A DNA stretch of 54,057 nucleotides from an uncultured Candidatus Saccharibacteria bacterium (lineage in GTDB: Bacteria > Patescibacteriota > Minisyncoccia > HO2-45-28). Made by a program: the position numbers and the translations under genes. This document shows, piece after piece, positions 1 to 54,057 of the stretch. Location: assembly GCA_964574495.1 (NCBI GenBank), contig CAZNNT010000002.1, positions 1-54,057 of the forward strand. The letters run 5' to 3'. Numbering within the stretch: the stretch's first letter is position 1; every line of letters begins with the position of its first letter. The notes beneath the pieces were generated by a model, which made no database searches, was not told the DNA's origin, and was given only the letters and a program-made list of their open reading frames with translations.

Positions 1-89
1 ACCCAAAAGTAATGCGGCGTAAATTACGCGTTTGTTTATTTTTTCGGCTGTTAAGTTGGTAAGCGGTGAAAATCGCATAAAAATGAAAA

Positions 90-1193
90 TTATTTCAACG
101 CATCTTCTAATTTTCCTTCGAGAGGATTTGTTGGGGACGTTGCTTGCGGGGTTGTGGCCGAAAAAGGCGGTTTAGCGGATCCCCCGCCGAATACGCCTTT
201 CGGAGAACCGATGGTAGTCAGATAAGTGATGCCTTGGTTGATGAGAGCCGAAATAATTTCATTGATTTCGTCAGCCACTCCCAAATCCTGGAATGTCTCG
301 CCAAAAACATTGATAAGAGAACTTTCAATGGCCGCGCCGGGCGTGCCGCGGCCCCAGTTTTTGCAAACCATCTCACCCTTTGCCCCGCGGCCCTCAAGTC
401 CTGCTGCCGCTTCGCCGCCAGCTATATTTTCTACGCGCTGCCATCCTCCGATACAAACCCCCGGCACATCAAAACCCTTATCCAGCAGCACTTTTCCCCT
501 TGTGTCCGCCACTTTTTTGGTTATGGCCGCCGCAAGTCCATCCCAGGTAACCAAAATTTGGCCGAAAGCGTTGTTATTGACATTGCTGGAAATAGAAATA
601 AGGGATTGCCATCCGCCGACTGAAAAATTCTCGTACATTTGCTGGACATTCGCGATGATTTTAGAAACGGTGCAGGTCGGCAGGGCTTCGTGGGTTACTG
701 AAAATAAACTTATCTGAATGCTCAAGCGAAACGGCTCGCATAAGAGTTGGGCATCCTGGCCGAATATGTTTTGGAGAAAAACGCCGCTCGCTATGTCGCC
801 GGCGTTTTCAAAAAATTGCGCGGGGTCTTCAATAAAAAGCGGCCTGCCGTCAAAACCGTTTTGAATCCAAGTTATTATGCTGTGGGAAAGTTCTCTAATC
901 AGGATTTTGGCCGTTTGCTTGGCGATAGCGTCATAGACATATTCTTTTTGCACTATGAGGTCGGTGGCTTGCGCTATAACGGTATCAATGGCCTTTGAGA
1001 TAAGAGCCGTTGCGCTGATACTGGATATAAATCCCGCGGACGGGCCGACTTCTATCACTGCTTCTGCTCCGACTCCAATCTGCGCTTCGGCTTTTGGCGC
1101 GCGTATCGGCATCTCGGCAAAAAAGGTTGCCAAAATACTCGCGGTTAATATCGCGGCCGCCGTCTTTTTAAATTCATAAAAGCCAAAACGCAT
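90..1193 (-). CDS. hypothetical secreted/membrane-anchored protein
   Basis: 367-aa ORF, longest in the region. N-terminal hydrophobic signal-anchor (AAAILTASILATFFA). Its start lies 1 nt after the stop of 1195..2190, which looks operon-like. No family recognised by eye. Confidence 0.55.
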   Translation of the reverse strand: MRFGFYEFKKTAAAILTASILATFFAEMPIRAPKAEAQIGVGAEAVIEVGPSAGFISSISATALISKAIDTVIAQATDLIVQKEYVYDAIAKQTAKILIRELSHSIITWIQNGFDGRPLFIEDPAQFFENAGDIASGVFLQNIFGQDAQLLCEPFRLSIQISLFSVTHEALPTCTVSKIIANVQQMYENFSVGGWQSLISISSNVNNNAFGQILVTWDGLAAAITKKVADTRGKVLLDKGFDVPGVCIGGWQRVENIAGGEAAAGLEGRGAKGEMVCKNWGRGTPGAAIESSLINVFGETFQDLGVADEINEIISALINQGITYLTTIGSPKGVFGGGSAKPPFSATTPQATSPTNPLEGKLEDALK

Positions 1194-1194
1194 T

Positions 1195-2190
1195 TTATTC
1201 TTTTTTAAGCGCGATAAAAATTAAATTATCTTTTTGGGCTTCTTTTTGAAATTCTTTCATTACCGCGCCCAATTTGTCGCTTTCTTCATTGAAAAAACCC
1301 GTTGCCAGCAGTCCCTGAACGGGGTCGTTAAAAAAATTCTGCATTAATGCTGTCGCTCGCGCGAGATTATTGACGCTGTTTATTAAACTCAAGTGATGAT
1401 AGGCGTATTTTTCAGGAACTTTTACGGCTAGCAGGTCTTTGACGGTGCTGGCGTATGACGCGATAACCGCGTCAAGTTTTTTCAATTCATCGGCATTTTC
1501 ATGCGTTAGAGCGTCGCGCACCGTAACCAGTTCGTTTATTTTGATGTTTTCAGAATCAAGAATGGTCTTACCCACCTCTTTTAGATATGAAAATATTGTT
1601 TCTTTGCTATCCGCCGGAAAAGTTGAGATATCAGAGAGCGAATAAGAGTCGGGTAAATTTATTGAAGGCAGATTATAGAGCAAAGAATCAAGAATGGACT
1701 GCTGTTCTTTCGCGTCAAGCTCGGAACCGCCGGCGAGGCCTTTAAGCCGCAAATAATTCTCCAAAAAGTCGTGAGCCAGCCGGTCTGTCAAGGTTAAGGG
1801 CTCTGTTGCGGCCTGCCTCGATGTCTTGGTTTTGTCTCCGGAGTTTTTTGACCGGAGAGCGGAAGTTAAAGAATCATCGGGTCCGGCCACAAGCGGATTT
1901 CGGCCAAGTTTTATTTCTTCGCCGTCATTGGCGCCGTCGCCGTCGGTGTCGGGATTATTCGGGTCAGAGCCCCAGAGTTGTTCTTCCCAGTCCTTTAGTC
2001 CGTCGCTATCCGTATCGGGCGTATCTGTTACTATTTTTTGAGGCAGAATGAGCGCTGTTTCGGCGGTCCGGTCTTCTTTTGGGGACGAATTTTTATCCAT
2101 AAACCAAACACTGCCTCCGATTACCGCCAAGGCCAAAATCGTTCCTAAAATTATTCTTTTATTCTTTAAAAATGCCAAAATCGCAGGCAC
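1195..2190 (-). CDS. membrane-anchored protein with thrombospondin type-3-like Ca-binding repeats
   Basis: N-terminal TM segment (IILGTILALAVIGGSVWF) followed by D-x-D-x-D-G type repeats (DTDSDGLKDWEE, DPNNPDTDGDGANDGEE). The C-terminal part is helical and unassigned. Confidence 0.6.
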   Translation of the reverse strand: MPAILAFLKNKRIILGTILALAVIGGSVWFMDKNSSPKEDRTAETALILPQKIVTDTPDTDSDGLKDWEEQLWGSDPNNPDTDGDGANDGEEIKLGRNPLVAGPDDSLTSALRSKNSGDKTKTSRQAATEPLTLTDRLAHDFLENYLRLKGLAGGSELDAKEQQSILDSLLYNLPSINLPDSYSLSDISTFPADSKETIFSYLKEVGKTILDSENIKINELVTVRDALTHENADELKKLDAVIASYASTVKDLLAVKVPEKYAYHHLSLINSVNNLARATALMQNFFNDPVQGLLATGFFNEESDKLGAVMKEFQKEAQKDNLIFIALKKE

Positions 2191-2238
2191 TATGCCTTAC
2201 AATAATTATAGCATTTACATTTTCCCAACAGTTCGGTC

Positions 2239-3054
2239 TTATTTTTCCCTGTGGATAAAATGCGTAACACAGGCCCAATTTTCAAGCGACAGATCTTCCG
2301 CCCTCACTTTTTCTCCGACCCCGCATCTTGTCAAACACCCGGTGTTTGACATTTTTAGGTTGTTTTTGAGGAGTTTGCGGGGGTGGGCGAAGCCTGCTTT
2401 AACCGCGTCAAAAAAATCCCCTTGGCTGATTTTATGCTTCTTGAAAAAGTCCTTTTCGCGTTTTTTTAGCAAAATTACTGCCGAGTCCACCTTTGGCTGA
2501 GGCCGAAAATTGCCCTTTTTGACATAAAAAGCAATTTTCGGCTCGGCAAAAACTCGCACCGATACGGCCAAAAGACTATTCTTGCCAAGAGCTAAGCTCT
2601 TGGCAGGAGCTAGGCGCTCCGCCACTTCTTTTTGAAGCATTAACGTTAAACTTGTAATTCGTAACTTGCGACTTGTAGCTTCCGGATCTAATAAAAGGCG
2701 CAAAAGTCGGCCTGTCAGGTAGTATGGGATGTTGGCCACCACTTTCGTAATTTTGCCAAGAGCTAAGCTCTTGGCGGATTGGGGGGTTAGGAGATCGCGG
2801 ATATCGGCGCTAATCAAGGTTAGGTGGTTTGAAAGTATAAAGGGCTCAAATTTTTGCTTTAAAAAGTTAAAAAGTTTAAAGTCCTTTTCAACGGCGATTA
2901 CTTTTGCGCCGGTTTTTAAGAGCGCTGTAGTTAAAATTCCCTTGCCCGGACCGATTTCAAGCACCGTATCTTCGGAGGTGACTTCAGCCACGCGCGCCAT
3001 TTTTTGAGCGATATTTCCGGAGACCAAAAAATTTTGACCGAATTTTGCCGGCAT
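2239..3054 (-). CDS. rsmA: 16S rRNA (adenine1518/1519-N6)-dimethyltransferase RsmA/KsgA
   Basis: FGQNFL start motif, SAM-binding LEIGPGKGILT, VVANIPYY and QKEVAERL motifs, and PQPKVDSAVI. The ORF is intact although several repeat elements are embedded in it. Confidence 0.9.
   Translation of the reverse strand: MPAKFGQNFLVSGNIAQKMARVAEVTSEDTVLEIGPGKGILTTALLKTGAKVIAVEKDFKLFNFLKQKFEPFILSNHLTLISADIRDLLTPQSAKSLALGKITKVVANIPYYLTGRLLRLLLDPEATSRKLRITSLTLMLQKEVAERLAPAKSLALGKNSLLAVSVRVFAEPKIAFYVKKGNFRPQPKVDSAVILLKKREKDFFKKHKISQGDFFDAVKAGFAHPRKLLKNNLKMSNTGCLTRCGVGEKVRAEDLSLENWACVTHFIHREK
2329..2351. repeat. REP-like 23-nt palindrome copy 1 (TGTCAAACA-CCCGG-TGTTTGACA), inside the ksgA CDS
   Basis: Same 9-nt arms as the three copies around the RAYT gene at 8.2-8.9 kb. 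Confidence 0.85.
2584..2604. repeat. 21-nt palindrome GCCAAGAGC-TAA-GCTCTTGGC, copy A, inside ksgA
   Basis: Exact 21-mer also present at 2755-2775 and 18387-18407. Translated in-frame as KSLALGK. Confidence 0.85.
2641..2682. repeat. degenerate period-7 tandem tract (minus strand: AAGCTAC AAGTCGC AAGTTAC GAATTAC AAGTTTA) inside ksgA
   Basis: Heptanucleotide periodicity read directly. A related AAGCTAT tract occurs in xerC at 26151-26178. Confidence 0.55.
2755..2775. repeat. 21-nt palindrome GCCAAGAGC-TAA-GCTCTTGGC, copy B, inside ksgA
   Basis: Exact repeat of 2584-2604, again in-frame (KSLALGK). Confidence 0.85.
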
Positions 3055-3055
3055 A

Positions 3056-4954
3056 TTATATTTCTATGATTTTTTCTTCATCGGCTTTTTCCAACAGCTC
3101 CGGCGGTATGTCTTCCAGAAACCTTGAGGGCATATTAACCGTTTTTTCGCCAAAAATAGTTCTAAAAAAAGCAAGCGTCAGGAATATTTTTTTCCTTGCT
3201 CGGGTCAGCGCCACGTAAAAAAGCCGGCGTTCTTCTTCCAGCCGTGCTTTTTCGTCCTCGCTTGCCAGGGTGGCGTGCGGAAAAAGCCCGTCTTCAAGGC
3301 CGGAAATAAACACATAATCAAATTCCAGACCTTTGGCCGCGTGAATAGTGGTCAGCGGCAGGCGATTTTCTTTGCTGCCGGCCGAATCATCCGCGGACAT
3401 CAAGCTTGCTTCTTCCAGCATTTTGACCAGCCCCTCCGGCGGCTTTAAATCGTCAAATCGCTTTGACAAACTGACCAATTCTTTAATATTGGCCAAGCGC
3501 GCCGCACCTTCTTCGGAGGCCGAATCAAAAAGAGAGAAATAGCCGCTTTCTTCAATGGTTAAGGCGGTAGAGCGCGAAGCCGTCAGTTTATCGGCAGACG
3601 ACCTTATTTTTTCAAGCAGGTTTTCAAAAGCGGAGATTTTCACCGCCTCGCTTTGGGAAAATTTTTCATTAGCCAGGTATTTGGCCATAAGCGCCTTGCC
3701 TATCCCGCGCGCGGGCTGGTTAATGATTCTTTTTTTGCTTAAAAGGTCAGACGGGTTGAGCGCGGCCCTGATATAGGCCAAGATATCTTTAACCTCTTTT
3801 CGGCTGTAAAATTTAATTCCCACCACATAGTAAGGTATGCCTTCGGCCAAAAACTTTTCTTCCAAAACTCTTGATTGGGCGTTAGTCCGGAAAAGCACGG
3901 CTATTTCAGCCGGATTTACGCCTCCGGCAATGAGGGTTTTGGCCTTGGAAGCGATGAAAGCCGCCTCGCTATTTTCGTTTTCGGCGCCGTATATAGCCAG
4001 TTTTTCTCCGCCCTCTTTTTTGGTAAAGAGGTTCTTGGGCAGGCGCTGCAAATTTTTCAAAATTACGGCATTAGCCGCTTCAAGTATCGGCCGGGTTGAG
4101 CGGTAATTTTCTTCCAGAGTAATTATTTTGGCTTTCGGATAGGTCTTTTCAAAATTTAAAATATTTCTGAAATCCGCTCCGCGAAAGCCGTAGATTGATT
4201 GGTCCAGGTCACCCACGACGCAGATATTGAAATGTTTAGCGGCAAGCATATTGGCCAGCGTATCCTGGACGTTATCGGTATCCTGATATTCGTCTATGTT
4301 GATATAGCGCCAATGCGTCTGATATTTTTCGAGCACCGGGGGTTTCGTTAAAAATAGATCCGCGGTTCTTACCAGCAAATCGTCAAAATCCAGGCAATTT
4401 GACGATTTTAATTTTTGTTCGTAAGAATTCCAGATTAGGGCGAGATTTTTTGAAAAATAGTCCTTGGCTTCCGAGACGAAATCATCCGATTTGACCATAT
4501 CGCATTTTTTGGCCGAGATTATCCTTTTAATCTTTGAGGGCTGGAATTGTTTCGGGTCTATTTCCAGGTCCCTGATTGACTCCTTGATTAAAGAAAGCGA
4601 GTCTTCTTCGTCCAAAATGGAAAAGTCCTTTTTAAATCCGATATTCTTGGCCTCGCGCCTTAAAATCCACGCGCCCAGCGCGTGAAATGTGCCGATCCAA
4701 GGAACAGATGCCGGAGCTCGGAAGCCGGAAGTTGGAATAAGTTTGGCTATTCTTTCTTTCATCTCGCCCGCGGCTTTGTTGGTAAAGGTAACCGCCAAGA
4801 TTTCATCCGGCTTCACGCCGCTGGCGATGAGATGAGCTACGCGATGAGTTAAAACCCTTGTTTTCCCGGAACCCGCTCCGGCCACAACCAAAATCGGCCC
4901 GTCAAGCCATTCAACAGCCGTCTTTTGGTTTTCATTAAGCTGATTTGATGCCAT
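3056..4954 (-). CDS. pcrA: ATP-dependent DNA helicase, UvrD/PcrA/Rep family (SF1)
   Basis: Walker A AGAGSGKT, TFTNKAAGEM, DEYQDT, later SF1 motifs including VALTRAR. 632 aa. Confidence 0.9.
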   Translation of the reverse strand: MASNQLNENQKTAVEWLDGPILVVAGAGSGKTRVLTHRVAHLIASGVKPDEILAVTFTNKAAGEMKERIAKLIPTSGFRAPASVPWIGTFHALGAWILRREAKNIGFKKDFSILDEEDSLSLIKESIRDLEIDPKQFQPSKIKRIISAKKCDMVKSDDFVSEAKDYFSKNLALIWNSYEQKLKSSNCLDFDDLLVRTADLFLTKPPVLEKYQTHWRYINIDEYQDTDNVQDTLANMLAAKHFNICVVGDLDQSIYGFRGADFRNILNFEKTYPKAKIITLEENYRSTRPILEAANAVILKNLQRLPKNLFTKKEGGEKLAIYGAENENSEAAFIASKAKTLIAGGVNPAEIAVLFRTNAQSRVLEEKFLAEGIPYYVVGIKFYSRKEVKDILAYIRAALNPSDLLSKKRIINQPARGIGKALMAKYLANEKFSQSEAVKISAFENLLEKIRSSADKLTASRSTALTIEESGYFSLFDSASEEGAARLANIKELVSLSKRFDDLKPPEGLVKMLEEASLMSADDSAGSKENRLPLTTIHAAKGLEFDYVFISGLEDGLFPHATLASEDEKARLEEERRLFYVALTRARKKIFLTLAFFRTIFGEKTVNMPSRFLEDIPPELLEKADEEKIIEI

Positions 4955-5007
4955 TTTATATAGAGATTAGCATTTTTTTGGGGTGTGGATAAATAATTTG
5001 ACCCCGA

Positions 5008-5036
5008 TTGACTTTTGGCTCGTCCGGGAGTATGAT
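5008..5036 (+). promoter_or_regulatory. sigma70-type promoter (TTGACT-17 nt-TATGAT) for the LysM/M23 gene
   Basis: -35 at 5008-5013, -10 at 5031-5036, 17-nt spacer. About 135-nt leader before the ATG at 5173. Confidence 0.6.
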
Positions 5037-5172
5037 GGGGAGTATCCGGTAAGTGTACCGGATTTGTCGTTAATAAAGGCCGATTGCCCGTTTTTCTCTT
5101 AATTTTAAACCTATTTTAGAATCAAAACAGCGCTTTTCAGGCGCGTCCGACGCGTCTGAAAAAGGCCTTATA

Positions 5173-6207
5173 ATGCTCTCAAAATTCGCCTTTGTTTCAA
5201 AGGTTTTATTGGGTTTTATGATTGTCTCGGGACTATTTTTGTTCGGCTCATACAAAGCGGAGGCGGGTTTTTTTGATGTTTTAAAGGATGTTTTTGGGTT
5301 GGCGAGCGCGGAAGAAGGGGCCTCGGTGTTCAATTCCCAGAACATGCCTTTGCTTAACGCTCCCATCAATGTTGACCCTTTAGCTGGGGTCGGCGGCGGC
5401 GATATAACCATTGTTCAAAATAGCGCCCTGCTTTCTGTTTCCGGGCCGCTGGGCAGTTTGGCTGATGTGGAGGTTGAGTCGCGAAAAAGAGATCAGATTT
5501 CAATTTATATCGTTCGCGAAGGAGACACGCTTTCAAGTATTGCCAAGATGTTCAACGACATTTCAGTGAACACTATTCGCTGGGCGAATAATTTAACAAC
5601 TTCAACCGTCATAAAGCCGGGGCAGACCTTAATAATTTTGCCCATCAACAGCATTCAGCACACGGTGGCTAAAGGCGAAACGCTTAAAGGGATTGTTAAA
5701 AAATACGGCGGCGACCTCAATGAGACCCTGGCTTTTAACGAATGGCCGGCCGGTTATGAGCCGGAAGTCGGGATGATTGTTATCGTTCCGGACGGGGAAG
5801 GCGAGCCATTGGTAAATTACGGCAGCAAGACAGTTCGGGGCACGGGCGGCCCGGTTTATGCCGGATATTATATCCGTCCGATAAACGGCGGAAGGATATC
5901 CCAGGGTTTGCACGGGCTTAACGCCAAGGATTTCGCGACTTACTGTGGCGCCCCGATTTTTGCCTCCGCCCGGGGAACGGTTATCATTGCGCGTTCGGGC
6001 GGTTGGTTCAGCGGTTACGGTTCATACGCGGTTATCGCGCATCCGAACGGGACCCAGACGCTCTATTCCCATATGAGCAGGATTGCCGTAACACCCGGAT
6101 GGAATGTGGTTCAGGGACAGGTGATCGGCTATGTGGGTTCTACCGGCAATTCCACAGGATGCCATGTGCATCTTGAAATCCGGGGAGCCGCGTTTCCCGA
6201 TATCTAA
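5173..6207 (+). CDS. secreted LysM-domain M23 (LytM-type) peptidoglycan endopeptidase
   Basis: Signal/TM N-terminus. Two LysM repeats (YIVREGDTLSSIAKMF..., HTVAKGETLKGIVKKY...). C-terminal M23 motifs (HGLNAKDF, GSTGNSTGCHVHLEI). Confidence 0.9.
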   Translation: MLSKFAFVSKVLLGFMIVSGLFLFGSYKAEAGFFDVLKDVFGLASAEEGASVFNSQNMPLLNAPINVDPLAGVGGGDITIVQNSALLSVSGPLGSLADVEVESRKRDQISIYIVREGDTLSSIAKMFNDISVNTIRWANNLTTSTVIKPGQTLIILPINSIQHTVAKGETLKGIVKKYGGDLNETLAFNEWPAGYEPEVGMIVIVPDGEGEPLVNYGSKTVRGTGGPVYAGYYIRPINGGRISQGLHGLNAKDFATYCGAPIFASARGTVIIARSGGWFSGYGSYAVIAHPNGTQTLYSHMSRIAVTPGWNVVQGQVIGYVGSTGNSTGCHVHLEIRGAAFPDI

Positions 6208-6213
6208 CCCATT

Positions 6214-7731
6214 TTAGAAATTGCTTTTTGGCCTATATTGGAGAGCTTCCAGAATATGGCTCTGTTTTATTTCGTCCTCGTTTTCAAGGTCGGCTATGGT
6301 CCGGCTTATTTTTATCACCCGATGGTAAGCCCTTGGCGATAAATCCATTTGTTTAGCCGAAATATTAAGAATGTTTCTGGCATCGGGCGATAGGGGCGCG
6401 AAATTTTCAAGGTTGCGCACCCCCAGTTCGCTATTGGAAACCAAGCCCAGCTTTTTGAATCTGCGCTTCTGGCGGTCGCGCGCGGCGATTACTTTTTTAC
6501 GTATATCAGCCGATGTTTCCAGCGCGTCTTTTTTTGAAAGCTCTTCATGGTCAATGTTAGAGACCTCCATCCAAAGGTCAATCCGGTCGGCTATGGGTCC
6601 GGAAACTTTTCTTTGATAGCGGAAAAGCGAAGAGGGGGTGCAAAGACACATTTTGTTTTTGGAGCCGAGATTTCCGCAGGGGCACGGGTTCATTGCCGCG
6701 ACCAGCATGAATCTGGCAGGAAACCTAACAGTGCCCCTGGAGCGGGCAATGGTTATTATTCCGTCTTCAAGCGGTTGGCGAAGCGATTCAATGACTCGGC
6801 GTTCAAACTCGGGAAACTCGTCGCAAAACAGCACTCCGCGATGGGCCAGCGTTATTTCGCCCGGTCTTGGCCACACGCCCCCGCCGACCATAGCGACATA
6901 AGACGCGGTATGATGGGGAGACCTGAAGGGCCTGTATCTGGCAAAAGAGCCGTCAAGAGAGCCGGCAATGCTGTGGATGGCGGTCACTTCAAGCGCCTCT
7001 TCTTTTGAAAGGGGAGGAAGAATTGACGGCAGAGCTTTAGCCAGAAGAGTTTTGCCGGTTCCTGGCGGACCAGACATTAAAATATTATGGTTGCCGGAGG
7101 CGGCAATCATTAAGGCCCGTTTTGCGGTTTCCTGGCCCCGTATGTCCGATAGGTCGTGGCTCGCCGCCTCTGTTTGCGGCGAAAGTTTTGTTTTGGGCAG
7201 GATTTCAAGCGCGGTTTCTCCTTTGAGATGCAGAAGAACTTGATTCAGATTTTCAACTTCCCGCGCGGATATGTTTTCAATTAAGGCCGCCTCTTCTCCG
7301 TTGCCTTTGGGCACGTATATTTCTTTAAAGCCCGCTAAAGACGCTTTTTGCGCAAGCGCCAGAATTCCTTTAATCGGACGCAATGTTCCGTCTAAAGCCA
7401 ATTCGCCCAAAAATATTTTATCTTTTGTTTCAAATTCGGCTTGATGTGAAGCCAGAATATATCCAAGAGCGATGGCCAAATCAAAAGCCGACCCCTCTTT
7501 TTTAAGGTCAGCCGGCGCGAGTGACACGATCACTTTTTGGTTTTGTTTGTGCGGGGGCTTGAGCCCGATATTTTTTATGGCGTAAGATATTCTTTCTTTG
7601 GCCTCATCCACGGCTTTATCCGCAAGCCCGACAATGGTAAAAGACCGCAAACCCTTTGAATAATCAACTTCAACGTCAATTATTTCGCCGTCAAGTCCCA
7701 TTATTTCGGCCGCGTGCAATTTTACCGACAT
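6214..7731 (-). CDS. comM: YifB/ComM family Mg-chelatase-like AAA+ ATPase
   Basis: N-terminal Lon-protease-like domain, Walker A GPPGTGKT, FCDEFPEF Walker B region, C-terminal Mg chelatase-like helix bundle. 505 aa. Confidence 0.9.
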   Translation of the reverse strand: MSVKLHAAEIMGLDGEIIDVEVDYSKGLRSFTIVGLADKAVDEAKERISYAIKNIGLKPPHKQNQKVIVSLAPADLKKEGSAFDLAIALGYILASHQAEFETKDKIFLGELALDGTLRPIKGILALAQKASLAGFKEIYVPKGNGEEAALIENISAREVENLNQVLLHLKGETALEILPKTKLSPQTEAASHDLSDIRGQETAKRALMIAASGNHNILMSGPPGTGKTLLAKALPSILPPLSKEEALEVTAIHSIAGSLDGSFARYRPFRSPHHTASYVAMVGGGVWPRPGEITLAHRGVLFCDEFPEFERRVIESLRQPLEDGIITIARSRGTVRFPARFMLVAAMNPCPCGNLGSKNKMCLCTPSSLFRYQRKVSGPIADRIDLWMEVSNIDHEELSKKDALETSADIRKKVIAARDRQKRRFKKLGLVSNSELGVRNLENFAPLSPDARNILNISAKQMDLSPRAYHRVIKISRTIADLENEDEIKQSHILEALQYRPKSNF

Positions 7732-7760
7732 AATGGCTAGATTCTAGCGCATCTTTAATA

Positions 7761-7800
7761 AAAAGAAAATCCCGCCCTCTCCCCGAAAGGAGAAGGCGGG
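7761..7800 (-). terminator. rho-independent terminator after the small gene 7813..8022
   Basis: 12-bp GC-rich stem (CCCGCCCTCTCC / GGAGAAGGCGGG, one mismatch) followed on the minus strand by a T-run. Confidence 0.7.
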
Positions 7801-7812
7801 CGGTTTTGTCGT

Positions 7813-8022
7813 TCAACGCTTCTCGCGGGCCTCGAGGGCGCTGACGATTTTGTCGGTGGCCTCTTTGATCTTGTCGATGTAGGGCTGGAACACAGTGGCC
7901 ACCATGATGATAAAGAAGCCGAAGAACGCCACCGCCAGGAAAACCCAGATTGAGTCGTCGCTGGCGGTCGCCGCGAAACTGGCGGAGAAAGCGAGACAGG
8001 CAGCGGCCAAATATGCCTTCAT
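7813..8022 (-). CDS. small membrane protein (signal peptide plus one TM), high GC3 orphan
   Basis: 69 aa. RBS AAGGAAG upstream of the ATG, own terminator. Codon usage visibly richer in G/C-ending codons than the neighbours. Confidence 0.55.
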   Translation of the reverse strand: MKAYLAAACLAFSASFAATASDDSIWVFLAVAFFGFFIIMVATVFQPYIDKIKEATDKIVSALEAREKR

Positions 8023-8166
8023 GTTAATTCTTCCTTTTGGTTGGAGTTTTCGGAAACACCTGCTTCATAGCCCTGAAGCAGGAAAACACCCGTTTTCAAC
8101 TTACTCTCTTTATTATATCAAATAAGAACATGCTTGTCAATACCTTCGTAATGGTTCATTAAACGC

Positions 8167-8189
8167 TGTCAAACATCCGGTGTTTGACA
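8167..8189. repeat. REP-like palindrome copy 2 (TGTCAAACA-TCCGG-TGTTTGACA)
   Basis: Read directly, upstream of the RAYT start. Confidence 0.85.
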
Positions 8190-8221
8190 AAAGTCGGAGA
8201 GAGAAATAAAATAATAAAATT

Positions 8222-8890
8222 ATGCGAAGAGAAAGATTTGGTGAAGATGAATTTGTTCACGTTTTCAATCGCGGAGTTGAAAAACGGTTGATTTTTTTGG
8301 ATGACAACGATCGGTGGCGGTTTCTCGCCTTGCTGATTCTTCTCCAGGGAGATGTTGTTTTGCCTCAAATAGGTAGGATGATTGAAAATGTCAAACATCG
8401 GATGTTTGACAAAAGTTTGTTCTCGCAGATTGCCGATCAAAAATATGTTGAGCTAGTTTCTTTTTGTTTAATGCCCAATCATTTTCATCTTATTCTTCGG
8501 GAGATCAGCGAAGGGGGAATTTCTAGATATATGCAGCGTCTTCTGAACGCCTACACCAAGTATTTTAATACCCGATATAAACGCAGCGGGCATTTATTTT
8601 CCGGTCCCTTCCGCGCGGTTCTTATTGATAACGACGAATATCTTGATTATTTATCCGCGTATATTCATTTGAATCCAAAAGAATTAAAGGGATGGCGAAA
8701 TAGAGAAGTTGAATATTTCTGGTCAAGTTTTCAAGATTTTGTGAAAGAAAACAGGTGGAGGCAATTTCTTTGTCCTTCTGTGATCATGGATAAATTTAAA
8801 GACGGCAGAGAATATTACGATTTTATCATGGAGACGCCAATAAAAGAGGTTGAGAGTAAATTGACGGAGGAACTTTTGGCCGAAAACTAA
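8222..8890 (+). CDS. REP-associated tyrosine transposase (RAYT, IS200/IS605 Y1 HUH superfamily)
   Basis: HUH motif in LMPNHFHLILRE and catalytic Tyr motif YIHLNP. 222 aa, single gene without TnpB, flanked by palindromes. Confidence 0.85.
   Translation: MRRERFGEDEFVHVFNRGVEKRLIFLDDNDRWRFLALLILLQGDVVLPQIGRMIENVKHRMFDKSLFSQIADQKYVELVSFCLMPNHFHLILREISEGGISRYMQRLLNAYTKYFNTRYKRSGHLFSGPFRAVLIDNDEYLDYLSAYIHLNPKELKGWRNREVEYFWSSFQDFVKENRWRQFLCPSVIMDKFKDGREYYDFIMETPIKEVESKLTEELLAEN
8389..8411. repeat. REP-like palindrome copy 3 (TGTCAAACA-TCGGA-TGTTTGACA), inside the RAYT CDS
   Basis: Translated in-frame as NVKHRMFDKS within the RAYT ORF. Confidence 0.85.
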
Positions 8891-8891
8891 A

Positions 8892-8914
8892 TGTCAAACA
8901 TCGGGTGTTTGACA
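8892..8914. repeat. REP-like palindrome copy 4 (TGTCAAACA-TCGGG-TGTTTGACA)
   Basis: Read directly, immediately after the RAYT stop codon. Confidence 0.85.
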
Positions 8915-8958
8915 GATGTTTTTGGCAAAAAGCGGCAAAAAGTGTCAGGCGCTTGAGC

Positions 8959-10536
8959 TTAATTCAATAATTTTGGGAGAAGCGACACGCCTGTCATCTC
9001 CGGGGGCGCTTTTAAATTCAAAAGTTCCAAAATAGTCGGCGCGATATCGGTTAAAGTTCCGCGGATTTCGCTGTAATTTTTTAAAATATTTTCATCTTCG
9101 CGCTCGCGCTCCCGCTTAAATTTTTGAGAAACGATATAAAACGGCACGGGATTGGTGGTATGTTTGGTTCTTTTTTCGCCGCTTAGGCGGTAGTGTTTTT
9201 CTTCGGCATTGCCGTGGTCGCCGGTAAGAACTAAAACGCCCCCGGCCTCCAAAATAGCCGGCATTATTTTGCCGACAGCGTCGTCCAGCGCCTCCAGCGC
9301 CTTTACGGTTGATTCAAAACTGCCGCTATGCCCGACCATGTCGGCATTAGCGAAATTAGCCAAAATGAAATCGTATTTATTGACCGAAGAAATGATTTGG
9401 TCGCTAATCAGTGCGGCCGACATTTCCGGATGTTCGTCAAAATGGGGCGTTTGCAACGAGGGCGCCAGAATTCTTTCCTCATTTTTAAACGGCCGTTCTT
9501 GGCCGCCGTTAAAAAAATAAGTGACATGGGCGTATTTTTCGGTCTCGGCAATATGGAGTTGTTTTAGTCCGGCGTCGGATATTATTTTAGCCAGCGGATT
9601 TTCTATATTCAGGGGCTTAAAAGCGACTTCGGCCGCAAACCCACGGTCATATTCGGTCATGGTCGTAAAAAGGAGGTCGGTTATTTTTTGTCTCGGGAAT
9701 TTATCAAAACTTTCGTTCACAAAAGCGCCGGTTAATTCTCTTACGCTATCCTCGCGGTAATTAAAAAATATGGCCGAATCCCCGTTTTGTATCCGGCCGA
9801 CGGCCTTGCCGTTTTCGGTTAAAAATCCCGCCTCAACAAATTCGTCGGTCAGATTTTTTTTGTAATTTTTTTCAATATGGAGAGAAGCGCTTTCATACGG
9901 GTCTCCCTTAGCCAAGACCAGAAGATTATAGGCCCTTTCAATCAAATCCCAATGATTATCGCGGTCCATGACGAAATGGCGGCCGACGACCGACGCGATT
10001 TTAAAAGTTGGATAATCCTGCGCGAGGCGCGCTTCTAAAGAGGCGAAAAATTTAGCGGCTTCCCGCGCCGGCGCGTCGCGGCCGTCGGTAAAAAGGTGCA
10101 GGAATACTTCCGTGATTTCGTTTTTACGCGCGAGTTCCAGTAAAGCGTAGATGTGGTCGGCATAAGCGTGGACCGAACCGGAAGAAAAAAGGCCCAAAAG
10201 ATGCAGGCGCGAATTATTTTTTTTAACGTGACTTACGGCTTTTTGGAACGCCTGATTTTGAAAAAAACTTCCGTCGCGTATGGCCATAATTATTCGCGGA
10301 AGGTGGGTGTAAAGCACGCGGCCCGCGCCCATAGTCAAATGCCCCACTTCGGAATTGCCTTCTTCGCCCCAGGGCAGACCGACCGCGGCGCCAGAGGCCT
10401 GAAGCGTCGTGAAAGGATAAAATTTTTCTATGAATTGAAAATTCGGGCGCGCGGCTTGCCGCCAAGTCGATTCCGTCGCTTTGGGGTTTACGCCGTAGCC
10501 GTCAAGCACGGCCAATATCACGGGTTTGGACGCCAT
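8959..10536 (-). CDS. gpmI: 2,3-bisphosphoglycerate-independent phosphoglycerate mutase
   Basis: ILAVLDGYG N-terminus, NSEVGHLTMGAGR, ANADMVGHSG and TGDHGNAE metal-site motifs. 525 aa. Confidence 0.9.
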   Translation of the reverse strand: MASKPVILAVLDGYGVNPKATESTWRQAARPNFQFIEKFYPFTTLQASGAAVGLPWGEEGNSEVGHLTMGAGRVLYTHLPRIIMAIRDGSFFQNQAFQKAVSHVKKNNSRLHLLGLFSSGSVHAYADHIYALLELARKNEITEVFLHLFTDGRDAPAREAAKFFASLEARLAQDYPTFKIASVVGRHFVMDRDNHWDLIERAYNLLVLAKGDPYESASLHIEKNYKKNLTDEFVEAGFLTENGKAVGRIQNGDSAIFFNYREDSVRELTGAFVNESFDKFPRQKITDLLFTTMTEYDRGFAAEVAFKPLNIENPLAKIISDAGLKQLHIAETEKYAHVTYFFNGGQERPFKNEERILAPSLQTPHFDEHPEMSAALISDQIISSVNKYDFILANFANADMVGHSGSFESTVKALEALDDAVGKIMPAILEAGGVLVLTGDHGNAEEKHYRLSGEKRTKHTTNPVPFYIVSQKFKREREREDENILKNYSEIRGTLTDIAPTILELLNLKAPPEMTGVSLLPKLLN

Positions 10537-10633
10537 TATTATATTTTAGAGAAGTACTTTACAAATCTCCAGTATTTTGATATACTACGATTATTATTAT
10601 TTATAATGTTGAAAACGAAAAATAGTTATTTTT

Positions 10634-12163
10634 ATGACATTATCTTCACCAACGCTCATCGCGCTGGCCTTGGCTTTATTTGGCGTGGTAGTGGGTTATA
10701 TTCTGCGTCAGATAATCGCTCAACAGAAAAGAAATTCGGTAGAACTGAAGATCAAACAACTGCTTTTTGACGCTAAGACCGAAGCGCAGCATACGCTTGA
10801 CGAAGCGAAACACAAAGCCGAGTCCGCCTTTGAATCAATAAAACACGAAGAAAAAGAAAGAGAGACGGCTCTGCGCCGCCTGGAAGAGAGAATTGGGCAG
10901 AAAGAGGAATCGGTGGAAAGGCGCCGTCTTGAATTGGATCGCGAAACGAAAGACATCGTCAAACAAAAAGAAGACCTCAAGCGCCGCCATGAGTCGCTTG
11001 AATCAGTTGAAACGGAAAGGCGAAAAGAACTGGAAAAATTATCCGGACTTTCCGAGGAAGAGGCCAAGAAGGATTTGCTGGCCAGCGTTGAAAAAAAATA
11101 CGAAACGGACCTTATGTCGCGCATGCAGAAATTGGAGGTCTTCGGCAAAGAACAATTGGAACAGCGCGCGCGGGAAACCCTGGTTTCGGTCATACAGCGG
11201 CTGGCTTCTTCAACCGCGTCGGAAATTACCACCACTTCCGTAACCATACCTTCCGACGACATCAAAGGAAAAATTATCGGTAAAGAAGGCCGCAATATCC
11301 GGGCTCTGGAACGCGCGGCCGGAGTTGAAATTATAGTTGATGACACTCCTGGCGCGATTATCATTTCAAGTTTTGATCCGGTCCGGCGCCACGTGGCTAA
11401 GATCGCTCTTGAAAATCTGATTCTTGACGGCAGAATTCAGCCGGCCAGGATTGAAGAAACCGTGGAAAAAGCGCGGGCGGAAGTTGAAAAAATTATGAAA
11501 GAAGCGGGAGAAGCGGCCATTTACGAAGTCGGCGTTTTTGATGTTGACCCGCGGCTCGTGAATATTTTGGGACGTTTGCGTTTTCGCACGAGTTTCGGCC
11601 AAAATGTTCTTCAGCATTCAATTGAAATGACTCATTTGTCCGGGATGCTAGCGGCCGAGTTGGGAGCGGACGTTCAAGTGGCCAAGAAGGGCGCTTTGTT
11701 TCACGATCTCGGCAAAGCCATGGACCATGAGATTCAGGGGACGCATGTGGAGATAGGGCGGCGCATACTCCAAAAATTCAATGTTGACGAGAAAGTGATA
11801 AAGGCCATGCAGTCGCATCACGATGAATATCCCCATGAAACGCTGGAATCGGTAATCGTGCAGGTGGCCGACCAGATTTCCGGGGCTCGCCCGGGCGCGC
11901 GTAGAGACACGGTTGAAAATTATTTGAAACGCCTGGAAGATCTTGAAAGAATTGCCAACTCTTTTTCCGGCGTTGAAAAAACCTACGCCATTCAAGCGGG
12001 CAGAGAAATAAGAATTTTCGTCTCGCCCGAAAAAATTTCCGACCTGGAAATGAAGAAACTCGCCCGCGACATAGCCGATAAAGTGGAACAAGACCTTAAA
12101 TATCCTGGAGAGATAAAAGTGCATGTGATTCGCGAAAATAGGGTTGTGGAGTACGCCAGGTAG
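10634..12163 (+). CDS. rny: ribonuclease Y
   Basis: N-terminal TM, long coiled coil, KH domain (GKIIGKEGRNIRALE), HD domain (LFHDLGK ... HHDE). 509 aa. Confidence 0.92.
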   Translation: MTLSSPTLIALALALFGVVVGYILRQIIAQQKRNSVELKIKQLLFDAKTEAQHTLDEAKHKAESAFESIKHEEKERETALRRLEERIGQKEESVERRRLELDRETKDIVKQKEDLKRRHESLESVETERRKELEKLSGLSEEEAKKDLLASVEKKYETDLMSRMQKLEVFGKEQLEQRARETLVSVIQRLASSTASEITTTSVTIPSDDIKGKIIGKEGRNIRALERAAGVEIIVDDTPGAIIISSFDPVRRHVAKIALENLILDGRIQPARIEETVEKARAEVEKIMKEAGEAAIYEVGVFDVDPRLVNILGRLRFRTSFGQNVLQHSIEMTHLSGMLAAELGADVQVAKKGALFHDLGKAMDHEIQGTHVEIGRRILQKFNVDEKVIKAMQSHHDEYPHETLESVIVQVADQISGARPGARRDTVENYLKRLEDLERIANSFSGVEKTYAIQAGREIRIFVSPEKISDLEMKKLARDIADKVEQDLKYPGEIKVHVIRENRVVEYAR

Positions 12164-12171
12164 ATTGGGTG

Positions 12172-12180
12172 TGCTATAAT
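12172..12180 (+). promoter_or_regulatory. extended -10 promoter element (TGcTATAAT) upstream of hup
   Basis: TG at 12172-12173 and TATAAT at 12175-12180, 55 nt before the ATG. Confidence 0.5.
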
Positions 12181-12234
12181 TTCAAAAAGGTCAGTTTATA
12201 AATTAGCGGATTATATGATTTTGAAAATAATTTT

Positions 12235-12507
12235 ATGAATAAAATGGGTTTAACTGACGCCGTCTACGAAAAAATGGGCGGAACCAAAAAATCAGCCGAA
12301 GAATTGGTTGATTTCATTTTTGACACGATTGCAGGCGAGTTAAAAAACGGCGGAGAAGTAACCATTGCCGGCTTCGGGTCCTTTGGGGTTAAAGAGCGTA
12401 AGGCGCGCGAAGCCAGAAATCCGAGGACGGGGGAAACCGTTCACGTTCCGGCAACCAAAGCTCCGAAATTTAGGTCCGGCAAGGCGCTGAAAGAAGCCGT
12501 AAAATAA
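12235..12507 (+). CDS. hup: HU family DNA-binding protein
   Basis: 90 aa with the typical HU beta-arm: GFGSFGVKERKAREARNPRTGETV. Confidence 0.92.
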   Translation: MNKMGLTDAVYEKMGGTKKSAEELVDFIFDTIAGELKNGGEVTIAGFGSFGVKERKAREARNPRTGETVHVPATKAPKFRSGKALKEAVK

Positions 12508-12524
12508 CAAACGCGCGTGAAAAA

Positions 12525-12559
12525 CCCGCCCCGATATCCGTCGGGGCGGGTTTGTATTT
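12525..12559 (+). terminator. rho-independent terminator after hup (probably bidirectional)
   Basis: 10-bp stem CCCGCCCCGA / TCGGGGCGGG, then TTTGTATTT. An A-run upstream could also serve the convergent gene. Confidence 0.8.
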
Positions 12560-12573
12560 GAGATTTTAGAACT

Positions 12574-13323
12574 CTAATCATAAGTTATCAGTTTCGTCCA
12601 GTCCAAAGGACTGCCGTTTCCGCCAAAAACCTCGTCGGCAAAACCCCACTCCACGGCCTCCTGCGCCGTAAGGAACACTTCTTGTTTTTTATCCATATAA
12701 TCCTGCAGCATTTTCTGGATGCGTTGTAACGACCAAGTGTGAAATTTGCCTTTGCGTTTAAGCGCTTGCGAGTAAATATCTATCATTGAGGACGAAGTTT
12801 TTCTCATCCATTCCGCGTAAGTAAGAAAACCCTTGTAAGTATCCTCTGCTCCCACCGTGCCTTCGTGAAACATAAAGTAACTATGCGGCATTAAGACCCG
12901 CTTGTCCGCTGCTTGGAGTATAAGAGATGACATTGATCTGGCGTGGGTGTAACTTAAAATTGTGATTGGATTTGGACAAGATATGATAGCGTCGTAAATC
13001 GCCATTCCCTCTTCCCCGTTGCCTCCGCATGTTTTCATCGCGATTAAAATAGGTCTTTCCGGGTTTCTCCCGGAGAGAATATCCAGATTTTTTATGAAAC
13101 GAGATGTCATTATATATTCTACTCCCGGCTCTGTGTAATCATCCTCTTCGCCGTGGTATACTTTTTCTTCACCGACAAGATAAATACGAAAATTCACGAC
13201 ATCTATATTGTAGCCATGCATTTCTTCTATTGCCGATGTTTGTCTTTGCGTTGGCCAGGGATAAATAATCTTTCTGCGGCTTCTCGGTCTGACGATCTTG
13301 GCATGGGCGATCCTTTTAGCCAT
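12574..13323 (-). CDS. divergent ClpP/S14-family serine protease-like protein with an N-terminal extension
   Basis: ClpP-like core (GGNGEEGMAIYDAI, ARSMSSLIL with candidate Ser, MFHEG with candidate His, EAVEWGFADEV). Strong RBS AAGGAGGGAG. No clpX or clpA nearby. Confidence 0.7.
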   Translation of the reverse strand: MAKRIAHAKIVRPRSRRKIIYPWPTQRQTSAIEEMHGYNIDVVNFRIYLVGEEKVYHGEEDDYTEPGVEYIMTSRFIKNLDILSGRNPERPILIAMKTCGGNGEEGMAIYDAIISCPNPITILSYTHARSMSSLILQAADKRVLMPHSYFMFHEGTVGAEDTYKGFLTYAEWMRKTSSSMIDIYSQALKRKGKFHTWSLQRIQKMLQDYMDKKQEVFLTAQEAVEWGFADEVFGGNGSPLDWTKLITYD

Positions 13324-13398
13324 CTCCCCACTCCCTCCTTACAACGAACACTCCAAAATAAATAATAGCACCCAATAATATATTTATACAAAACAAAT

Positions 13399-13716
13399 TC
13401 AGTTCAATTTTCTGACATTCAACATGGCGGCCAGAATTTGCCATTTTTCAGCGGCTTTTTCTTTTTCCTTGCAAGCAAGGTCGTAGGCCTTATTTAATTC
13501 TTTTCTTTTCAAAACTTCAATAAATTCCCAATCAAAGAAGAGCTTATTTTCTCCTTTATCCCAGGCGCCGAAGCGCGAACACCATTTTTCCAAAGCCCGT
13601 TTGATATTTTCATCGGTCCAATTACGCGGAATTTCAAATATTGCTTTTTTGTCGGTTCCCCTGGAACTTTTTATCCAGAATAAAACATATCGGGCGTTTT
13701 TTCTCTTTTCGGCCAT
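13399..13716 (-). CDS. hypothetical protein
   Basis: 105 aa, strong RBS GGAGGAG 8 nt upstream of the ATG, no recognisable family. Confidence 0.6.
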   Translation of the reverse strand: MAEKRKNARYVLFWIKSSRGTDKKAIFEIPRNWTDENIKRALEKWCSRFGAWDKGENKLFFDWEFIEVLKRKELNKAYDLACKEKEKAAEKWQILAAMLNVRKLN

Positions 13717-13785
13717 TTCGTGCTCGCTCCTCCTTTTTGGGTCTGATTATAGAGTAGCATATTTTGTATTTGCACCATGCCAAAA

Positions 13786-13824
13786 CACAGCAAAAACCCC
13801 GCGTGAAGCGGGGTTTTTGCTGTG
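13786..13824 (-). terminator. rho-independent terminator after the sigma/anti-sigma pair
   Basis: 17-bp perfect stem CACAGCAAAAACCCCGC / GCGGGGTTTTTGCTGTG with loop GTGAA, and T-runs on both sides. Confidence 0.8.
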
Positions 13825-13854
13825 TTTTATAAAGACCGACCTTTTGCTCTCATA

Positions 13855-14238
13855 TTAATAGAACACTCCGCGCTTTAGGTTGGTTTCTTCTTTAAAAACG
13901 TTAAGCTGTATGAACGCGTATAAAACATTCCTGAAGGCCAGAAGCATGGCGGCAAGCGCCCCCAAAAGCGATACCTGCACAACCAGCTTAGTATTTAACG
14001 CCGCGCCAAGCATGTAGGGCAACAGCGAATTCGGACTAAACAACATTTTTTGTATTGAATTATCCACAATTACGCGCACAAAAGCGTGCTCGCCGACGAA
14101 GTAGAGAAAAACGCCAAATATTAAAATCTCCAGGGCGACATAAGGCAGAATCCGCCTAAAAAACCAGATAAAATAAACCCTTTTCATTACTCTATTTTGT
14201 ATTTTTGTGCCCATTTTGTTTTTATTGATATAAGTCAT
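13855..14238 (-). CDS. multi-TM membrane protein, putative anti-sigma factor
   Basis: 127 aa, three hydrophobic segments. Overlaps the stop of the upstream ECF sigma gene by 17 nt (translational coupling). Confidence 0.5.
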   Translation of the reverse strand: MTYINKNKMGTKIQNRVMKRVYFIWFFRRILPYVALEILIFGVFLYFVGEHAFVRVIVDNSIQKMLFSPNSLLPYMLGAALNTKLVVQVSLLGALAAMLLAFRNVLYAFIQLNVFKEETNLKRGVFY

Positions 14239-14794
14239 TGTTTGTGGCCTTTTTAAAAAGTTTTTTCGCCCTGAAAAGTTTCATTTTCAGCGCCGGAACG
14301 GTTATGTTCTCTTCCCCCGCTATGTCTTTGTATGATTTATCCTTTAAATAATACGAAGTCAGGAGTTTCTGCGACTGTTGCGGGAGGCGCGAAATGGCGT
14401 TTTCCACGATAATTTTCGCTTCGGTCGCGAGAGCGAGATTTTCATTGCTTGCGAGGGTCTCGCCGTACGCTATCTCGTCTGAAAATTCGCTCGCCCAACG
14501 CTTTTTCAAATAGTGGTATTTATTGATGGCGGCGTTAACCAGAATTTTATAAGCCCAGCTTTTGAATTCTATTCCCGGCCTCTTTTTAAATTTAGCGGCA
14601 TGAAAATAGATTTTTGTAAAAGCGTCCTGCACGACATCTTCGGCGTCCTCTTTCTGTCTGACCACGCCCATTGCTTTACGCAGAAACGGCTTTTCGTAGC
14701 GGGACATTATAATTCTAAAAAGCGCCGGCTTTTCAATGGAAGCGAAAAGAATTTCCTCGTCTTTTAGGCCGTCAAACTCTTCTTCTAAGCCCAT
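14222..14794 (-). CDS. RNA polymerase sigma-70 factor, ECF subfamily
   Basis: Region 2 (DAEDVVQDAFTKIY, SWAYKILVNAAINKY) and region 4 HTH (SYKDIAGEENITVPALKMKLFRAKK). Confidence 0.85.
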   Translation of the reverse strand: MGLEEEFDGLKDEEILFASIEKPALFRIIMSRYEKPFLRKAMGVVRQKEDAEDVVQDAFTKIYFHAAKFKKRPGIEFKSWAYKILVNAAINKYHYLKKRWASEFSDEIAYGETLASNENLALATEAKIIVENAISRLPQQSQKLLTSYYLKDKSYKDIAGEENITVPALKMKLFRAKKLFKKATNNDLYQ

Positions 14795-15002
14795 CTATGA
14801 ATTATAGGTTTTTTAATGCCTATTATCGACCCATATTATATAACAGCGTAATGGTCGCCTTTGTTTCCTTTCATCATAACAATTGGATGTTAGTGTATAT
14901 AAAAATTAATAATTCGTCAATTTCGACGGTTTTGCAGAATGTTTAAGAATTTAGGTTAAAAGAAAAGACGCTGGTATAAAAAACCGCGTCTTTGTTAACT
15001 TT

Positions 15003-15302
15003 TTATGAGAACTTTCTTTCTACTTCCAAAACAAGGTTGGCTATATCTTGTTTGATAATATTTTCATCTCCACATGCGATAAAATATTTGAATTCTGGTG
15101 TTAAGCCCTGTGTTGGAATCCTAAAATGTATGTACAACAAATCTTGATCATGTGAATGGCACAGCCGGAAATCGTTATCAGCGTACTTTTTTGAGTAAAG
15201 AACCTCATATCCTCGACTTTCCATGTATACCGAATCACAGATAGCTTTTGCAAGCATTTCACTGTCAACAGATATTTTTAAGGTCACCCTGATTAGATTC
15301 AT
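15003..15302 (-). CDS. hypothetical protein (low-GC orphan)
   Basis: ORF 15003..15344. I favour the start at 15302 (MNLIRV) because of AGGAGG 6 nt upstream. No family recognised. Confidence 0.45.
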   Translation of the reverse strand: MNLIRVTLKISVDSEMLAKAICDSVYMESRGYEVLYSKKYADNDFRLCHSHDQDLLYIHFRIPTQGLTPEFKYFIACGDENIIKQDIANLVLEVERKFS

Positions 15303-15464
15303 CTTTTGCCTCCTGACTTTGATTGCAAGATAATCTAAATTCACTATATTATCGACAAGAACTCAAGGCAAATAATATGGCGCAAAGATAGGAGTAGTTT
15401 GTTTGTGAAGATTTTATTATTCATCAACAAAAAATTCCATTTCCCTATGCGGGCAACTAGACGA

Positions 15465-15531
15465 CCCGCCTTCGCCAAGGCTACGGCGGGCAAGTGTTAC
15501 TGCGTCCTCCGTAGCTTTAGCGAAGAAGGAG
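15465..15531. repeat. GC-rich hairpin element of the GTAGCTTTAGCGAAG family
   Basis: Two hairpins (CCCGCC..GGCGGG and CTCC..GGAG). The GCTTTAGCGAAG core recurs at 18721-18735, with AGCGAAG-type relatives next to tRNAs at 16590-16624, 19510-19545 and 28342-28352. Confidence 0.6.
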
Positions 15532-15625
15532 AACTTGTCTCAGTGCCGCAATGACAACATCCTTATAATATTTTTATGCGCCTGAAATGATACTAAGGCG
15601 CTGTAAAAGGGCGGGTTTTTTTATC

Positions 15626-15654
15626 TTGACTATAACACCCAATGCGATTAGTAT
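15626..15654 (+). promoter_or_regulatory. sigma70-type promoter (TTGACT-17 nt-TAGTAT) for the zinc-ribbon gene
   Basis: -35 at 15626-15631, -10 at 15649-15654. Confidence 0.55.
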
Positions 15655-15698
15655 TGACAACGGAGCCTTAAAAAATTAACTGGCGAGGAGGAAATGAT

Positions 15699-16067
15699 AT
15701 GAAAAAGATTGTGAAGAAAACAATTCTTTGGCGATGTTCGGTATGTGGCGCTGACTACAAAAATAAATCCGATGCTGAAAAATGTGAGAGTAGGCCGATT
15801 GAACAGAAGAAGTTTAGAATAGGTGACCAAGTCACTAACTCCATGGAGCCGCGGATATGTTCGTCGGCGGGTGGAGAATACAGATTCGAAGGGGAAATCA
15901 GTGAAATTATTGGACCGCAACCACCGGACGAAGAATACTGGATCAAATGGTTGGGTGGATTGCCCAAAACGCATGTTTTTTTGTATGAAGTTACATACAA
16001 ATGCCCTAAATGCGGAAGAAAAGAAGATGCTGCATATTTTGCGCCAGAATTAGAAAAAGTTAAATAA
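15699..16067 (+). CDS. small zinc-ribbon protein (two CxxC pairs)
   Basis: 122 aa with CSVCGADY ... CPKCGRKE. RBS GGAGGA upstream, promoter and terminator present. Confidence 0.6.
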   Translation: MKKIVKKTILWRCSVCGADYKNKSDAEKCESRPIEQKKFRIGDQVTNSMEPRICSSAGGEYRFEGEISEIIGPQPPDEEYWIKWLGGLPKTHVFLYEVTYKCPKCGRKEDAAYFAPELEKVK

Positions 16068-16075
16068 GAACTATT

Positions 16076-16098
16076 GCCCACGCTTGTGGGCTTTTTTG
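16076..16098 (+). terminator. rho-independent terminator
   Basis: GCCCAC-GCTT-GTGGGC followed by TTTTTT. Confidence 0.8.
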
Positions 16099-16260
16099 TT
16101 AGAACCTCTGTAAAATTATGTAAAAACCGTTTAGTTTTCAGTCCTCGATAAACTCAGACTAAAGAAGATTTTAGTTTTAAGCAATAAAAGTTTCTCTTTC
16201 TCTGTATGGGGAATAGAACGATGTTAGAACCCGTAAGATTTCTGAAATAGAAACGGCTAT

Positions 16261-16500
16261 TTAAATTAATCTTTTGTTTCTGAACGCGAATCCTGAACTT
16301 GATTTCAAATACTTCTCAAATTTTTGAGCCTTGGATTTGTTTTCAAATGCACCATACCAAATTATTTTAAACGGGGTTTTGCTTGAAGAATATTTAGCCT
16401 CTTTATTATTATGTTGCCCGAATCTTTCTTTAAGATCAGAGGTTGATCCGACGTAGAAACTTTTATCTTTAAGACTTTGTAAGATATAACAGTAATACAT
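16261..16500 (-). CDS. GIY-YIG (URI) domain nuclease family protein
   Basis: MYYCYILQSLKDKSFYVGSTSDLKERFGQHN matches the small stand-alone GIY-YIG pattern. ATG at 16500 preferred over GTG at 16515. About 125 nt downstream of tRNA-Gly on the same strand. Confidence 0.8.
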   Translation of the reverse strand: MYYCYILQSLKDKSFYVGSTSDLKERFGQHNNKEAKYSSSKTPFKIIWYGAFENKSKAQKFEKYLKSSSGFAFRNKRLI

Positions 16501-16624
16501 ATTGTTTTGCCCCACTTCACTGCGTTTCGCGGGGCCACTTCGCTTTTTATTCTAAAATGTTGCAAGCCGTATATTTTTTGTGCCTGCACCGCGAAGCCCG
16601 CGTAGCGAAGCGGAGTGGGCGAAG

Positions 16625-16698
16625 TGGTGCGGGCAGGGAGAATCGAACTCCCATCTACTGCTTGGAAGGCAGTCATTCTGCCACTAAACTATGCCCGC
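16625..16698 (-). tRNA. tRNA-Gly (anticodon UCC), CCA encoded
   Basis: Hand-folded: acceptor GCGGGCA/TGCCCGC, anticodon arm ACTGC-CTTCCAA-GCAGT, T arm GGGAG-TTCGATT-CTCCC, 74 nt. Confidence 0.9.
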
Positions 16699-16829
16699 TG
16701 AAATAGTCGCTAATATTTAAATTTTACAAAAAACGGCCGAAATTACAAGGTTTTTAGGCGCCCTTTGGCTCTAAACAAACAACCCCCGACATATAATCGG
16801 GGGTCGTTTGTTATAAATCAAACTGAAAT

Positions 16830-16949
16830 CTATTGATTTTCTCCACCTTCGTTGGCGTCACCTGTTGGCTGTTCGCCACCTTCAGGGTGGGCTTCAGCAT
16901 TATGCTCTTCCTGATTTTCGACTTCAGCGTTGCATTTTGGACAATTCAT
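16830..16949 (-). CDS. possible 39-aa acidic mini-protein with a single CPKC motif
   Basis: ATG..TAG ORF below the track cutoff (MNCPKCNAEVENQEEHN...). Followed by a strong hairpin at 16774-16812. No convincing RBS. Confidence 0.3.
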   Translation of the reverse strand: MNCPKCNAEVENQEEHNAEAHPEGGEQPTGDANEGGENQ

Positions 16950-17134
16950 AGCTTTTTTAGTTATCAATGTCTTACAAAAACCGACCTTTCAGGTATAGGG
17001 ACAGTATACTCTTTTGAAATAAAAAGTCAACCCCCACGCGGGCATACACGCGAAAAACCCCATATTTTGTGGATATTTTCGGACTAACTTGTGTAAAAAG
17101 TGTTAATTTAGAGAAAATTCCCGTTGTTCTTCGC

Positions 17135-17165
17135 AAAAAAGAAGGCCCCACGTTGCCGTGAGGCC
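17135..17165 (-). terminator. rho-independent terminator after 17195..17740
   Basis: Minus strand: GGCCTCACG-GCAA-CGTGGGGCC followed by TTCTTTTTT. Confidence 0.8.
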
Positions 17166-17194
17166 CGCCAGCAGATGATGCTGGACTTGGTTGG

Positions 17195-17740
17195 TTAGTC
17201 AGGGCCGGTCTGTTTGGCTGCCTCGGCCACTCGCCCCCTTTCTTCTCTTTCGGTGTAGTCGGAAGCATCCAGAAACGGTTGCCAGCAGTCCTCGAGGAAC
17301 GGGAACAGTTTCCTCATTCCTTCAACGAAAAGCGGCAACGACTCGTAGACACGTTGAACATTCCGATAAGGAATATCGAATTTCCCAAACTCTCTCTTGA
17401 ATCTGACCTCGCCGAAGCCGGTGTTTAGGCAGCACTCTGTCTCAAGGTATCCTTTTCCAGCAGGTCGGCCGCTGTTCCTGATAAAGTGCCATGTGCAACC
17501 AGGAAAATCTAGAGACCAGAATGTATCAATTTTAAATCTCTTTGAGAACTCTTCGCGCCAATCCTCTATCTCGTGTTTCTTTATCACGAAACCGAGGACG
17601 ATGCTGACCACAGAATTGATTTCTTGCCTCATGCGGTCAATGGCCTCGGAACCGACGACGAGCCGACGAACGATTTCTTTGCTATCCACTGTGTCCTCCT
17701 CCCCATCTCTGGGAAGCCCTCTCGGGCGGTTTTGGGGCAT
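17195..17740 (-). CDS. hypothetical protein (orphan between tRNA-Gly and tRNA-Pro)
   Basis: 181-aa ORF with its own terminator and somewhat GC-enriched codons. No family recognised. Start codon uncertain. Confidence 0.5.
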   Translation of the reverse strand: MPQNRPRGLPRDGEEDTVDSKEIVRRLVVGSEAIDRMRQEINSVVSIVLGFVIKKHEIEDWREEFSKRFKIDTFWSLDFPGCTWHFIRNSGRPAGKGYLETECCLNTGFGEVRFKREFGKFDIPYRNVQRVYESLPLFVEGMRKLFPFLEDCWQPFLDASDYTEREERGRVAEAAKQTGPD

Positions 17741-17838
17741 CTCTGCCCAGTTAATGAACTACGGTACGATTATACTACACTTTTTTAGTAATTGCAAGAG
17801 CAATAAAAATAGCCAAGCGTGAACTCTTTTTCCTTCGT

Positions 17839-17912
17839 TGGTCGGGGTGCCGAGAATCGAACTCGGTCTACCTGCTCCCAAAGCAGGCGTACTACCGGTA
17901 TACTACACCCCG
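17839..17912 (-). tRNA. tRNA-Pro (anticodon UGG), CCA encoded
   Basis: Acceptor CGGGGTG/CACCCCG, anticodon arm CCTGC-TTTGGGA-GCAGG, T arm CCGAG-TTCGATT-CTCGG. Confidence 0.9.
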
Positions 17913-17950
17913 GTGAATTTTATTGAATATGTTTCACGTTTTACACGGTT

Positions 17951-18346
17951 TTACAAACCTATATCCTCTGTAATTCTAATTTTAGCTTTTTTGGTTTCAA
18001 AATCAATGAAAACAGCGGCAATATCCACTTGCCATTCCATATCATCATCAATATCTTTGTCTAAAATATATGTCTGAATGGCGCGCGAAAGCCGTTTTAA
18101 TTTCCATGGATGCACATTTTCTTCCGGATCATAATTATCAGATGCCTGGTATTCGCCAGAATATGTTTCGCGTGAAACAGATTTGACCTCTATAAAATGC
18201 ACTATTCCATCCTTTTCGGCTATTACATCAATTTCCCCCCACTTTCTTAGATAATTTCTATCTAAAATCTTAAATCTGTGTTTCACGAGATGTTTTACGC
18301 AAAAATCTTCTCCTACATCTCCTATTTTTCTTTTTTCAGATGGCAT
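17951..18346 (-). CDS. yraN: YraN family (UPF0102) PD-(D/E)xK endonuclease-like protein
   Basis: GEDFCVKHLVKHRFKILDRNY...GEIDVIAEKDGIVHFIEVKS core motif. 131 aa. tRNA-Pro begins 38 nt downstream on the same strand. Confidence 0.8.
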   Translation of the reverse strand: MPSEKRKIGDVGEDFCVKHLVKHRFKILDRNYLRKWGEIDVIAEKDGIVHFIEVKSVSRETYSGEYQASDNYDPEENVHPWKLKRLSRAIQTYILDKDIDDDMEWQVDIAAVFIDFETKKAKIRITEDIGL

Positions 18347-18386
18347 TTTGTTTCACGTTTTACATTTTTACTTAATTTTCTGTATT

Positions 18387-18432
18387 GCCAAGAGCTAAGC
18401 TCTTGGCATATGACAAGAGCTTAGCTCTGGCC
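18387..18432. repeat. 21-nt palindrome copy C (exact) followed by a degenerate copy
   Basis: GCCAAGAGCTAAGCTCTTGGC at 18387-18407, then GACAAGAGCTTAGCTCTGGCC at 18412-18432. Half-sites GGGCTCTTGG / GCTCTTGGC also occur at 18839-18861. Confidence 0.8.
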
Positions 18433-18869
18433 AGCTGGTTGAGAACCAAACTCACAACTGCGATTTGTTTATTATTTGCTCGTGTAAATATATTGTCAAG
18501 TAAAAGGATGCTTTGTTTCACGTTTTACACTATCGGACATCATAATAATATCGGACACACTAGTTTCGGACTATGTCTATTATATATTTGTGCAAACAAA
18601 AAATGTAAAACGTGAAACAAATTTCATTTTTAACAAGATGTGTAAGATACGAATATAGATGTGGTCTACGCTATCAAATTTTTCTTTGCTTTGCATTCTG
18701 TAGCTTTACTGTGTCCACTGTGGCTTTAGCGAAGGTGGAACGAAGGATGTGGCGGCAAATTCTTTCAATTCTTTATGAAATTTATCAAAATTTCAAATAT
18801 AAAAAGTGAGAGCCCCGCGCGGAATTTCTTCCACGAAGGGCTCTTGGTTGAAGCTCTTGGCCTCAGATG

Positions 18870-19280
18870 TTATCGATCGCCCTGGTGAGGGAATCGCGTC
18901 CTCGGCATAGCGGACTCACTTTCATTCTCAAAAAACTTGAGAAGACCACTTGCTTTCCAAGTCGTTGGGCGTCTCATGCCTTCGGTCCGAAGCTCTCCCT
19001 CGAACCTCATACTACCTCCACGGGTGTCCGAGAAGTAGTAGATCGAGACTCGCTCTTTCCCGCGATGGGTCTTGACGATCCCCTCGATGTCCCAGATTTT
19101 CGCGCTGGGATGCCGCCTCCTTACGGAGATGATCTGAACGTCGTACCAGCCGAACGTGAGTTGTCCGCTGGCCCGAAACCTCACTGTCCGCGCACCCATA
19201 TCGGTGTCGAACAGGGAGAGCATCAGATCGAGCTTCGAGGGTCCTTGGTCGACTACGAATTCTTCGTTTCGGCGTGCCAT
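18870..19280 (-). CDS. hypothetical protein (high-GC3 orphan)
   Basis: ORF 18870..19298. Start at 19280 (MARRNEEF) preferred because of AAGGAGGTG upstream. Strongly G/C-ending codons compared with the neighbours. Confidence 0.55.
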   Translation of the reverse strand: MARRNEEFVVDQGPSKLDLMLSLFDTDMGARTVRFRASGQLTFGWYDVQIISVRRRHPSAKIWDIEGIVKTHRGKERVSIYYFSDTRGGSMRFEGELRTEGMRRPTTWKASGLLKFFENESESAMPRTRFPHQGDR

Positions 19281-19585
19281 ACGGCACCTCCTTCTCAATG
19301 TGCTGCGGAATCCTAGGTTGTGGCAGGATTCTAACCACCTGACCCTTTGTGGGGCGACCTATCCATTCGGATAGGAATTATACTTGTTTTATACACCTAT
19401 AGCTATACTTTGTCAAGCCCCAAAAAAACCAGCATTTCTGCTGTTTTTGTGGCCTAAATCTTACGAATTATATGATTAAAAATTTTCTTCCTTGCGCTTT
19501 TTTAAAATGTGCTTGCACTCCGAAGCTCCAAAAGAGCGAAGGAGTGGACCTGAGGGAAATCGAATCCCTGTCTCCGCAATGTTCA

Positions 19586-19697
19586 CCCCGTTAGACATTT
19601 TGGTGGACCTAGGCAGAATCGAACTGCCGTCTCGTCAATGCGAATGACGCGTCGTGCCACTAGACCATAGGCCCATAATATCCTATGTCTAACGGGG
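19586..19697. other. 112-bp segment bounded by perfect 13-bp inverted repeats (CCCCGTTAGACAT / ATGTCTAACGGGG) enclosing tRNA-Ala(CGC)
   Basis: Inverted repeats at 19586-19598 and 19685-19697, read directly. Confidence 0.8.
19601..19674 (-). tRNA. tRNA-Ala (anticodon CGC), CCA encoded
   Basis: Acceptor GGGCCTA/TAGGTCC with G3:U70, anticodon arm CGTCA-TTCGCAT-TGACG, T arm GGCAG-TTCGATT-CTGCC. Confidence 0.88.
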
Positions 19698-19809
19698 CGG
19701 ATGCGGTGTATTACCACTATACTACAGGCCCAGAAATCCCGAAGAAAATCGGATTTCCATGAGATGGACAAAATTAACTCTAACAAATTTTTGGATAAAA
19801 TAAAATCGC

Positions 19810-20703
19810 CTAAACTAGGCGATTCCATTTTTTCTCTTTTTGCCGGCGTTTTACAGCCAGCGTCGGAAACCACGGATAAGCGATAAAAACCGAACCAAAA
19901 CTGTGAGCAGAGGCGCCGATTTCTTCATTTTTTATGATATCTTCATAATCCCAGACAGGCATAATGATTGGAGTATTACAGCAATTCATCAGCTTTTTCG
20001 CCATATCCTCGTAAAACCATCTGACGATTTTTCCGGAAACCCCTCCGCCGCCATATTTTTTAAAATAACCGGAGCCATCGGGAAAAATTAAATTCCAAGG
20101 TATTGTGTTGAAAGAAATCGCGGCAACATATCTTTCTGCTTCGCGAGCAATTTGGCAAAAATTTTGGGCATAAGAGAGTTTGAGTATGATGGGGTGGCGG
20201 CAATTTTCGTAAAGCCGGCGGCAGGAGTCAATGGTTGATTCGGCATTTTCAGCCATTTCTTCTTCGGTGTTGGGACAGCTGGCATTAAGCTCCACCGCGG
20301 TCAGGGGGAGGGAATTAAACTCGCGCGTTATAGATGACAATTCAACGCCATATGAAGCAATTGAGAAAACGATGTCCCGATTAAAATCAATTTTTGCTAA
20401 ATATTTTGTTTTCCATCCTAAAAAACCCGGGTTTGGCAGGCCAAGACAATTTACAAATCCGCATAATTCATTATCTTCAAAAATCGGTCTCACCTTAAAC
20501 CAAGGAACTTGTCCGTTGCCCTGACGTCTGTTGGGCGTTACGGTTTTTAAAACAGCGCAGAAGAGCGACGGATCAAAACAGAATCTTGGCAAAAACCATC
20601 TTTCCCACGGCCAGCCGCGGCCATCAAACCCCAGTGAACCGGAGGAAGCAAAAAACTCGATTTCCAGATCTCCAAGTTTTACGGCCACGGCAATAGCCCC
20701 CAA
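19810..20703 (-). CDS. dihydroorotate dehydrogenase-like (class 1 DHOD/DHPD family) TIM-barrel flavoenzyme
   Basis: VELNASCPN motif and GGGGVSG near the C-terminus. 297 aa. No other pyr genes in the window. Confidence 0.7.
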   Translation of the reverse strand: MGAIAVAVKLGDLEIEFFASSGSLGFDGRGWPWERWFLPRFCFDPSLFCAVLKTVTPNRRQGNGQVPWFKVRPIFEDNELCGFVNCLGLPNPGFLGWKTKYLAKIDFNRDIVFSIASYGVELSSITREFNSLPLTAVELNASCPNTEEEMAENAESTIDSCRRLYENCRHPIILKLSYAQNFCQIAREAERYVAAISFNTIPWNLIFPDGSGYFKKYGGGGVSGKIVRWFYEDMAKKLMNCCNTPIIMPVWDYEDIIKNEEIGASAHSFGSVFIAYPWFPTLAVKRRQKEKKWNRLV

Positions 20704-20766
20704 ATATAAATAGCTTCTTGTTTATATATAACAAAAATTATATTCGGGTAGAAGTGGTCGGAAAAT

Positions 20767-21126
20767 TCATCGGCCGTGCTCTACGCAGGTTTTGGCTGTG
20801 GGGTTGGCTTCCAAACGTTTGGGGTCAATGGGTTTTTGGTCAATCGCGCAAAAGCCGTAAGTTCCTTTTCCTATTCTGTCTATCGCCTCGTTAATTTCAT
20901 TAAGTTTTGTTTCCAATTCAATTTCGCGCGCGGCGCGGTTGCCCATTTCTTCAAATTTATCCGCCATTTCACTGGCTTCGGATTCCTGTATGTTGAGGTC
21001 GGGCGGCGTTGGCTGCCAGTCCTTGGGATTGTCGGGAGCGATGCGCGCGATTGTCTTAAGTTCTCCTTCAACGCGAAGCCGCTCTTCCTCAAGTTTTTTT
21101 CTAAAATGACCAAGGTCTAGACCCAT
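20767..21126 (-). CDS. DksA/TraR family zinc-finger protein
   Basis: Coiled-coil N-terminal part and C-terminal GTYGFCAIDQKPIDPKRLEANPTAKTCVEH. Confidence 0.8.
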   Translation of the reverse strand: MGLDLGHFRKKLEEERLRVEGELKTIARIAPDNPKDWQPTPPDLNIQESEASEMADKFEEMGNRAAREIELETKLNEINEAIDRIGKGTYGFCAIDQKPIDPKRLEANPTAKTCVEHGR

Positions 21127-21159
21127 ATTTTAAAATAATAACATTAATTATTAAAAAAA

Positions 21160-22026
21160 TCATTTCGGCGGCAAAACGCTCATTTGTTTTATAACATTTT
21201 CCATCGCTTGAGGGGATTGGGCCAAAATCAAAAATTTCTGATTAAAAATTGAGTATCCCAAGATTGATTCCCCCTCTTTATTTTTTAAAAGCCGCGCGTC
21301 ATTGTTGGCGACCACCGAGTCAATGAAATTGTTTTCTCCCCGATCGTATGATAACCCCGGCCTTAAGAGGGGGAGTAAATCAACCGGCAAATTCGCCTCC
21401 CATTGCAGTAGTCCCGCGAAAGCCGAGGCATACGAATTTATTTCCGTTATTATAACGGTCTCGTTGCCTCTTGATGTGTCCATTATTCCAAAAGTGGACA
21501 ACCCGCCCACATTATTTGCCAGCAAAAGCGGCGGAGATATTCCCAAAAGATTAAAGAGGCCCTGGGCGTTTAAGAATTTGTTGTTATTTTTGTCAAAAAT
21601 TTTAACATATAGAAATTGACGGGGCAGGAGTTGGGCGTTAAAAAGATCGCGCCAGGAGGTCAAAAAGACATTTTTGTCGCCATTTTCAGTACTGACGGTA
21701 AATTCTTTTCCGGCCGCGATTAAAGATGGGGGTGTGGCCGTTTTTTGAGGCGCTAACGGCTCGCGAGCGGCCCTATTTAACCAAAAAATTCCCGCGGATA
21801 AAAGCGCGAGAATCAAAATGGCTGAAAAAATATAGGCGGGTCGTCTCAAGACGGAGCGGTTTTCCGGCCCTCCCGCTATTTCCCTTCTTTGGCGGATGGC
21901 GGCAAGGCCGGCTAGAGACAATTTTTTCTCTTTAACATAATCTTGGACATCTCCGGCCATAGTTCTTATGCCCGGTTTTTTAAGGCCGTTTGATTGCGGG
22001 GTTTCTTCCTTGTTTTCGCCGTTCAT
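21160..22026 (-). CDS. hypothetical single-pass membrane protein
   Basis: 288 aa with a TM segment (AYIFSAILILALLSAGIFWL) after a charged N-terminus. Tightly packed upstream of... downstream of pnp (pnp stop 22029, this start 22026). Confidence 0.6.
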   Translation of the reverse strand: MNGENKEETPQSNGLKKPGIRTMAGDVQDYVKEKKLSLAGLAAIRQRREIAGGPENRSVLRRPAYIFSAILILALLSAGIFWLNRAAREPLAPQKTATPPSLIAAGKEFTVSTENGDKNVFLTSWRDLFNAQLLPRQFLYVKIFDKNNNKFLNAQGLFNLLGISPPLLLANNVGGLSTFGIMDTSRGNETVIITEINSYASAFAGLLQWEANLPVDLLPLLRPGLSYDRGENNFIDSVVANNDARLLKNKEGESILGYSIFNQKFLILAQSPQAMENVIKQMSVLPPK

Positions 22027-22028
22027 TA

Positions 22029-24137
22029 TTATTCTTTTGACTTTTCTTTGTAGGCGCTTGCTTGTTTAATGGAAAGATTAACTCTCCCCAACTCATCTAT
22101 GCTTATTATTTTAACAGGAACTTCGTCGCCTATCTGCACCACATCGCGGACTTTATTCACTCTATACGGAGCGAGTTCCGAAATATGCACTAACCCTTCC
22201 TGTTTCGGGCCGATTTCAACCATGGCTCCGAATTCAAATATGCGGCTGACTTTTCCGACGAATTCTTCCCCCGCCAGATATTCGCGCGTAAGATTTTTTA
22301 TTATCTCAGCGGCTTTTTCGGCGGATTCCTGGTTTTTGCCGGTGATAAATATTTCGCCCGTTTGTTCAATGTCAATTTCGGCTCCGGTCTCGTCAATTAT
22401 TTTGTTTATGGTTTTTCCTCCAGGGCCGACCACATCTCTTATTTTATCCGGATTTATGTTTATGGTTATGATTTTAGGCGCGTAGGGAGATATGTTTTCT
22501 CTGGGATTGGACAGGGTTTCAAGCATCACTCCCATTATTTTTTTTCTTGCTTCAAGGGCGTCTTTAAAGGCGTCTTTGAGCATCTCAAGCGTAACTCCGT
22601 CCACTTTTACATCCATTTGAATGGCCGTTATTCCATTTTTGGTGCCCGCGGCTTTGAAATCCATGTCGCCGTGGTGGTCTTCCGGGCCCTGAAGGTCGGT
22701 AATAACTTTGAATTTTTTGCCGTCTTCCGACACCATAAGTCCCATAGCAATACCGGCTACCGGCTCTTTAATCGGAACGCCGGCATCCATTAGGGACAGG
22801 GTGGAAGCGCAAACCGAACCCATTGAGGTTGAGCCGTTTGAAGACATTGTTTCTGAAACCAGCCGGATGGTGTAAGGAAAAATTTCTTTGGGCGGGATGA
22901 CGGCTTCAAGCGCGCGCTCGGCCAAGGCGCCATGTCCGATTTCTCTTCGGCCGGGAGAACCCATTCTTCCCGTTTCGCCGGAAGAAAAGGGCGGAAAGTT
23001 GTAATGATGCATAAATCTTTTTTTAGCCCGCACCTCCATTCCTTCTATCAACTGCACGTCTCCGGGCGCGCCGAGCGTGGCCACCGACAATATGTGCGTT
23101 TCGCCTCTGAAAAATAAAGCCGAGCCGTGATTGCGTTGAAGAAATCCGACTTGGGCGTATAGCGGCCGGATCTCGGTCATTTTTCTGTGGTCGGGGCGCT
23201 TTTCATTTTCAATTATGTTTTTGTGGACTATTTCATCAATAGCTTTTTCGTAAAGGTCGTCAGCCGCGTCCGTAAAGCCGTTATATTGTTCTTTGGCCGA
23301 ATCCATCCACTCTTTTTTTAATTCCCCGAGCCGGGTGTTGCGGACGGGTTTGTCCGAGATGTAAATATAGTCCTCAAGGCGGGGTTTTATGTGTCGCCGA
23401 AAAAGTTCCAGCATTTCTTTCGGTTCTTCGGGAAATTCCAGCCGCATTTTTTCCTTGCCGACCTCGGATATTATTTTCTTCTGAAATTCCTCAATTTTGG
23501 CAAATTCCGGCAGGGCCTCTTCAAGCGCCAGCAGGATTTTCTTTTCCGGAACTTCTTTCGCGCCTGCTTCAAGCATATTTATTTTTCCGGATTTGGCGCA
23601 GGCGACCAAATCCAGTTCGGATTTTTCCTTTTCGGAATTGACGGGGTTAAAAATCACTTTGTCGGAAATCAGTCCCAAGCGTAGCGGGCTTACCGGTCCG
23701 TTCCACGGGATGTTGGAAGTCGCGACGGCCAAAGAAGCCGCGAGAACTCCGGCCACATCGGGGTCGTTTTCGCCGTCAATCGAAAGGGCCATCACCACCA
23801 CATGAACCTCGTTTCTTATTTTTTTATTAAAAAGCGGGCGCAGGGTCCGGTCTATCAGGCGACCGTTTAAAACGGCTTCTTCCGACGGCCGGCCTTCGCG
23901 GCGCACGAAACGCGAGCCCAAAATTTGCCCCGCCGCGTAAAATTTTTCTTCGTAGTCAACCGAAAGCGGGAAAAAATCAATGCCGGTCCTGGGGTTTTTG
24001 GACATGGTGGCTGTTGCGAAAACGATTGTTTCCCCGTAACGCACCAAAACCGAGCCGTTGGCCAGCGGCGCTAAGTCTGAAAATTCAACCTCAAGAGGCC
24101 GACCGGCTATTTGGGTCTCATATTTTTTGATTTGCAT
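22029..24137 (-). CDS. pnp: polyribonucleotide nucleotidyltransferase (PNPase)
   Basis: 702 aa with two RNase PH domains, a KH domain (GPGGKTINKIIDETG) and an S1 domain (GKVSRIFEFGAMVEI). Confidence 0.95.
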   Translation of the reverse strand: MQIKKYETQIAGRPLEVEFSDLAPLANGSVLVRYGETIVFATATMSKNPRTGIDFFPLSVDYEEKFYAAGQILGSRFVRREGRPSEEAVLNGRLIDRTLRPLFNKKIRNEVHVVVMALSIDGENDPDVAGVLAASLAVATSNIPWNGPVSPLRLGLISDKVIFNPVNSEKEKSELDLVACAKSGKINMLEAGAKEVPEKKILLALEEALPEFAKIEEFQKKIISEVGKEKMRLEFPEEPKEMLELFRRHIKPRLEDYIYISDKPVRNTRLGELKKEWMDSAKEQYNGFTDAADDLYEKAIDEIVHKNIIENEKRPDHRKMTEIRPLYAQVGFLQRNHGSALFFRGETHILSVATLGAPGDVQLIEGMEVRAKKRFMHHYNFPPFSSGETGRMGSPGRREIGHGALAERALEAVIPPKEIFPYTIRLVSETMSSNGSTSMGSVCASTLSLMDAGVPIKEPVAGIAMGLMVSEDGKKFKVITDLQGPEDHHGDMDFKAAGTKNGITAIQMDVKVDGVTLEMLKDAFKDALEARKKIMGVMLETLSNPRENISPYAPKIITININPDKIRDVVGPGGKTINKIIDETGAEIDIEQTGEIFITGKNQESAEKAAEIIKNLTREYLAGEEFVGKVSRIFEFGAMVEIGPKQEGLVHISELAPYRVNKVRDVVQIGDEVPVKIISIDELGRVNLSIKQASAYKEKSKE

Positions 24138-24140
24138 ATT

Positions 24141-24668
24141 TTATTGGTTCTTTTTTCGCGGAAGGTCTATCAAAAATTTCTGCGATTCTCCCAGGTCAAT
24201 AAATTCATCCGCTTTTTCTTTTAATTTGCCAGAAGCCGAGCGGCCGAAGGCCATCACTTCCACCTGATTGCCGAATGGGCCGTCTTTCAGATATTCAACC
24301 AGGGGCACAAAGTCGCCGTCTCCCGTTATCAGCACGATTGTGTCCACTCGCGGCGCGACTTTTACGGCGTCAACCGTAAGACCCACGTCCCAGTCGGCTT
24401 TTTTCATTCCGCCGGCAAAAATCTGCAGGTCTTTGAATTTCGGCTCAATCCCTATTTTGGTCAAGGCCTCAAAAAAGGCCGATTCTTCGCCGGTTTCTGT
24501 TTTTATGACATAGCCGATGGCCCGAATCAATTTTCGTCCGGCTAAAGCCGCTTTGAGCACCTCTTTAAAATTAACGCGCTTGCCGTAGAGATTGCGCGCC
24601 GAGTGGTACATATTTTGAACATCAATTAAAACCGCCACTCGCTGTTCGCGATGTTTTATAACCGTCAT
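24141..24668 (-). CDS. NYN domain (LabA-like) protein
   Basis: VAVLIDVQNMYHSA and ITGDGDFVPLVEYL motifs. 175 aa. Confidence 0.85.
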   Translation of the reverse strand: MTVIKHREQRVAVLIDVQNMYHSARNLYGKRVNFKEVLKAALAGRKLIRAIGYVIKTETGEESAFFEALTKIGIEPKFKDLQIFAGGMKKADWDVGLTVDAVKVAPRVDTIVLITGDGDFVPLVEYLKDGPFGNQVEVMAFGRSASGKLKEKADEFIDLGESQKFLIDLPRKKNQ

Positions 24669-24673
24669 ATTTT

Positions 24674-24940
24674 TTATTTTTTTAATCCGATTTTTTTAAT
24701 AATACTTGAATATCTTTTTTCGTCTTCGTTGGAGAGGTAGTTTAAGAGCGCCTTTCTTTTAGAAACCATTTTTAAGAGGCCGCGTCTGGAATGGACGTCT
24801 TTGGGGTGGTCTTTGAGGTGGGAGGTCAGGCGCTTGATTTCTTCGGTCAAAAGGGCGATTTGAACCTCGGAAGACCCCGTGTCTTTCTCATGGAGCTTAT
24901 ATTTTTCTATGACTTTTTGTTTGGTTTTAACAGCCAGCAT
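24674..24940 (-). CDS. rpsO: 30S ribosomal protein S15
   Basis: 88 aa with [49 protein letters not shown]. Confidence 0.95.
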
Positions 24941-25068
24941 ATTGTCTAAATTTTAGCATACTACCGACTTTTATTCAAGTATTTGACAAAAGACACCTAA
25001 TCGTATAAAATAGTGAAAGAGTACGGGCAACAAATCCTAACAGCCGAACGGCTAGAAAGGAAACGGCA

Positions 25069-25419
25069 ATGCGAACACCATTTGAAGTCGGGAAAGTGTG
25101 CGGACTTTTAAAGGCCGCGATGTTTTTGCTTGACCACAATGGCCAACCGTATCAGCGGGTTGGGGAAGCGCTGAAGCTGTTTGAATTTGGACCTGAGGGT
25201 TTTTGGCAAGATGACATTCAGAGTCTAGCCCTTTTGAACAATATCAAGGTTCAGGCGCAATCAAAGCTTCTGGACGCAATAAGTGAACTAAGGGCTTCTG
25301 ACACAATCAGCTTGGAGCTTTCTAAAGCATATGAACTTTCGTTTTCTGGAACTCAGGTCCCGGTTATTATTATTATCGCTTTCGCCGCCGATCATATTTC
25401 ACGATTGGGGACCCAGTAA
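25069..25419 (+). CDS. hypothetical protein
   Basis: 116 aa, weak RBS, followed by a terminator at 25445-25477. No family recognised. Confidence 0.45.
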   Translation: MRTPFEVGKVCGLLKAAMFLLDHNGQPYQRVGEALKLFEFGPEGFWQDDIQSLALLNNIKVQAQSKLLDAISELRASDTISLELSKAYELSFSGTQVPVIIIIAFAADHISRLGTQ

Positions 25420-25444
25420 TAAAAAGCGTCATTGTTTCCAGTGA

Positions 25445-25477
25445 AAACGGCCGAGCCCTGCTCGAGCCGTTTTTTTA
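25445..25477 (+). terminator. rho-independent terminator
   Basis: AAACGGCCGAG-CCCTG-CTCGAGCCGTTT followed by a T-run. Confidence 0.75.
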
Positions 25478-25521
25478 TTTAAATACAGGTTTTTGTAAGA
25501 GAAATCGTGTTATTATAAATT

Positions 25522-26433
25522 GTGCGACATTCGGATAAAAATGATTTTTTAAGGCAGTACTTGGAATATCTGGAAATTGAAAAAGGCCGAGGCCTGAAGA
25601 CCCTTGATAATTACGGCAGGGATCTTGCCGCCTTTTTTGATTTTGCTAAAATCGCAGCACCCGCCGACATTACTGATGACGCTGTACGCGATTTCCGGCT
25701 GTGGCTCAATCGCAAAAATCTGAAGAAAAAGACCCAAAATTATTATTTAATCGCGCTACGCGGTTTTTTAAAATATCTGGCCAGGCGCGAAATCGCGAGT
25801 TTGGCTGCCGAGAAAATAGAATTGGCTAAAACGGGGGAGCGCGAAATTGATTTAATATCGGAAGACGAATTGGAGCGTTTAATCGTCTCCCCGTCCGGAG
25901 ACGGCGCCAAGGGCCTGCGGGACCGCGCGATTCTGGAGCTTTTGTTTTCAACCGGACTTCGTGTGTCCGAACTTTGTTCGCTTAATCGCGATTCCGTCAA
26001 TTTAAAAAAGGGGGAATTCAGCGTAAGGGGTAAGGGAGAAAAAGTGCGCCTGGTTTTTTTGTCCGATGACGCGAAGTCAGCCGTTGAAAATTGGCTGAAT
26101 AAACGGCCCGACATTGAAGAGGCCCTTTTTGTTCGCCTCCCAAGAACTAAAAGCCATAAGCTAAAAGCTATAAGCTATTCCCGCCTCACTCCGCGTTCGG
26201 TAGAAAGAATTATAAAATATCACGCGCTCAAATCCGGCATTTCAAAAAAAGTTACTCCGCACACTTTGCGCCATTGTTTCGCGACCGACTTACTCTCAAA
26301 CGGCGCGGATTTGCGTTCGGTCCAGATAATGCTGGGGCATTCCAACATTTCAACCACGCAAATTTATACTCACATCACCAATCGTCAGCTTAAAGATATT
26401 CATAAGGCGTTTCACGCCAAAAAAAGACAATAG
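25522..26433 (+). CDS. xerC: tyrosine recombinase, XerC/XerD family (GTG start)
   Basis: N-terminal SAM-like domain (YLEYLEIEKGRGLKTLDNY). Catalytic ELLFSTGLRVSE, HTLRHCFAT and LGHSNISTTQIYTH. Confidence 0.85.
   Translation: MRHSDKNDFLRQYLEYLEIEKGRGLKTLDNYGRDLAAFFDFAKIAAPADITDDAVRDFRLWLNRKNLKKKTQNYYLIALRGFLKYLARREIASLAAEKIELAKTGEREIDLISEDELERLIVSPSGDGAKGLRDRAILELLFSTGLRVSELCSLNRDSVNLKKGEFSVRGKGEKVRLVFLSDDAKSAVENWLNKRPDIEEALFVRLPRTKSHKLKAISYSRLTPRSVERIIKYHALKSGISKKVTPHTLRHCFATDLLSNGADLRSVQIMLGHSNISTTQIYTHITNRQLKDIHKAFHAKKRQ
26151..26178. repeat. period-7 tandem tract AAGCCAT AAGCTAA AAGCTAT AAGCTAT inside xerC
   Basis: Read directly. Encodes the extra KSHKLKAISYS loop. Confidence 0.6.
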
Positions 26434-26516
26434 CGGCTGAGTCGGTCGGGCAAAACCCCCCCGCACACACCCTCCGCCGCGCCCTCGCGGGAGGCCAGAA
26501 TTTTTTCGCCGCCAAA

Positions 26517-28133
26517 TCAGATAATTTTAGCTTCTTTCAAAACTTGTTTAACACTTTTATTATAATTATGTATTTTCTCCAAAGCCAGTTTCGCTTGTTT
26601 CTTACTGATAAATCCCACCGTAACTTCTCGTGCAAGCCGTGAACTATCCGGATGAAACCCAAGCATTTTTCTCGCCTTGTTTTCTGCGGCTCTCGCAAAT
26701 AAACATGAGTTCGCGTTTGATTCAATCAACCTTTCTCCTTGCGGAATTTTCCAACCCAACTTTCTTAAAACCTTTTCTGTGTCTTTGATTTTGCGTTGAA
26801 GTAAAAAAGGTAAATGTACGATATAAACAGGCGGCTTATTTTTGAATGGTTGCAATTTTCTCATCGCCGAGAAAACAAACTTTTTAGATTCACTATTTTG
26901 GCTCAATCCAGCCCATTCATTGATTCCCAAAATAACAACACTTACTCCATGCTTCTGAGCTTCTCCATAATACGCACGTATAATAAGCCGCCTGCACAAC
27001 TGACAAGTTCTCACAAACGGAATTTTATGCTCACATTTTATTGAGTAATGCCTTCGCCCTTCCACGTACCATTTCCGAAATTCTTCTTTTAATTCTTGTG
27101 AATCATGTTTGCTGTATAAATCCGCAGTTTTTTGGAAACAAGCGCGATCAACTGGACGCATATATTTTCTCGCGTCTATGTGTTCGAAATCAACATCCAA
27201 TGTTTTTGCAACTTGTTTTGCTCTTAAGAAAACGTGCTTTGGGTAATAATGAGTGTCTAAAGAGAAAGCCAGAGGAGTAAAGCCCATGCTCTTAGTTTCA
27301 TAGAGAGTTGCCGTACTGTCCTTTCCGCCAGATATACCGACCATTGCGTCATATTTACCTTTACCAGAATTTTTAAGCGAAAGTAAAAAATTTAACTCTT
27401 TTTGTAATGGAGTTTTGCTAAAATTTTTTACATATCGTTCGCATACATCGCATAAACCAGATTTTCCGATAGTGTTGGATAAATTAGTGCTGGTATTCAC
27501 ACATTTTTTACACTCAACCACCTCGACTAACGCTCTAATTTGAGCAACAATTTCTTTTTGTTTAGTCGCCGCTGTATTGAAAGACAGGTGAGCAATTTTT
27601 TCCACTTTATTAGTCGAGAAAAGACGTTCTTCAATTTGTTTTTCTTTTTCGGCGTCTTTTCGTGAAAAGTTTTCTCGTTTTGAAACCCGCATCGCCAAAT
27701 GTTTGTCGGGAGTTTTAAGATAGACGACCAAGTACCCGTTTTTCTTGAAGTGAGTTGAATTTCTGTAACCACGAATTCCAGCAATGATAATAAACTTCTT
27801 GGAGAACTTTTTTTGATGAATATAAATTAGTGTCTTTGCAATTATTGATGAAGAATAGCGGTTTTTGAGATATGTGAAAAAATTGCGCGCTTCTTCTCTC
27901 GGAATACTTTTGGCAACTTTCTTATTGTAAATTTTGCTAACAGTTTGGATAAAATCAATTTCTTTCTCCGGCAATTTTTTCTTAATGGTAGCGGCTGGGT
28001 TGATAACAAAGTCAAATGCTTCTACATAATTTGCTGAAGAAAAAGAAGCCAAAAGTAATTTGGCTATGGTTGTTTTGCCGCTTCCCGGAGCACCAAAAAC
28101 CGCTATTCCTTTATATTTCTTATCCATAATCAT
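26517..28133 (-). CDS. fusion protein: N-terminal P-loop nucleotide/nucleoside kinase-like domain, zinc ribbon, and PP-loop (N-type ATP pyrophosphatase) domain
   Basis: Walker A GAPGSGKTT, then CKKC...CDVC, then the SGGKDS PP-loop motif (GISGGKDSTATL). This resembles N-acetyl-sugar amidotransferase-type PP-loop enzymes. The gene is markedly AT-rich. Confidence 0.7.
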   Translation of the reverse strand: MIMDKKYKGIAVFGAPGSGKTTIAKLLLASFSSANYVEAFDFVINPAATIKKKLPEKEIDFIQTVSKIYNKKVAKSIPREEARNFFTYLKNRYSSSIIAKTLIYIHQKKFSKKFIIIAGIRGYRNSTHFKKNGYLVVYLKTPDKHLAMRVSKRENFSRKDAEKEKQIEERLFSTNKVEKIAHLSFNTAATKQKEIVAQIRALVEVVECKKCVNTSTNLSNTIGKSGLCDVCERYVKNFSKTPLQKELNFLLSLKNSGKGKYDAMVGISGGKDSTATLYETKSMGFTPLAFSLDTHYYPKHVFLRAKQVAKTLDVDFEHIDARKYMRPVDRACFQKTADLYSKHDSQELKEEFRKWYVEGRRHYSIKCEHKIPFVRTCQLCRRLIIRAYYGEAQKHGVSVVILGINEWAGLSQNSESKKFVFSAMRKLQPFKNKPPVYIVHLPFLLQRKIKDTEKVLRKLGWKIPQGERLIESNANSCLFARAAENKARKMLGFHPDSSRLAREVTVGFISKKQAKLALEKIHNYNKSVKQVLKEAKII

Positions 28134-28311
28134 TTCAATAATTCATCAACTGAAACATCAAGCGCATCCGCAAGTTTTTCTAATACGCCGAGGGTGATAT
28201 TTTTCTTGCTGCCCTCAATCTCGCTCATATAGCTTCATCCATCTCTAACTTGCGGCAAATGTCGCCTTGCGTCATTTTACGACGAAACCGTATGCGCTTT
28301 GTCCTAGTTTT
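28130..28311 (-). pseudogene. XRE-family helix-turn-helix gene interrupted by a frameshift
   Basis: The N-terminal part (KRIRFRRKMTQGDICRKLEMDE, stops at 28225) and the C-terminal part (YMSEIEGSKKNITLGVLEKLADALDVSVDELLK, 28130-28228) are in different frames. Together they read like a canonical XRE HTH. The C-terminal ORF stop overlaps the ATG of 26517..28133 (ATGA). Confidence 0.55.
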
Positions 28312-28321
28312 TTGGAAAGTT

Positions 28322-28358
28322 TGGTGCCCCCATCGGGATTCCGCTTCGCTAGAACCCG
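28322..28358 (-). pseudogene. partial tRNA-Glu 3' copy with CCA and a 10-nt insertion in the T loop
   Basis: Minus strand reads CGGGTTC[TAGCGAAGCG]GAATCCCGATGGGGGCACCA. It is identical to the tRNA-Glu T arm and acceptor apart from the bracketed insert. Confidence 0.65.
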
Positions 28359-28460
28359 TCGGCCTTCGGCCTCCCCGGACACCTCTCGGTTTCCGGCGGT
28401 CGCTTTGCTCCCTGCCTTCCTCCTCGGGAAAAACTACAGTTTTTCCCGACCCCTTTTCGC

Positions 28461-28477
28461 GGGTTCGAATCCCGATA
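28461..28477 (+). repeat. inverted 17-nt copy of the tRNA-Glu T arm (CGGGTTCGAATCCCGAT)
   Basis: Identical to the corresponding tRNA-Glu segment but on the opposite strand. Confidence 0.7.
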
Positions 28478-28507
28478 TTGGGTTCGAAAGTGCTCCGCAC
28501 TTTTCAG

Positions 28508-28582
28508 TGCCCCCATCGGGATTCGAACCCGAGTTTCCACATTGAAAGCGTGGCGTCCTAGACCGGACTAGACGATAGGGGC
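28508..28582 (-). tRNA. tRNA-Glu (anticodon UUC), CCA not encoded
   Basis: Acceptor GCCCCTA/TGGGGGC, anticodon arm CCACG-CTTTCAA-TGTGG, T arm TCGGG-TTCGAAT-CCCGA. The 3' flank is CTG. Confidence 0.88.
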
Positions 28583-28608
28583 TTAAACTCTATCAATTTT
28601 AGCATTTT

Positions 28609-30006
28609 TTGCGTATTATTCAAGTCATTATGTTGGAATTGCGCCGTATTTGGCCGGCTTTAACGATTTTCGGATTTGCTTTTGGCGTGTTTTTCAGGTC
28701 TTTTTTTAACGCGGATTGGCCCGTTGCCCTGTTTATTATGATAACCGGGGTTTTCTTTTTGATTTTCGCTTATTTGAAAGTCGAATATCCAAAGGGAATT
28801 TTCATTTTTCTTGGAATTTTTATCCTGTCCTTCGGTCTGGGCATCTTACGCTACGATATTAAAGATAACGCGCCTGTTTCGCGGGAATTGTTTTTTGCGG
28901 TCGGGCAAAACATCTCGCTTAAGGGTTTTATCAGCGATGAACCGGATGAGCGCGAAAATTCAACCCGCTTGATTTTTAAGGCAACAAGCGGCGATAAAAT
29001 TTTACTGGTTACCAATCGTTATCCCGAATTTTCGTACGGCGATATTCTGGAGATAAGCGGAACGCTGAAAAAGCCGGATAACTTTTCCGATTTTGATTAC
29101 CGCGCTTATTTGGCCAAAGACGATGTTTTTCTTGAGATGGTTTTTCCCGAAATTAAAAAAATAGGATCGGGCTCGGGGTCTATCGTAAAATCAGCGCTTT
29201 TAAAAATTAAAAATGGGTATCTTGAAAATCTATCCCGCGTCTTAACCGAACCGCAGGCCTCGTTTATCGGCGGACTAACGGTGGGAGCAAGAAAATCAAT
29301 GCCGTCCGATATTCTGGAAAACTTCAGAAAAGTCGGAGTCATACATATAGTAGTGCTGTCCGGTTACAACATAACCATAGTCGCCAGGGCTTTCGCCGGC
29401 GCTTTGGGCAGTTTTCTTCCGCGAGTTTTTAGCGCGTCTTTCGGCATCGTCGGCATAATTCTATTCGCGATTATGGCCGGCGCGTCAGCCACGGTGGTGC
29501 GCGCCTCAATTATGGCCGCGATTCTTTATTTAGCCGGAAGCGCCGGACGGGTATATCAGGCCAAAATCGCTTTGTTTGCCGCCGGATTTTTAATGATTTT
29601 GTACAATCCCAAAATTTTGCGTTTTGACCTCGGTTTCCAGCTTTCTTTTTTGGCCGCTTTAGGCCTGATTTATTTATCGCCCTATTTCGCGCGCTTCGTA
29701 AAATGGCTGCCGCAAAGATTTAAAATTCGCGAGTATGCTTTAGCGACGCTGTCGGCGCAAATCGCGGTCTTGCCGGTTCTTCTACAAAACTCCGATTCGC
29801 TTTCATTGTTTTCTCTTCCGGCGAATCTTTTTATCCTGGTCTTGGTTCCGGCTACGATGTTTTTCGGATTTTTATCCGGCGTTTTGGCTTTTGTTCATCC
29901 GTTCATTGCCTACCCATTTTCATGGGTAGCGTATCTGCTCTCGTCTTACGAGCTCGCGGTCGCGAGTTTTTTTGCCAACCTCCCGTTTTCCTCAATAAAT
30001 CTTTAG
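28609..30006 (+). CDS. comEC: ComEC/Rec2 DNA internalisation channel, DUF4131 (OB) plus competence TM domains only
   Basis: 465 aa. N-terminal TMs, an OB-like soluble insert (ISLKGFISDEPDERENSTRLIF...GDILEISGTLKKP), then a multi-TM competence domain (GVIHIVVLSGYNITIV). It lacks the MBL domain. Confidence 0.85.
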   Translation: MRIIQVIMLELRRIWPALTIFGFAFGVFFRSFFNADWPVALFIMITGVFFLIFAYLKVEYPKGIFIFLGIFILSFGLGILRYDIKDNAPVSRELFFAVGQNISLKGFISDEPDERENSTRLIFKATSGDKILLVTNRYPEFSYGDILEISGTLKKPDNFSDFDYRAYLAKDDVFLEMVFPEIKKIGSGSGSIVKSALLKIKNGYLENLSRVLTEPQASFIGGLTVGARKSMPSDILENFRKVGVIHIVVLSGYNITIVARAFAGALGSFLPRVFSASFGIVGIILFAIMAGASATVVRASIMAAILYLAGSAGRVYQAKIALFAAGFLMILYNPKILRFDLGFQLSFLAALGLIYLSPYFARFVKWLPQRFKIREYALATLSAQIAVLPVLLQNSDSLSLFSLPANLFILVLVPATMFFGFLSGVLAFVHPFIAYPFSWVAYLLSSYELAVASFFANLPFSSINL

Positions 30007-30017
30007 CGCAAAAATAT

Positions 30018-30046
30018 TTGACAAAAAATATTTTTTTTGCTATACA
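30018..30046 (+). promoter_or_regulatory. sigma70-type promoter (TTGACA-17 nt-TATACA with upstream TG) at the left edge of the island
   Basis: -35 at 30018-30023, -10 at 30041-30046. Confidence 0.6.
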
Positions 30047-30129
30047 TCTTTTGAAGGTAAAGGCCCGCGGCTCGGGGCTGCGGGTGTGGCAAGTTCGTTG
30101 ATTTTTACATCAAAGGAGGAAGAAGTCAG

Positions 30130-31857
30130 ATGAGGAAGTGGATGTCGGCTCTTTATGCTCTCGGTGTTTTGGTTCTGGCTTCTGCTGTTTCGGCCGCTAC
30201 GGCCCGTTACATTGACGCTCCGCCCATGTCAAAGGTTGTGAATGTTCCTGTGGGTGAAGTGAAGAGGTCCGACACCGTTCAGGTTCCGCTTATCACTTGG
30301 GGCGGAGACATCGCCACGATTTACGGCAATGGAAACGCGCGCTTGACCGTGAAAGGAAGCATTTTTGACAAGCTGGGACTCAAGCTGAAGCTGGTGCGTG
30401 AAGATGACTTCACCAAACAGCTGGCTTCTTTTCAGCGGGGCGATTCGCCCTATCTTCGCGGCACCCTGGGTATGATTAATATGGCTCTTGAAGCCGCGTC
30501 CAAAGATTCCAGAACGAAGCCAGTCGTCATTTACCAGATGACGTGGTCCGTCGGCGGAGACGCCCTCGTAGTCAAAGAAGGCATCAAAACGCCTAAGGAT
30601 TTGAAAGGAAAAACAATCGCCGTTCAGGCCTACGGTCCGCACCCGGATTATCTGGCCAACATTTTGGCCGCAGCCGGTCTTTCAATGAAGGATGTTACGG
30701 TCAAGTGGACCAAGGAGCTGACCGGAAAAGATAACACTCCTGTTTCGGCTTTCAAGAACGACAGTTCGGTTCATGCCGCAATGGTCATCAGTCCGGACGC
30801 TATGGCTCTGACTTCTGGCGGCAAAGTCGGCACCGGCTCCGAGGATTCGGTCCGCGGCGCCAGAATCATGCTCACAACCAAAACCGCGAGCAAGATTATT
30901 GCCGATGTTTACGCCGTTCGCGCGGACTATCTGAAAGCGAACCGCGACAAGGTGGAAAAATTTGTGCGTGGGCTTATGCTCGCTGAAGAAGAGCTCCGCA
31001 AAGTTTTCCAGAACAAATCCTCTTCGCCGGTCGCTTATAAGCAGATGATTTCGGCCGCCGCGGACATTCTTCTTGACAGTCCGCAGGCCGTGAGCGATGC
31101 CGAAGGCCTTTATGCCGACGCGGAATACGTAGGTTATAAGGGCAACGTGAAGTTTTTCGGCGACCCGAACTATCCGCGAAACATGGACAAGCTGACTGGC
31201 GAAATTCAAGACGCGTTCACTCCGCTCGGCCTTTTGAGCGCGAAAGTCGCCCTTGACCACGCTCGCTGGGATTACAACCGGCTGAAAGAAGGCCTGGTCG
31301 ACACGGCCGGCGTTGAAGCGCCCCGTTTCGTTGAGGCCGAGGTCGCCAAGATTGTCACCAAGAAACAGCAGCAGGGCACGCTCGCCGAGGGTCAGCTCTT
31401 CTCGTTTGAGGTCCATTTCCTACCCAACAAGAAAATTTTTACTGCAGATCTTTTTGCTGACGCTTTCAAAAAAGCCGTGAAATTTGCGGCCACTTACGGA
31501 GGAGCGGTCATTACTGTTGAGGGACACGGCGATCCTCTTGGTTATCTGAATGCCAAGAACTCGGGAGTCCCGCGGGTTAAGCTCGAGGAGATCAGACAAG
31601 GCAATAAAAATTTGAGTTTAAACCGCGCTAACGCTGTTCGTGACGAATTGATTGGTTTTGCAAAGAAAAACGGCGTCAGTCTGGATGCCAGCCAGTTTGT
31701 AACTGTTGGCCACGGTTTCGCGCAAGCGAAAACCGGAATGTGCGGCGAAGACCCCTGCAGGCCGAAAACAAAGCAGGAGTGGCTCGATAATATGCGTGTT
31801 GTTTTCAGAATCATCCAAGTCGAAACCGAAGCCTCCGTCTTCAACCCGGTTCAGTAA
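30130..31857 (+). CDS. secreted fusion: NMT1/SsuA-type substrate-binding domain plus C-terminal OmpA-like peptidoglycan-binding domain
   Basis: Signal peptide (ALGVLVLASAVSAATA). SBP-like core (SVGGDALVVKEGIKTPKDLKGKTIAV). OmpA_C-like tail (ITVEGHGDP...NLSLNRANAVRDEL...TVGHGF...NMRVVFRIIQVE). Confidence 0.75.
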   Translation: MRKWMSALYALGVLVLASAVSAATARYIDAPPMSKVVNVPVGEVKRSDTVQVPLITWGGDIATIYGNGNARLTVKGSIFDKLGLKLKLVREDDFTKQLASFQRGDSPYLRGTLGMINMALEAASKDSRTKPVVIYQMTWSVGGDALVVKEGIKTPKDLKGKTIAVQAYGPHPDYLANILAAAGLSMKDVTVKWTKELTGKDNTPVSAFKNDSSVHAAMVISPDAMALTSGGKVGTGSEDSVRGARIMLTTKTASKIIADVYAVRADYLKANRDKVEKFVRGLMLAEEELRKVFQNKSSSPVAYKQMISAAADILLDSPQAVSDAEGLYADAEYVGYKGNVKFFGDPNYPRNMDKLTGEIQDAFTPLGLLSAKVALDHARWDYNRLKEGLVDTAGVEAPRFVEAEVAKIVTKKQQQGTLAEGQLFSFEVHFLPNKKIFTADLFADAFKKAVKFAATYGGAVITVEGHGDPLGYLNAKNSGVPRVKLEEIRQGNKNLSLNRANAVRDELIGFAKKNGVSLDASQFVTVGHGFAQAKTGMCGEDPCRPKTKQEWLDNMRVVFRIIQVETEASVFNPVQ

Positions 31858-31868
31858 GGAGATTGGCG

Positions 31869-32669
31869 ATGACGGGGACAACAAAAACAAAGGGAGCGAT
31901 TTTTACTTTTCTTTTGGCGATAGCGTTTTTTGTTGCCGGTTGCGATTCCAGTAACACTCCACAGGAGACCACAAAAAAGGTTGAAGCGGTTAAAAATGGA
32001 TCTGTTCCTCCTCGTTACACCAGCTCTGTTTGGCCTCCAACGGGTCCGAAGGACGAAAAGCTTGTTTTGGCCCAAAATCCGCTTGCCAAGAATTATCTTG
32101 TCGTTCTTGATGGATCAGGGAGCATGGATGGGAGGAGTTGTTCCGGTAAAGATTCAAAAATTGTCGCTGCGAAGAAAGCCCTGCAGCAATGGTCCACGAC
32201 TGTTCCAGCTAACGCTAATCTTGGTCTCGTTATTTTTGACAATAACGGCATTACCGAACGGGTCGCCATGGGTAATGGCCCCGCTAACCGGAAGAATTTT
32301 GCCGATAGTGTTGAAAAGGCCTATGCTTCGGGCGGAACGCCTCTGCATAACGCGGTTCTTCTGGGATATAAACTTCTTGGCAAACAGGCGCGTAAGCAAA
32401 GAGGCTATGGCGAGTACCATCTCGTGGTCGTTACCGACGGCGAGGCGAATGGCGGCCAGGATCCGTCAAGAGTTGTTTCTGAAATTTTTGCGACTTCACC
32501 TATTACTGTTACCACTATTGGTTTTTGCATCGGAAAAGACCACTCGCTGAACCAGCCCGGGTTTACGGTTTACAAAGAAGCGGGCAACCTCGAAGACCTG
32601 AAAAAGGGCCTGGCCGAAGTTCTTGCCGAGTCGCCAACCTTTGATGTAAAGGATTTCAAGAAAGACTAA
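31869..32669 (+). CDS. vWA-domain lipoprotein (TerY-like)
   Basis: Lipobox FVAGC. Complete MIDAS (LDGSGSMDG, GGTPL, VVTDGEANGG). ATG at 31869 sits 7 nt after AAGGAG (the track ORF starts at TTG 31863). Confidence 0.8.
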   Translation: MTGTTKTKGAIFTFLLAIAFFVAGCDSSNTPQETTKKVEAVKNGSVPPRYTSSVWPPTGPKDEKLVLAQNPLAKNYLVVLDGSGSMDGRSCSGKDSKIVAAKKALQQWSTTVPANANLGLVIFDNNGITERVAMGNGPANRKNFADSVEKAYASGGTPLHNAVLLGYKLLGKQARKQRGYGEYHLVVVTDGEANGGQDPSRVVSEIFATSPITVTTIGFCIGKDHSLNQPGFTVYKEAGNLEDLKKGLAEVLAESPTFDVKDFKKD

Positions 32670-32684
32670 ATAAAGAAATCAAAA

Positions 32685-32713
32685 ATGCCGTTCCGGATAT
32701 ACCGGGACGGCAT
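32685..32713. terminator. bidirectional terminator between convergent vWA and AAA+ genes
   Basis: 12-bp stem ATGCCGTTCCGG / CCGGGACGGCAT with loop ATATA, an A-run upstream and a T-run downstream. Confidence 0.75.
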
Positions 32714-32720
32714 TTCAATT

Positions 32721-34334
32721 TTAAGACATTGTCTGGCGAAGCTGACGTATGTTTAAAATCTCGTCAACATCTCCAAGATAATTCTTCGTGAAGTGAGCCA
32801 GCTCTTCATCATGATTCAAATTAAGATTTTCTTCGCGAGACATATCGCAGGCCTCGATGATGTCTTCTTTGCGAACCCCTCTTTCTTCCGTTGGAGGAGT
32901 GGATGGGTGTTTCAGATCTCTTTGGAGCGCGATGGACGTTGTTTTGTCTACGACGCCTTTAATCATAGCTCCGTTTATGATATGAGCCAGCGTGAATTTT
33001 CTTGTTTCTCCTTTTTTGGCGCCTCCAAGCTCAAAACTGTAAAGGCCATATTTTGCCGACAGAATTTCTTCTGCCGCGAATTCAGCCATTTCTTCGGGAC
33101 TAATACCGCCATGAAGTTTTGTTTTTCCGAAGTTGAGCTTAAAGATTTCGGCGGTTGCGATTCTGTCCGGCCTTTCAACTTCTATTTTTTGGTCAAACCT
33201 TCCGTCTCGCGTTACGGCCGAATCAAGCACATCCGGGCGATTGGTTGCGGCAAGCACCAGAACATCTCCGGTATCAAGCCCGTCCATTTCGGCAAGAAAA
33301 GCGGGGACAATCGTTCGTTCAATATCCGAACTTCTGCCCGTTCCGCGTTTATAAAGAATCGCGTCGCATTCGTCAATAAAAATGATTACGGTGTAGCCGA
33401 GTTTTTTGGAGGCCGATCTCGCGGCGGCAAATATTTGGCGTATCGCGGCCTCTGCCGATCCAACATAGCGGTCAAGAATTTCCGGACCTCTAATATAGAA
33501 AAACACGGGAGATGACCCGAGCTCCTTATGAATTGAAGCGAGTCCTGTTGCCACAGCTTTTCCGAGCATGGTTTTTCCGCACCCGGGAGGTCCGTAAAGA
33601 AGTATGCCCCTCGGCGGCCTTTTGCCGTAAAAGTCAAAAAGATCGCGCCTGCTGTATGGAAGTTCAATCGCTTCAACCAATCGTTCCTTGGTTTTAACAA
33701 GCCCGCCGATATCGTTCCAGGATATATTTGTTTCCTCGGCGAATCTGTAGCGTTCGCCTTCAAGCGCGAGGCGCGAAAGAATGACCGAACCGCTATTATC
33801 AATCAGCACTCTGTCGCCGTCTTCCAGTTGATTCGCGAATTTTCCGTTAACGACAACTCGCGCTTTCCCGCCCCACTCTATTTCGCTCAAGAATGTGTCG
33901 ATTACGCGCTTGACAATAACCGCGTCGCCAAGTTTCGGACTGTTAACCACGTCAATAATCTGCATGGTATGCGGCGAGATTTTCACTATGTCGCCGGGAA
34001 CGATTTGTTTGTTTTTCGGCGCCAAAACTTCAATGACTCTTCCGCCGTGAACGATCAAAATTGACGGCGCGGATTTATCGGCGTTTTCGCCGGCAAGAAT
34101 AACCGGCGCGTGTTCAAGGTGGGGCGAGCTTAGCCGGTCTATCGTTTCTTTTTGTTCGGCTATTTTTTTGTGGGCATCTTCAAGAGCCGTAAAAACTTCT
34201 TTGGTTTTTTCCTCAGTCCATTCTCCGGGTTTGAGTCCGGCGCCGCTCTGAGCGCGCCGAACATACGGCAGAAGGTGCGAAAGTCCGCATTCTTCAAGCA
34301 TCTTTTCAAAACTCCAGTTTTCATTGGCCATCAT
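32721..34334 (-). CDS. ARC/Mpa-type AAA+ ATPase (coiled coil, OB-like region, single AAA module)
   Basis: Closely follows the proteasome-associated ATPase pattern: ISWNDIGGL, PPRGILLYGPPGCGKTMLGKAVA, FFYIRGPEILDRYVGSAE, IIFIDECDAI, KRGTGRSSDIERTIVPAFLAEMDG, ATNRPDVLDSAVTRDGRFD. The N-terminus has a coiled coil and two beta-rich segments. Start at 34334 (GGAG 5 nt upstream); the track ORF extends to 34364. Confidence 0.85.
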   Translation of the reverse strand: MMANENWSFEKMLEECGLSHLLPYVRRAQSGAGLKPGEWTEEKTKEVFTALEDAHKKIAEQKETIDRLSSPHLEHAPVILAGENADKSAPSILIVHGGRVIEVLAPKNKQIVPGDIVKISPHTMQIIDVVNSPKLGDAVIVKRVIDTFLSEIEWGGKARVVVNGKFANQLEDGDRVLIDNSGSVILSRLALEGERYRFAEETNISWNDIGGLVKTKERLVEAIELPYSRRDLFDFYGKRPPRGILLYGPPGCGKTMLGKAVATGLASIHKELGSSPVFFYIRGPEILDRYVGSAEAAIRQIFAAARSASKKLGYTVIIFIDECDAILYKRGTGRSSDIERTIVPAFLAEMDGLDTGDVLVLAATNRPDVLDSAVTRDGRFDQKIEVERPDRIATAEIFKLNFGKTKLHGGISPEEMAEFAAEEILSAKYGLYSFELGGAKKGETRKFTLAHIINGAMIKGVVDKTTSIALQRDLKHPSTPPTEERGVRKEDIIEACDMSREENLNLNHDEELAHFTKNYLGDVDEILNIRQLRQTMS

Positions 34335-34411
34335 ACTCGCTCCTTTTTTGAGGAACACTGACAAACAACTTTCGTAAAGAAGATATTGTATTTTTTATAA
34401 AAAGTCAACCC

Positions 34412-34473
34412 CGTAGTAGAAATCCGACTAATTGCATTTTGGTCGCAGAGCGACCCGTCGGATTTTCACTACG
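34412..34473. promoter_or_regulatory. 17-bp imperfect inverted repeat with a nested hairpin in the divergent AAA+/SBP-OmpA control region
   Basis: CGTAGTAGAAATCCGAC (34412-34428) pairs with GTCGGATTTTCACTACG (34457-34473), one mismatch and one G:U. The inner hairpin is GGTCGC-AGA-GCGACC. Confidence 0.6.
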
Positions 34474-34488
34474 TGGTCAAGGTAGCTC

Positions 34489-34518
34489 TTGACAAAAGAG
34501 CCCTTTTGTTGATAGAAT
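34489..34518 (+). promoter_or_regulatory. sigma70-type promoter (TTGACA-18 nt-TAGAAT) for 34573..36141
   Basis: -35 at 34489-34494, -10 at 34513-34518. Confidence 0.55.
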
Positions 34519-34572
34519 TCCGCCAGCAAGGTCGTTGACATTTTTACCAAAAACCAAGAAAAAGGAGGGTCT

Positions 34573-36141
34573 ATGAGCGGCCATGTTAAGGTAGCTATTG
34601 CCGTATTTTTTGTGTTCGTTCTCGCGATTGCCGGCTTTTATTTCGGTGAACCCGTGTGGCAGAATTGGCGCCAGCAAAAAACAAGCGATGCCGGCGCGAC
34701 CAAAGGAAAGATTTCTATCGCGGTTGATAATTGGGTCGGATATTTTCCTCTTTGTTCTCCGCGGATGAAAGTTCACCTGCGAAGGGCGGGTTGGCTTCTT
34801 GACTGTGTTGACGACAAAGCCGATTACGCCTCCAGGATGAAGAACATGAAAGACGGCAAGTATAACTTCGCCGTCGCCACGGTTGATTCGTATATTTTGA
34901 ACGCGGCTTCTCTCGGTTTTCCCGGAGTGATTGTCGCGGTCATTGACGAGTCAAAAGGCGGAGACGCGATTCTTGCCTGGAAAGACAGTGTCGCGAATCT
35001 CGACGATATCAAGGGTAAAAGCGATCTAAGAATAGTTTTTACTCCCAATTCGCCGAGCCATCACTTGATCAAGGCGGTCAAAGAGCATTTCGGCATCCCA
35101 GAAATTTTGCCGTCAGGAAAAAACAAAATTGAGTCGGACGGTTCCGAAGCGGCTCTGAAAACATTTTTAGCGAAGAAGGCGGATGTCGCCGTGCTTTGGG
35201 AGCCCGATGTTACAAGGGCCCTATCTCAAAAAGGAGTTGTTAAACTGCTTGGCACGGAAGACACGAAGCGTTTGATTGTGGACATCCTTTTGGTCAACCG
35301 CCAGTTTTCGTCCGCCAGTCCGGAAGTCACGAAGTTTTTCATCTCAACTTACTTCCGGGTTTTGAAAGAATATCGCGACAGTCCGGACGAGCTTCTAAAG
35401 GACGTCGTAGCTCAGACGAAACTTTCCGAAAGCGCGGTTAAATCCATGCTTAAGGGTGTTTCGTGGGTCAATCTGACTGACAACGCGCAGGAATGGTTCG
35501 GTGTTTCTTTGGACGGAACGCCTTCGGCCGACGGCTTGATAAGCGCGATTGAGTCCACGGTTTCGATTCTTGTCGGCAACAAAGATTTTTCTTCAAATCC
35601 TCTGCCCGCGGGCGATCCGTATCGCATTACGCAAAGCCAGTATGTTCAGGACCTGTTCGGTAAAGGGGTTTCCGGATTTACTGTCGCGGGTGTCCGCGGA
35701 CAAAAAACAGAGGCCGGCGATTCCATCGCGGCTAAATTTCAGCCGCTTTCGGAATCCGCCTGGGCCAATCTTCGCGAGATAGGAAGTTTGAGAATAGCGC
35801 CGATTGTTTTTTCGACCGGCGTTTCCGAGCTGGGTTACGACGCGAAGCTGGAGCTGGACAAGGTCGCGGAAAAACTGAAGCACTATCCCAATTTCCGCAT
35901 TCTTATCAAAGGCCACACCGGCCTTTCGGGCGACAAAGACGAAAATCGCAAACTCTCGCAGGAACGCGCGGAAAGCGTCGCGAGATATTTTGAAGTAACT
36001 TACGGGGTTGACTCAAACCGCGTGCTGGCGGTCGGCAAGGGTTCTGATGAGCCGTTACCGAAGGCGCCCGGCGAATCAAGCCGGGGCCATAACTACCGCC
36101 TGCCGCGAGTCGAAATCCGTCTCGTCTCCGAAGTTTACTAG
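34573..36141 (+). CDS. membrane-anchored fusion: NMT1/SsuA-type substrate-binding-like domain plus C-terminal OmpA-like domain (paralog of 30130..31857)
   Basis: N-terminal TM (VAIAVFFVFVLAIAGFYF). SBP-like core (ESKGGDAILAWKDSVANLDDIKGKSDLRIVF). OmpA-like tail (ILIKGHTGLSGDKDENRKLSQERAESVARYF...AVGKGSDEPL...RLPRVEIRLV). Confidence 0.72.
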   Translation: MSGHVKVAIAVFFVFVLAIAGFYFGEPVWQNWRQQKTSDAGATKGKISIAVDNWVGYFPLCSPRMKVHLRRAGWLLDCVDDKADYASRMKNMKDGKYNFAVATVDSYILNAASLGFPGVIVAVIDESKGGDAILAWKDSVANLDDIKGKSDLRIVFTPNSPSHHLIKAVKEHFGIPEILPSGKNKIESDGSEAALKTFLAKKADVAVLWEPDVTRALSQKGVVKLLGTEDTKRLIVDILLVNRQFSSASPEVTKFFISTYFRVLKEYRDSPDELLKDVVAQTKLSESAVKSMLKGVSWVNLTDNAQEWFGVSLDGTPSADGLISAIESTVSILVGNKDFSSNPLPAGDPYRITQSQYVQDLFGKGVSGFTVAGVRGQKTEAGDSIAAKFQPLSESAWANLREIGSLRIAPIVFSTGVSELGYDAKLELDKVAEKLKHYPNFRILIKGHTGLSGDKDENRKLSQERAESVARYFEVTYGVDSNRVLAVGKGSDEPLPKAPGESSRGHNYRLPRVEIRLVSEVY

Positions 36142-36153
36142 GGGAGCAGGACT

Positions 36154-37044
36154 ATGGGCAGAGACAGTCCGGGAAAGAAAGACGGCGCGAAGCGCCGTCC
36201 CACGACTTCCGACTTTTCAAACGAAGCCGTCGGCAAAGTTGTCCAAAGAGAAATTTTTCAGCACTGGTCGCTTCTTTACCCCGCGGTCATCGCGGCAGCG
36301 GGAGGACTGGGGGCATTTCTTATCAGCCCGTTTCTTTTCGGTATTGTCGCCGCGGGAGGAGCCGGAGCCGCGCTCTTGAGCGTAGGCGTAAACTACTTCC
36401 GCAAAGACGCCATAGCCGATCGCCACATCAAGCGCCTGCTTGAAGAAATGGCGGCATATCGTGAGCGGACTCGAGAAGAACTTCGCGAGGAACTGGCGGA
36501 ATGCCGGACAGTCAAGGGCGGAGAAGGTTACGCCGAACAGGGTGAAGCTCAATTCGCCCAGGTTCAGGACAAGTTTGAAGCATTTATCGGACTTCTGGCT
36601 AAAAAACTTGATCCGGGAGAGCTGACATTCAATCGCTATCTCGGCACAGCGGAACAGCTGTATCTCGCGGTGATGGATAATCTGCGGGACATAGTTAATC
36701 TTTTGAAAAGCGTGGATGCCATTGACATTGATTATATTGCCGAGCGGTTGAAGGCGATGGACAAGATAATGGCGATTTCTAAGAAACGCGGTGAAGGGTC
36801 GCACCAAGCGGACATAGACGAGGTCGTGACCCTTAAGAAAAGCAAGGAGCTGTATTCCAGAAATCTGGAGCTGGTCAACATCCTTCTCACGAAAAACGAG
36901 GAGGCGTTGACCCAGCTTAATGAGGTTACGGCGGCAATCGCGCGCGACATGCGCACAACCGCCGAAGCTAAGGTTGACATGGAAACCGCGCGCCGGCAGT
37001 TGGAAGAACTTGCCAGAAAAGCGCGCGATTATTCAAACCAATAA
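36154..37044 (+). CDS. 2-TM coiled-coil protein, XpaC-like TelA partner
   Basis: Two adjacent TM helices (LLYPAVIAAAGGLGAFLISPFLFGIVAAGGAGAALLSV), then a long helical cytoplasmic region. It sits immediately upstream of the TelA-like gene, as in B. subtilis xpaC-yaaN. The family call rests on architecture and context only. Confidence 0.5.
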   Translation: MGRDSPGKKDGAKRRPTTSDFSNEAVGKVVQREIFQHWSLLYPAVIAAAGGLGAFLISPFLFGIVAAGGAGAALLSVGVNYFRKDAIADRHIKRLLEEMAAYRERTREELREELAECRTVKGGEGYAEQGEAQFAQVQDKFEAFIGLLAKKLDPGELTFNRYLGTAEQLYLAVMDNLRDIVNLLKSVDAIDIDYIAERLKAMDKIMAISKKRGEGSHQADIDEVVTLKKSKELYSRNLELVNILLTKNEEALTQLNEVTAAIARDMRTTAEAKVDMETARRQLEELARKARDYSNQ

Positions 37045-37077
37045 CCGGCCGCCCGAAACCAAGGAGGAGGAAAACAC

Positions 37078-38289
37078 ATGCCGGAACTGATTCAAAAGCA
37101 GCCGACACAAACACCAGTTAGCGATTCGCTTAAGGTTGCCGACGCGGCAGAATTGCGAAAAGAGCTTGACTTGGTTGATCCCGACGCGATAAAGATTGAA
37201 GAAGCCGATGCCGAGCTGGTAAAGCAGGCAGAGCATTATGCCGATCAGTTGGTCAGCATTGATCCCAAGGATTTTAAGGGTCGCGAAGAGAGAAGGGTGG
37301 CGGTTGAAGGCGCGGGGCGCAGGCTTCAGGCCGATCTGGCCGGCAACGCGATGCTTAAGGAGCAGGTTAAGAATCTTGCCCAAAGAGGCGCCGATGGCGG
37401 GGCAGTCGCTAACGCCCTGATGAATCTCAAGATACAGGTTGAAGGCCTTGATCCGCATCAGTGGGACTTTGCTCCAGGATGGTTTTCACGCTTGGTGAGA
37501 GCCACTCCGCTTGCGGGCAAGAAATTACAGCGCTATTTCACCAAGTACGAAAGCGCGCAAACCGTGATTGAGGCAATCATACGTTCGCTTGAGAAGGGGC
37601 GTAACGAGCTGACTCGGGACAATAAAATACTTCTTGAGAGTCAGATTGATATGCGGAAGTCCACGCTCAAGCTTGAGCGGCTTGTCAAATTGCTCCAGCT
37701 TGTGGATAAGAATCTTGAAAAGAAACTTGCCGAAGAGCAGGACCCGGAAAGGCAGAAATTCATCAAAGAAGAACTGCTTTTCACTCTCCGCCAGACCATT
37801 ATGGACCGCCAGCAGGATCTCGCGGTCAATCAGCAGGGCGTTCTGACTTTTGAGATTGTCATAAGAAATAATCGCGAGCTTATCCGTGGAGTGCAAAGAG
37901 CAAATGGCGTAACGATCAGGGCTCTTGATGTCGCCGTTACCACTTGCTTCGCTTTGACCCACCAGCGAATCGTGCTTGATAAGATTACGGCCGTTAATGC
38001 CACCACCTCAAACCTTATTGCCGAGAACGCGCGTCTTCTTAAGACGCAGGGTGTTGAAATTCATAAGCAGTCCTCAAGCGCCATGCTGGAGATGGCAAAG
38101 CTCAAGTCCGCTTTCGCGGATATCCACGCGGCGATGGAAGACGTTTCCCGTTTCCGTATTGAATCGCTTGGCAAGATGGCCAATACCATTCTTGAGCTTG
38201 ATCAGATGACGACCGAAGCCGAGAATAGAATCAAGAAAATGGAAGAAGGGAACCGCGTCGCTCCGGCGATCGCGATTGAGGTTGAGTAA
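37078..38289 (+). CDS. telA: TelA/YaaN family toxic-anion-resistance-like protein
   Basis: 403 aa. Collinear with the B. subtilis YaaN pattern as I remember it (…KYESAQTVIEAIIRSLEKGRNELTRDNKILLE…, …NNRELIRGVQRANGVTIRALDVAV…, …NLIAENARLLKTQGVE…). Confidence 0.8.
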   Translation: MPELIQKQPTQTPVSDSLKVADAAELRKELDLVDPDAIKIEEADAELVKQAEHYADQLVSIDPKDFKGREERRVAVEGAGRRLQADLAGNAMLKEQVKNLAQRGADGGAVANALMNLKIQVEGLDPHQWDFAPGWFSRLVRATPLAGKKLQRYFTKYESAQTVIEAIIRSLEKGRNELTRDNKILLESQIDMRKSTLKLERLVKLLQLVDKNLEKKLAEEQDPERQKFIKEELLFTLRQTIMDRQQDLAVNQQGVLTFEIVIRNNRELIRGVQRANGVTIRALDVAVTTCFALTHQRIVLDKITAVNATTSNLIAENARLLKTQGVEIHKQSSSAMLEMAKLKSAFADIHAAMEDVSRFRIESLGKMANTILELDQMTTEAENRIKKMEEGNRVAPAIAIEVE

Positions 38290-38296
38290 ATTTTCC

Positions 38297-38325
38297 GCCC
38301 GCGGGGCCTCGGAGGCCCCGCGGGC
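38297..38325 (+). other. perfect 12-bp GC stem-loop between telA and the SBP gene
   Basis: GCCCGCGGGGCC-TCGGA-GGCCCCGCGGGC with no T-run. Likely an intra-operon processing or stability element rather than a terminator. Confidence 0.55.
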
Positions 38326-38371
38326 TGATTCAAAAAACGTAACGCCAACCCCGGAAGGAGGAAAACAAGCA

Positions 38372-39433
38372 ATGAAGAAGTTTGCCGCAGCGCTCGTCGT
38401 TTCAGTTTTCGTTTTCGCTGTCGGTCTTGTTTCGCTTGCTGATGCCGCGCCGAAGTTCCGCATCGCGTGGTCGCACTACACCGGCTGGGAGCCGTGGGAG
38501 TACGCGCGTCACGCCGGCATCCTGAAAAAGCACGCCGACAAATACGGAATCGAAATTGAGCTTACCCCGCCGATGGATTACGTGGAATCAATGAACCAGT
38601 ATGGCGCCGGAAAGTTTCATGGCGTCGTGATAACAAACATGGACATACTTGTCGGTCCTTCTGCCGGCGGCGTCGACAGTACGGCTTTCATCGGCGATTT
38701 TTCAAACGGCAACGACGGCATCGTTTTGAAGAACGGAAAGACCGTTTGCGATCTCAGGGGCCGAAAGACGGTTCTTGTTGAGGGTTCCGTTTCGCATTAT
38801 CTTTTGGCGCGAGGGCTTCAGCTTAAGTGTAGCGGTCTTACCGAACGAGATTTCACCGTGGCAAACGTGACTACCGAGACCGATATCAAGCCCGCTTTTA
38901 TTGGAGCCCCGAACGCGGCTGCGGTAACCTGGAACCCCATCCTTATGGATTTGAGGTATGGAAAAGGCGTGAAGATGGTTTTTGACTCGTCTCAAATTCC
39001 GGGCGAGATCATTGACATGATGGTCGTCCGGACGGACGCTCCGGACTCGCTCAAGAAGGCGCTTGTCGGCGCTTGGTACGAGACGATGAAGGTCATGTCC
39101 GGACGCGGCAGTTCGGCTAAGACCGCTCTGGAATACATGGCCAAGTTTTCGGGCGGAACGCTGGAACAATTCAAGGCCCAGCTTAGCACCACGGCCATGT
39201 TCTACGATCCCGCGCAGGCAGTCGCTTTCGCAAAGAGCAATCAGCTCAAGCGGACGATGGAGCTTGTGCGCACGGTTTCTTTTGAGAAGGGATTCTTCGG
39301 GAAAAACGCCAAGTCCAAGGACGACGTCGGGATTCAGTTCCCGGACGGCTCAGTCATGGGCAACCCAGCGAACGTCAAACTGCGTTTTGACGCGAAGTTC
39401 ATGCAGATGGCCGCCGAGGGCAAGTTAAACTAA
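38372..39433 (+). CDS. ABC transporter substrate-binding protein, NitT/TauT (NMT1/SsuA-like) family
   Basis: Signal peptide MKKFAAALVVSVFVFAVGLVSLADA after RBS GGAGG. The SBP core is paralogous to the two OmpA fusions. The track ORF start at 38276 is an upstream read-through. Confidence 0.8.
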   Translation: MKKFAAALVVSVFVFAVGLVSLADAAPKFRIAWSHYTGWEPWEYARHAGILKKHADKYGIEIELTPPMDYVESMNQYGAGKFHGVVITNMDILVGPSAGGVDSTAFIGDFSNGNDGIVLKNGKTVCDLRGRKTVLVEGSVSHYLLARGLQLKCSGLTERDFTVANVTTETDIKPAFIGAPNAAAVTWNPILMDLRYGKGVKMVFDSSQIPGEIIDMMVVRTDAPDSLKKALVGAWYETMKVMSGRGSSAKTALEYMAKFSGGTLEQFKAQLSTTAMFYDPAQAVAFAKSNQLKRTMELVRTVSFEKGFFGKNAKSKDDVGIQFPDGSVMGNPANVKLRFDAKFMQMAAEGKLN

Positions 39434-39456
39434 TTGTTCTTTATACGAATTTTATG

Positions 39457-39490
39457 CCGGTTACGCTGACGCGTAGCCGGTATTTCATTT
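39457..39490 (+). terminator. hairpin/partial terminator between the SBP and permease genes
   Basis: 10-bp stem CCGGTTACGC / GCGTAGCCGG, then TATTTCATTT. This is typical attenuation after an ABC SBP gene. Confidence 0.5.
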
Positions 39491-39568
39491 GACAGAATTA
39501 ATTTTTTATGATAGTTTTGTGGGGGAATTTCAAAGGCCTTTGAAAACACAAAAAAGAGGAGAACTCTT

Positions 39569-40393
39569 ATGCGAATACCCAGATTTTGGGGAATTCATGC
39601 CGAGCCGACAAAAACAACGAATTGGACCCTTGCCGTTTTGCCGTTCATAATTTTCATCACGCTTTATCTTCTTGGTTCATATTTGCGTTTGCAAGTTGAC
39701 GCTCAAGATAGGCTTTTGCCGTCAGTATCAAAAATGATTTACACGATGAAAGATATGATTTTTGTTGAAGATATCCGCAGCGGAAATTATCTTTTTTTGG
39801 CTGACACCGTTTCAAGTTTAAGACGTATAACAATCGGCATGTCGCTTTCCGGTCTGGCCGGCCTGCTTCTTGGCATAAACATGGGGCTTTTTCCCGGACT
39901 AAGGGCGCTGATGCTGGCTTTAGTTACCTTCGCTTCAATCATTCCTCCTCTTGCTATTATGCCCATACTTCTTGTGGTTTTCGGAATTGATGAGCTGGCA
40001 AAGGTGGTGCTGATTTTCATCGGGACTTTTTTCTTGATTACCCGCGACATTTATAATGCAACGGAAAAAATTCCGAAAGAGCAAGTGGTTAAAGCGCTTA
40101 CTCTGGGCGCTTCACAGCTCGAGGTGGTTTATAAGGTGGTTATGCCGCAGATTATGCCGAGACTGATTGACGCAATTCGGCTTTCTCTGGGATCCGCGTG
40201 GCTTTTTCTGATAGCGGCGGAAGTAATCGCCTCAACCGAAGGCCTGGGGTATCGCATATTCTTGATGAGACGCTACATGACGATGGACATCATCATTCCT
40301 TATGTCTTGTGGATCACTTTCCTCGGTTTTGTAATGGATTGGTCGCTTCGCTTCCTGATTTCCCGGAGGTACTCATGGTATCAAGCGAAGTAA
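39569..40393 (+). CDS. ABC transporter permease, NitT/TauT family
   Basis: 274 aa, six TM segments, with an EAA-like loop region (ALTLGASQLEVVYKVVMPQIMPRL). Confidence 0.9.
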   Translation: MRIPRFWGIHAEPTKTTNWTLAVLPFIIFITLYLLGSYLRLQVDAQDRLLPSVSKMIYTMKDMIFVEDIRSGNYLFLADTVSSLRRITIGMSLSGLAGLLLGINMGLFPGLRALMLALVTFASIIPPLAIMPILLVVFGIDELAKVVLIFIGTFFLITRDIYNATEKIPKEQVVKALTLGASQLEVVYKVVMPQIMPRLIDAIRLSLGSAWLFLIAAEVIASTEGLGYRIFLMRRYMTMDIIIPYVLWITFLGFVMDWSLRFLISRRYSWYQAK

Positions 40394-41292
40394 TCATGAA
40401 GGATCCGAATATAATTTTGTTCATGAGAGACGTTTACAAGGCCTATGGCCCCAAAATGGTTCTGGATAACGTTGATCTCGCTGTTGAGCGCGGAGAGTTT
40501 TGCACAATTGTCGGTCCTTCCGGATGCGGTAAATCAACTTTTCTGCGTCTGATTTTGGGCCAGGAACGCCCAACATCAGGAGCAATTTTAATTGATGGCG
40601 AGCCCGCCGGCGGACCGAACGCGGAGCGCGGAATAGTTTATCAGAAATATTCCCTTTTTCCTCACCTCTCTGTTCTGCAAAACATTCTTTTGGGTAAAAG
40701 ACTAAGCGCGGATTGTTTTGAATGGTTCAAGCGCAAAAAAGAATTTCGCGATGAGGTTATGTCTTACCTTGAACGCATGAGGCTTAGTGAAAGTGTTGAC
40801 AAGTATCCTCACGAACTTTCGGGCGGGATGCAGCAGCGCGTGGCTATCGCGCAGTCGCTCGTGATGAAGCCGAAGATACTTTTGATGGACGAGCCGTTTG
40901 GGGCGCTGGACCCCGGCACCAGAGAAGAAATGCAGGTTTTTTTGCTGGAGCTTTGGGAAGAGTATGGTATGACGATATTTTTTGTTACCCACGATTTGGA
41001 AGAAGCGGTATTTCTTGGAACAAGAATCGTGGCCATTTCCCAGTTTTATTCCGACGACCGCGGAGACGGTCCTGACGTAAGGCGCGGGGCAAAAATTGTA
41101 TGCGATTACGCTTTGCCAAAGGAAGCGCAAAACACCGCGGTGAAAGAGACGGCCGAAATAGGGCGTTTGATTCAGCAGATCAGGCGCGAGGCGTTTGATC
41201 CGGCTCATTTACAGCACGCCTTGAATTTTAATCTTAAACATCCCAGCTCTTTCCAGGATTTGACGCCTGAAGAAATACAAAAGCATGTTTGA
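40375..41292 (+). CDS. ABC transporter ATP-binding protein, NitT/TauT family
   Basis: Walker A GPSGCGKST, signature LSGGMQQRVAIA, Walker B LLMDEPFGALD, H-loop VTHD. Start at 40375 (GGAGG 5 nt upstream, overlaps the permease end). The track ORF from 40198 is an alternative-frame extension. Confidence 0.9.
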   Translation: MVSSEVIMKDPNIILFMRDVYKAYGPKMVLDNVDLAVERGEFCTIVGPSGCGKSTFLRLILGQERPTSGAILIDGEPAGGPNAERGIVYQKYSLFPHLSVLQNILLGKRLSADCFEWFKRKKEFRDEVMSYLERMRLSESVDKYPHELSGGMQQRVAIAQSLVMKPKILLMDEPFGALDPGTREEMQVFLLELWEEYGMTIFFVTHDLEEAVFLGTRIVAISQFYSDDRGDGPDVRRGAKIVCDYALPKEAQNTAVKETAEIGRLIQQIRREAFDPAHLQHALNFNLKHPSSFQDLTPEEIQKHV

Positions 41293-41298
41293 AATAGT

Positions 41299-41328
41299 CC
41301 CCGACCACGAGTCGGGGCTTTTGTTTTT
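41299..41328 (+). terminator. rho-independent terminator at the right edge of the island
   Basis: CCCCGAC-CACGA-GTCGGGG followed by CTTTTGTTTTT. Confidence 0.8.
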
Positions 41329-41355
41329 AACGGATTACTGGTTTATATATTATGT

Positions 41356-42210
41356 ATGCCCAAATTTTTTGAAAAATACCGGCCGAAGTATATTTTTATA
41401 GGCGCGCTTGCCCTTGCGGCTTTGGTCGTGTGGTCGGCTGTTTTTCATTTTGAAAATGACCGGTTGATGGTCGCTTTTTTAGACGTGGGTCAGGGAGACG
41501 CGATTTTTATTCAATCCCCGGACGGGAATCAGATTTTAATTGACGGCGGGCCGAATAAAGCGGTTCTTTCGCAGTTGTCGCGCGCGATGCCTTTTTACGA
41601 CCGCTCAATTGACGCGCTGATTTTAACCCATCCGCATCAAGACCACCTTAGCGGCTTGGTTGAAGTATTGGAAAAATATGATATTGATTTGATTTTAAGT
41701 TCGGGGGACAGCGCCCCCACTGCCGAATACGCCAAATGGTCAAAATTGATTGAAGAAAAAGGAATAAAATCGGTTTTAGTAAGGAGAGGAACGCGCCTTA
41801 ATTTGGGCGGCGGCGTTTATTTTGACGCACTTTTGCCGGATGTTTTCACGGATACGGAAAATCAGCATCAAAATATGGTTGTCGGACGTCTGACTTACGG
41901 CGATATTTGTTTTTTGCTGATGGGAGATGCCGAACGCGAGCAAGAATTTAAAATTTTGCGGGACGATATTGATTGCGAGGTCTTGAAGGTCGGGCATCAC
42001 GGCTCAAAAACATCAAGTGGCGAAGCGTTTTTAAAAAAGGTTTCGCCGAATATCGCGATTATTCAGGTCGGCGAAAAAAATCGCTATGGCCATCCGTATG
42101 GGGCCGTGCTGGAGCGGCTCGCCGCCGTCTCGGCGAAAGTTTTTCGCGCCGATTCAGACGGCGCGATAATTATGGAAAGCGACGGAAAAAATATAAATAT
42201 CGTATATTGA
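41356..42210 (+). CDS. ComEC-type metallo-beta-lactamase domain protein with an N-terminal TM anchor
   Basis: TM (YIFIGALALAALVVWSAVF), then FLDVGQGDAIFIQSPDGNQILIDGGP, LILTHPHQDHLSG and KVGHHGSKTSS. This is the C-terminal module of full-length ComEC. Confidence 0.85.
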   Translation: MPKFFEKYRPKYIFIGALALAALVVWSAVFHFENDRLMVAFLDVGQGDAIFIQSPDGNQILIDGGPNKAVLSQLSRAMPFYDRSIDALILTHPHQDHLSGLVEVLEKYDIDLILSSGDSAPTAEYAKWSKLIEEKGIKSVLVRRGTRLNLGGGVYFDALLPDVFTDTENQHQNMVVGRLTYGDICFLLMGDAEREQEFKILRDDIDCEVLKVGHHGSKTSSGEAFLKKVSPNIAIIQVGEKNRYGHPYGAVLERLAAVSAKVFRADSDGAIIMESDGKNINIVY

Positions 42211-42292
42211 ATAAAAGAAAATAAAAAAACCGCCAGTCCAATGATTTGAGACCGGCGGAGAGCAGTGTGTCTAATCTTGATTGGCTTTGCTA

Positions 42293-42727
42293 TCAGGTAT
42301 CGCGTCGTTTGGCGGCTGCAATTTTAGAAATGATGTCGTGGATGACAAAGACGGTTGGCACTAAGGCCAGGATAGGGAGAAAATCCCACCTGCTCGTCCA
42401 ATACCACGGATAAACTCCGTAGTTGGTGAAAGGTCCGGCTAATATGCCAAACACACAACCAAAGCAGACAAGCCCCGCCGCAGCGCCTATCGCCGCAGTG
42501 TTTTCTGTCCCCCTCCCAAGTAAAAAATATTTCATTGCCGCACCATAACCAATTCCTCCAAGAACTGTTAGAATTAAGCCACCAAAGACGGACAATGTGA
42601 TAAAGTTTAGCCTGTCATTCTTAACAGTGGCCGACCCTATCAGTGTATATATACCGTCGCCGAAATAGATGAAAAAGTATCCGATGACAATGCTTGCCAA
42701 CAGCAGGATAATGCGTTTTGTAAGCAT
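42293..42727 (-). CDS. hypothetical 4-TM membrane protein
   Basis: 144 aa, four hydrophobic helices, strong RBS AAGGAGAAAGGAG. Confidence 0.6.
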   Translation of the reverse strand: MLTKRIILLLASIVIGYFFIYFGDGIYTLIGSATVKNDRLNFITLSVFGGLILTVLGGIGYGAAMKYFLLGRGTENTAAIGAAAGLVCFGCVFGILAGPFTNYGVYPWYWTSRWDFLPILALVPTVFVIHDIISKIAAAKRRDT

Positions 42728-43065
42728 CTCCTTTCTCCTTTTTATGGAATGGTCGGAATGACCATTCTTAATCTTCCACCAGCAATTATATTCTTATTTA
42801 TAAGTTTGTCAAGCCAAAAACTGCCATATGTGCTTGCATATTAATAAGCGCCCTTGACTCTTATGATTAAAGTGTGCAGTATTCTTAAAGTAATCCGAAC
42901 GCATTTCGCCGCCTGCGGCGGCGAGGAAGTGTCCCCGCGAAAATTCGGAAAGGCGGCGGAGCCGCACCGCTGACAATTTCAAGTTTTTCTTTGGCGGCAT
43001 TCAATCCAAGAATTCGCGGAGCGAATACCTAAAGAATATAAGATTATGAGAATAATTTCAATTTT

Positions 43066-43112
43066 AGAAAAAGATAGAGCCCCGAGCGAAAACGTGTTTC
43101 GCAAGGGGCTCT
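43066..43112 (-). terminator. rho-independent terminator after 43139..43483
   Basis: AGAGCCCC...GGGGCTCT stem with an inner GCGAAA/TTTCGC helix, then a T-run on the minus strand. Confidence 0.7.
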
Positions 43113-43138
43113 GGTGCGAGCGGATTGGCCGCTCATGA

Positions 43139-43483
43139 TTAACTCACTCGGCTGACGCTCTCGAGCATCTCTCGGCCGATCGTCCGGCTGATGAAATACT
43201 CGGGGTCGAACTCGTCGAGCGCGGTGATGGTGTAGGTTCGGAATCCCTCCCACTTACCGCTGTCGGCGACCGCCATCAGGTTGAACATCGGCAGTTCGCC
43301 GAAGTTGATCGAGCGACCGTTCATCGCGAGGATCATGTACACACGACCCTTGAGATCGCCGTTGAAGGTCTTGTTGGCGAAGACGACCTTGAGCTTGTCG
43401 CCGGGCTTGGCCGACTTGATGACCTCGCACATCTGCGCGATGGTCATGGTTTGAGCCTGCGGCTCGGACGCATGTGCGTTCAT
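43139..43483 (-). CDS. hypothetical protein (high-GC3 orphan)
   Basis: Start at 43483 (MNAHASEP), 6 nt after GAGGAGG. Codons strongly G/C-ending. Own terminator. No family recognised. Confidence 0.55.
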   Translation of the reverse strand: MNAHASEPQAQTMTIAQMCEVIKSAKPGDKLKVVFANKTFNGDLKGRVYMILAMNGRSINFGELPMFNLMAVADSGKWEGFRTYTITALDEFDPEYFISRTIGREMLESVSRVS

Positions 43484-43786
43484 GATTCGCCTCCTCAAAG
43501 AGCTGGATTACCACGAGACCCCCGTGGCGTGGGTTATCGGTTTTCCAATAATTCCGATGCTTCTAATATAGCATATATGCTCTTGAAAGTCAAGCGCAAC
43601 AGAAAAAGCCCTATAATATGGGCTTTTTCTAGGTTTCTGTATTGGATTAAAAAATTTTCTTCCCCCAAAATGCGAAATCGTGAATTCGTTTTTACCCCCA
43701 AAATTGAATACAAATTAGCCGCCGAGTCCGCCGAAAGGGCGGATAAACTCCGCGAGGCGAACCAAAACCGCTTGCAAATTCCTTAC

Positions 43787-43861
43787 TGGTGCCCTCGGCA
43801 GGAATCGAACCTGCAGCTACTCCTTAGAAGGGAGTTGTTTTGTCCATTAAACTACGAGGGC
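43787..43861 (-). tRNA. tRNA-Arg (anticodon UCU), CCA encoded
   Basis: Acceptor GCCCTCG/CGAGGGC, anticodon arm ACTCC-CTTCTAA-GGAGT, T arm GCAGG-TTCGATT-CCTGC. Confidence 0.9.
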
Positions 43862-44217
43862 TTGGTTTTGCCAAAATATTCAAACTGATTATAAGTTTTT
43901 CTTCTGTGACAATTGGCGCAACGTACATCACATTTGTTTATTTCTTTTTTGACAGATTCCCATGAATAATGTCCGGAAAGCATGTTTGATACGGTTTTGA
44001 ATTTGTTGTTAAACTTTTTGTGGTCAAAATCTAAAACTATCGGGTCATTTTCCCCGCAGTCAACACATGATTTTAAGGACAAGAATTCAAATACCCTTTT
44101 TCTCACCATAACTCTATGCCTTTTTTGTGCTCTGTAAAGGTTTTCTTTGTTTTTATAGGGCACGTGGGGATTATACCACACAATTCTAACCCAATCCAAC
44201 AAGCTCAATGCGTCCAT
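43852..44217 (-). CDS. HNH endonuclease
   Basis: CVDCGENDPIVLDFDHK...NMLSG...CDVRCANCHRRKT HNH/zinc motif. Start at 44217 (MDALS) preferred, because the longer track ORF overlaps the upstream pilus-operon gene. The stop overlaps the first 10 nt of tRNA-Arg. Confidence 0.75.
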   Translation of the reverse strand: MDALSLLDWVRIVWYNPHVPYKNKENLYRAQKRHRVMVRKRVFEFLSLKSCVDCGENDPIVLDFDHKKFNNKFKTVSNMLSGHYSWESVKKEINKCDVRCANCHRRKTYNQFEYFGKTKPS

Positions 44218-44239
44218 ATTTATAACCCAAAAACAATTT

Positions 44240-44503
44240 TTACAAAGAATCTTTGATAAGCGGTTCGGCCAGAACTTTTTTAAAGTCGGACGCCCTATTT
44301 TCAAGGATTTTTGCGGCATCATCCAAACCGGACAAATTAATCTTAATTTCTCCTGCTTCGGAAGCAGCATCAATTATCTGTTCGGAACTAAGCGTCAGGA
44401 ATAAATAAGCGCTGAATATAACCGCGCCCAAAAACAAAACGGCCGCAAGTGCCAAAAACCAAAGCCAGTATTTTTTCGGGTCGGACAAATCCGGCAATCT
44501 CAT
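44240..44503 (-). CDS. small single-TM protein at the end of the pilus operon
   Basis: 87 aa, TM (YWLWFLALAAVLFLGAVIFSAYLFL). Its start overlaps the PilO-like gene's stop by 4 nt. Confidence 0.5.
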   Translation of the reverse strand: MRLPDLSDPKKYWLWFLALAAVLFLGAVIFSAYLFLTLSSEQIIDAASEAGEIKINLSGLDDAAKILENRASDFKKVLAEPLIKDSL

Positions 44504-45024
44504 TTTATGTAACTTAAAAGACGCAAATTCACCTGCAAGCCCCAGTCCTTTTTTCCCAGGGCCTGAAAATTCGCCGTCTCCACTTTAAGCTGATAATTCA
44601 TATTTTCAAGGAGGGCCAAAAATTTAAAAAGACCGCCGAACTGGCCCCCAAGATTCAAATTGAAACCGGGCTTCCCTTCCGCGGCGTTAACCGGCAGCGA
44701 AGCCGATAGAATCTGAAGTGAAACGCCGGATAACTTCGCCAATCTTTCCAGGTCCTCAATAAATTTGACCACGCTTTTTTCGTCAACAAAGACCGAATCC
44801 ACCTCCGATTTTTTATCGGAAATATCCTCAAGCGTTTTGGTTAAATTCCTTATGTTTTTTTGTTTCGCTTCCGCCGTCGTCGCCTCCCCACGTAAAACGC
44901 CGATGCGTTCTTTCGCGCCGCTTATGTTTTGGTAAAACAGCCGCCAGCCGACGACGGCCAGCGCGTTAATTACCGACAGTATAATCAACATTTTCAACCA
45001 TTTGTTTTTCATATTCAAATTCAA
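44500..45024 (-). CDS. pilO: PilO-like type IV pilus assembly protein
   Basis: N-terminal TM, coiled coil and a C-terminal ferredoxin-like part, positioned after pilM-pilN. Confidence 0.6.
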   Translation of the reverse strand: MNLNMKNKWLKMLIILSVINALAVVGWRLFYQNISGAKERIGVLRGEATTAEAKQKNIRNLTKTLEDISDKKSEVDSVFVDEKSVVKFIEDLERLAKLSGVSLQILSASLPVNAAEGKPGFNLNLGGQFGGLFKFLALLENMNYQLKVETANFQALGKKDWGLQVNLRLLSYIK

Positions 45025-45028
45025 AAAA

Positions 45029-45583
45029 TTAATTATTCAAATCAAAAACCAAAGAATAATCAAAGTCGGCCTCCTTCAGAAGATTTGATATGGGAGAATT
45101 CACCTTTTTAAAAATAGGGTCTTTTTCGCCGGCCTGAAAAAAGTTTAGCAAATCCTCCCGGCTTCGGGCGATGCCGGATATTGAAATCCGGGACGGCTGA
45201 CCTTTGTTTTTATCGGCCGAGACGTAGGACAGGCCCGAAACTCCGATGCCGGCCGGCCGGTGGTCTAAAATCGCGCCGATCACGGGCGTCAATTTAAACA
45301 GGTTTTTTTCTTGAGCAAGAAAATTTTCAACTTCCGCGTCAAGCCCCGCGATTTTGGATTCAATGTCGGTAATATCCAAAAATGTTTGGCTATGTTTGAG
45401 CGCTTCCAATTCTCTCGCCAATTCTTTTTCCTGTGCTACGAACAAAAACCATAAAGGCGAAAGCAAAAGAATATTTACGGCTATTATCAAAAAAACGGCT
45501 AGTCCCGCAACAACGATAAATCGTTTGACCCGCTCGCCATTCAATTCATTTTGATAGTCCCGAGGCAGAAGATTAATGGCCAT
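45029..45583 (-). CDS. pilN: PilN-like fimbrial assembly protein
   Basis: N-terminal INLLP motif (MAINLLPRDY), followed by a TM and a coiled coil. Confidence 0.7.
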   Translation of the reverse strand: MAINLLPRDYQNELNGERVKRFIVVAGLAVFLIIAVNILLLSPLWFLFVAQEKELARELEALKHSQTFLDITDIESKIAGLDAEVENFLAQEKNLFKLTPVIGAILDHRPAGIGVSGLSYVSADKNKGQPSRISISGIARSREDLLNFFQAGEKDPIFKKVNSPISNLLKEADFDYSLVFDLNN

Positions 45584-45584
45584 T

Positions 45585-46706
45585 TTATTTATCTTTTAAA
45601 GCCGTTAAAGCTAGCCCCACGGCTATACTGAAAGTCAGCGATTCGTTTAAAGAGAGTTCGGGTATGTATTTCTCAAAGGGCGCCACATTAATCCACGGGT
45701 TGCCCAGCTCCGCTTTTAAACCGAGTTTGGAAGCCAGATATTCTTTAAAGCCAATCAAATTGGAATCGCCGCCCGAAAGAATTACCTTGGTTATTTGGAG
45801 CGATTCTCCGTGCACGTGTTCGGCGTGCGTGTTCCAAAATAAAATGTGCCTTTCTATTTCATCCGCCACCGCCGAAACCGCCGGCAGCAGGGTCTCGTAA
45901 ATCGCGCGGTCTTCGGGAGAGCGCGACAAGCCCCTCTCCTTTTTAATTTTTTCGGCTTCAGCCAGACCTAGATTCAGCGTTTTGGCTAAGGCCTGATCCA
46001 AGGACAATCCGGCGACGCTCACGGTTGAGCTAAAGCGCACCTTGCCTCCCGCGACTATCACGAAAGTCGTTCTGGTTCTGCCGAAATCCACAATCATAAT
46101 CGGAGGATTTTCCTGAAAATCCGGAATCAAGGCCCTGCTTAAAGCCGCCGTTTCCATAATAAAAGAAACGGGGGTCAAACCGGCGTTTAAATAAACATCC
46201 AGATAACTTTTGACTATCGTTTTGGGGAAAGCGTAGACCACGGCGTCTAAATGCTTCGGCTGAGTATCTCTGATTTTGGCTTCATTCACGATTTCCGCCC
46301 TCGGTTTTAAAAGTTCAAAATCAAAGACCGCTTCGCCCGCGGGCAAAGGTATCTTTTCGGGCAGACCCAATTCAACGGCCTCGCGCAGTTCCTCTTTTTT
46401 TGCTTCGGGCAAAGAAATAACGCTTATGTAAGATCTTTCTTCGGGCAAGGCCGAGACCAGATAATTGACTCCCAACGGCTTGAGAAAAGCGGCCAATTCA
46501 GCCGAAAGCTCGTCGGGTTTTTTTATTTCTCCGGCCACGATGGTGCCCTCCGTTAATTTTTTCTCGCCGCTTCTTTTTAAGCGCAGGCCTTTCCCCGAGG
46601 CCCGAAGCTCAATATATTTTATTGAACGATCCGAAATATCCAGACCAATCGCGGGAAAATCAAGATATCTTGGCGCGGGAAACAGGCGATAAAAAAAATT
46701 CGGCAT
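45585..46706 (-). CDS. pilM: type IV pilus assembly protein PilM (actin-like ATPase fold)
   Basis: 373 aa. GLDISDRSIKYIEL start, DFGRTRTTFVIV, ILSGGDSNLIGFKEYL. Confidence 0.85.
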   Translation of the reverse strand: MPNFFYRLFPAPRYLDFPAIGLDISDRSIKYIELRASGKGLRLKRSGEKKLTEGTIVAGEIKKPDELSAELAAFLKPLGVNYLVSALPEERSYISVISLPEAKKEELREAVELGLPEKIPLPAGEAVFDFELLKPRAEIVNEAKIRDTQPKHLDAVVYAFPKTIVKSYLDVYLNAGLTPVSFIMETAALSRALIPDFQENPPIMIVDFGRTRTTFVIVAGGKVRFSSTVSVAGLSLDQALAKTLNLGLAEAEKIKKERGLSRSPEDRAIYETLLPAVSAVADEIERHILFWNTHAEHVHGESLQITKVILSGGDSNLIGFKEYLASKLGLKAELGNPWINVAPFEKYIPELSLNESLTFSIAVGLALTALKDK

Positions 46707-46722
46707 ATCTTAATTTTATATC

Positions 46723-48096
46723 TTATGGGACTTCCTTCCAAGATTCTATCTCATAACCGCCCGACGGTCCGGAAGAGAATACCGCCCCTGCCAGTCCCTC
46801 TTCATAAGTTACAATGGCGTTATTGGAAAGATGTATTTTATTCGCGGTCAATTCAATGACATTTACGCCGTTATGAAGGTATGCCTGCGAGTAAGGCGCG
46901 TAGAATACGGCTCCGGAGGCGTTGTTATGAAGGTCCAGAGCCGAACTATGATGAGTGCAGTCGGAGCCGCCGCTGCCATTGCAGCCGCTAAGCGCGGATA
47001 TTATCAAAAGATAACTGCCGCTAGCGCCCGACCCCTGAAAAACCGCGTTATTTTGGATATGAATCCAGCTGTCGCTGATAATTATGCAGCTTCTTGAGCC
47101 AAAAGAGGCATCGCATTTTATGGACGCGCCGCTTGAACTATCCATGTCAATGGAACCGGTAAAGTAAAGAACGCCGGTCAAAACCAGAGTTTGTTTTTTG
47201 GTCAGTTTGAGATTGCCGACGATTTTTTTCGGGCCGAGCGAAAGCGCGCCATTGTCGTCGATTACGCAGGAAGGGGAGCCGCTGTCGCCGCAGTTGCCGG
47301 TTATGACGCCCCCGGCTTCGGCGTCATTTTTCCAGCCCTGCATAATTTCATCTGAAATAGGCATATCGGCCAAGGGCTGATTCGCGGAGCCGCTAAAGGC
47401 CGTTCCCGGAGTCAAAGGGTCGGGACAAGTCGGATTGGAGGGGCCATTTAAAAAATTTAAAGAGCCGGAATCAATGGTTTGGTAGTAGGCGTCGCCGCAA
47501 ATCTTACTATCATCAATGTCACTAGCCCGGACAGAACCCAAAACAATAACATCCTCAATGGAATTTGAGCCGCCCACGATCAGGTCGCCGGTTATTTTAG
47601 CGCCGTTTTCGCCGTCAACCGGACCGTTTGAATACACATTTCCTACAGCGCTTCCGGCTCCGCGAATTTCGCTATTTTGATCCATTTCCAGACCGCCCAA
47701 TCCGATTTGCGTTCCGTAATAAAAAGAAATTCCCGCTCCCTGATTAAGAACCGCTTTTATTTTGCGTAGCGCCGAGTTATATTCGCTCGCGGTCTCAATT
47801 TCTTTCAGGCCCGAAATATCGCTCACGCTTGTGGTGGCCATAAGGCCGTTTTCATAATACGAAACCTGATTCGGCATATTTTTAGCGGAAATGAAACGGT
47901 AAATCGCGTCTTCCAGCGCGCCTTCGGCGTAAATATAACTTCGCTTTGATTTTTCAAGGGTCTTGGCGCTCTGAAGTTCCAGAGCGGCAAAACCTGAAAA
48001 GGCGCCGATTAAAGCCAGAGAAATAAATAAGAAAAACAGAACCGCAGTTAGTGCCGCCTGCCCTGAATTTTTTCTTGTTTGATTTGGGAATTTCAT
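46723..48096 (-). CDS. large pilus-associated protein with a PilX-like N-terminal anchor
   Basis: N-terminus NSGQAALTAVLFFLFISLALIGAF resembles the PilX_N anchor. The C-terminal part is Gly/Ser/Asn-rich and probably beta-helical. Confidence 0.55.
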   Translation of the reverse strand: MKFPNQTRKNSGQAALTAVLFFLFISLALIGAFSGFAALELQSAKTLEKSKRSYIYAEGALEDAIYRFISAKNMPNQVSYYENGLMATTSVSDISGLKEIETASEYNSALRKIKAVLNQGAGISFYYGTQIGLGGLEMDQNSEIRGAGSAVGNVYSNGPVDGENGAKITGDLIVGGSNSIEDVIVLGSVRASDIDDSKICGDAYYQTIDSGSLNFLNGPSNPTCPDPLTPGTAFSGSANQPLADMPISDEIMQGWKNDAEAGGVITGNCGDSGSPSCVIDDNGALSLGPKKIVGNLKLTKKQTLVLTGVLYFTGSIDMDSSSGASIKCDASFGSRSCIIISDSWIHIQNNAVFQGSGASGSYLLIISALSGCNGSGGSDCTHHSSALDLHNNASGAVFYAPYSQAYLHNGVNVIELTANKIHLSNNAIVTYEEGLAGAVFSSGPSGGYEIESWKEVP

Positions 48097-48097
48097 A

Positions 48098-48616
48098 TCA
48101 GTAGCTTCCTCTTAAAACGGCGCTGGCGTAAAAAGCGCGGCTCGCTGAATTTTTTCCGGAAGACGCGGTTAAAGAAAAAGATATCTTCAGGCCCTCCGAA
48201 TGATTCGCGGTAATTTTTTCAATCCTGAATAAATCAACGGCGGTTTTGTCGGAGGTTAAAAACTCTTCCGGGCCGCTGTCTGTTTTTATAACCAAACGGT
48301 TTCCGGACAAGTAAAATTCTTTCACTACCGCGGTCGGATCGGATGCGTCGCGGACCGTGTTTAAAACGAGGCGAGAAGAATCGGAACTCAATTGGCTTGA
48401 AGCGTCAACGTTTCCGGCCATTCGGATTTCGCGCGTCATTCTTTCAAGGCCGTTTTCGGCGTCCAAAGAAAGGCGGCGAAGAACTTTCGCTTGAGAATAA
48501 GCCGAAAACATGGCCAAAACCGTATTTATGACTAAAACCAAAATAACGGCTAAAATGGCGATATATATCACCCCCTCAATCAGTCCCATTCCTTTTTGAT
48601 TTATCGGCATAGGCAT
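48098..48616 (-). CDS. type IV minor pilin/pseudopilin
   Basis: Prepilin-type leader KG|MGLIEGVIYIAILAVIL with Glu at +5. Confidence 0.7.
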   Translation of the reverse strand: MPMPINQKGMGLIEGVIYIAILAVILVLVINTVLAMFSAYSQAKVLRRLSLDAENGLERMTREIRMAGNVDASSQLSSDSSRLVLNTVRDASDPTAVVKEFYLSGNRLVIKTDSGPEEFLTSDKTAVDLFRIEKITANHSEGLKISFSLTASSGKNSASRAFYASAVLRGSY

Positions 48617-49104
48617 CAGTCCCCAAAAATATTGGTTATATATGTAATAACTTCTTTGGATTTAGCGCCCCAGGAGACCCGCGCGATAATTTTACGGCTT
48701 GAAGGGTCGTTTTCTCCCGTTAAAGAAATATTGTCTTGGGCATCGCGAAAAACGCTCTCTAAAATAAAGGTTCTGGAAAATAAGCCGTCAATAAGTTGCG
48801 GAGAAGTCGTGGCGAGCCAGACGCCGCCTGAAAATAAAAGGTGATACGGTTGGCCGAGAGATAAAGTGGCGAGATTGTTCCAGCTGTCGTCGCGCGTCAT
48901 TCGCAGGGCCTCAACTGTTTCTTCGGCGAGATAACCGGCCTTGATGCCGTTAAGGCCTTCGGACACGGCCTTAAAAGACAAACGGCTGACGGCGGCCAAA
49001 GAAAAAAGAGAAATGGAAATCAAAGAAGCCGAAATTATTATCTCAAGCAGTCCAAAACCGCGGCTTGGGCCGGCGCCGAATTTTATTTTCGCGGTTTTAC
49101 TCAT
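48616..49104 (-). CDS. type IV minor pilin/pseudopilin
   Basis: Prepilin-type leader RG|FGLLEIIISASLISI with Glu at +5. Confidence 0.7.
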   Translation of the reverse strand: MSKTAKIKFGAGPSRGFGLLEIIISASLISISLFSLAAVSRLSFKAVSEGLNGIKAGYLAEETVEALRMTRDDSWNNLATLSLGQPYHLLFSGGVWLATTSPQLIDGLFSRTFILESVFRDAQDNISLTGENDPSSRKIIARVSWGAKSKEVITYITNIFGD

Positions 49105-49558
49105 AAATCAGGCCCGCTGAATTAATATAAATCGCGCGCGTTTCCGATAAGTCCTTTTTTAGCCGCAAAGACACATTGCCTTCCGGAGACGCCTCTCCGG
49201 TTAAACGCTTAAAAACAATATCGGGGCCCGAAAAATTAATATTGAAAATCTCCACTTCTCTCGGGATGTTTCGCGCCTCGTTTTCCGGGTCGTTTTCGTC
49301 AAAATTTTGTCCCGAAAAAATCACTAGCCGCGACGATTCAAAATGCACGCCGAATTGCTTCCCTTTTTCTGAAGCCAGCGTTCTGGAACGCGTCTCGCGT
49401 AAAGCGTCAATAATGCCCTGCGACGCCTCCTCCATAATTCTGGAATCGCGAAATCCAGAAAAGGCGGTTGAAACCATAAACGCCAGAATCGCAATAATTC
49501 CGACTGAAATTAAAATTTCCAGAGCCGTATATCCCCCGCGATCCTTTGTTTTAAACAT
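49097..49558 (-). CDS. type IV pilin/pseudopilin (GspH/FimT-like)
   Basis: Prepilin-type leader GG|YTALEILISVGIIAILA with Glu at +5. Confidence 0.75.
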   Translation of the reverse strand: MFKTKDRGGYTALEILISVGIIAILAFMVSTAFSGFRDSRIMEEASQGIIDALRETRSRTLASEKGKQFGVHFESSRLVIFSGQNFDENDPENEARNIPREVEIFNINFSGPDIVFKRLTGEASPEGNVSLRLKKDLSETRAIYINSAGLIYE

Positions 49559-49561
49559 AAG

Positions 49562-50773
49562 CTAAAAACCGGAAGATATTGAATAAAGCGGCTGAATCAT
49601 TGAAATAGCGAAAAATCCCACGAATATCCCGATGGCTATCATCAAAGCCGGCTCTATAATGGTTGAAAGAGATTTGGTGGATTCAGACACGTCTTCCTCG
49701 TAAAAAGACGCCAGTTTAAAAAGCATTTCCGAGAATTTTCCCGTTTCTTCTCCCACCGACATCATTTCCCCCACCAAAAGCGGAAACACGTCCCGATTTT
49801 CAATGAAGGCGCGCGACACCGGGTTTCCCTTCTGGATTTCTTCGCGGGCTAAATTCAAAACACGCTTGAATTTCGGAGAACGCACCACTCCCTCGGTGAT
49901 TTGCAGGGCTTCAACAATCTCAATGCCGGAGCTGACGAGCGATGAAAGCGTGCGGCTGACCCGCGCTGAGTTAATTTTTTTCATCAATCCCGAAATTACG
50001 GGCGTTTTTAAAAAGACGGCTGAAAAAAACTCTTTTCCTTTTTGAGACGAAGCGAGCATAACGGCCGCCGAAAAAACCGACAAGGCCGCAAGCAAAGTTA
50101 AAATCCAATGATTTATTATAAACGAGCTTACGCCCACCACGAGTTTAGTCGTGGCCGGAAGTTCAACACCCAATTCTTTAAAAGTGTCTATGAGAGTCGG
50201 CACCACATAGACCATCATTAAAATCCCTATAATCAGCATGGCTGCCAGAATTATCAGGGGATAAGCGAAAGCCCCTCTGACTTTGCGGCGTAAATCATAA
50301 TCGCGTTCAAGCTGCTGGGCTATAAGACGCAAGGCCTCTTCCAATTTGCCCGAGACCTCTCCGGCCTTGACCATGGAACGAAAAAGAGGAGAAAAAAATT
50401 TTGGGTAGTCCTCCATGGACTGACTGAGGGTTTGGCCCTTTTTTATGGCTTGGGCCAGTTTTTGAAGAGTGTCGCGCCAGACCGAATTTCCGGTTTGGCG
50501 CGAAAGAACATCCAGGCCCCTGATTAAAGACACCCCCGCTCCGGTCATAACTCCAAGATTTCTGGCGAACATCATTTTTTCCTGGATGGAAACGCGCCTT
50601 AAAATAGAAACGAATTTTAAAACGGACTCCTTTTTTGTTTCTTCTTTCTGGCCGATTAAAAAATAACCCTCCTTTTTTAAATTGGCAGCCAATTCGTATC
50701 GGTCCGCCGCCTCCCTGCGGCCTTCAATTTCGGCGCCGGAAAGATTCTTGGCTCTGAAATAAAATACGGGCAT
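49562..50773 (-). CDS. pilC: type IV pilus platform protein PilC (T2SS F family)
   Basis: 403 aa with two T2SSF repeats and three TM segments. Confidence 0.9.
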   Translation of the reverse strand: MPVFYFRAKNLSGAEIEGRREAADRYELAANLKKEGYFLIGQKEETKKESVLKFVSILRRVSIQEKMMFARNLGVMTGAGVSLIRGLDVLSRQTGNSVWRDTLQKLAQAIKKGQTLSQSMEDYPKFFSPLFRSMVKAGEVSGKLEEALRLIAQQLERDYDLRRKVRGAFAYPLIILAAMLIIGILMMVYVVPTLIDTFKELGVELPATTKLVVGVSSFIINHWILTLLAALSVFSAAVMLASSQKGKEFFSAVFLKTPVISGLMKKINSARVSRTLSSLVSSGIEIVEALQITEGVVRSPKFKRVLNLAREEIQKGNPVSRAFIENRDVFPLLVGEMMSVGEETGKFSEMLFKLASFYEEDVSESTKSLSTIIEPALMIAIGIFVGFFAISMIQPLYSISSGF

Positions 50774-50783
50774 GCGGATTCCT

Positions 50784-52535
50784 TTATTCGCTCGTTACTC
50801 TCATTATTTCTTCAAGCGAGGTGATGCCTTGCGTCGCTTTGATAATGCCGTCTTCAAACATGGTTACCATTCCTTCACGGCGCGCCTGATTTTCTATTTC
50901 ATCCGAGGTCGCGTGCTTCGTCGTCATCTCTTTTATGGTCTCCGTCATTTCCAAAACCTCATGAATGCCTATGCGGTCTTTATAGCCGTCGGGGCAATCG
51001 GCGCTCGGCGAAGGGCGATAAAACTTGATGTCTTTCCAATTGTCTTTGGGTTTAATCACTCTCCCTTTCCTTAGAATGTCCAGCAGCTTATCGGGGTCAA
51101 CGCCGTTGCCCAAAGAACGCACTTCATCAGCCGTAAGATTATACGGTTTGTCTTTTTTGCAAAGACGCCTGACGAGCCGCTGGGCTATGATGACATTCAC
51201 CGTTGAGGCGATAAGAAACGGTTCCACCTTCATTTCTAAAAGACGCGGAAGGGCGCCGGCCGCGGAATTGGTGTGCAAGGTTGACAATACCAAGTGCCCC
51301 GTCAAAGCGGCGTTTACTGCCAGAGAAGCCGTTTCGTTGTCTCTTATTTCTCCGACCATCAATATGTCCGGGTCCTGGCGCAGGAGCGATCTAAGGCCGT
51401 TGGCGAAAGAAAAGCCTATGTCCGGTTTGACTTGCGATTGGTTGATTCTGGGGATGCGATATTCTATCGGGTCTTCTATGGTTGAGATGTTAACGGCCGG
51501 AGTATTGAGTATTTCTATTACCGTATAAAGAGTCGTGGTTTTTCCGGAACCGGTGGGGCCCGTGGCCAGAATCATTCCCGTCGGTTTTCTTATGGCGCGC
51601 TCTATTCTTTCCAGCCCCTCGCCGCTGAATCCCAACTGCTCTAAAGTAAAGCCCTTAACGTTTTCGGGCAAAAGCCGCAAGACCGCTTTTTCGCCGTCAA
51701 AAACCGGCAAGACCGAGACGCGAAAAGAAACCTTGACTTCGGGAGTATCAACTCCGAAACGCCCGTCTTGCGCAAGACGATGCTCGTCCAGTTTTAAATT
51801 CGCCAGGACCTTGATGCGGGCGATTATGCCCGGAGCCACTTGCTTCGGAAGCATCATGGCGTCACGCAAAATGCCGTCAATGCGATAACGAATCAAAACC
51901 TCTTTTTCCGCCGGCTCCACGTGAATGTCCGAAGCGTGCTGGACTATGGCGTGACGCAGAAGGGTATCGACTATGCGAACCGTGGGAAGTTCTTCGGCTA
52001 TTTTTTTCAGGTTTTCTTCGCTGACCGATTCTTCGCCCGGAACTACGGAGAGTTTTATATCGCCCGCTTCTTTCTTAATGATGTCGCTGAATTCGGCTTC
52101 AAGCGTTTTTTGATATTGGCGCAGAACATTGTTGATTGAAGCGCGGCTGGTAAGGCGTATTTTTATTTTTAAATTGGCTTTCTTTTTTATAAAATCAATC
52201 GCGCCCAGATCGTCCGGGTCAAGCATGGCTACTTCAAGAGCGTCTCCGGTTTTTCTATAAGCGACAATGTTGTGGTCGCGGGCTATCGGCTCCGGTATTA
52301 TGGATAGGATTTTCGGGTCAATTTTTTCCTGCTCCAGATTCACAAACGGCACGCCTAAAATATAGGCGTGAAGCCGGTGTAAGTCGTCTTCCGAAATCTT
52401 GTTTTCTTCAACCAGGATTTCTTCCGCGCTTTTGTCCGTTTGCTCCGCTTTCTTCAGGGCATTTTCAAAATCGGCCTCGGAAACCAAATCGGCGTCCAGA
52501 AGAAAAAGCTTTAAACGCTCGGGATCCAATTTCAT
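50784..52535 (-). CDS. pilB: type IV pilus assembly ATPase PilB (GspE family)
   Basis: N-terminal GSPII_E_N-like domain, Walker A GPTGSGKTTT, Asp box, Walker B ILMVGEIRD, His box. Confidence 0.92.
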   Translation of the reverse strand: MKLDPERLKLFLLDADLVSEADFENALKKAEQTDKSAEEILVEENKISEDDLHRLHAYILGVPFVNLEQEKIDPKILSIIPEPIARDHNIVAYRKTGDALEVAMLDPDDLGAIDFIKKKANLKIKIRLTSRASINNVLRQYQKTLEAEFSDIIKKEAGDIKLSVVPGEESVSEENLKKIAEELPTVRIVDTLLRHAIVQHASDIHVEPAEKEVLIRYRIDGILRDAMMLPKQVAPGIIARIKVLANLKLDEHRLAQDGRFGVDTPEVKVSFRVSVLPVFDGEKAVLRLLPENVKGFTLEQLGFSGEGLERIERAIRKPTGMILATGPTGSGKTTTLYTVIEILNTPAVNISTIEDPIEYRIPRINQSQVKPDIGFSFANGLRSLLRQDPDILMVGEIRDNETASLAVNAALTGHLVLSTLHTNSAAGALPRLLEMKVEPFLIASTVNVIIAQRLVRRLCKKDKPYNLTADEVRSLGNGVDPDKLLDILRKGRVIKPKDNWKDIKFYRPSPSADCPDGYKDRIGIHEVLEMTETIKEMTTKHATSDEIENQARREGMVTMFEDGIIKATQGITSLEEIMRVTSE

Positions 52536-52538
52536 TTT

Positions 52539-52928
52539 TTATTTATGATTATATTTGTCCAAGGCCTCTTTTATTTTTTCAACAATCTCATCCAGAGAAT
52601 AATTGGTTTTAACCAAAAAGGACTTAGCCCCCATTTCCGTCATGCGATTAATATCCTGGCTCGATTCCAGATTGGTCAATACCATCACCGGTATTCGGGA
52701 TAAAACCGGGTCTGAAGAAAGCGCCTCCATAACTTCAAAACCGCTTTTTCTGGGCAGAATTATGTCAAGAACTATTAAATCGGGCCTATTTTGCTCTATG
52801 TTTCTTAAACCGGTCTCGCCGTCAATCGCGGAATATACTTCATAACCTCCCTCTGTAAGCGCCCGGGTTAAACTTTTAACCATCGCCGAATCGTCCTCAA
52901 GTATCGCTATTTTTTGTTTGATAGCCAT
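52539..52928 (-). CDS. single-domain response regulator (CheY-like receiver)
   Basis: ILEDD acidic pocket, phospho-acceptor Asp in LIVLDIILP, conserved Thr and Lys (LVKT). Confidence 0.9.
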   Translation of the reverse strand: MAIKQKIAILEDDSAMVKSLTRALTEGGYEVYSAIDGETGLRNIEQNRPDLIVLDIILPRKSGFEVMEALSSDPVLSRIPVMVLTNLESSQDINRMTEMGAKSFLVKTNYSLDEIVEKIKEALDKYNHK

Positions 52929-52945
52929 ATTTTTATAATTAATTT

Positions 52946-53905
52946 TTAAGCGCCGGAGTTTTTAAATTTGGGAAAAACGAACCAAAAAACGCTCCCTTGT
53001 TTATCTCCCGGCAAAAATCCGATTTTTCCTCCCTCCGCTTCAACAAAGGCCTTGGACAAAAAAAGCCCTATGCCCAAACCGCCCGACCTGTAGCGGTAAA
53101 TGTTATGCGAGCGGAAAAACTTTTCAAAAATATTTTTTCGCTCCTCAGCCGGCACGCCGGAACCGCGATCCGTTATGCGCCAGAAGATTCGTCCGGATTT
53201 TTCAAATATTTCTATTTCCACCTCGCCGCCCGCGGGGCTGTAATGCAGCGCGTTTTCCAAAAGATTGGTTATGACAAAACTTATTTTTTTGGGATCGGCC
53301 AAAATCACGGCTTCATTTTTAAAGTCCAGAACGATTTTCAGATTGGAGGCCCGGGCGTAAGAATCCAATTTTCCGGCAATATCTCGCGTAAGTTCTTTTA
53401 AGTCAACTTTCTGGAGGTCAAAATCAAGTGTTTTTTCCTCAACCCGGCGGACCTCGAGAAGATTATTGACAATATGTATCATTTTTTCATTCTGCTCCTT
53501 AATTGAGGAAACAATTGAATCGGATTCATCCGAGGTTTTTTCTGCCGGCGTGCCGGTTTTTAAAAGATCCAAAGACCATTTTATGGCCGATAAGGGCGAG
53601 CGAAGTTCGTGGGAGACGATGCTGACAAATTCCGACTTCAGCCGAGAGGCCTCAACGACATTTTCAAAGGATTTGATAACGACATGCCCCATCACGAAAA
53701 GAAAAGCCGAAATGACCAGCACTATTAAAGCGGCGATTTCCGGTTCGGCGTAATTTCGCGCCACTATATCGGTGGCTAAAATCGCGGTTATAATCACCAG
53801 CCCCATAATGATAAAAAGAAAGTGCGGACACTGCCAAAGCCCGACTCCGGAGGCGGCACATCTTTTTTTTACATTGAGCGAATCCAGCGCGCTTTTTCCG
53901 GACAT
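52946..53905 (-). CDS. membrane sensor histidine kinase
   Basis: Two TM segments, H box SHELRSPLSAI, N box NLLENALHY, G boxes DRGSGVP and GGLGIGL. Confidence 0.88.
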   Translation of the reverse strand: MSGKSALDSLNVKKRCAASGVGLWQCPHFLFIIMGLVIITAILATDIVARNYAEPEIAALIVLVISAFLFVMGHVVIKSFENVVEASRLKSEFVSIVSHELRSPLSAIKWSLDLLKTGTPAEKTSDESDSIVSSIKEQNEKMIHIVNNLLEVRRVEEKTLDFDLQKVDLKELTRDIAGKLDSYARASNLKIVLDFKNEAVILADPKKISFVITNLLENALHYSPAGGEVEIEIFEKSGRIFWRITDRGSGVPAEERKNIFEKFFRSHNIYRYRSGGLGIGLFLSKAFVEAEGGKIGFLPGDKQGSVFWFVFPKFKNSGA

Positions 53906-54057
53906 ATATTAAATATTAACATAAGGAGTTAGTTAGGCCACGCGCATTCCGGACGCAAAGCCGAGCAGATTGTCGTGTTCGGATAGCTTGCGCAGTCCTG
54001 CTCCAGATTAACTTGGTATTACCGGAAAAGTCGTGAGGCAGGACGAGCACGCAGGCA

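Follow-up and report, generated by a model that had tools for sequence, protein, structure and literature searches.

We analysed a 54,057-nucleotide stretch of DNA (the window) in which nine contiguous open reading frames occupy positions 30130-41292, eight on the plus strand and one on the minus strand, between two genes of a comEC locus. The features are listed below with their profile or scan support.

28609..30006, plus strand: ComEC membrane module (DUF4131 and Competence) with no metallo-beta-lactamase (MBL) domain; PF03772 144 bits, PF13567 65 bits
30018..30046, plus strand: promoter-like site TTGACA-17-TATACA; boxes at 30018-30023 and 30041-30046, TGc before the -10
30130..31857, plus strand: gene 1, secreted substrate-binding protein (SBP; NMT1/SsuA type) with a C-terminal OmpA-like domain, 575 aa; NMT1 37 bits
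31863..32669, plus strand: gene 2, vWA lipoprotein with complete MIDAS; PF00092 45.9 bits, lipobox VAGC
32721..34331, minus strand, divergent: PAN/ARC-like classic AAA+ unfoldase, specific to one clade of the candidate phyla radiation (CPR), 536 aa; PF00004 118.8 bits
34489..34518, plus strand: strong internal promoter-like site TTGACA-18-TAGAAT, TG-extended; promoter scan 11/12
34573..36141, plus strand: gene 3, membrane-anchored SBP fused to a peptidoglycan-binding OmpA domain, 522 aa; OmpA 58.6 bits
36154..37044, plus strand: gene 4, 2-TM hairpin with a cytoplasmic helical bundle, 296 aa; AF2 model all-helical, pLDDT 74
37078..38289, plus strand: gene 5, TelA (toxic anion resistance family), cytoplasmic; PF05816 196 bits, cutoff 30
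38294..38328, no strand: inverted repeat of 17 bp, 94% complementary, between the telA stop and the SBP start; repeat scan
38372..39433, plus strand: gene 6, importer SBP of TIGR03427 type; TIGR03427 443 bits, cutoff 334
39454..39483, plus strand: terminator-like stem-loop of 13 bp (13 pairs) between the SBP and permease genes
39569..40393, plus strand: gene 7, ABC permease (TauC/SsuC-like); PF00528 74 bits, best NCBIfam match TauC
40396..41292, plus strand: gene 8, ABC ATPase; PF00005 119 bits
41299..41317, plus strand: intrinsic terminator, 7-bp stem with 6 G-C pairs and a T-tract; terminator scan
41356..42210, plus strand: stand-alone ComEC-type MBL gene; PF00753 (Lactamase_B) 57.9 bits

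ORF calls bore out the nine contiguous genes described in the first-pass annotation, and the terminator scan and T-tract at 41299-41317 agree with its clean terminator at the block end. The likely starts of the AAA+ gene and gene 6 are 34331 and 38372, and gene 8 probably starts at the ATG at 40396; its orthologues are 294-302 aa long. The upstream promoter had been called near-consensus. Its sequence is as described, but the -10 element matches at only 4 of 6 positions and, because it lacks the final T, the site is absent from the list produced by the consensus scan. The internal site lies just downstream of the AAA+ insertion and ahead of the downstream half of the operon; this predicted promoter is new and would serve genes 3-8. 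The stem-loop at 39454..39483 is a candidate attenuator that could plausibly raise SBP relative to permease.

Apart from the AAA+ gene, the block forms three layers: an extracytoplasmic triad (genes 1-3), a 2-TM/TelA pair at the cytoplasmic face (genes 4 and 5), and a NitT/TauT-family ABC importer with a TIGR03427-type SBP (genes 6-8). The signal peptide, lipobox, TM anchor and 2-TM hairpin were seen in the sequences and AF2 models. The earlier TelA, vWA, OmpA and SBP assignments held against Pfam/NCBIfam profiles, and at least 90% of 68 gene 2 homologues keep the MIDAS motifs DxSGS, TPL and VTDG. Pfam/NCBIfam domain profiles cover most of the earlier calls. The OmpA match of gene 1 (19.7 bits) is under the 27.2 cutoff; nonetheless the NxxLSxxRAxxV motif is present. 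A peptidoglycan-binding motif occurs in both OmpA-like domains (genes 1 and 3), and the triad proteins are predicted to be tethered to peptidoglycan. In the AF2 model of gene 3 (pLDDT 85), a TM helix (3-37) is followed by an SBP fold and then the OmpA domain, and the modelled SBP fold is nearest TauA (6ssy) and SsuA (TM 0.79-0.81). Over 1200 homologues of gene 3 were found, and identity in the best 120 is 52-60%; across phyla its identity is 47-60%, with more than 100 invariant columns. Like the MotB/Pal/TssL anchors, it combines an N-terminal TM anchor with a C-terminal OmpA_C domain carrying the peptidoglycan-binding motif, but it differs from them in having a full type-II periplasmic-binding-protein domain between the two and no MotA/TolQ-like partner.

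Gene 4 had no match in Pfam, NCBIfam or PDB, and no homology to TelA was detected. Its family comprises 794 representative clusters at E<=1e-10, and its position between gene 3 and telA is constant. It had been called XpaC-like, a name that lacks profile support: none of 36 family members matched PF10112 at E<=1. TelA is 37-69% identical to its orthologues across phyla. As a comparison, in the Firmicutes xpaC-telA (yaaN) pair telA also comes right after the gene for a small two-TM membrane protein whose cytoplasmic part is helical. The likeness is one of architecture and order only; here the pair is inside a much larger envelope operon. The xpaC-telA pair acts on membrane lipid organisation, and in E. 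faecium TelA and its membrane partner influence membrane lipid architecture and daptomycin binding (PMC6811118).

A genome scan confirmed 216 loci with the operon. Counts were taken from 83 loci, many on incomplete contigs (80 kept from the scan and 3 from earlier look-ups); the 80 are from Desulfobacterota (including cable bacteria), Gamma- and Betaproteobacteria, Elusimicrobiota, Nitrospirota and CPR. Gene order is nearly invariant: secreted SBP–OmpA-like protein, vWA/MIDAS lipoprotein, membrane-anchored SBP–OmpA, 2-TM coiled-coil protein, TelA, TIGR03427-type SBP, permease and ATPase. Gene 3 was present in all 83 loci, the vWA gene in 78, gene 1 in 74 (53-67% identity), the 2-TM gene in 74, TelA in 61, and the SBP, permease and ATPase in 53, 51 and 46, respectively. 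The cross-phylum identity of the operon proteins is about 50–60%. The proposal that the genes form one module was supported for eight of the nine, which dozens of unrelated genomes carry together and in this order; these eight are the cassette, and the AAA+ gene is an addition in the CPR lineage. The triad is the best-conserved part and can stand alone, as it does at L171 (the same locus as L016) and at L078; the 2-TM protein occurs without TelA at 7 loci, and no importer was seen near the operon in the cable-bacteria loci.

These counts bear on whether the operon serves nutrient scavenging only, with the importer as its core, the SBP-OmpA proteins and vWA protein concentrating a scarce solute (a sulfonate, phosphonate, urea or guanidine-like compound) and TelA and the 2-TM protein being accessory or regulatory. 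CPR organisms rely on scavenging. Most full-length loci have a full importer, its SBP is above the TIGR03427 cutoff, the modelled SBP-OmpA fold is nearest TauA bound to 2-aminoethylphosphonate, and some homologues match Phosphonate-bd. However, the importer is the layer least consistently linked, several long contigs have the triad with no importer nearby, and simple binding proteins are not usually this similar across phyla. The SBP, permease and ATPase match the families of TauABC, SsuABC and the TIGR03427 urea/guanidine-carboxylase-associated importers, but the carboxylase genes that define the TIGR03427 association do not recur in the operon loci, no riboswitch or catabolic genes were found alongside the operon, and two extra SBP domains sit on OmpA-like anchors, not serving a transporter. 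We consider this explanation rather unlikely. PGAP names the Vibrio orthologue of gene 6 'putative urea ABC transporter substrate-binding protein'.

The AAA+ gene had been described as an orphan of ARC/Mpa type. The orphan label is wrong: one CPR clade gained the gene between genes 2 and 3, and there it is a stable ninth member outside the universal module. It takes this slot at L004/L084-86, L087/88 and L102, and at least 5 distinct CPR genomes whose flanks differ carry it within the operon. Outside CPR, at least 13 loci in 4 phylum-level groups have a different AAA+, 492 aa long and of unrelated lineage, within 2.4 kb of the operon, with no fixed side or strand; recruitment to the operon has occurred twice, independently. 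A further AAA+ was seen at L172. TIGR03689 (ARC/Mpa) is the best NCBIfam match (residues 52-527), and the protein shares with ARC/Mpa and PAN the classic-clade AAA+ domain, an N-terminal helical segment, a beta-rich region, and intact Walker A/B motifs and aromatic pore loop (RYVG); some family members have the OB domain PF16450 of proteasomal ATPases. By contrast, the score of 303 bits is under the 505 cutoff, the C-terminus has no HbYX/GQYL proteasome-docking tail, there are no proteasome or Pup genes in the window, and the gene is in an envelope operon instead of a proteasome locus.

The earlier annotation had named a conflict module as one option. In a rival explanation of this kind, an anti-phage or conflict system, envelope sensors would detect invasion and act through a TelA/2-TM membrane effector with the AAA+ as switch. 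Links of TelA and Ter genes to resistance against phages and colicins have been described, conflict systems often include vWA and AAA+ proteins, Vibrio plasmids carry the operon, and the AAA+ has weak IetA/TRIP13 matches in PADLOC via its ATPase domain. Beyond such generic AAA/OmpA similarity, however, the operon proteins matched no PADLOC family. Defence genes usually turn over fast, and these proteins are highly conserved with trees that mostly track taxonomy, a poor fit to a conflict role; the neighbours are housekeeping genes, not defence islands. A defence function seems quite improbable.

Pfam confirmed that the block is between a ComEC gene without MBL and a separate MBL gene, the latter a homologue of the C-terminal domain that fused ComEC proteins carry in more distant relatives. 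The first-pass annotation described the block as wedged between the two parts, which it noted are fused or adjacent in most bacteria. Among closer relatives (n=32; ComEC N-terminal identity >=32.3%, both genes visible), ComEC is split into two adjacent genes in all 32, with nothing detected in between in 27, and the gap holds a 458-aa unknown protein in L113 and a VTT/DedA-like protein in L104. The island is therefore ruled out as cause of the split, which is ancestral in the window's clade; the operon and AAA+ gene lie between comEC parts that were already separate, in an intergenic gap that tolerates various cargo. The same wedge position in the window, L005/L095 and L102, and a type IV pilus cluster nearby in the window, could suggest that the island works with the competence machinery in DNA uptake. 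This idea is largely refuted already and is highly implausible, since ComEC is split even without an insert, other genomes have unrelated gap genes, and most operon copies, including other CPR copies, are far from comEC.

Island genes have a GC content of 50.4% versus 45.4% in the flanks (Mann-Whitney p=0.002) and GC3 of 55.2% versus 48.5% (p=0.03). The reported preference for G/C-ending codons was modest: AAG was more used (0.49 vs 0.22) and TTA less (0.03 vs 0.18), CTC and GTC were only slightly enriched, and GCC (0.36 vs 0.40) and GAC (0.54 vs 0.52) were not. Across 14 genomes, operon GC follows each host over a 39-63% range and exceeds that of the flanks by 1-6 points in 12, including the window. 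Being modest and shared by most hosts, this excess gives no sign of recent transfer; no direct repeats, integrase or transposase were found at the island borders. The operon is a mobile module, as indicated by its different chromosomal sites within CPR and its presence on Vibrio megaplasmids. Mobility is the part of the horizontal-acquisition proposal that was supported; the CPR copies form one clade.

The core association of TelA with PBP-II and OmpA proteins was reportedly already noted in 2012: Anantharaman, Iyer & Aravind (Mol Biosyst 2012) reportedly predicted computationally TelA/TerB 'membrane-associated sensory complexes' in which TelA is linked to periplasmic-binding-protein-II and OmpA proteins, and are said to have proposed membrane-linked sensing. 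That prediction is not known to have included the fixed eight-gene order, a best-conserved triad made up of the vWA lipoprotein and two distinct SBP-OmpA proteins, the TIGR03427-type importer dedicated to the operon or the twice-independent AAA+ recruitment.

The explanation we favor, at a probability of about one in two, is a wall-tethered ligand-binding scaffold coupled to the ABC importer and the TelA membrane module. Some data count against it: the three SBP domains of the block are only distant paralogues (23% identity, E=2e-4), no homology of the 2-TM protein to XpaC or TelA was detected, the carboxylase association does not recur, the triad also occurs without TelA or importer, so that coupling of the layers may not be obligatory, and at L078 the AAA+ accompanies the triad only, a poor fit to a TelA-specific client. 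In the scaffold model, the tethered SBP domains would bind a small polar or anionic solute, given that TauA and SsuA, the nearest folds, are binders of taurine and sulfonates, and the vWA lipoprotein would bridge them via its metal site. The scaffold may then feed or gate the importer and signal across the membrane to the 2-TM/TelA pair, which by analogy with xpaC-telA would adjust membrane or envelope homeostasis; the AAA+ ATPase could remodel or reset a cytoplasmic component, with the helical TelA/2-TM assembly the likeliest candidate. Together, these data identify the 11-kb block as the CPR (Parcubacteria/Sungbacteria-like) form of an eight-gene envelope operon that is widespread and strongly conserved.

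The nine contiguous genes of the block at 30130-41292 were confirmed by ORF listing and profile searches. They comprise eight genes, numbered 1 to 8, and an AAA+ gene that lies divergently between genes 2 and 3. The flanks were also as first annotated, with a 5' ComEC gene (28609-30006) that carries DUF4131 and Competence and lacks an MBL domain, and a stand-alone MBL gene (41356-42210) on the 3' side.

Features of the block, in order
30130-31857: gene 1, 575 aa, secreted, NMT1/SsuA-type binding domain (SBP), weak OmpA-like domain at the C-terminus
Gene 2: vWA lipoprotein
Minus strand: AAA+ ATPase gene, 536 aa, classic AAA+
34489-34518: second, stronger promoter-like site found by scan, 5' of gene 3 and just past the AAA+ gene
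Gene 3: 522 aa, N-terminal TM helix, SBP domain and clear OmpA domain
Gene 4: 296 aa, 2-TM hairpin, the rest helical, no family match
Gene 5: TelA, 196 bits
Gene 6: SBP above the TIGR03427 cutoff
Gene 7: TauC/SsuC-like permease
Gene 8: ABC ATPase
41299-41317: terminator, recovered by scan

The promoter that had been called near-consensus is present in the sequence, but its -10 element has only four of six matches. There is a 17-bp inverted repeat right after the telA stop (38294-38328) and a 13-bp stem in the SBP-permease intergenic space (39454-39483); these strong hairpins may be attenuators or processing sites that fix subunit ratios. No riboswitch turned up when the island and six orthologous loci were scanned against Rfam.

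Gene 3 has more than 1200 homologues, and the best 120 cover at least 95% of the query and have, close relatives excepted, 52-60% identity to it. In a Desulfobacter genome and a Parcubacteria genome the identical eight genes occur in identical order with the AAA+ gene missing. A scan of a genome collection confirmed 216 loci (L numbers below denote homologous loci in other genomes), 80 of which were retained. Their hosts are Desulfobacterota (including cable bacteria, Desulfosarcina variabilis and Desulfogranum japonicum), Gammaproteobacteria, Burkholderiales, Elusimicrobiota, Nitrospirota and several lineages of the candidate phyla radiation (CPR). We counted genes at these 80 loci and three from earlier look-ups, using tblastn of the window proteins and independent ORF clustering. 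Gene 3 was matched in 83/83 loci, the vWA gene in 78, gene 1 and the 2-TM gene in 74 each, TelA in 61, and the SBP, permease and ATPase genes in 53, 51 and 46, respectively, many of the loci ending early at contig ends. Thus, eight of the nine genes co-occur across phyla as a conserved operon rather than a one-off mosaic.

The operon is modular. The triad of gene 1, the vWA lipoprotein and gene 3 occurs without the other layers at L171 (the same locus as L016) and at L078, and TelA is missing beside the 2-TM protein in seven loci. A plain scavenging importer is a rival reading of the operon, with the SBP, permease and ATPase of genes 6 to 8 on its side; in some cable-bacteria loci this importer is not nearby. 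Vibrio megaplasmids also carry the operon, as on Vibrio rotiferianus pAM7 (L170; NZ_AP019800.1, 181174-189958) and pSEA1-type plasmids of V. alfacsensis. The Vibrio plasmids that bear it are 240-320 kb, with the ABC ATPase gene shifted to the operon front. PGAP names for the products of these copies include "OmpA family protein", "vWA domain-containing protein", "hypothetical protein", "toxic anion resistance protein" and "putative urea ABC transporter substrate-binding protein".

At the Sungbacteria locus L005 (14658-18398; also at L095) a second mini-module lies between the operon and the MBL gene. It encodes a 286-aa unknown protein, a 596-aa SBP_bac_11-vWA fusion and a 301-aa 2-TM paralogue, and a PPK2 gene sits between the AAA+ gene and gene 1 at the same loci. 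The fusion hints that binding-protein and vWA parts may interact physically. In 16 loci from Desulfobacterota, cable bacteria and some CPR, a gene for a ~340-aa radical-SAM protein related to archaeosine synthase RaSEA (TIGR01210, 107 bits vs the cutoff of 212) adjoins or sits within the operon, for example at L001 16580-17596 and L004 15264-16253; the window has none.

The block had been proposed as a horizontally acquired island. Its GC content is 50.4% vs 45.4% in the flanks (p=0.002) and its GC3 about 55 vs 48.5% (p=0.03). Of the codons said to be in excess, AAG is used more often, GCC and GAC show no enrichment, and the overall difference is modest. Across hosts, operon GC follows host GC (39-63%) and lies 1-6 points over the flanks in 12 of 14 genomes, the window included. 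The excess in the window is thus common to the operon in general and no mark of recent acquisition, a reading rejected on the 14-host comparison. A repeat search found no island-border repeats, and no recombinase lies within the block. Neighbour-joining trees of genes 1 and 3 follow taxonomy in the main, with the CPR copies (window, L048, L004, L087, L005 and L002) forming one clade. These data do not support a recent arrival. The plasmid copies and variable chromosomal sites make it clear that the operon is mobile over long timescales.

Scanning metagenomes with the N-terminal module of ComEC returned 80 related loci, and both ComEC genes were located and compared in 53. ComEC is encoded by two adjacent genes in 32/32 relatives at 32.3% identity or higher and by one fused ORF in 19/21 more distant relatives, so the split predates the island. 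The idea that the island caused the split is rejected on this ground. The operon occupies the gap in the window, L005/L095 and L102; L113 has a gene for a 458-aa unknown protein there (3862-5238), L104 one for a VTT/DedA-like membrane protein (11530-12120), and in L090, the closest ComEC relative (52% identity), the gap is empty. Judged by these contents, the comEC gap acts as a recurring site for cargo. On a neighbour-joining tree without support values, lineages with the island belong to two distinct ComEC clades, so that either the island entered a permissive site more than once or it was lost several times. That the operon is a competence accessory is essentially excluded; other CPR copies lie elsewhere, beside iPGM/TrmB or TGT/VIT1 genes.

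Several neighbouring features of the window were recorded. The iPGM and RNase Y genes at 8959-12163 are ~18 kb from the operon, and in L084 (Parcubacteria GW2011_GWA2_42_14, 15821-20075) they are directly beside it; this arrangement retains part of a shared synteny and favours a Parcubacteria/Sungbacteria-like origin of the window. A type IV pilus cluster at 45585-52535 (PilM 45585-46706, PilC/T2SSF 49562-50773, PilB/T2SSE 50784-52535) is followed by a histidine kinase gene (52946-53905). By gene content, the pilus cluster and comEC fit a predicted natural-competence apparatus typical of CPR. On the 5' side of comEC are a XerC-type integrase gene (25522-26433), a minus-strand gene of low GC (36.5%) for a 538-aa protein with AAA_18 and QueC-like domains (26517-28133), and a minus-strand tRNA-Glu gene (28507-28582) with a perfect 17-nt inverted copy of its T-arm at 28460-28476. 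The region 25522-28582 may be a small integrated element, or the copy a tRNA fragment left from integration.

We also evaluated the domain assignments of single proteins. TelA held up well, with PF05816 at 196.1 bits over residues 79-386 vs a gathering threshold of 30. The 2-TM protein had been called XpaC-like, but neither it nor any of 36 family members matches PF10112 at E<=1, and it resembles XpaC in architecture and telA adjacency only. Its family comprises 794 representative clusters at E<=1e-10 and has no Pfam entry; a profile-profile comparison shows no relation to TelA, and PDB sequence searches gave no significant match to the TelA or the 2-TM profile. The AF2 model of the 2-TM protein is all-helical (pLDDT 74), and in a fold search of the PDB its sole matches were BAR/ClyA-like helical bundles that fell short of significance (best E=0.075). 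In E. faecium, the effect of XpaC on daptomycin binding and phospholipid domains requires intact TelA (PMC6811118). This dependence, together with the architecture and adjacency, suggests that the 2-TM/TelA pair is functionally analogous to xpaC-telA.

The MIDAS of the vWA lipoprotein is complete as annotated (DGSGS, TPL and VTDG) and is kept in at least 90% of 68 homologues. The suggested link to TerY was not borne out, as no adjacent Ser/Thr kinase and PP2C phosphatase genes (the TerY-P triad) occur in the window or among the recurrent neighbour families. The OmpA_C domain (PF00691) scores 58.6 bits in gene 3 vs a threshold of 27.2, and 19.7 bits, under that threshold, in gene 1. Both OmpA-like domains carry the NxxLSxxRAxxV motif, which is invariant among aligned relatives of gene 3 (A1) and reads NKNLSLNRANAV in gene 1. 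In the AF2 model of gene 3 (pLDDT 85) a TM helix, an SBP fold and an OmpA domain are seen, and the structures nearest to the SBP fold are TauA (6ssy, with 2-aminoethylphosphonate) and SsuA. The three SBP domains described as paralogous are related, but only as distant paralogues. The gene 6 SBP scores 443.4 bits with TIGR03427 vs an equivalog cutoff of 333.9. No urea/guanidine carboxylase or allophanate hydrolase family recurs among the neighbours at 89 loci, and a guanidine riboswitch was not found in Rfam scans of the island and orthologous loci.

The AAA+ gene had been taken for an orphan of the ARC/Mpa type. It is not an orphan. In one CPR clade, whose genomes differ in their flanks, it is inside the operon; its divergent slot separates the vWA gene from gene 3 in the window, L004/L084-86, L087/88 and L102, and it lies just upstream of the operon in L005/L095 and L048. 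Every one of its closest homologues (46-82% identity, 520-536 aa) is of the same operon-linked CPR type, and a farther relative of 664 aa is in an unrelated mobile context. The window-type AAA+ is missing in almost all non-CPR loci. An exact look-up of the 547-aa ORF gave no match because the called gene begins at a downstream ATG (536 aa).

TIGR03689 (ARC/Mpa) is the top NCBIfam match of the AAA+ protein (residues 52-527), but at 302.9 bits it is well below the equivalog cutoff of 504.75. A proteasomal ARC/Mpa would be expected to have a docking tail and proteasome partners, whereas the window AAA+ is in an envelope operon. No HbYX/GQYL docking motif is present at the C-termini of the window protein and its CPR orthologues (...RQLRQTMS or ...KLKQTMK), and no 20S proteasome or Pup-ligase genes were found in a search confined to the scanned window ORFs and the CPR loci. 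The protein has the hallmarks of a classic AAA+ unfoldase (PF00004, 118.8 bits), with Walker A GPPGCGKT, Walker B VIIFIDE and pore loop RYVG kept in all CPR orthologues. Given the sub-cutoff score, the lack of a docking motif and the lack of proteasome genes in the window, we consider it PAN/ARC-like in architecture and no demonstrable member of ARC/Mpa. Its N-terminal 200 residues had no significant PDB match in a single-sequence search; the TIGR03689 span and PF16450 matches in some homologues tentatively suggest an ARC-like N-domain.

A different classic AAA+ (~492 aa, Walker A GVQGCGKS) is encoded no more than 2.4 kb away from the operon at 13 or more non-CPR loci of Desulfobacterota, Gammaproteobacteria, Burkholderiales and Elusimicrobiota (for example, L009 5842-7320); both its side and its strand vary. 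It has an uncharacterised N-terminal domain of ~220 aa and only 30% identity to the window AAA+ over the ATPase core. Yet another AAA+ gene is upstream of the operon in L172. Among the evidence for an unfoldase acting with the system, this twice-independent recruitment is the strongest.

The data show the gene content and order, the topology signals, the conservation and modularity of the operon, and its linkage to AAA+ genes. In the preferred model, a peptidoglycan-tethered binding scaffold with the MIDAS lipoprotein as its bridge would capture a small solute, polar or anionic. The scaffold would connect to a dedicated NitT/TauT importer as well as to a membrane-homeostasis module of TelA and the 2-TM protein, a cytoplasmic component of which the AAA+ would remodel. 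The conflict-module reading of the first-pass annotation fits poorly with the very high conservation of the operon and has no support from PADLOC, where the similarity went no further than generic domains, AAA (IetA/TRIP13) and OmpA (ZorB). A bolder proposal, which we consider unlikely (probability roughly 0.15), is a trans-envelope machine in which ligand-occupied, peptidoglycan-tethered SBPs bridged by the MIDAS lipoprotein control a helical TelA/2-TM assembly at the inner face of the membrane, and AAA+ unfoldases recruited independently in CPR and diderms reset or disassemble that assembly. If true, polymer-plus-AAA+ systems of membrane maintenance such as ESCRT-III/Vps4 would have a counterpart in bacteria, and TelA would gain a long-missing biochemical role.

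For decades TelA has stood as an orphan "tellurite resistance" protein with no known mechanism. Anantharaman, Iyer and Aravind (2012) reportedly placed TelA/TerB in membrane-associated sensory complexes, possibly with periplasmic-binding-protein-II and OmpA domains. On this account, the core association of TelA, PBP-II and OmpA is already a computational prediction, which does not bear out the first suspicion of a system without precedent. What appears to be added here is the fixed eight-gene architecture, the triad as the part conserved most, recruitment of AAA+ genes on two occasions, a CPR variant and the location in the comEC gap. The locus reveals no new kind of genetic element. For CPR biology, it provides a predicted PAN/ARC-like unfoldase outside any proteasome context and a split-comEC gap that serves as a cargo site. 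For TelA, it provides placement in a fixed cross-phylum operon with clear topology. Culturable hosts (Desulfosarcina, Desulfogranum and the Vibrio plasmid carriers, the last of these also genetically tractable) offer a concrete system in which to study TelA function and the SBP solute, making the operon a tractable route to the function of TelA.
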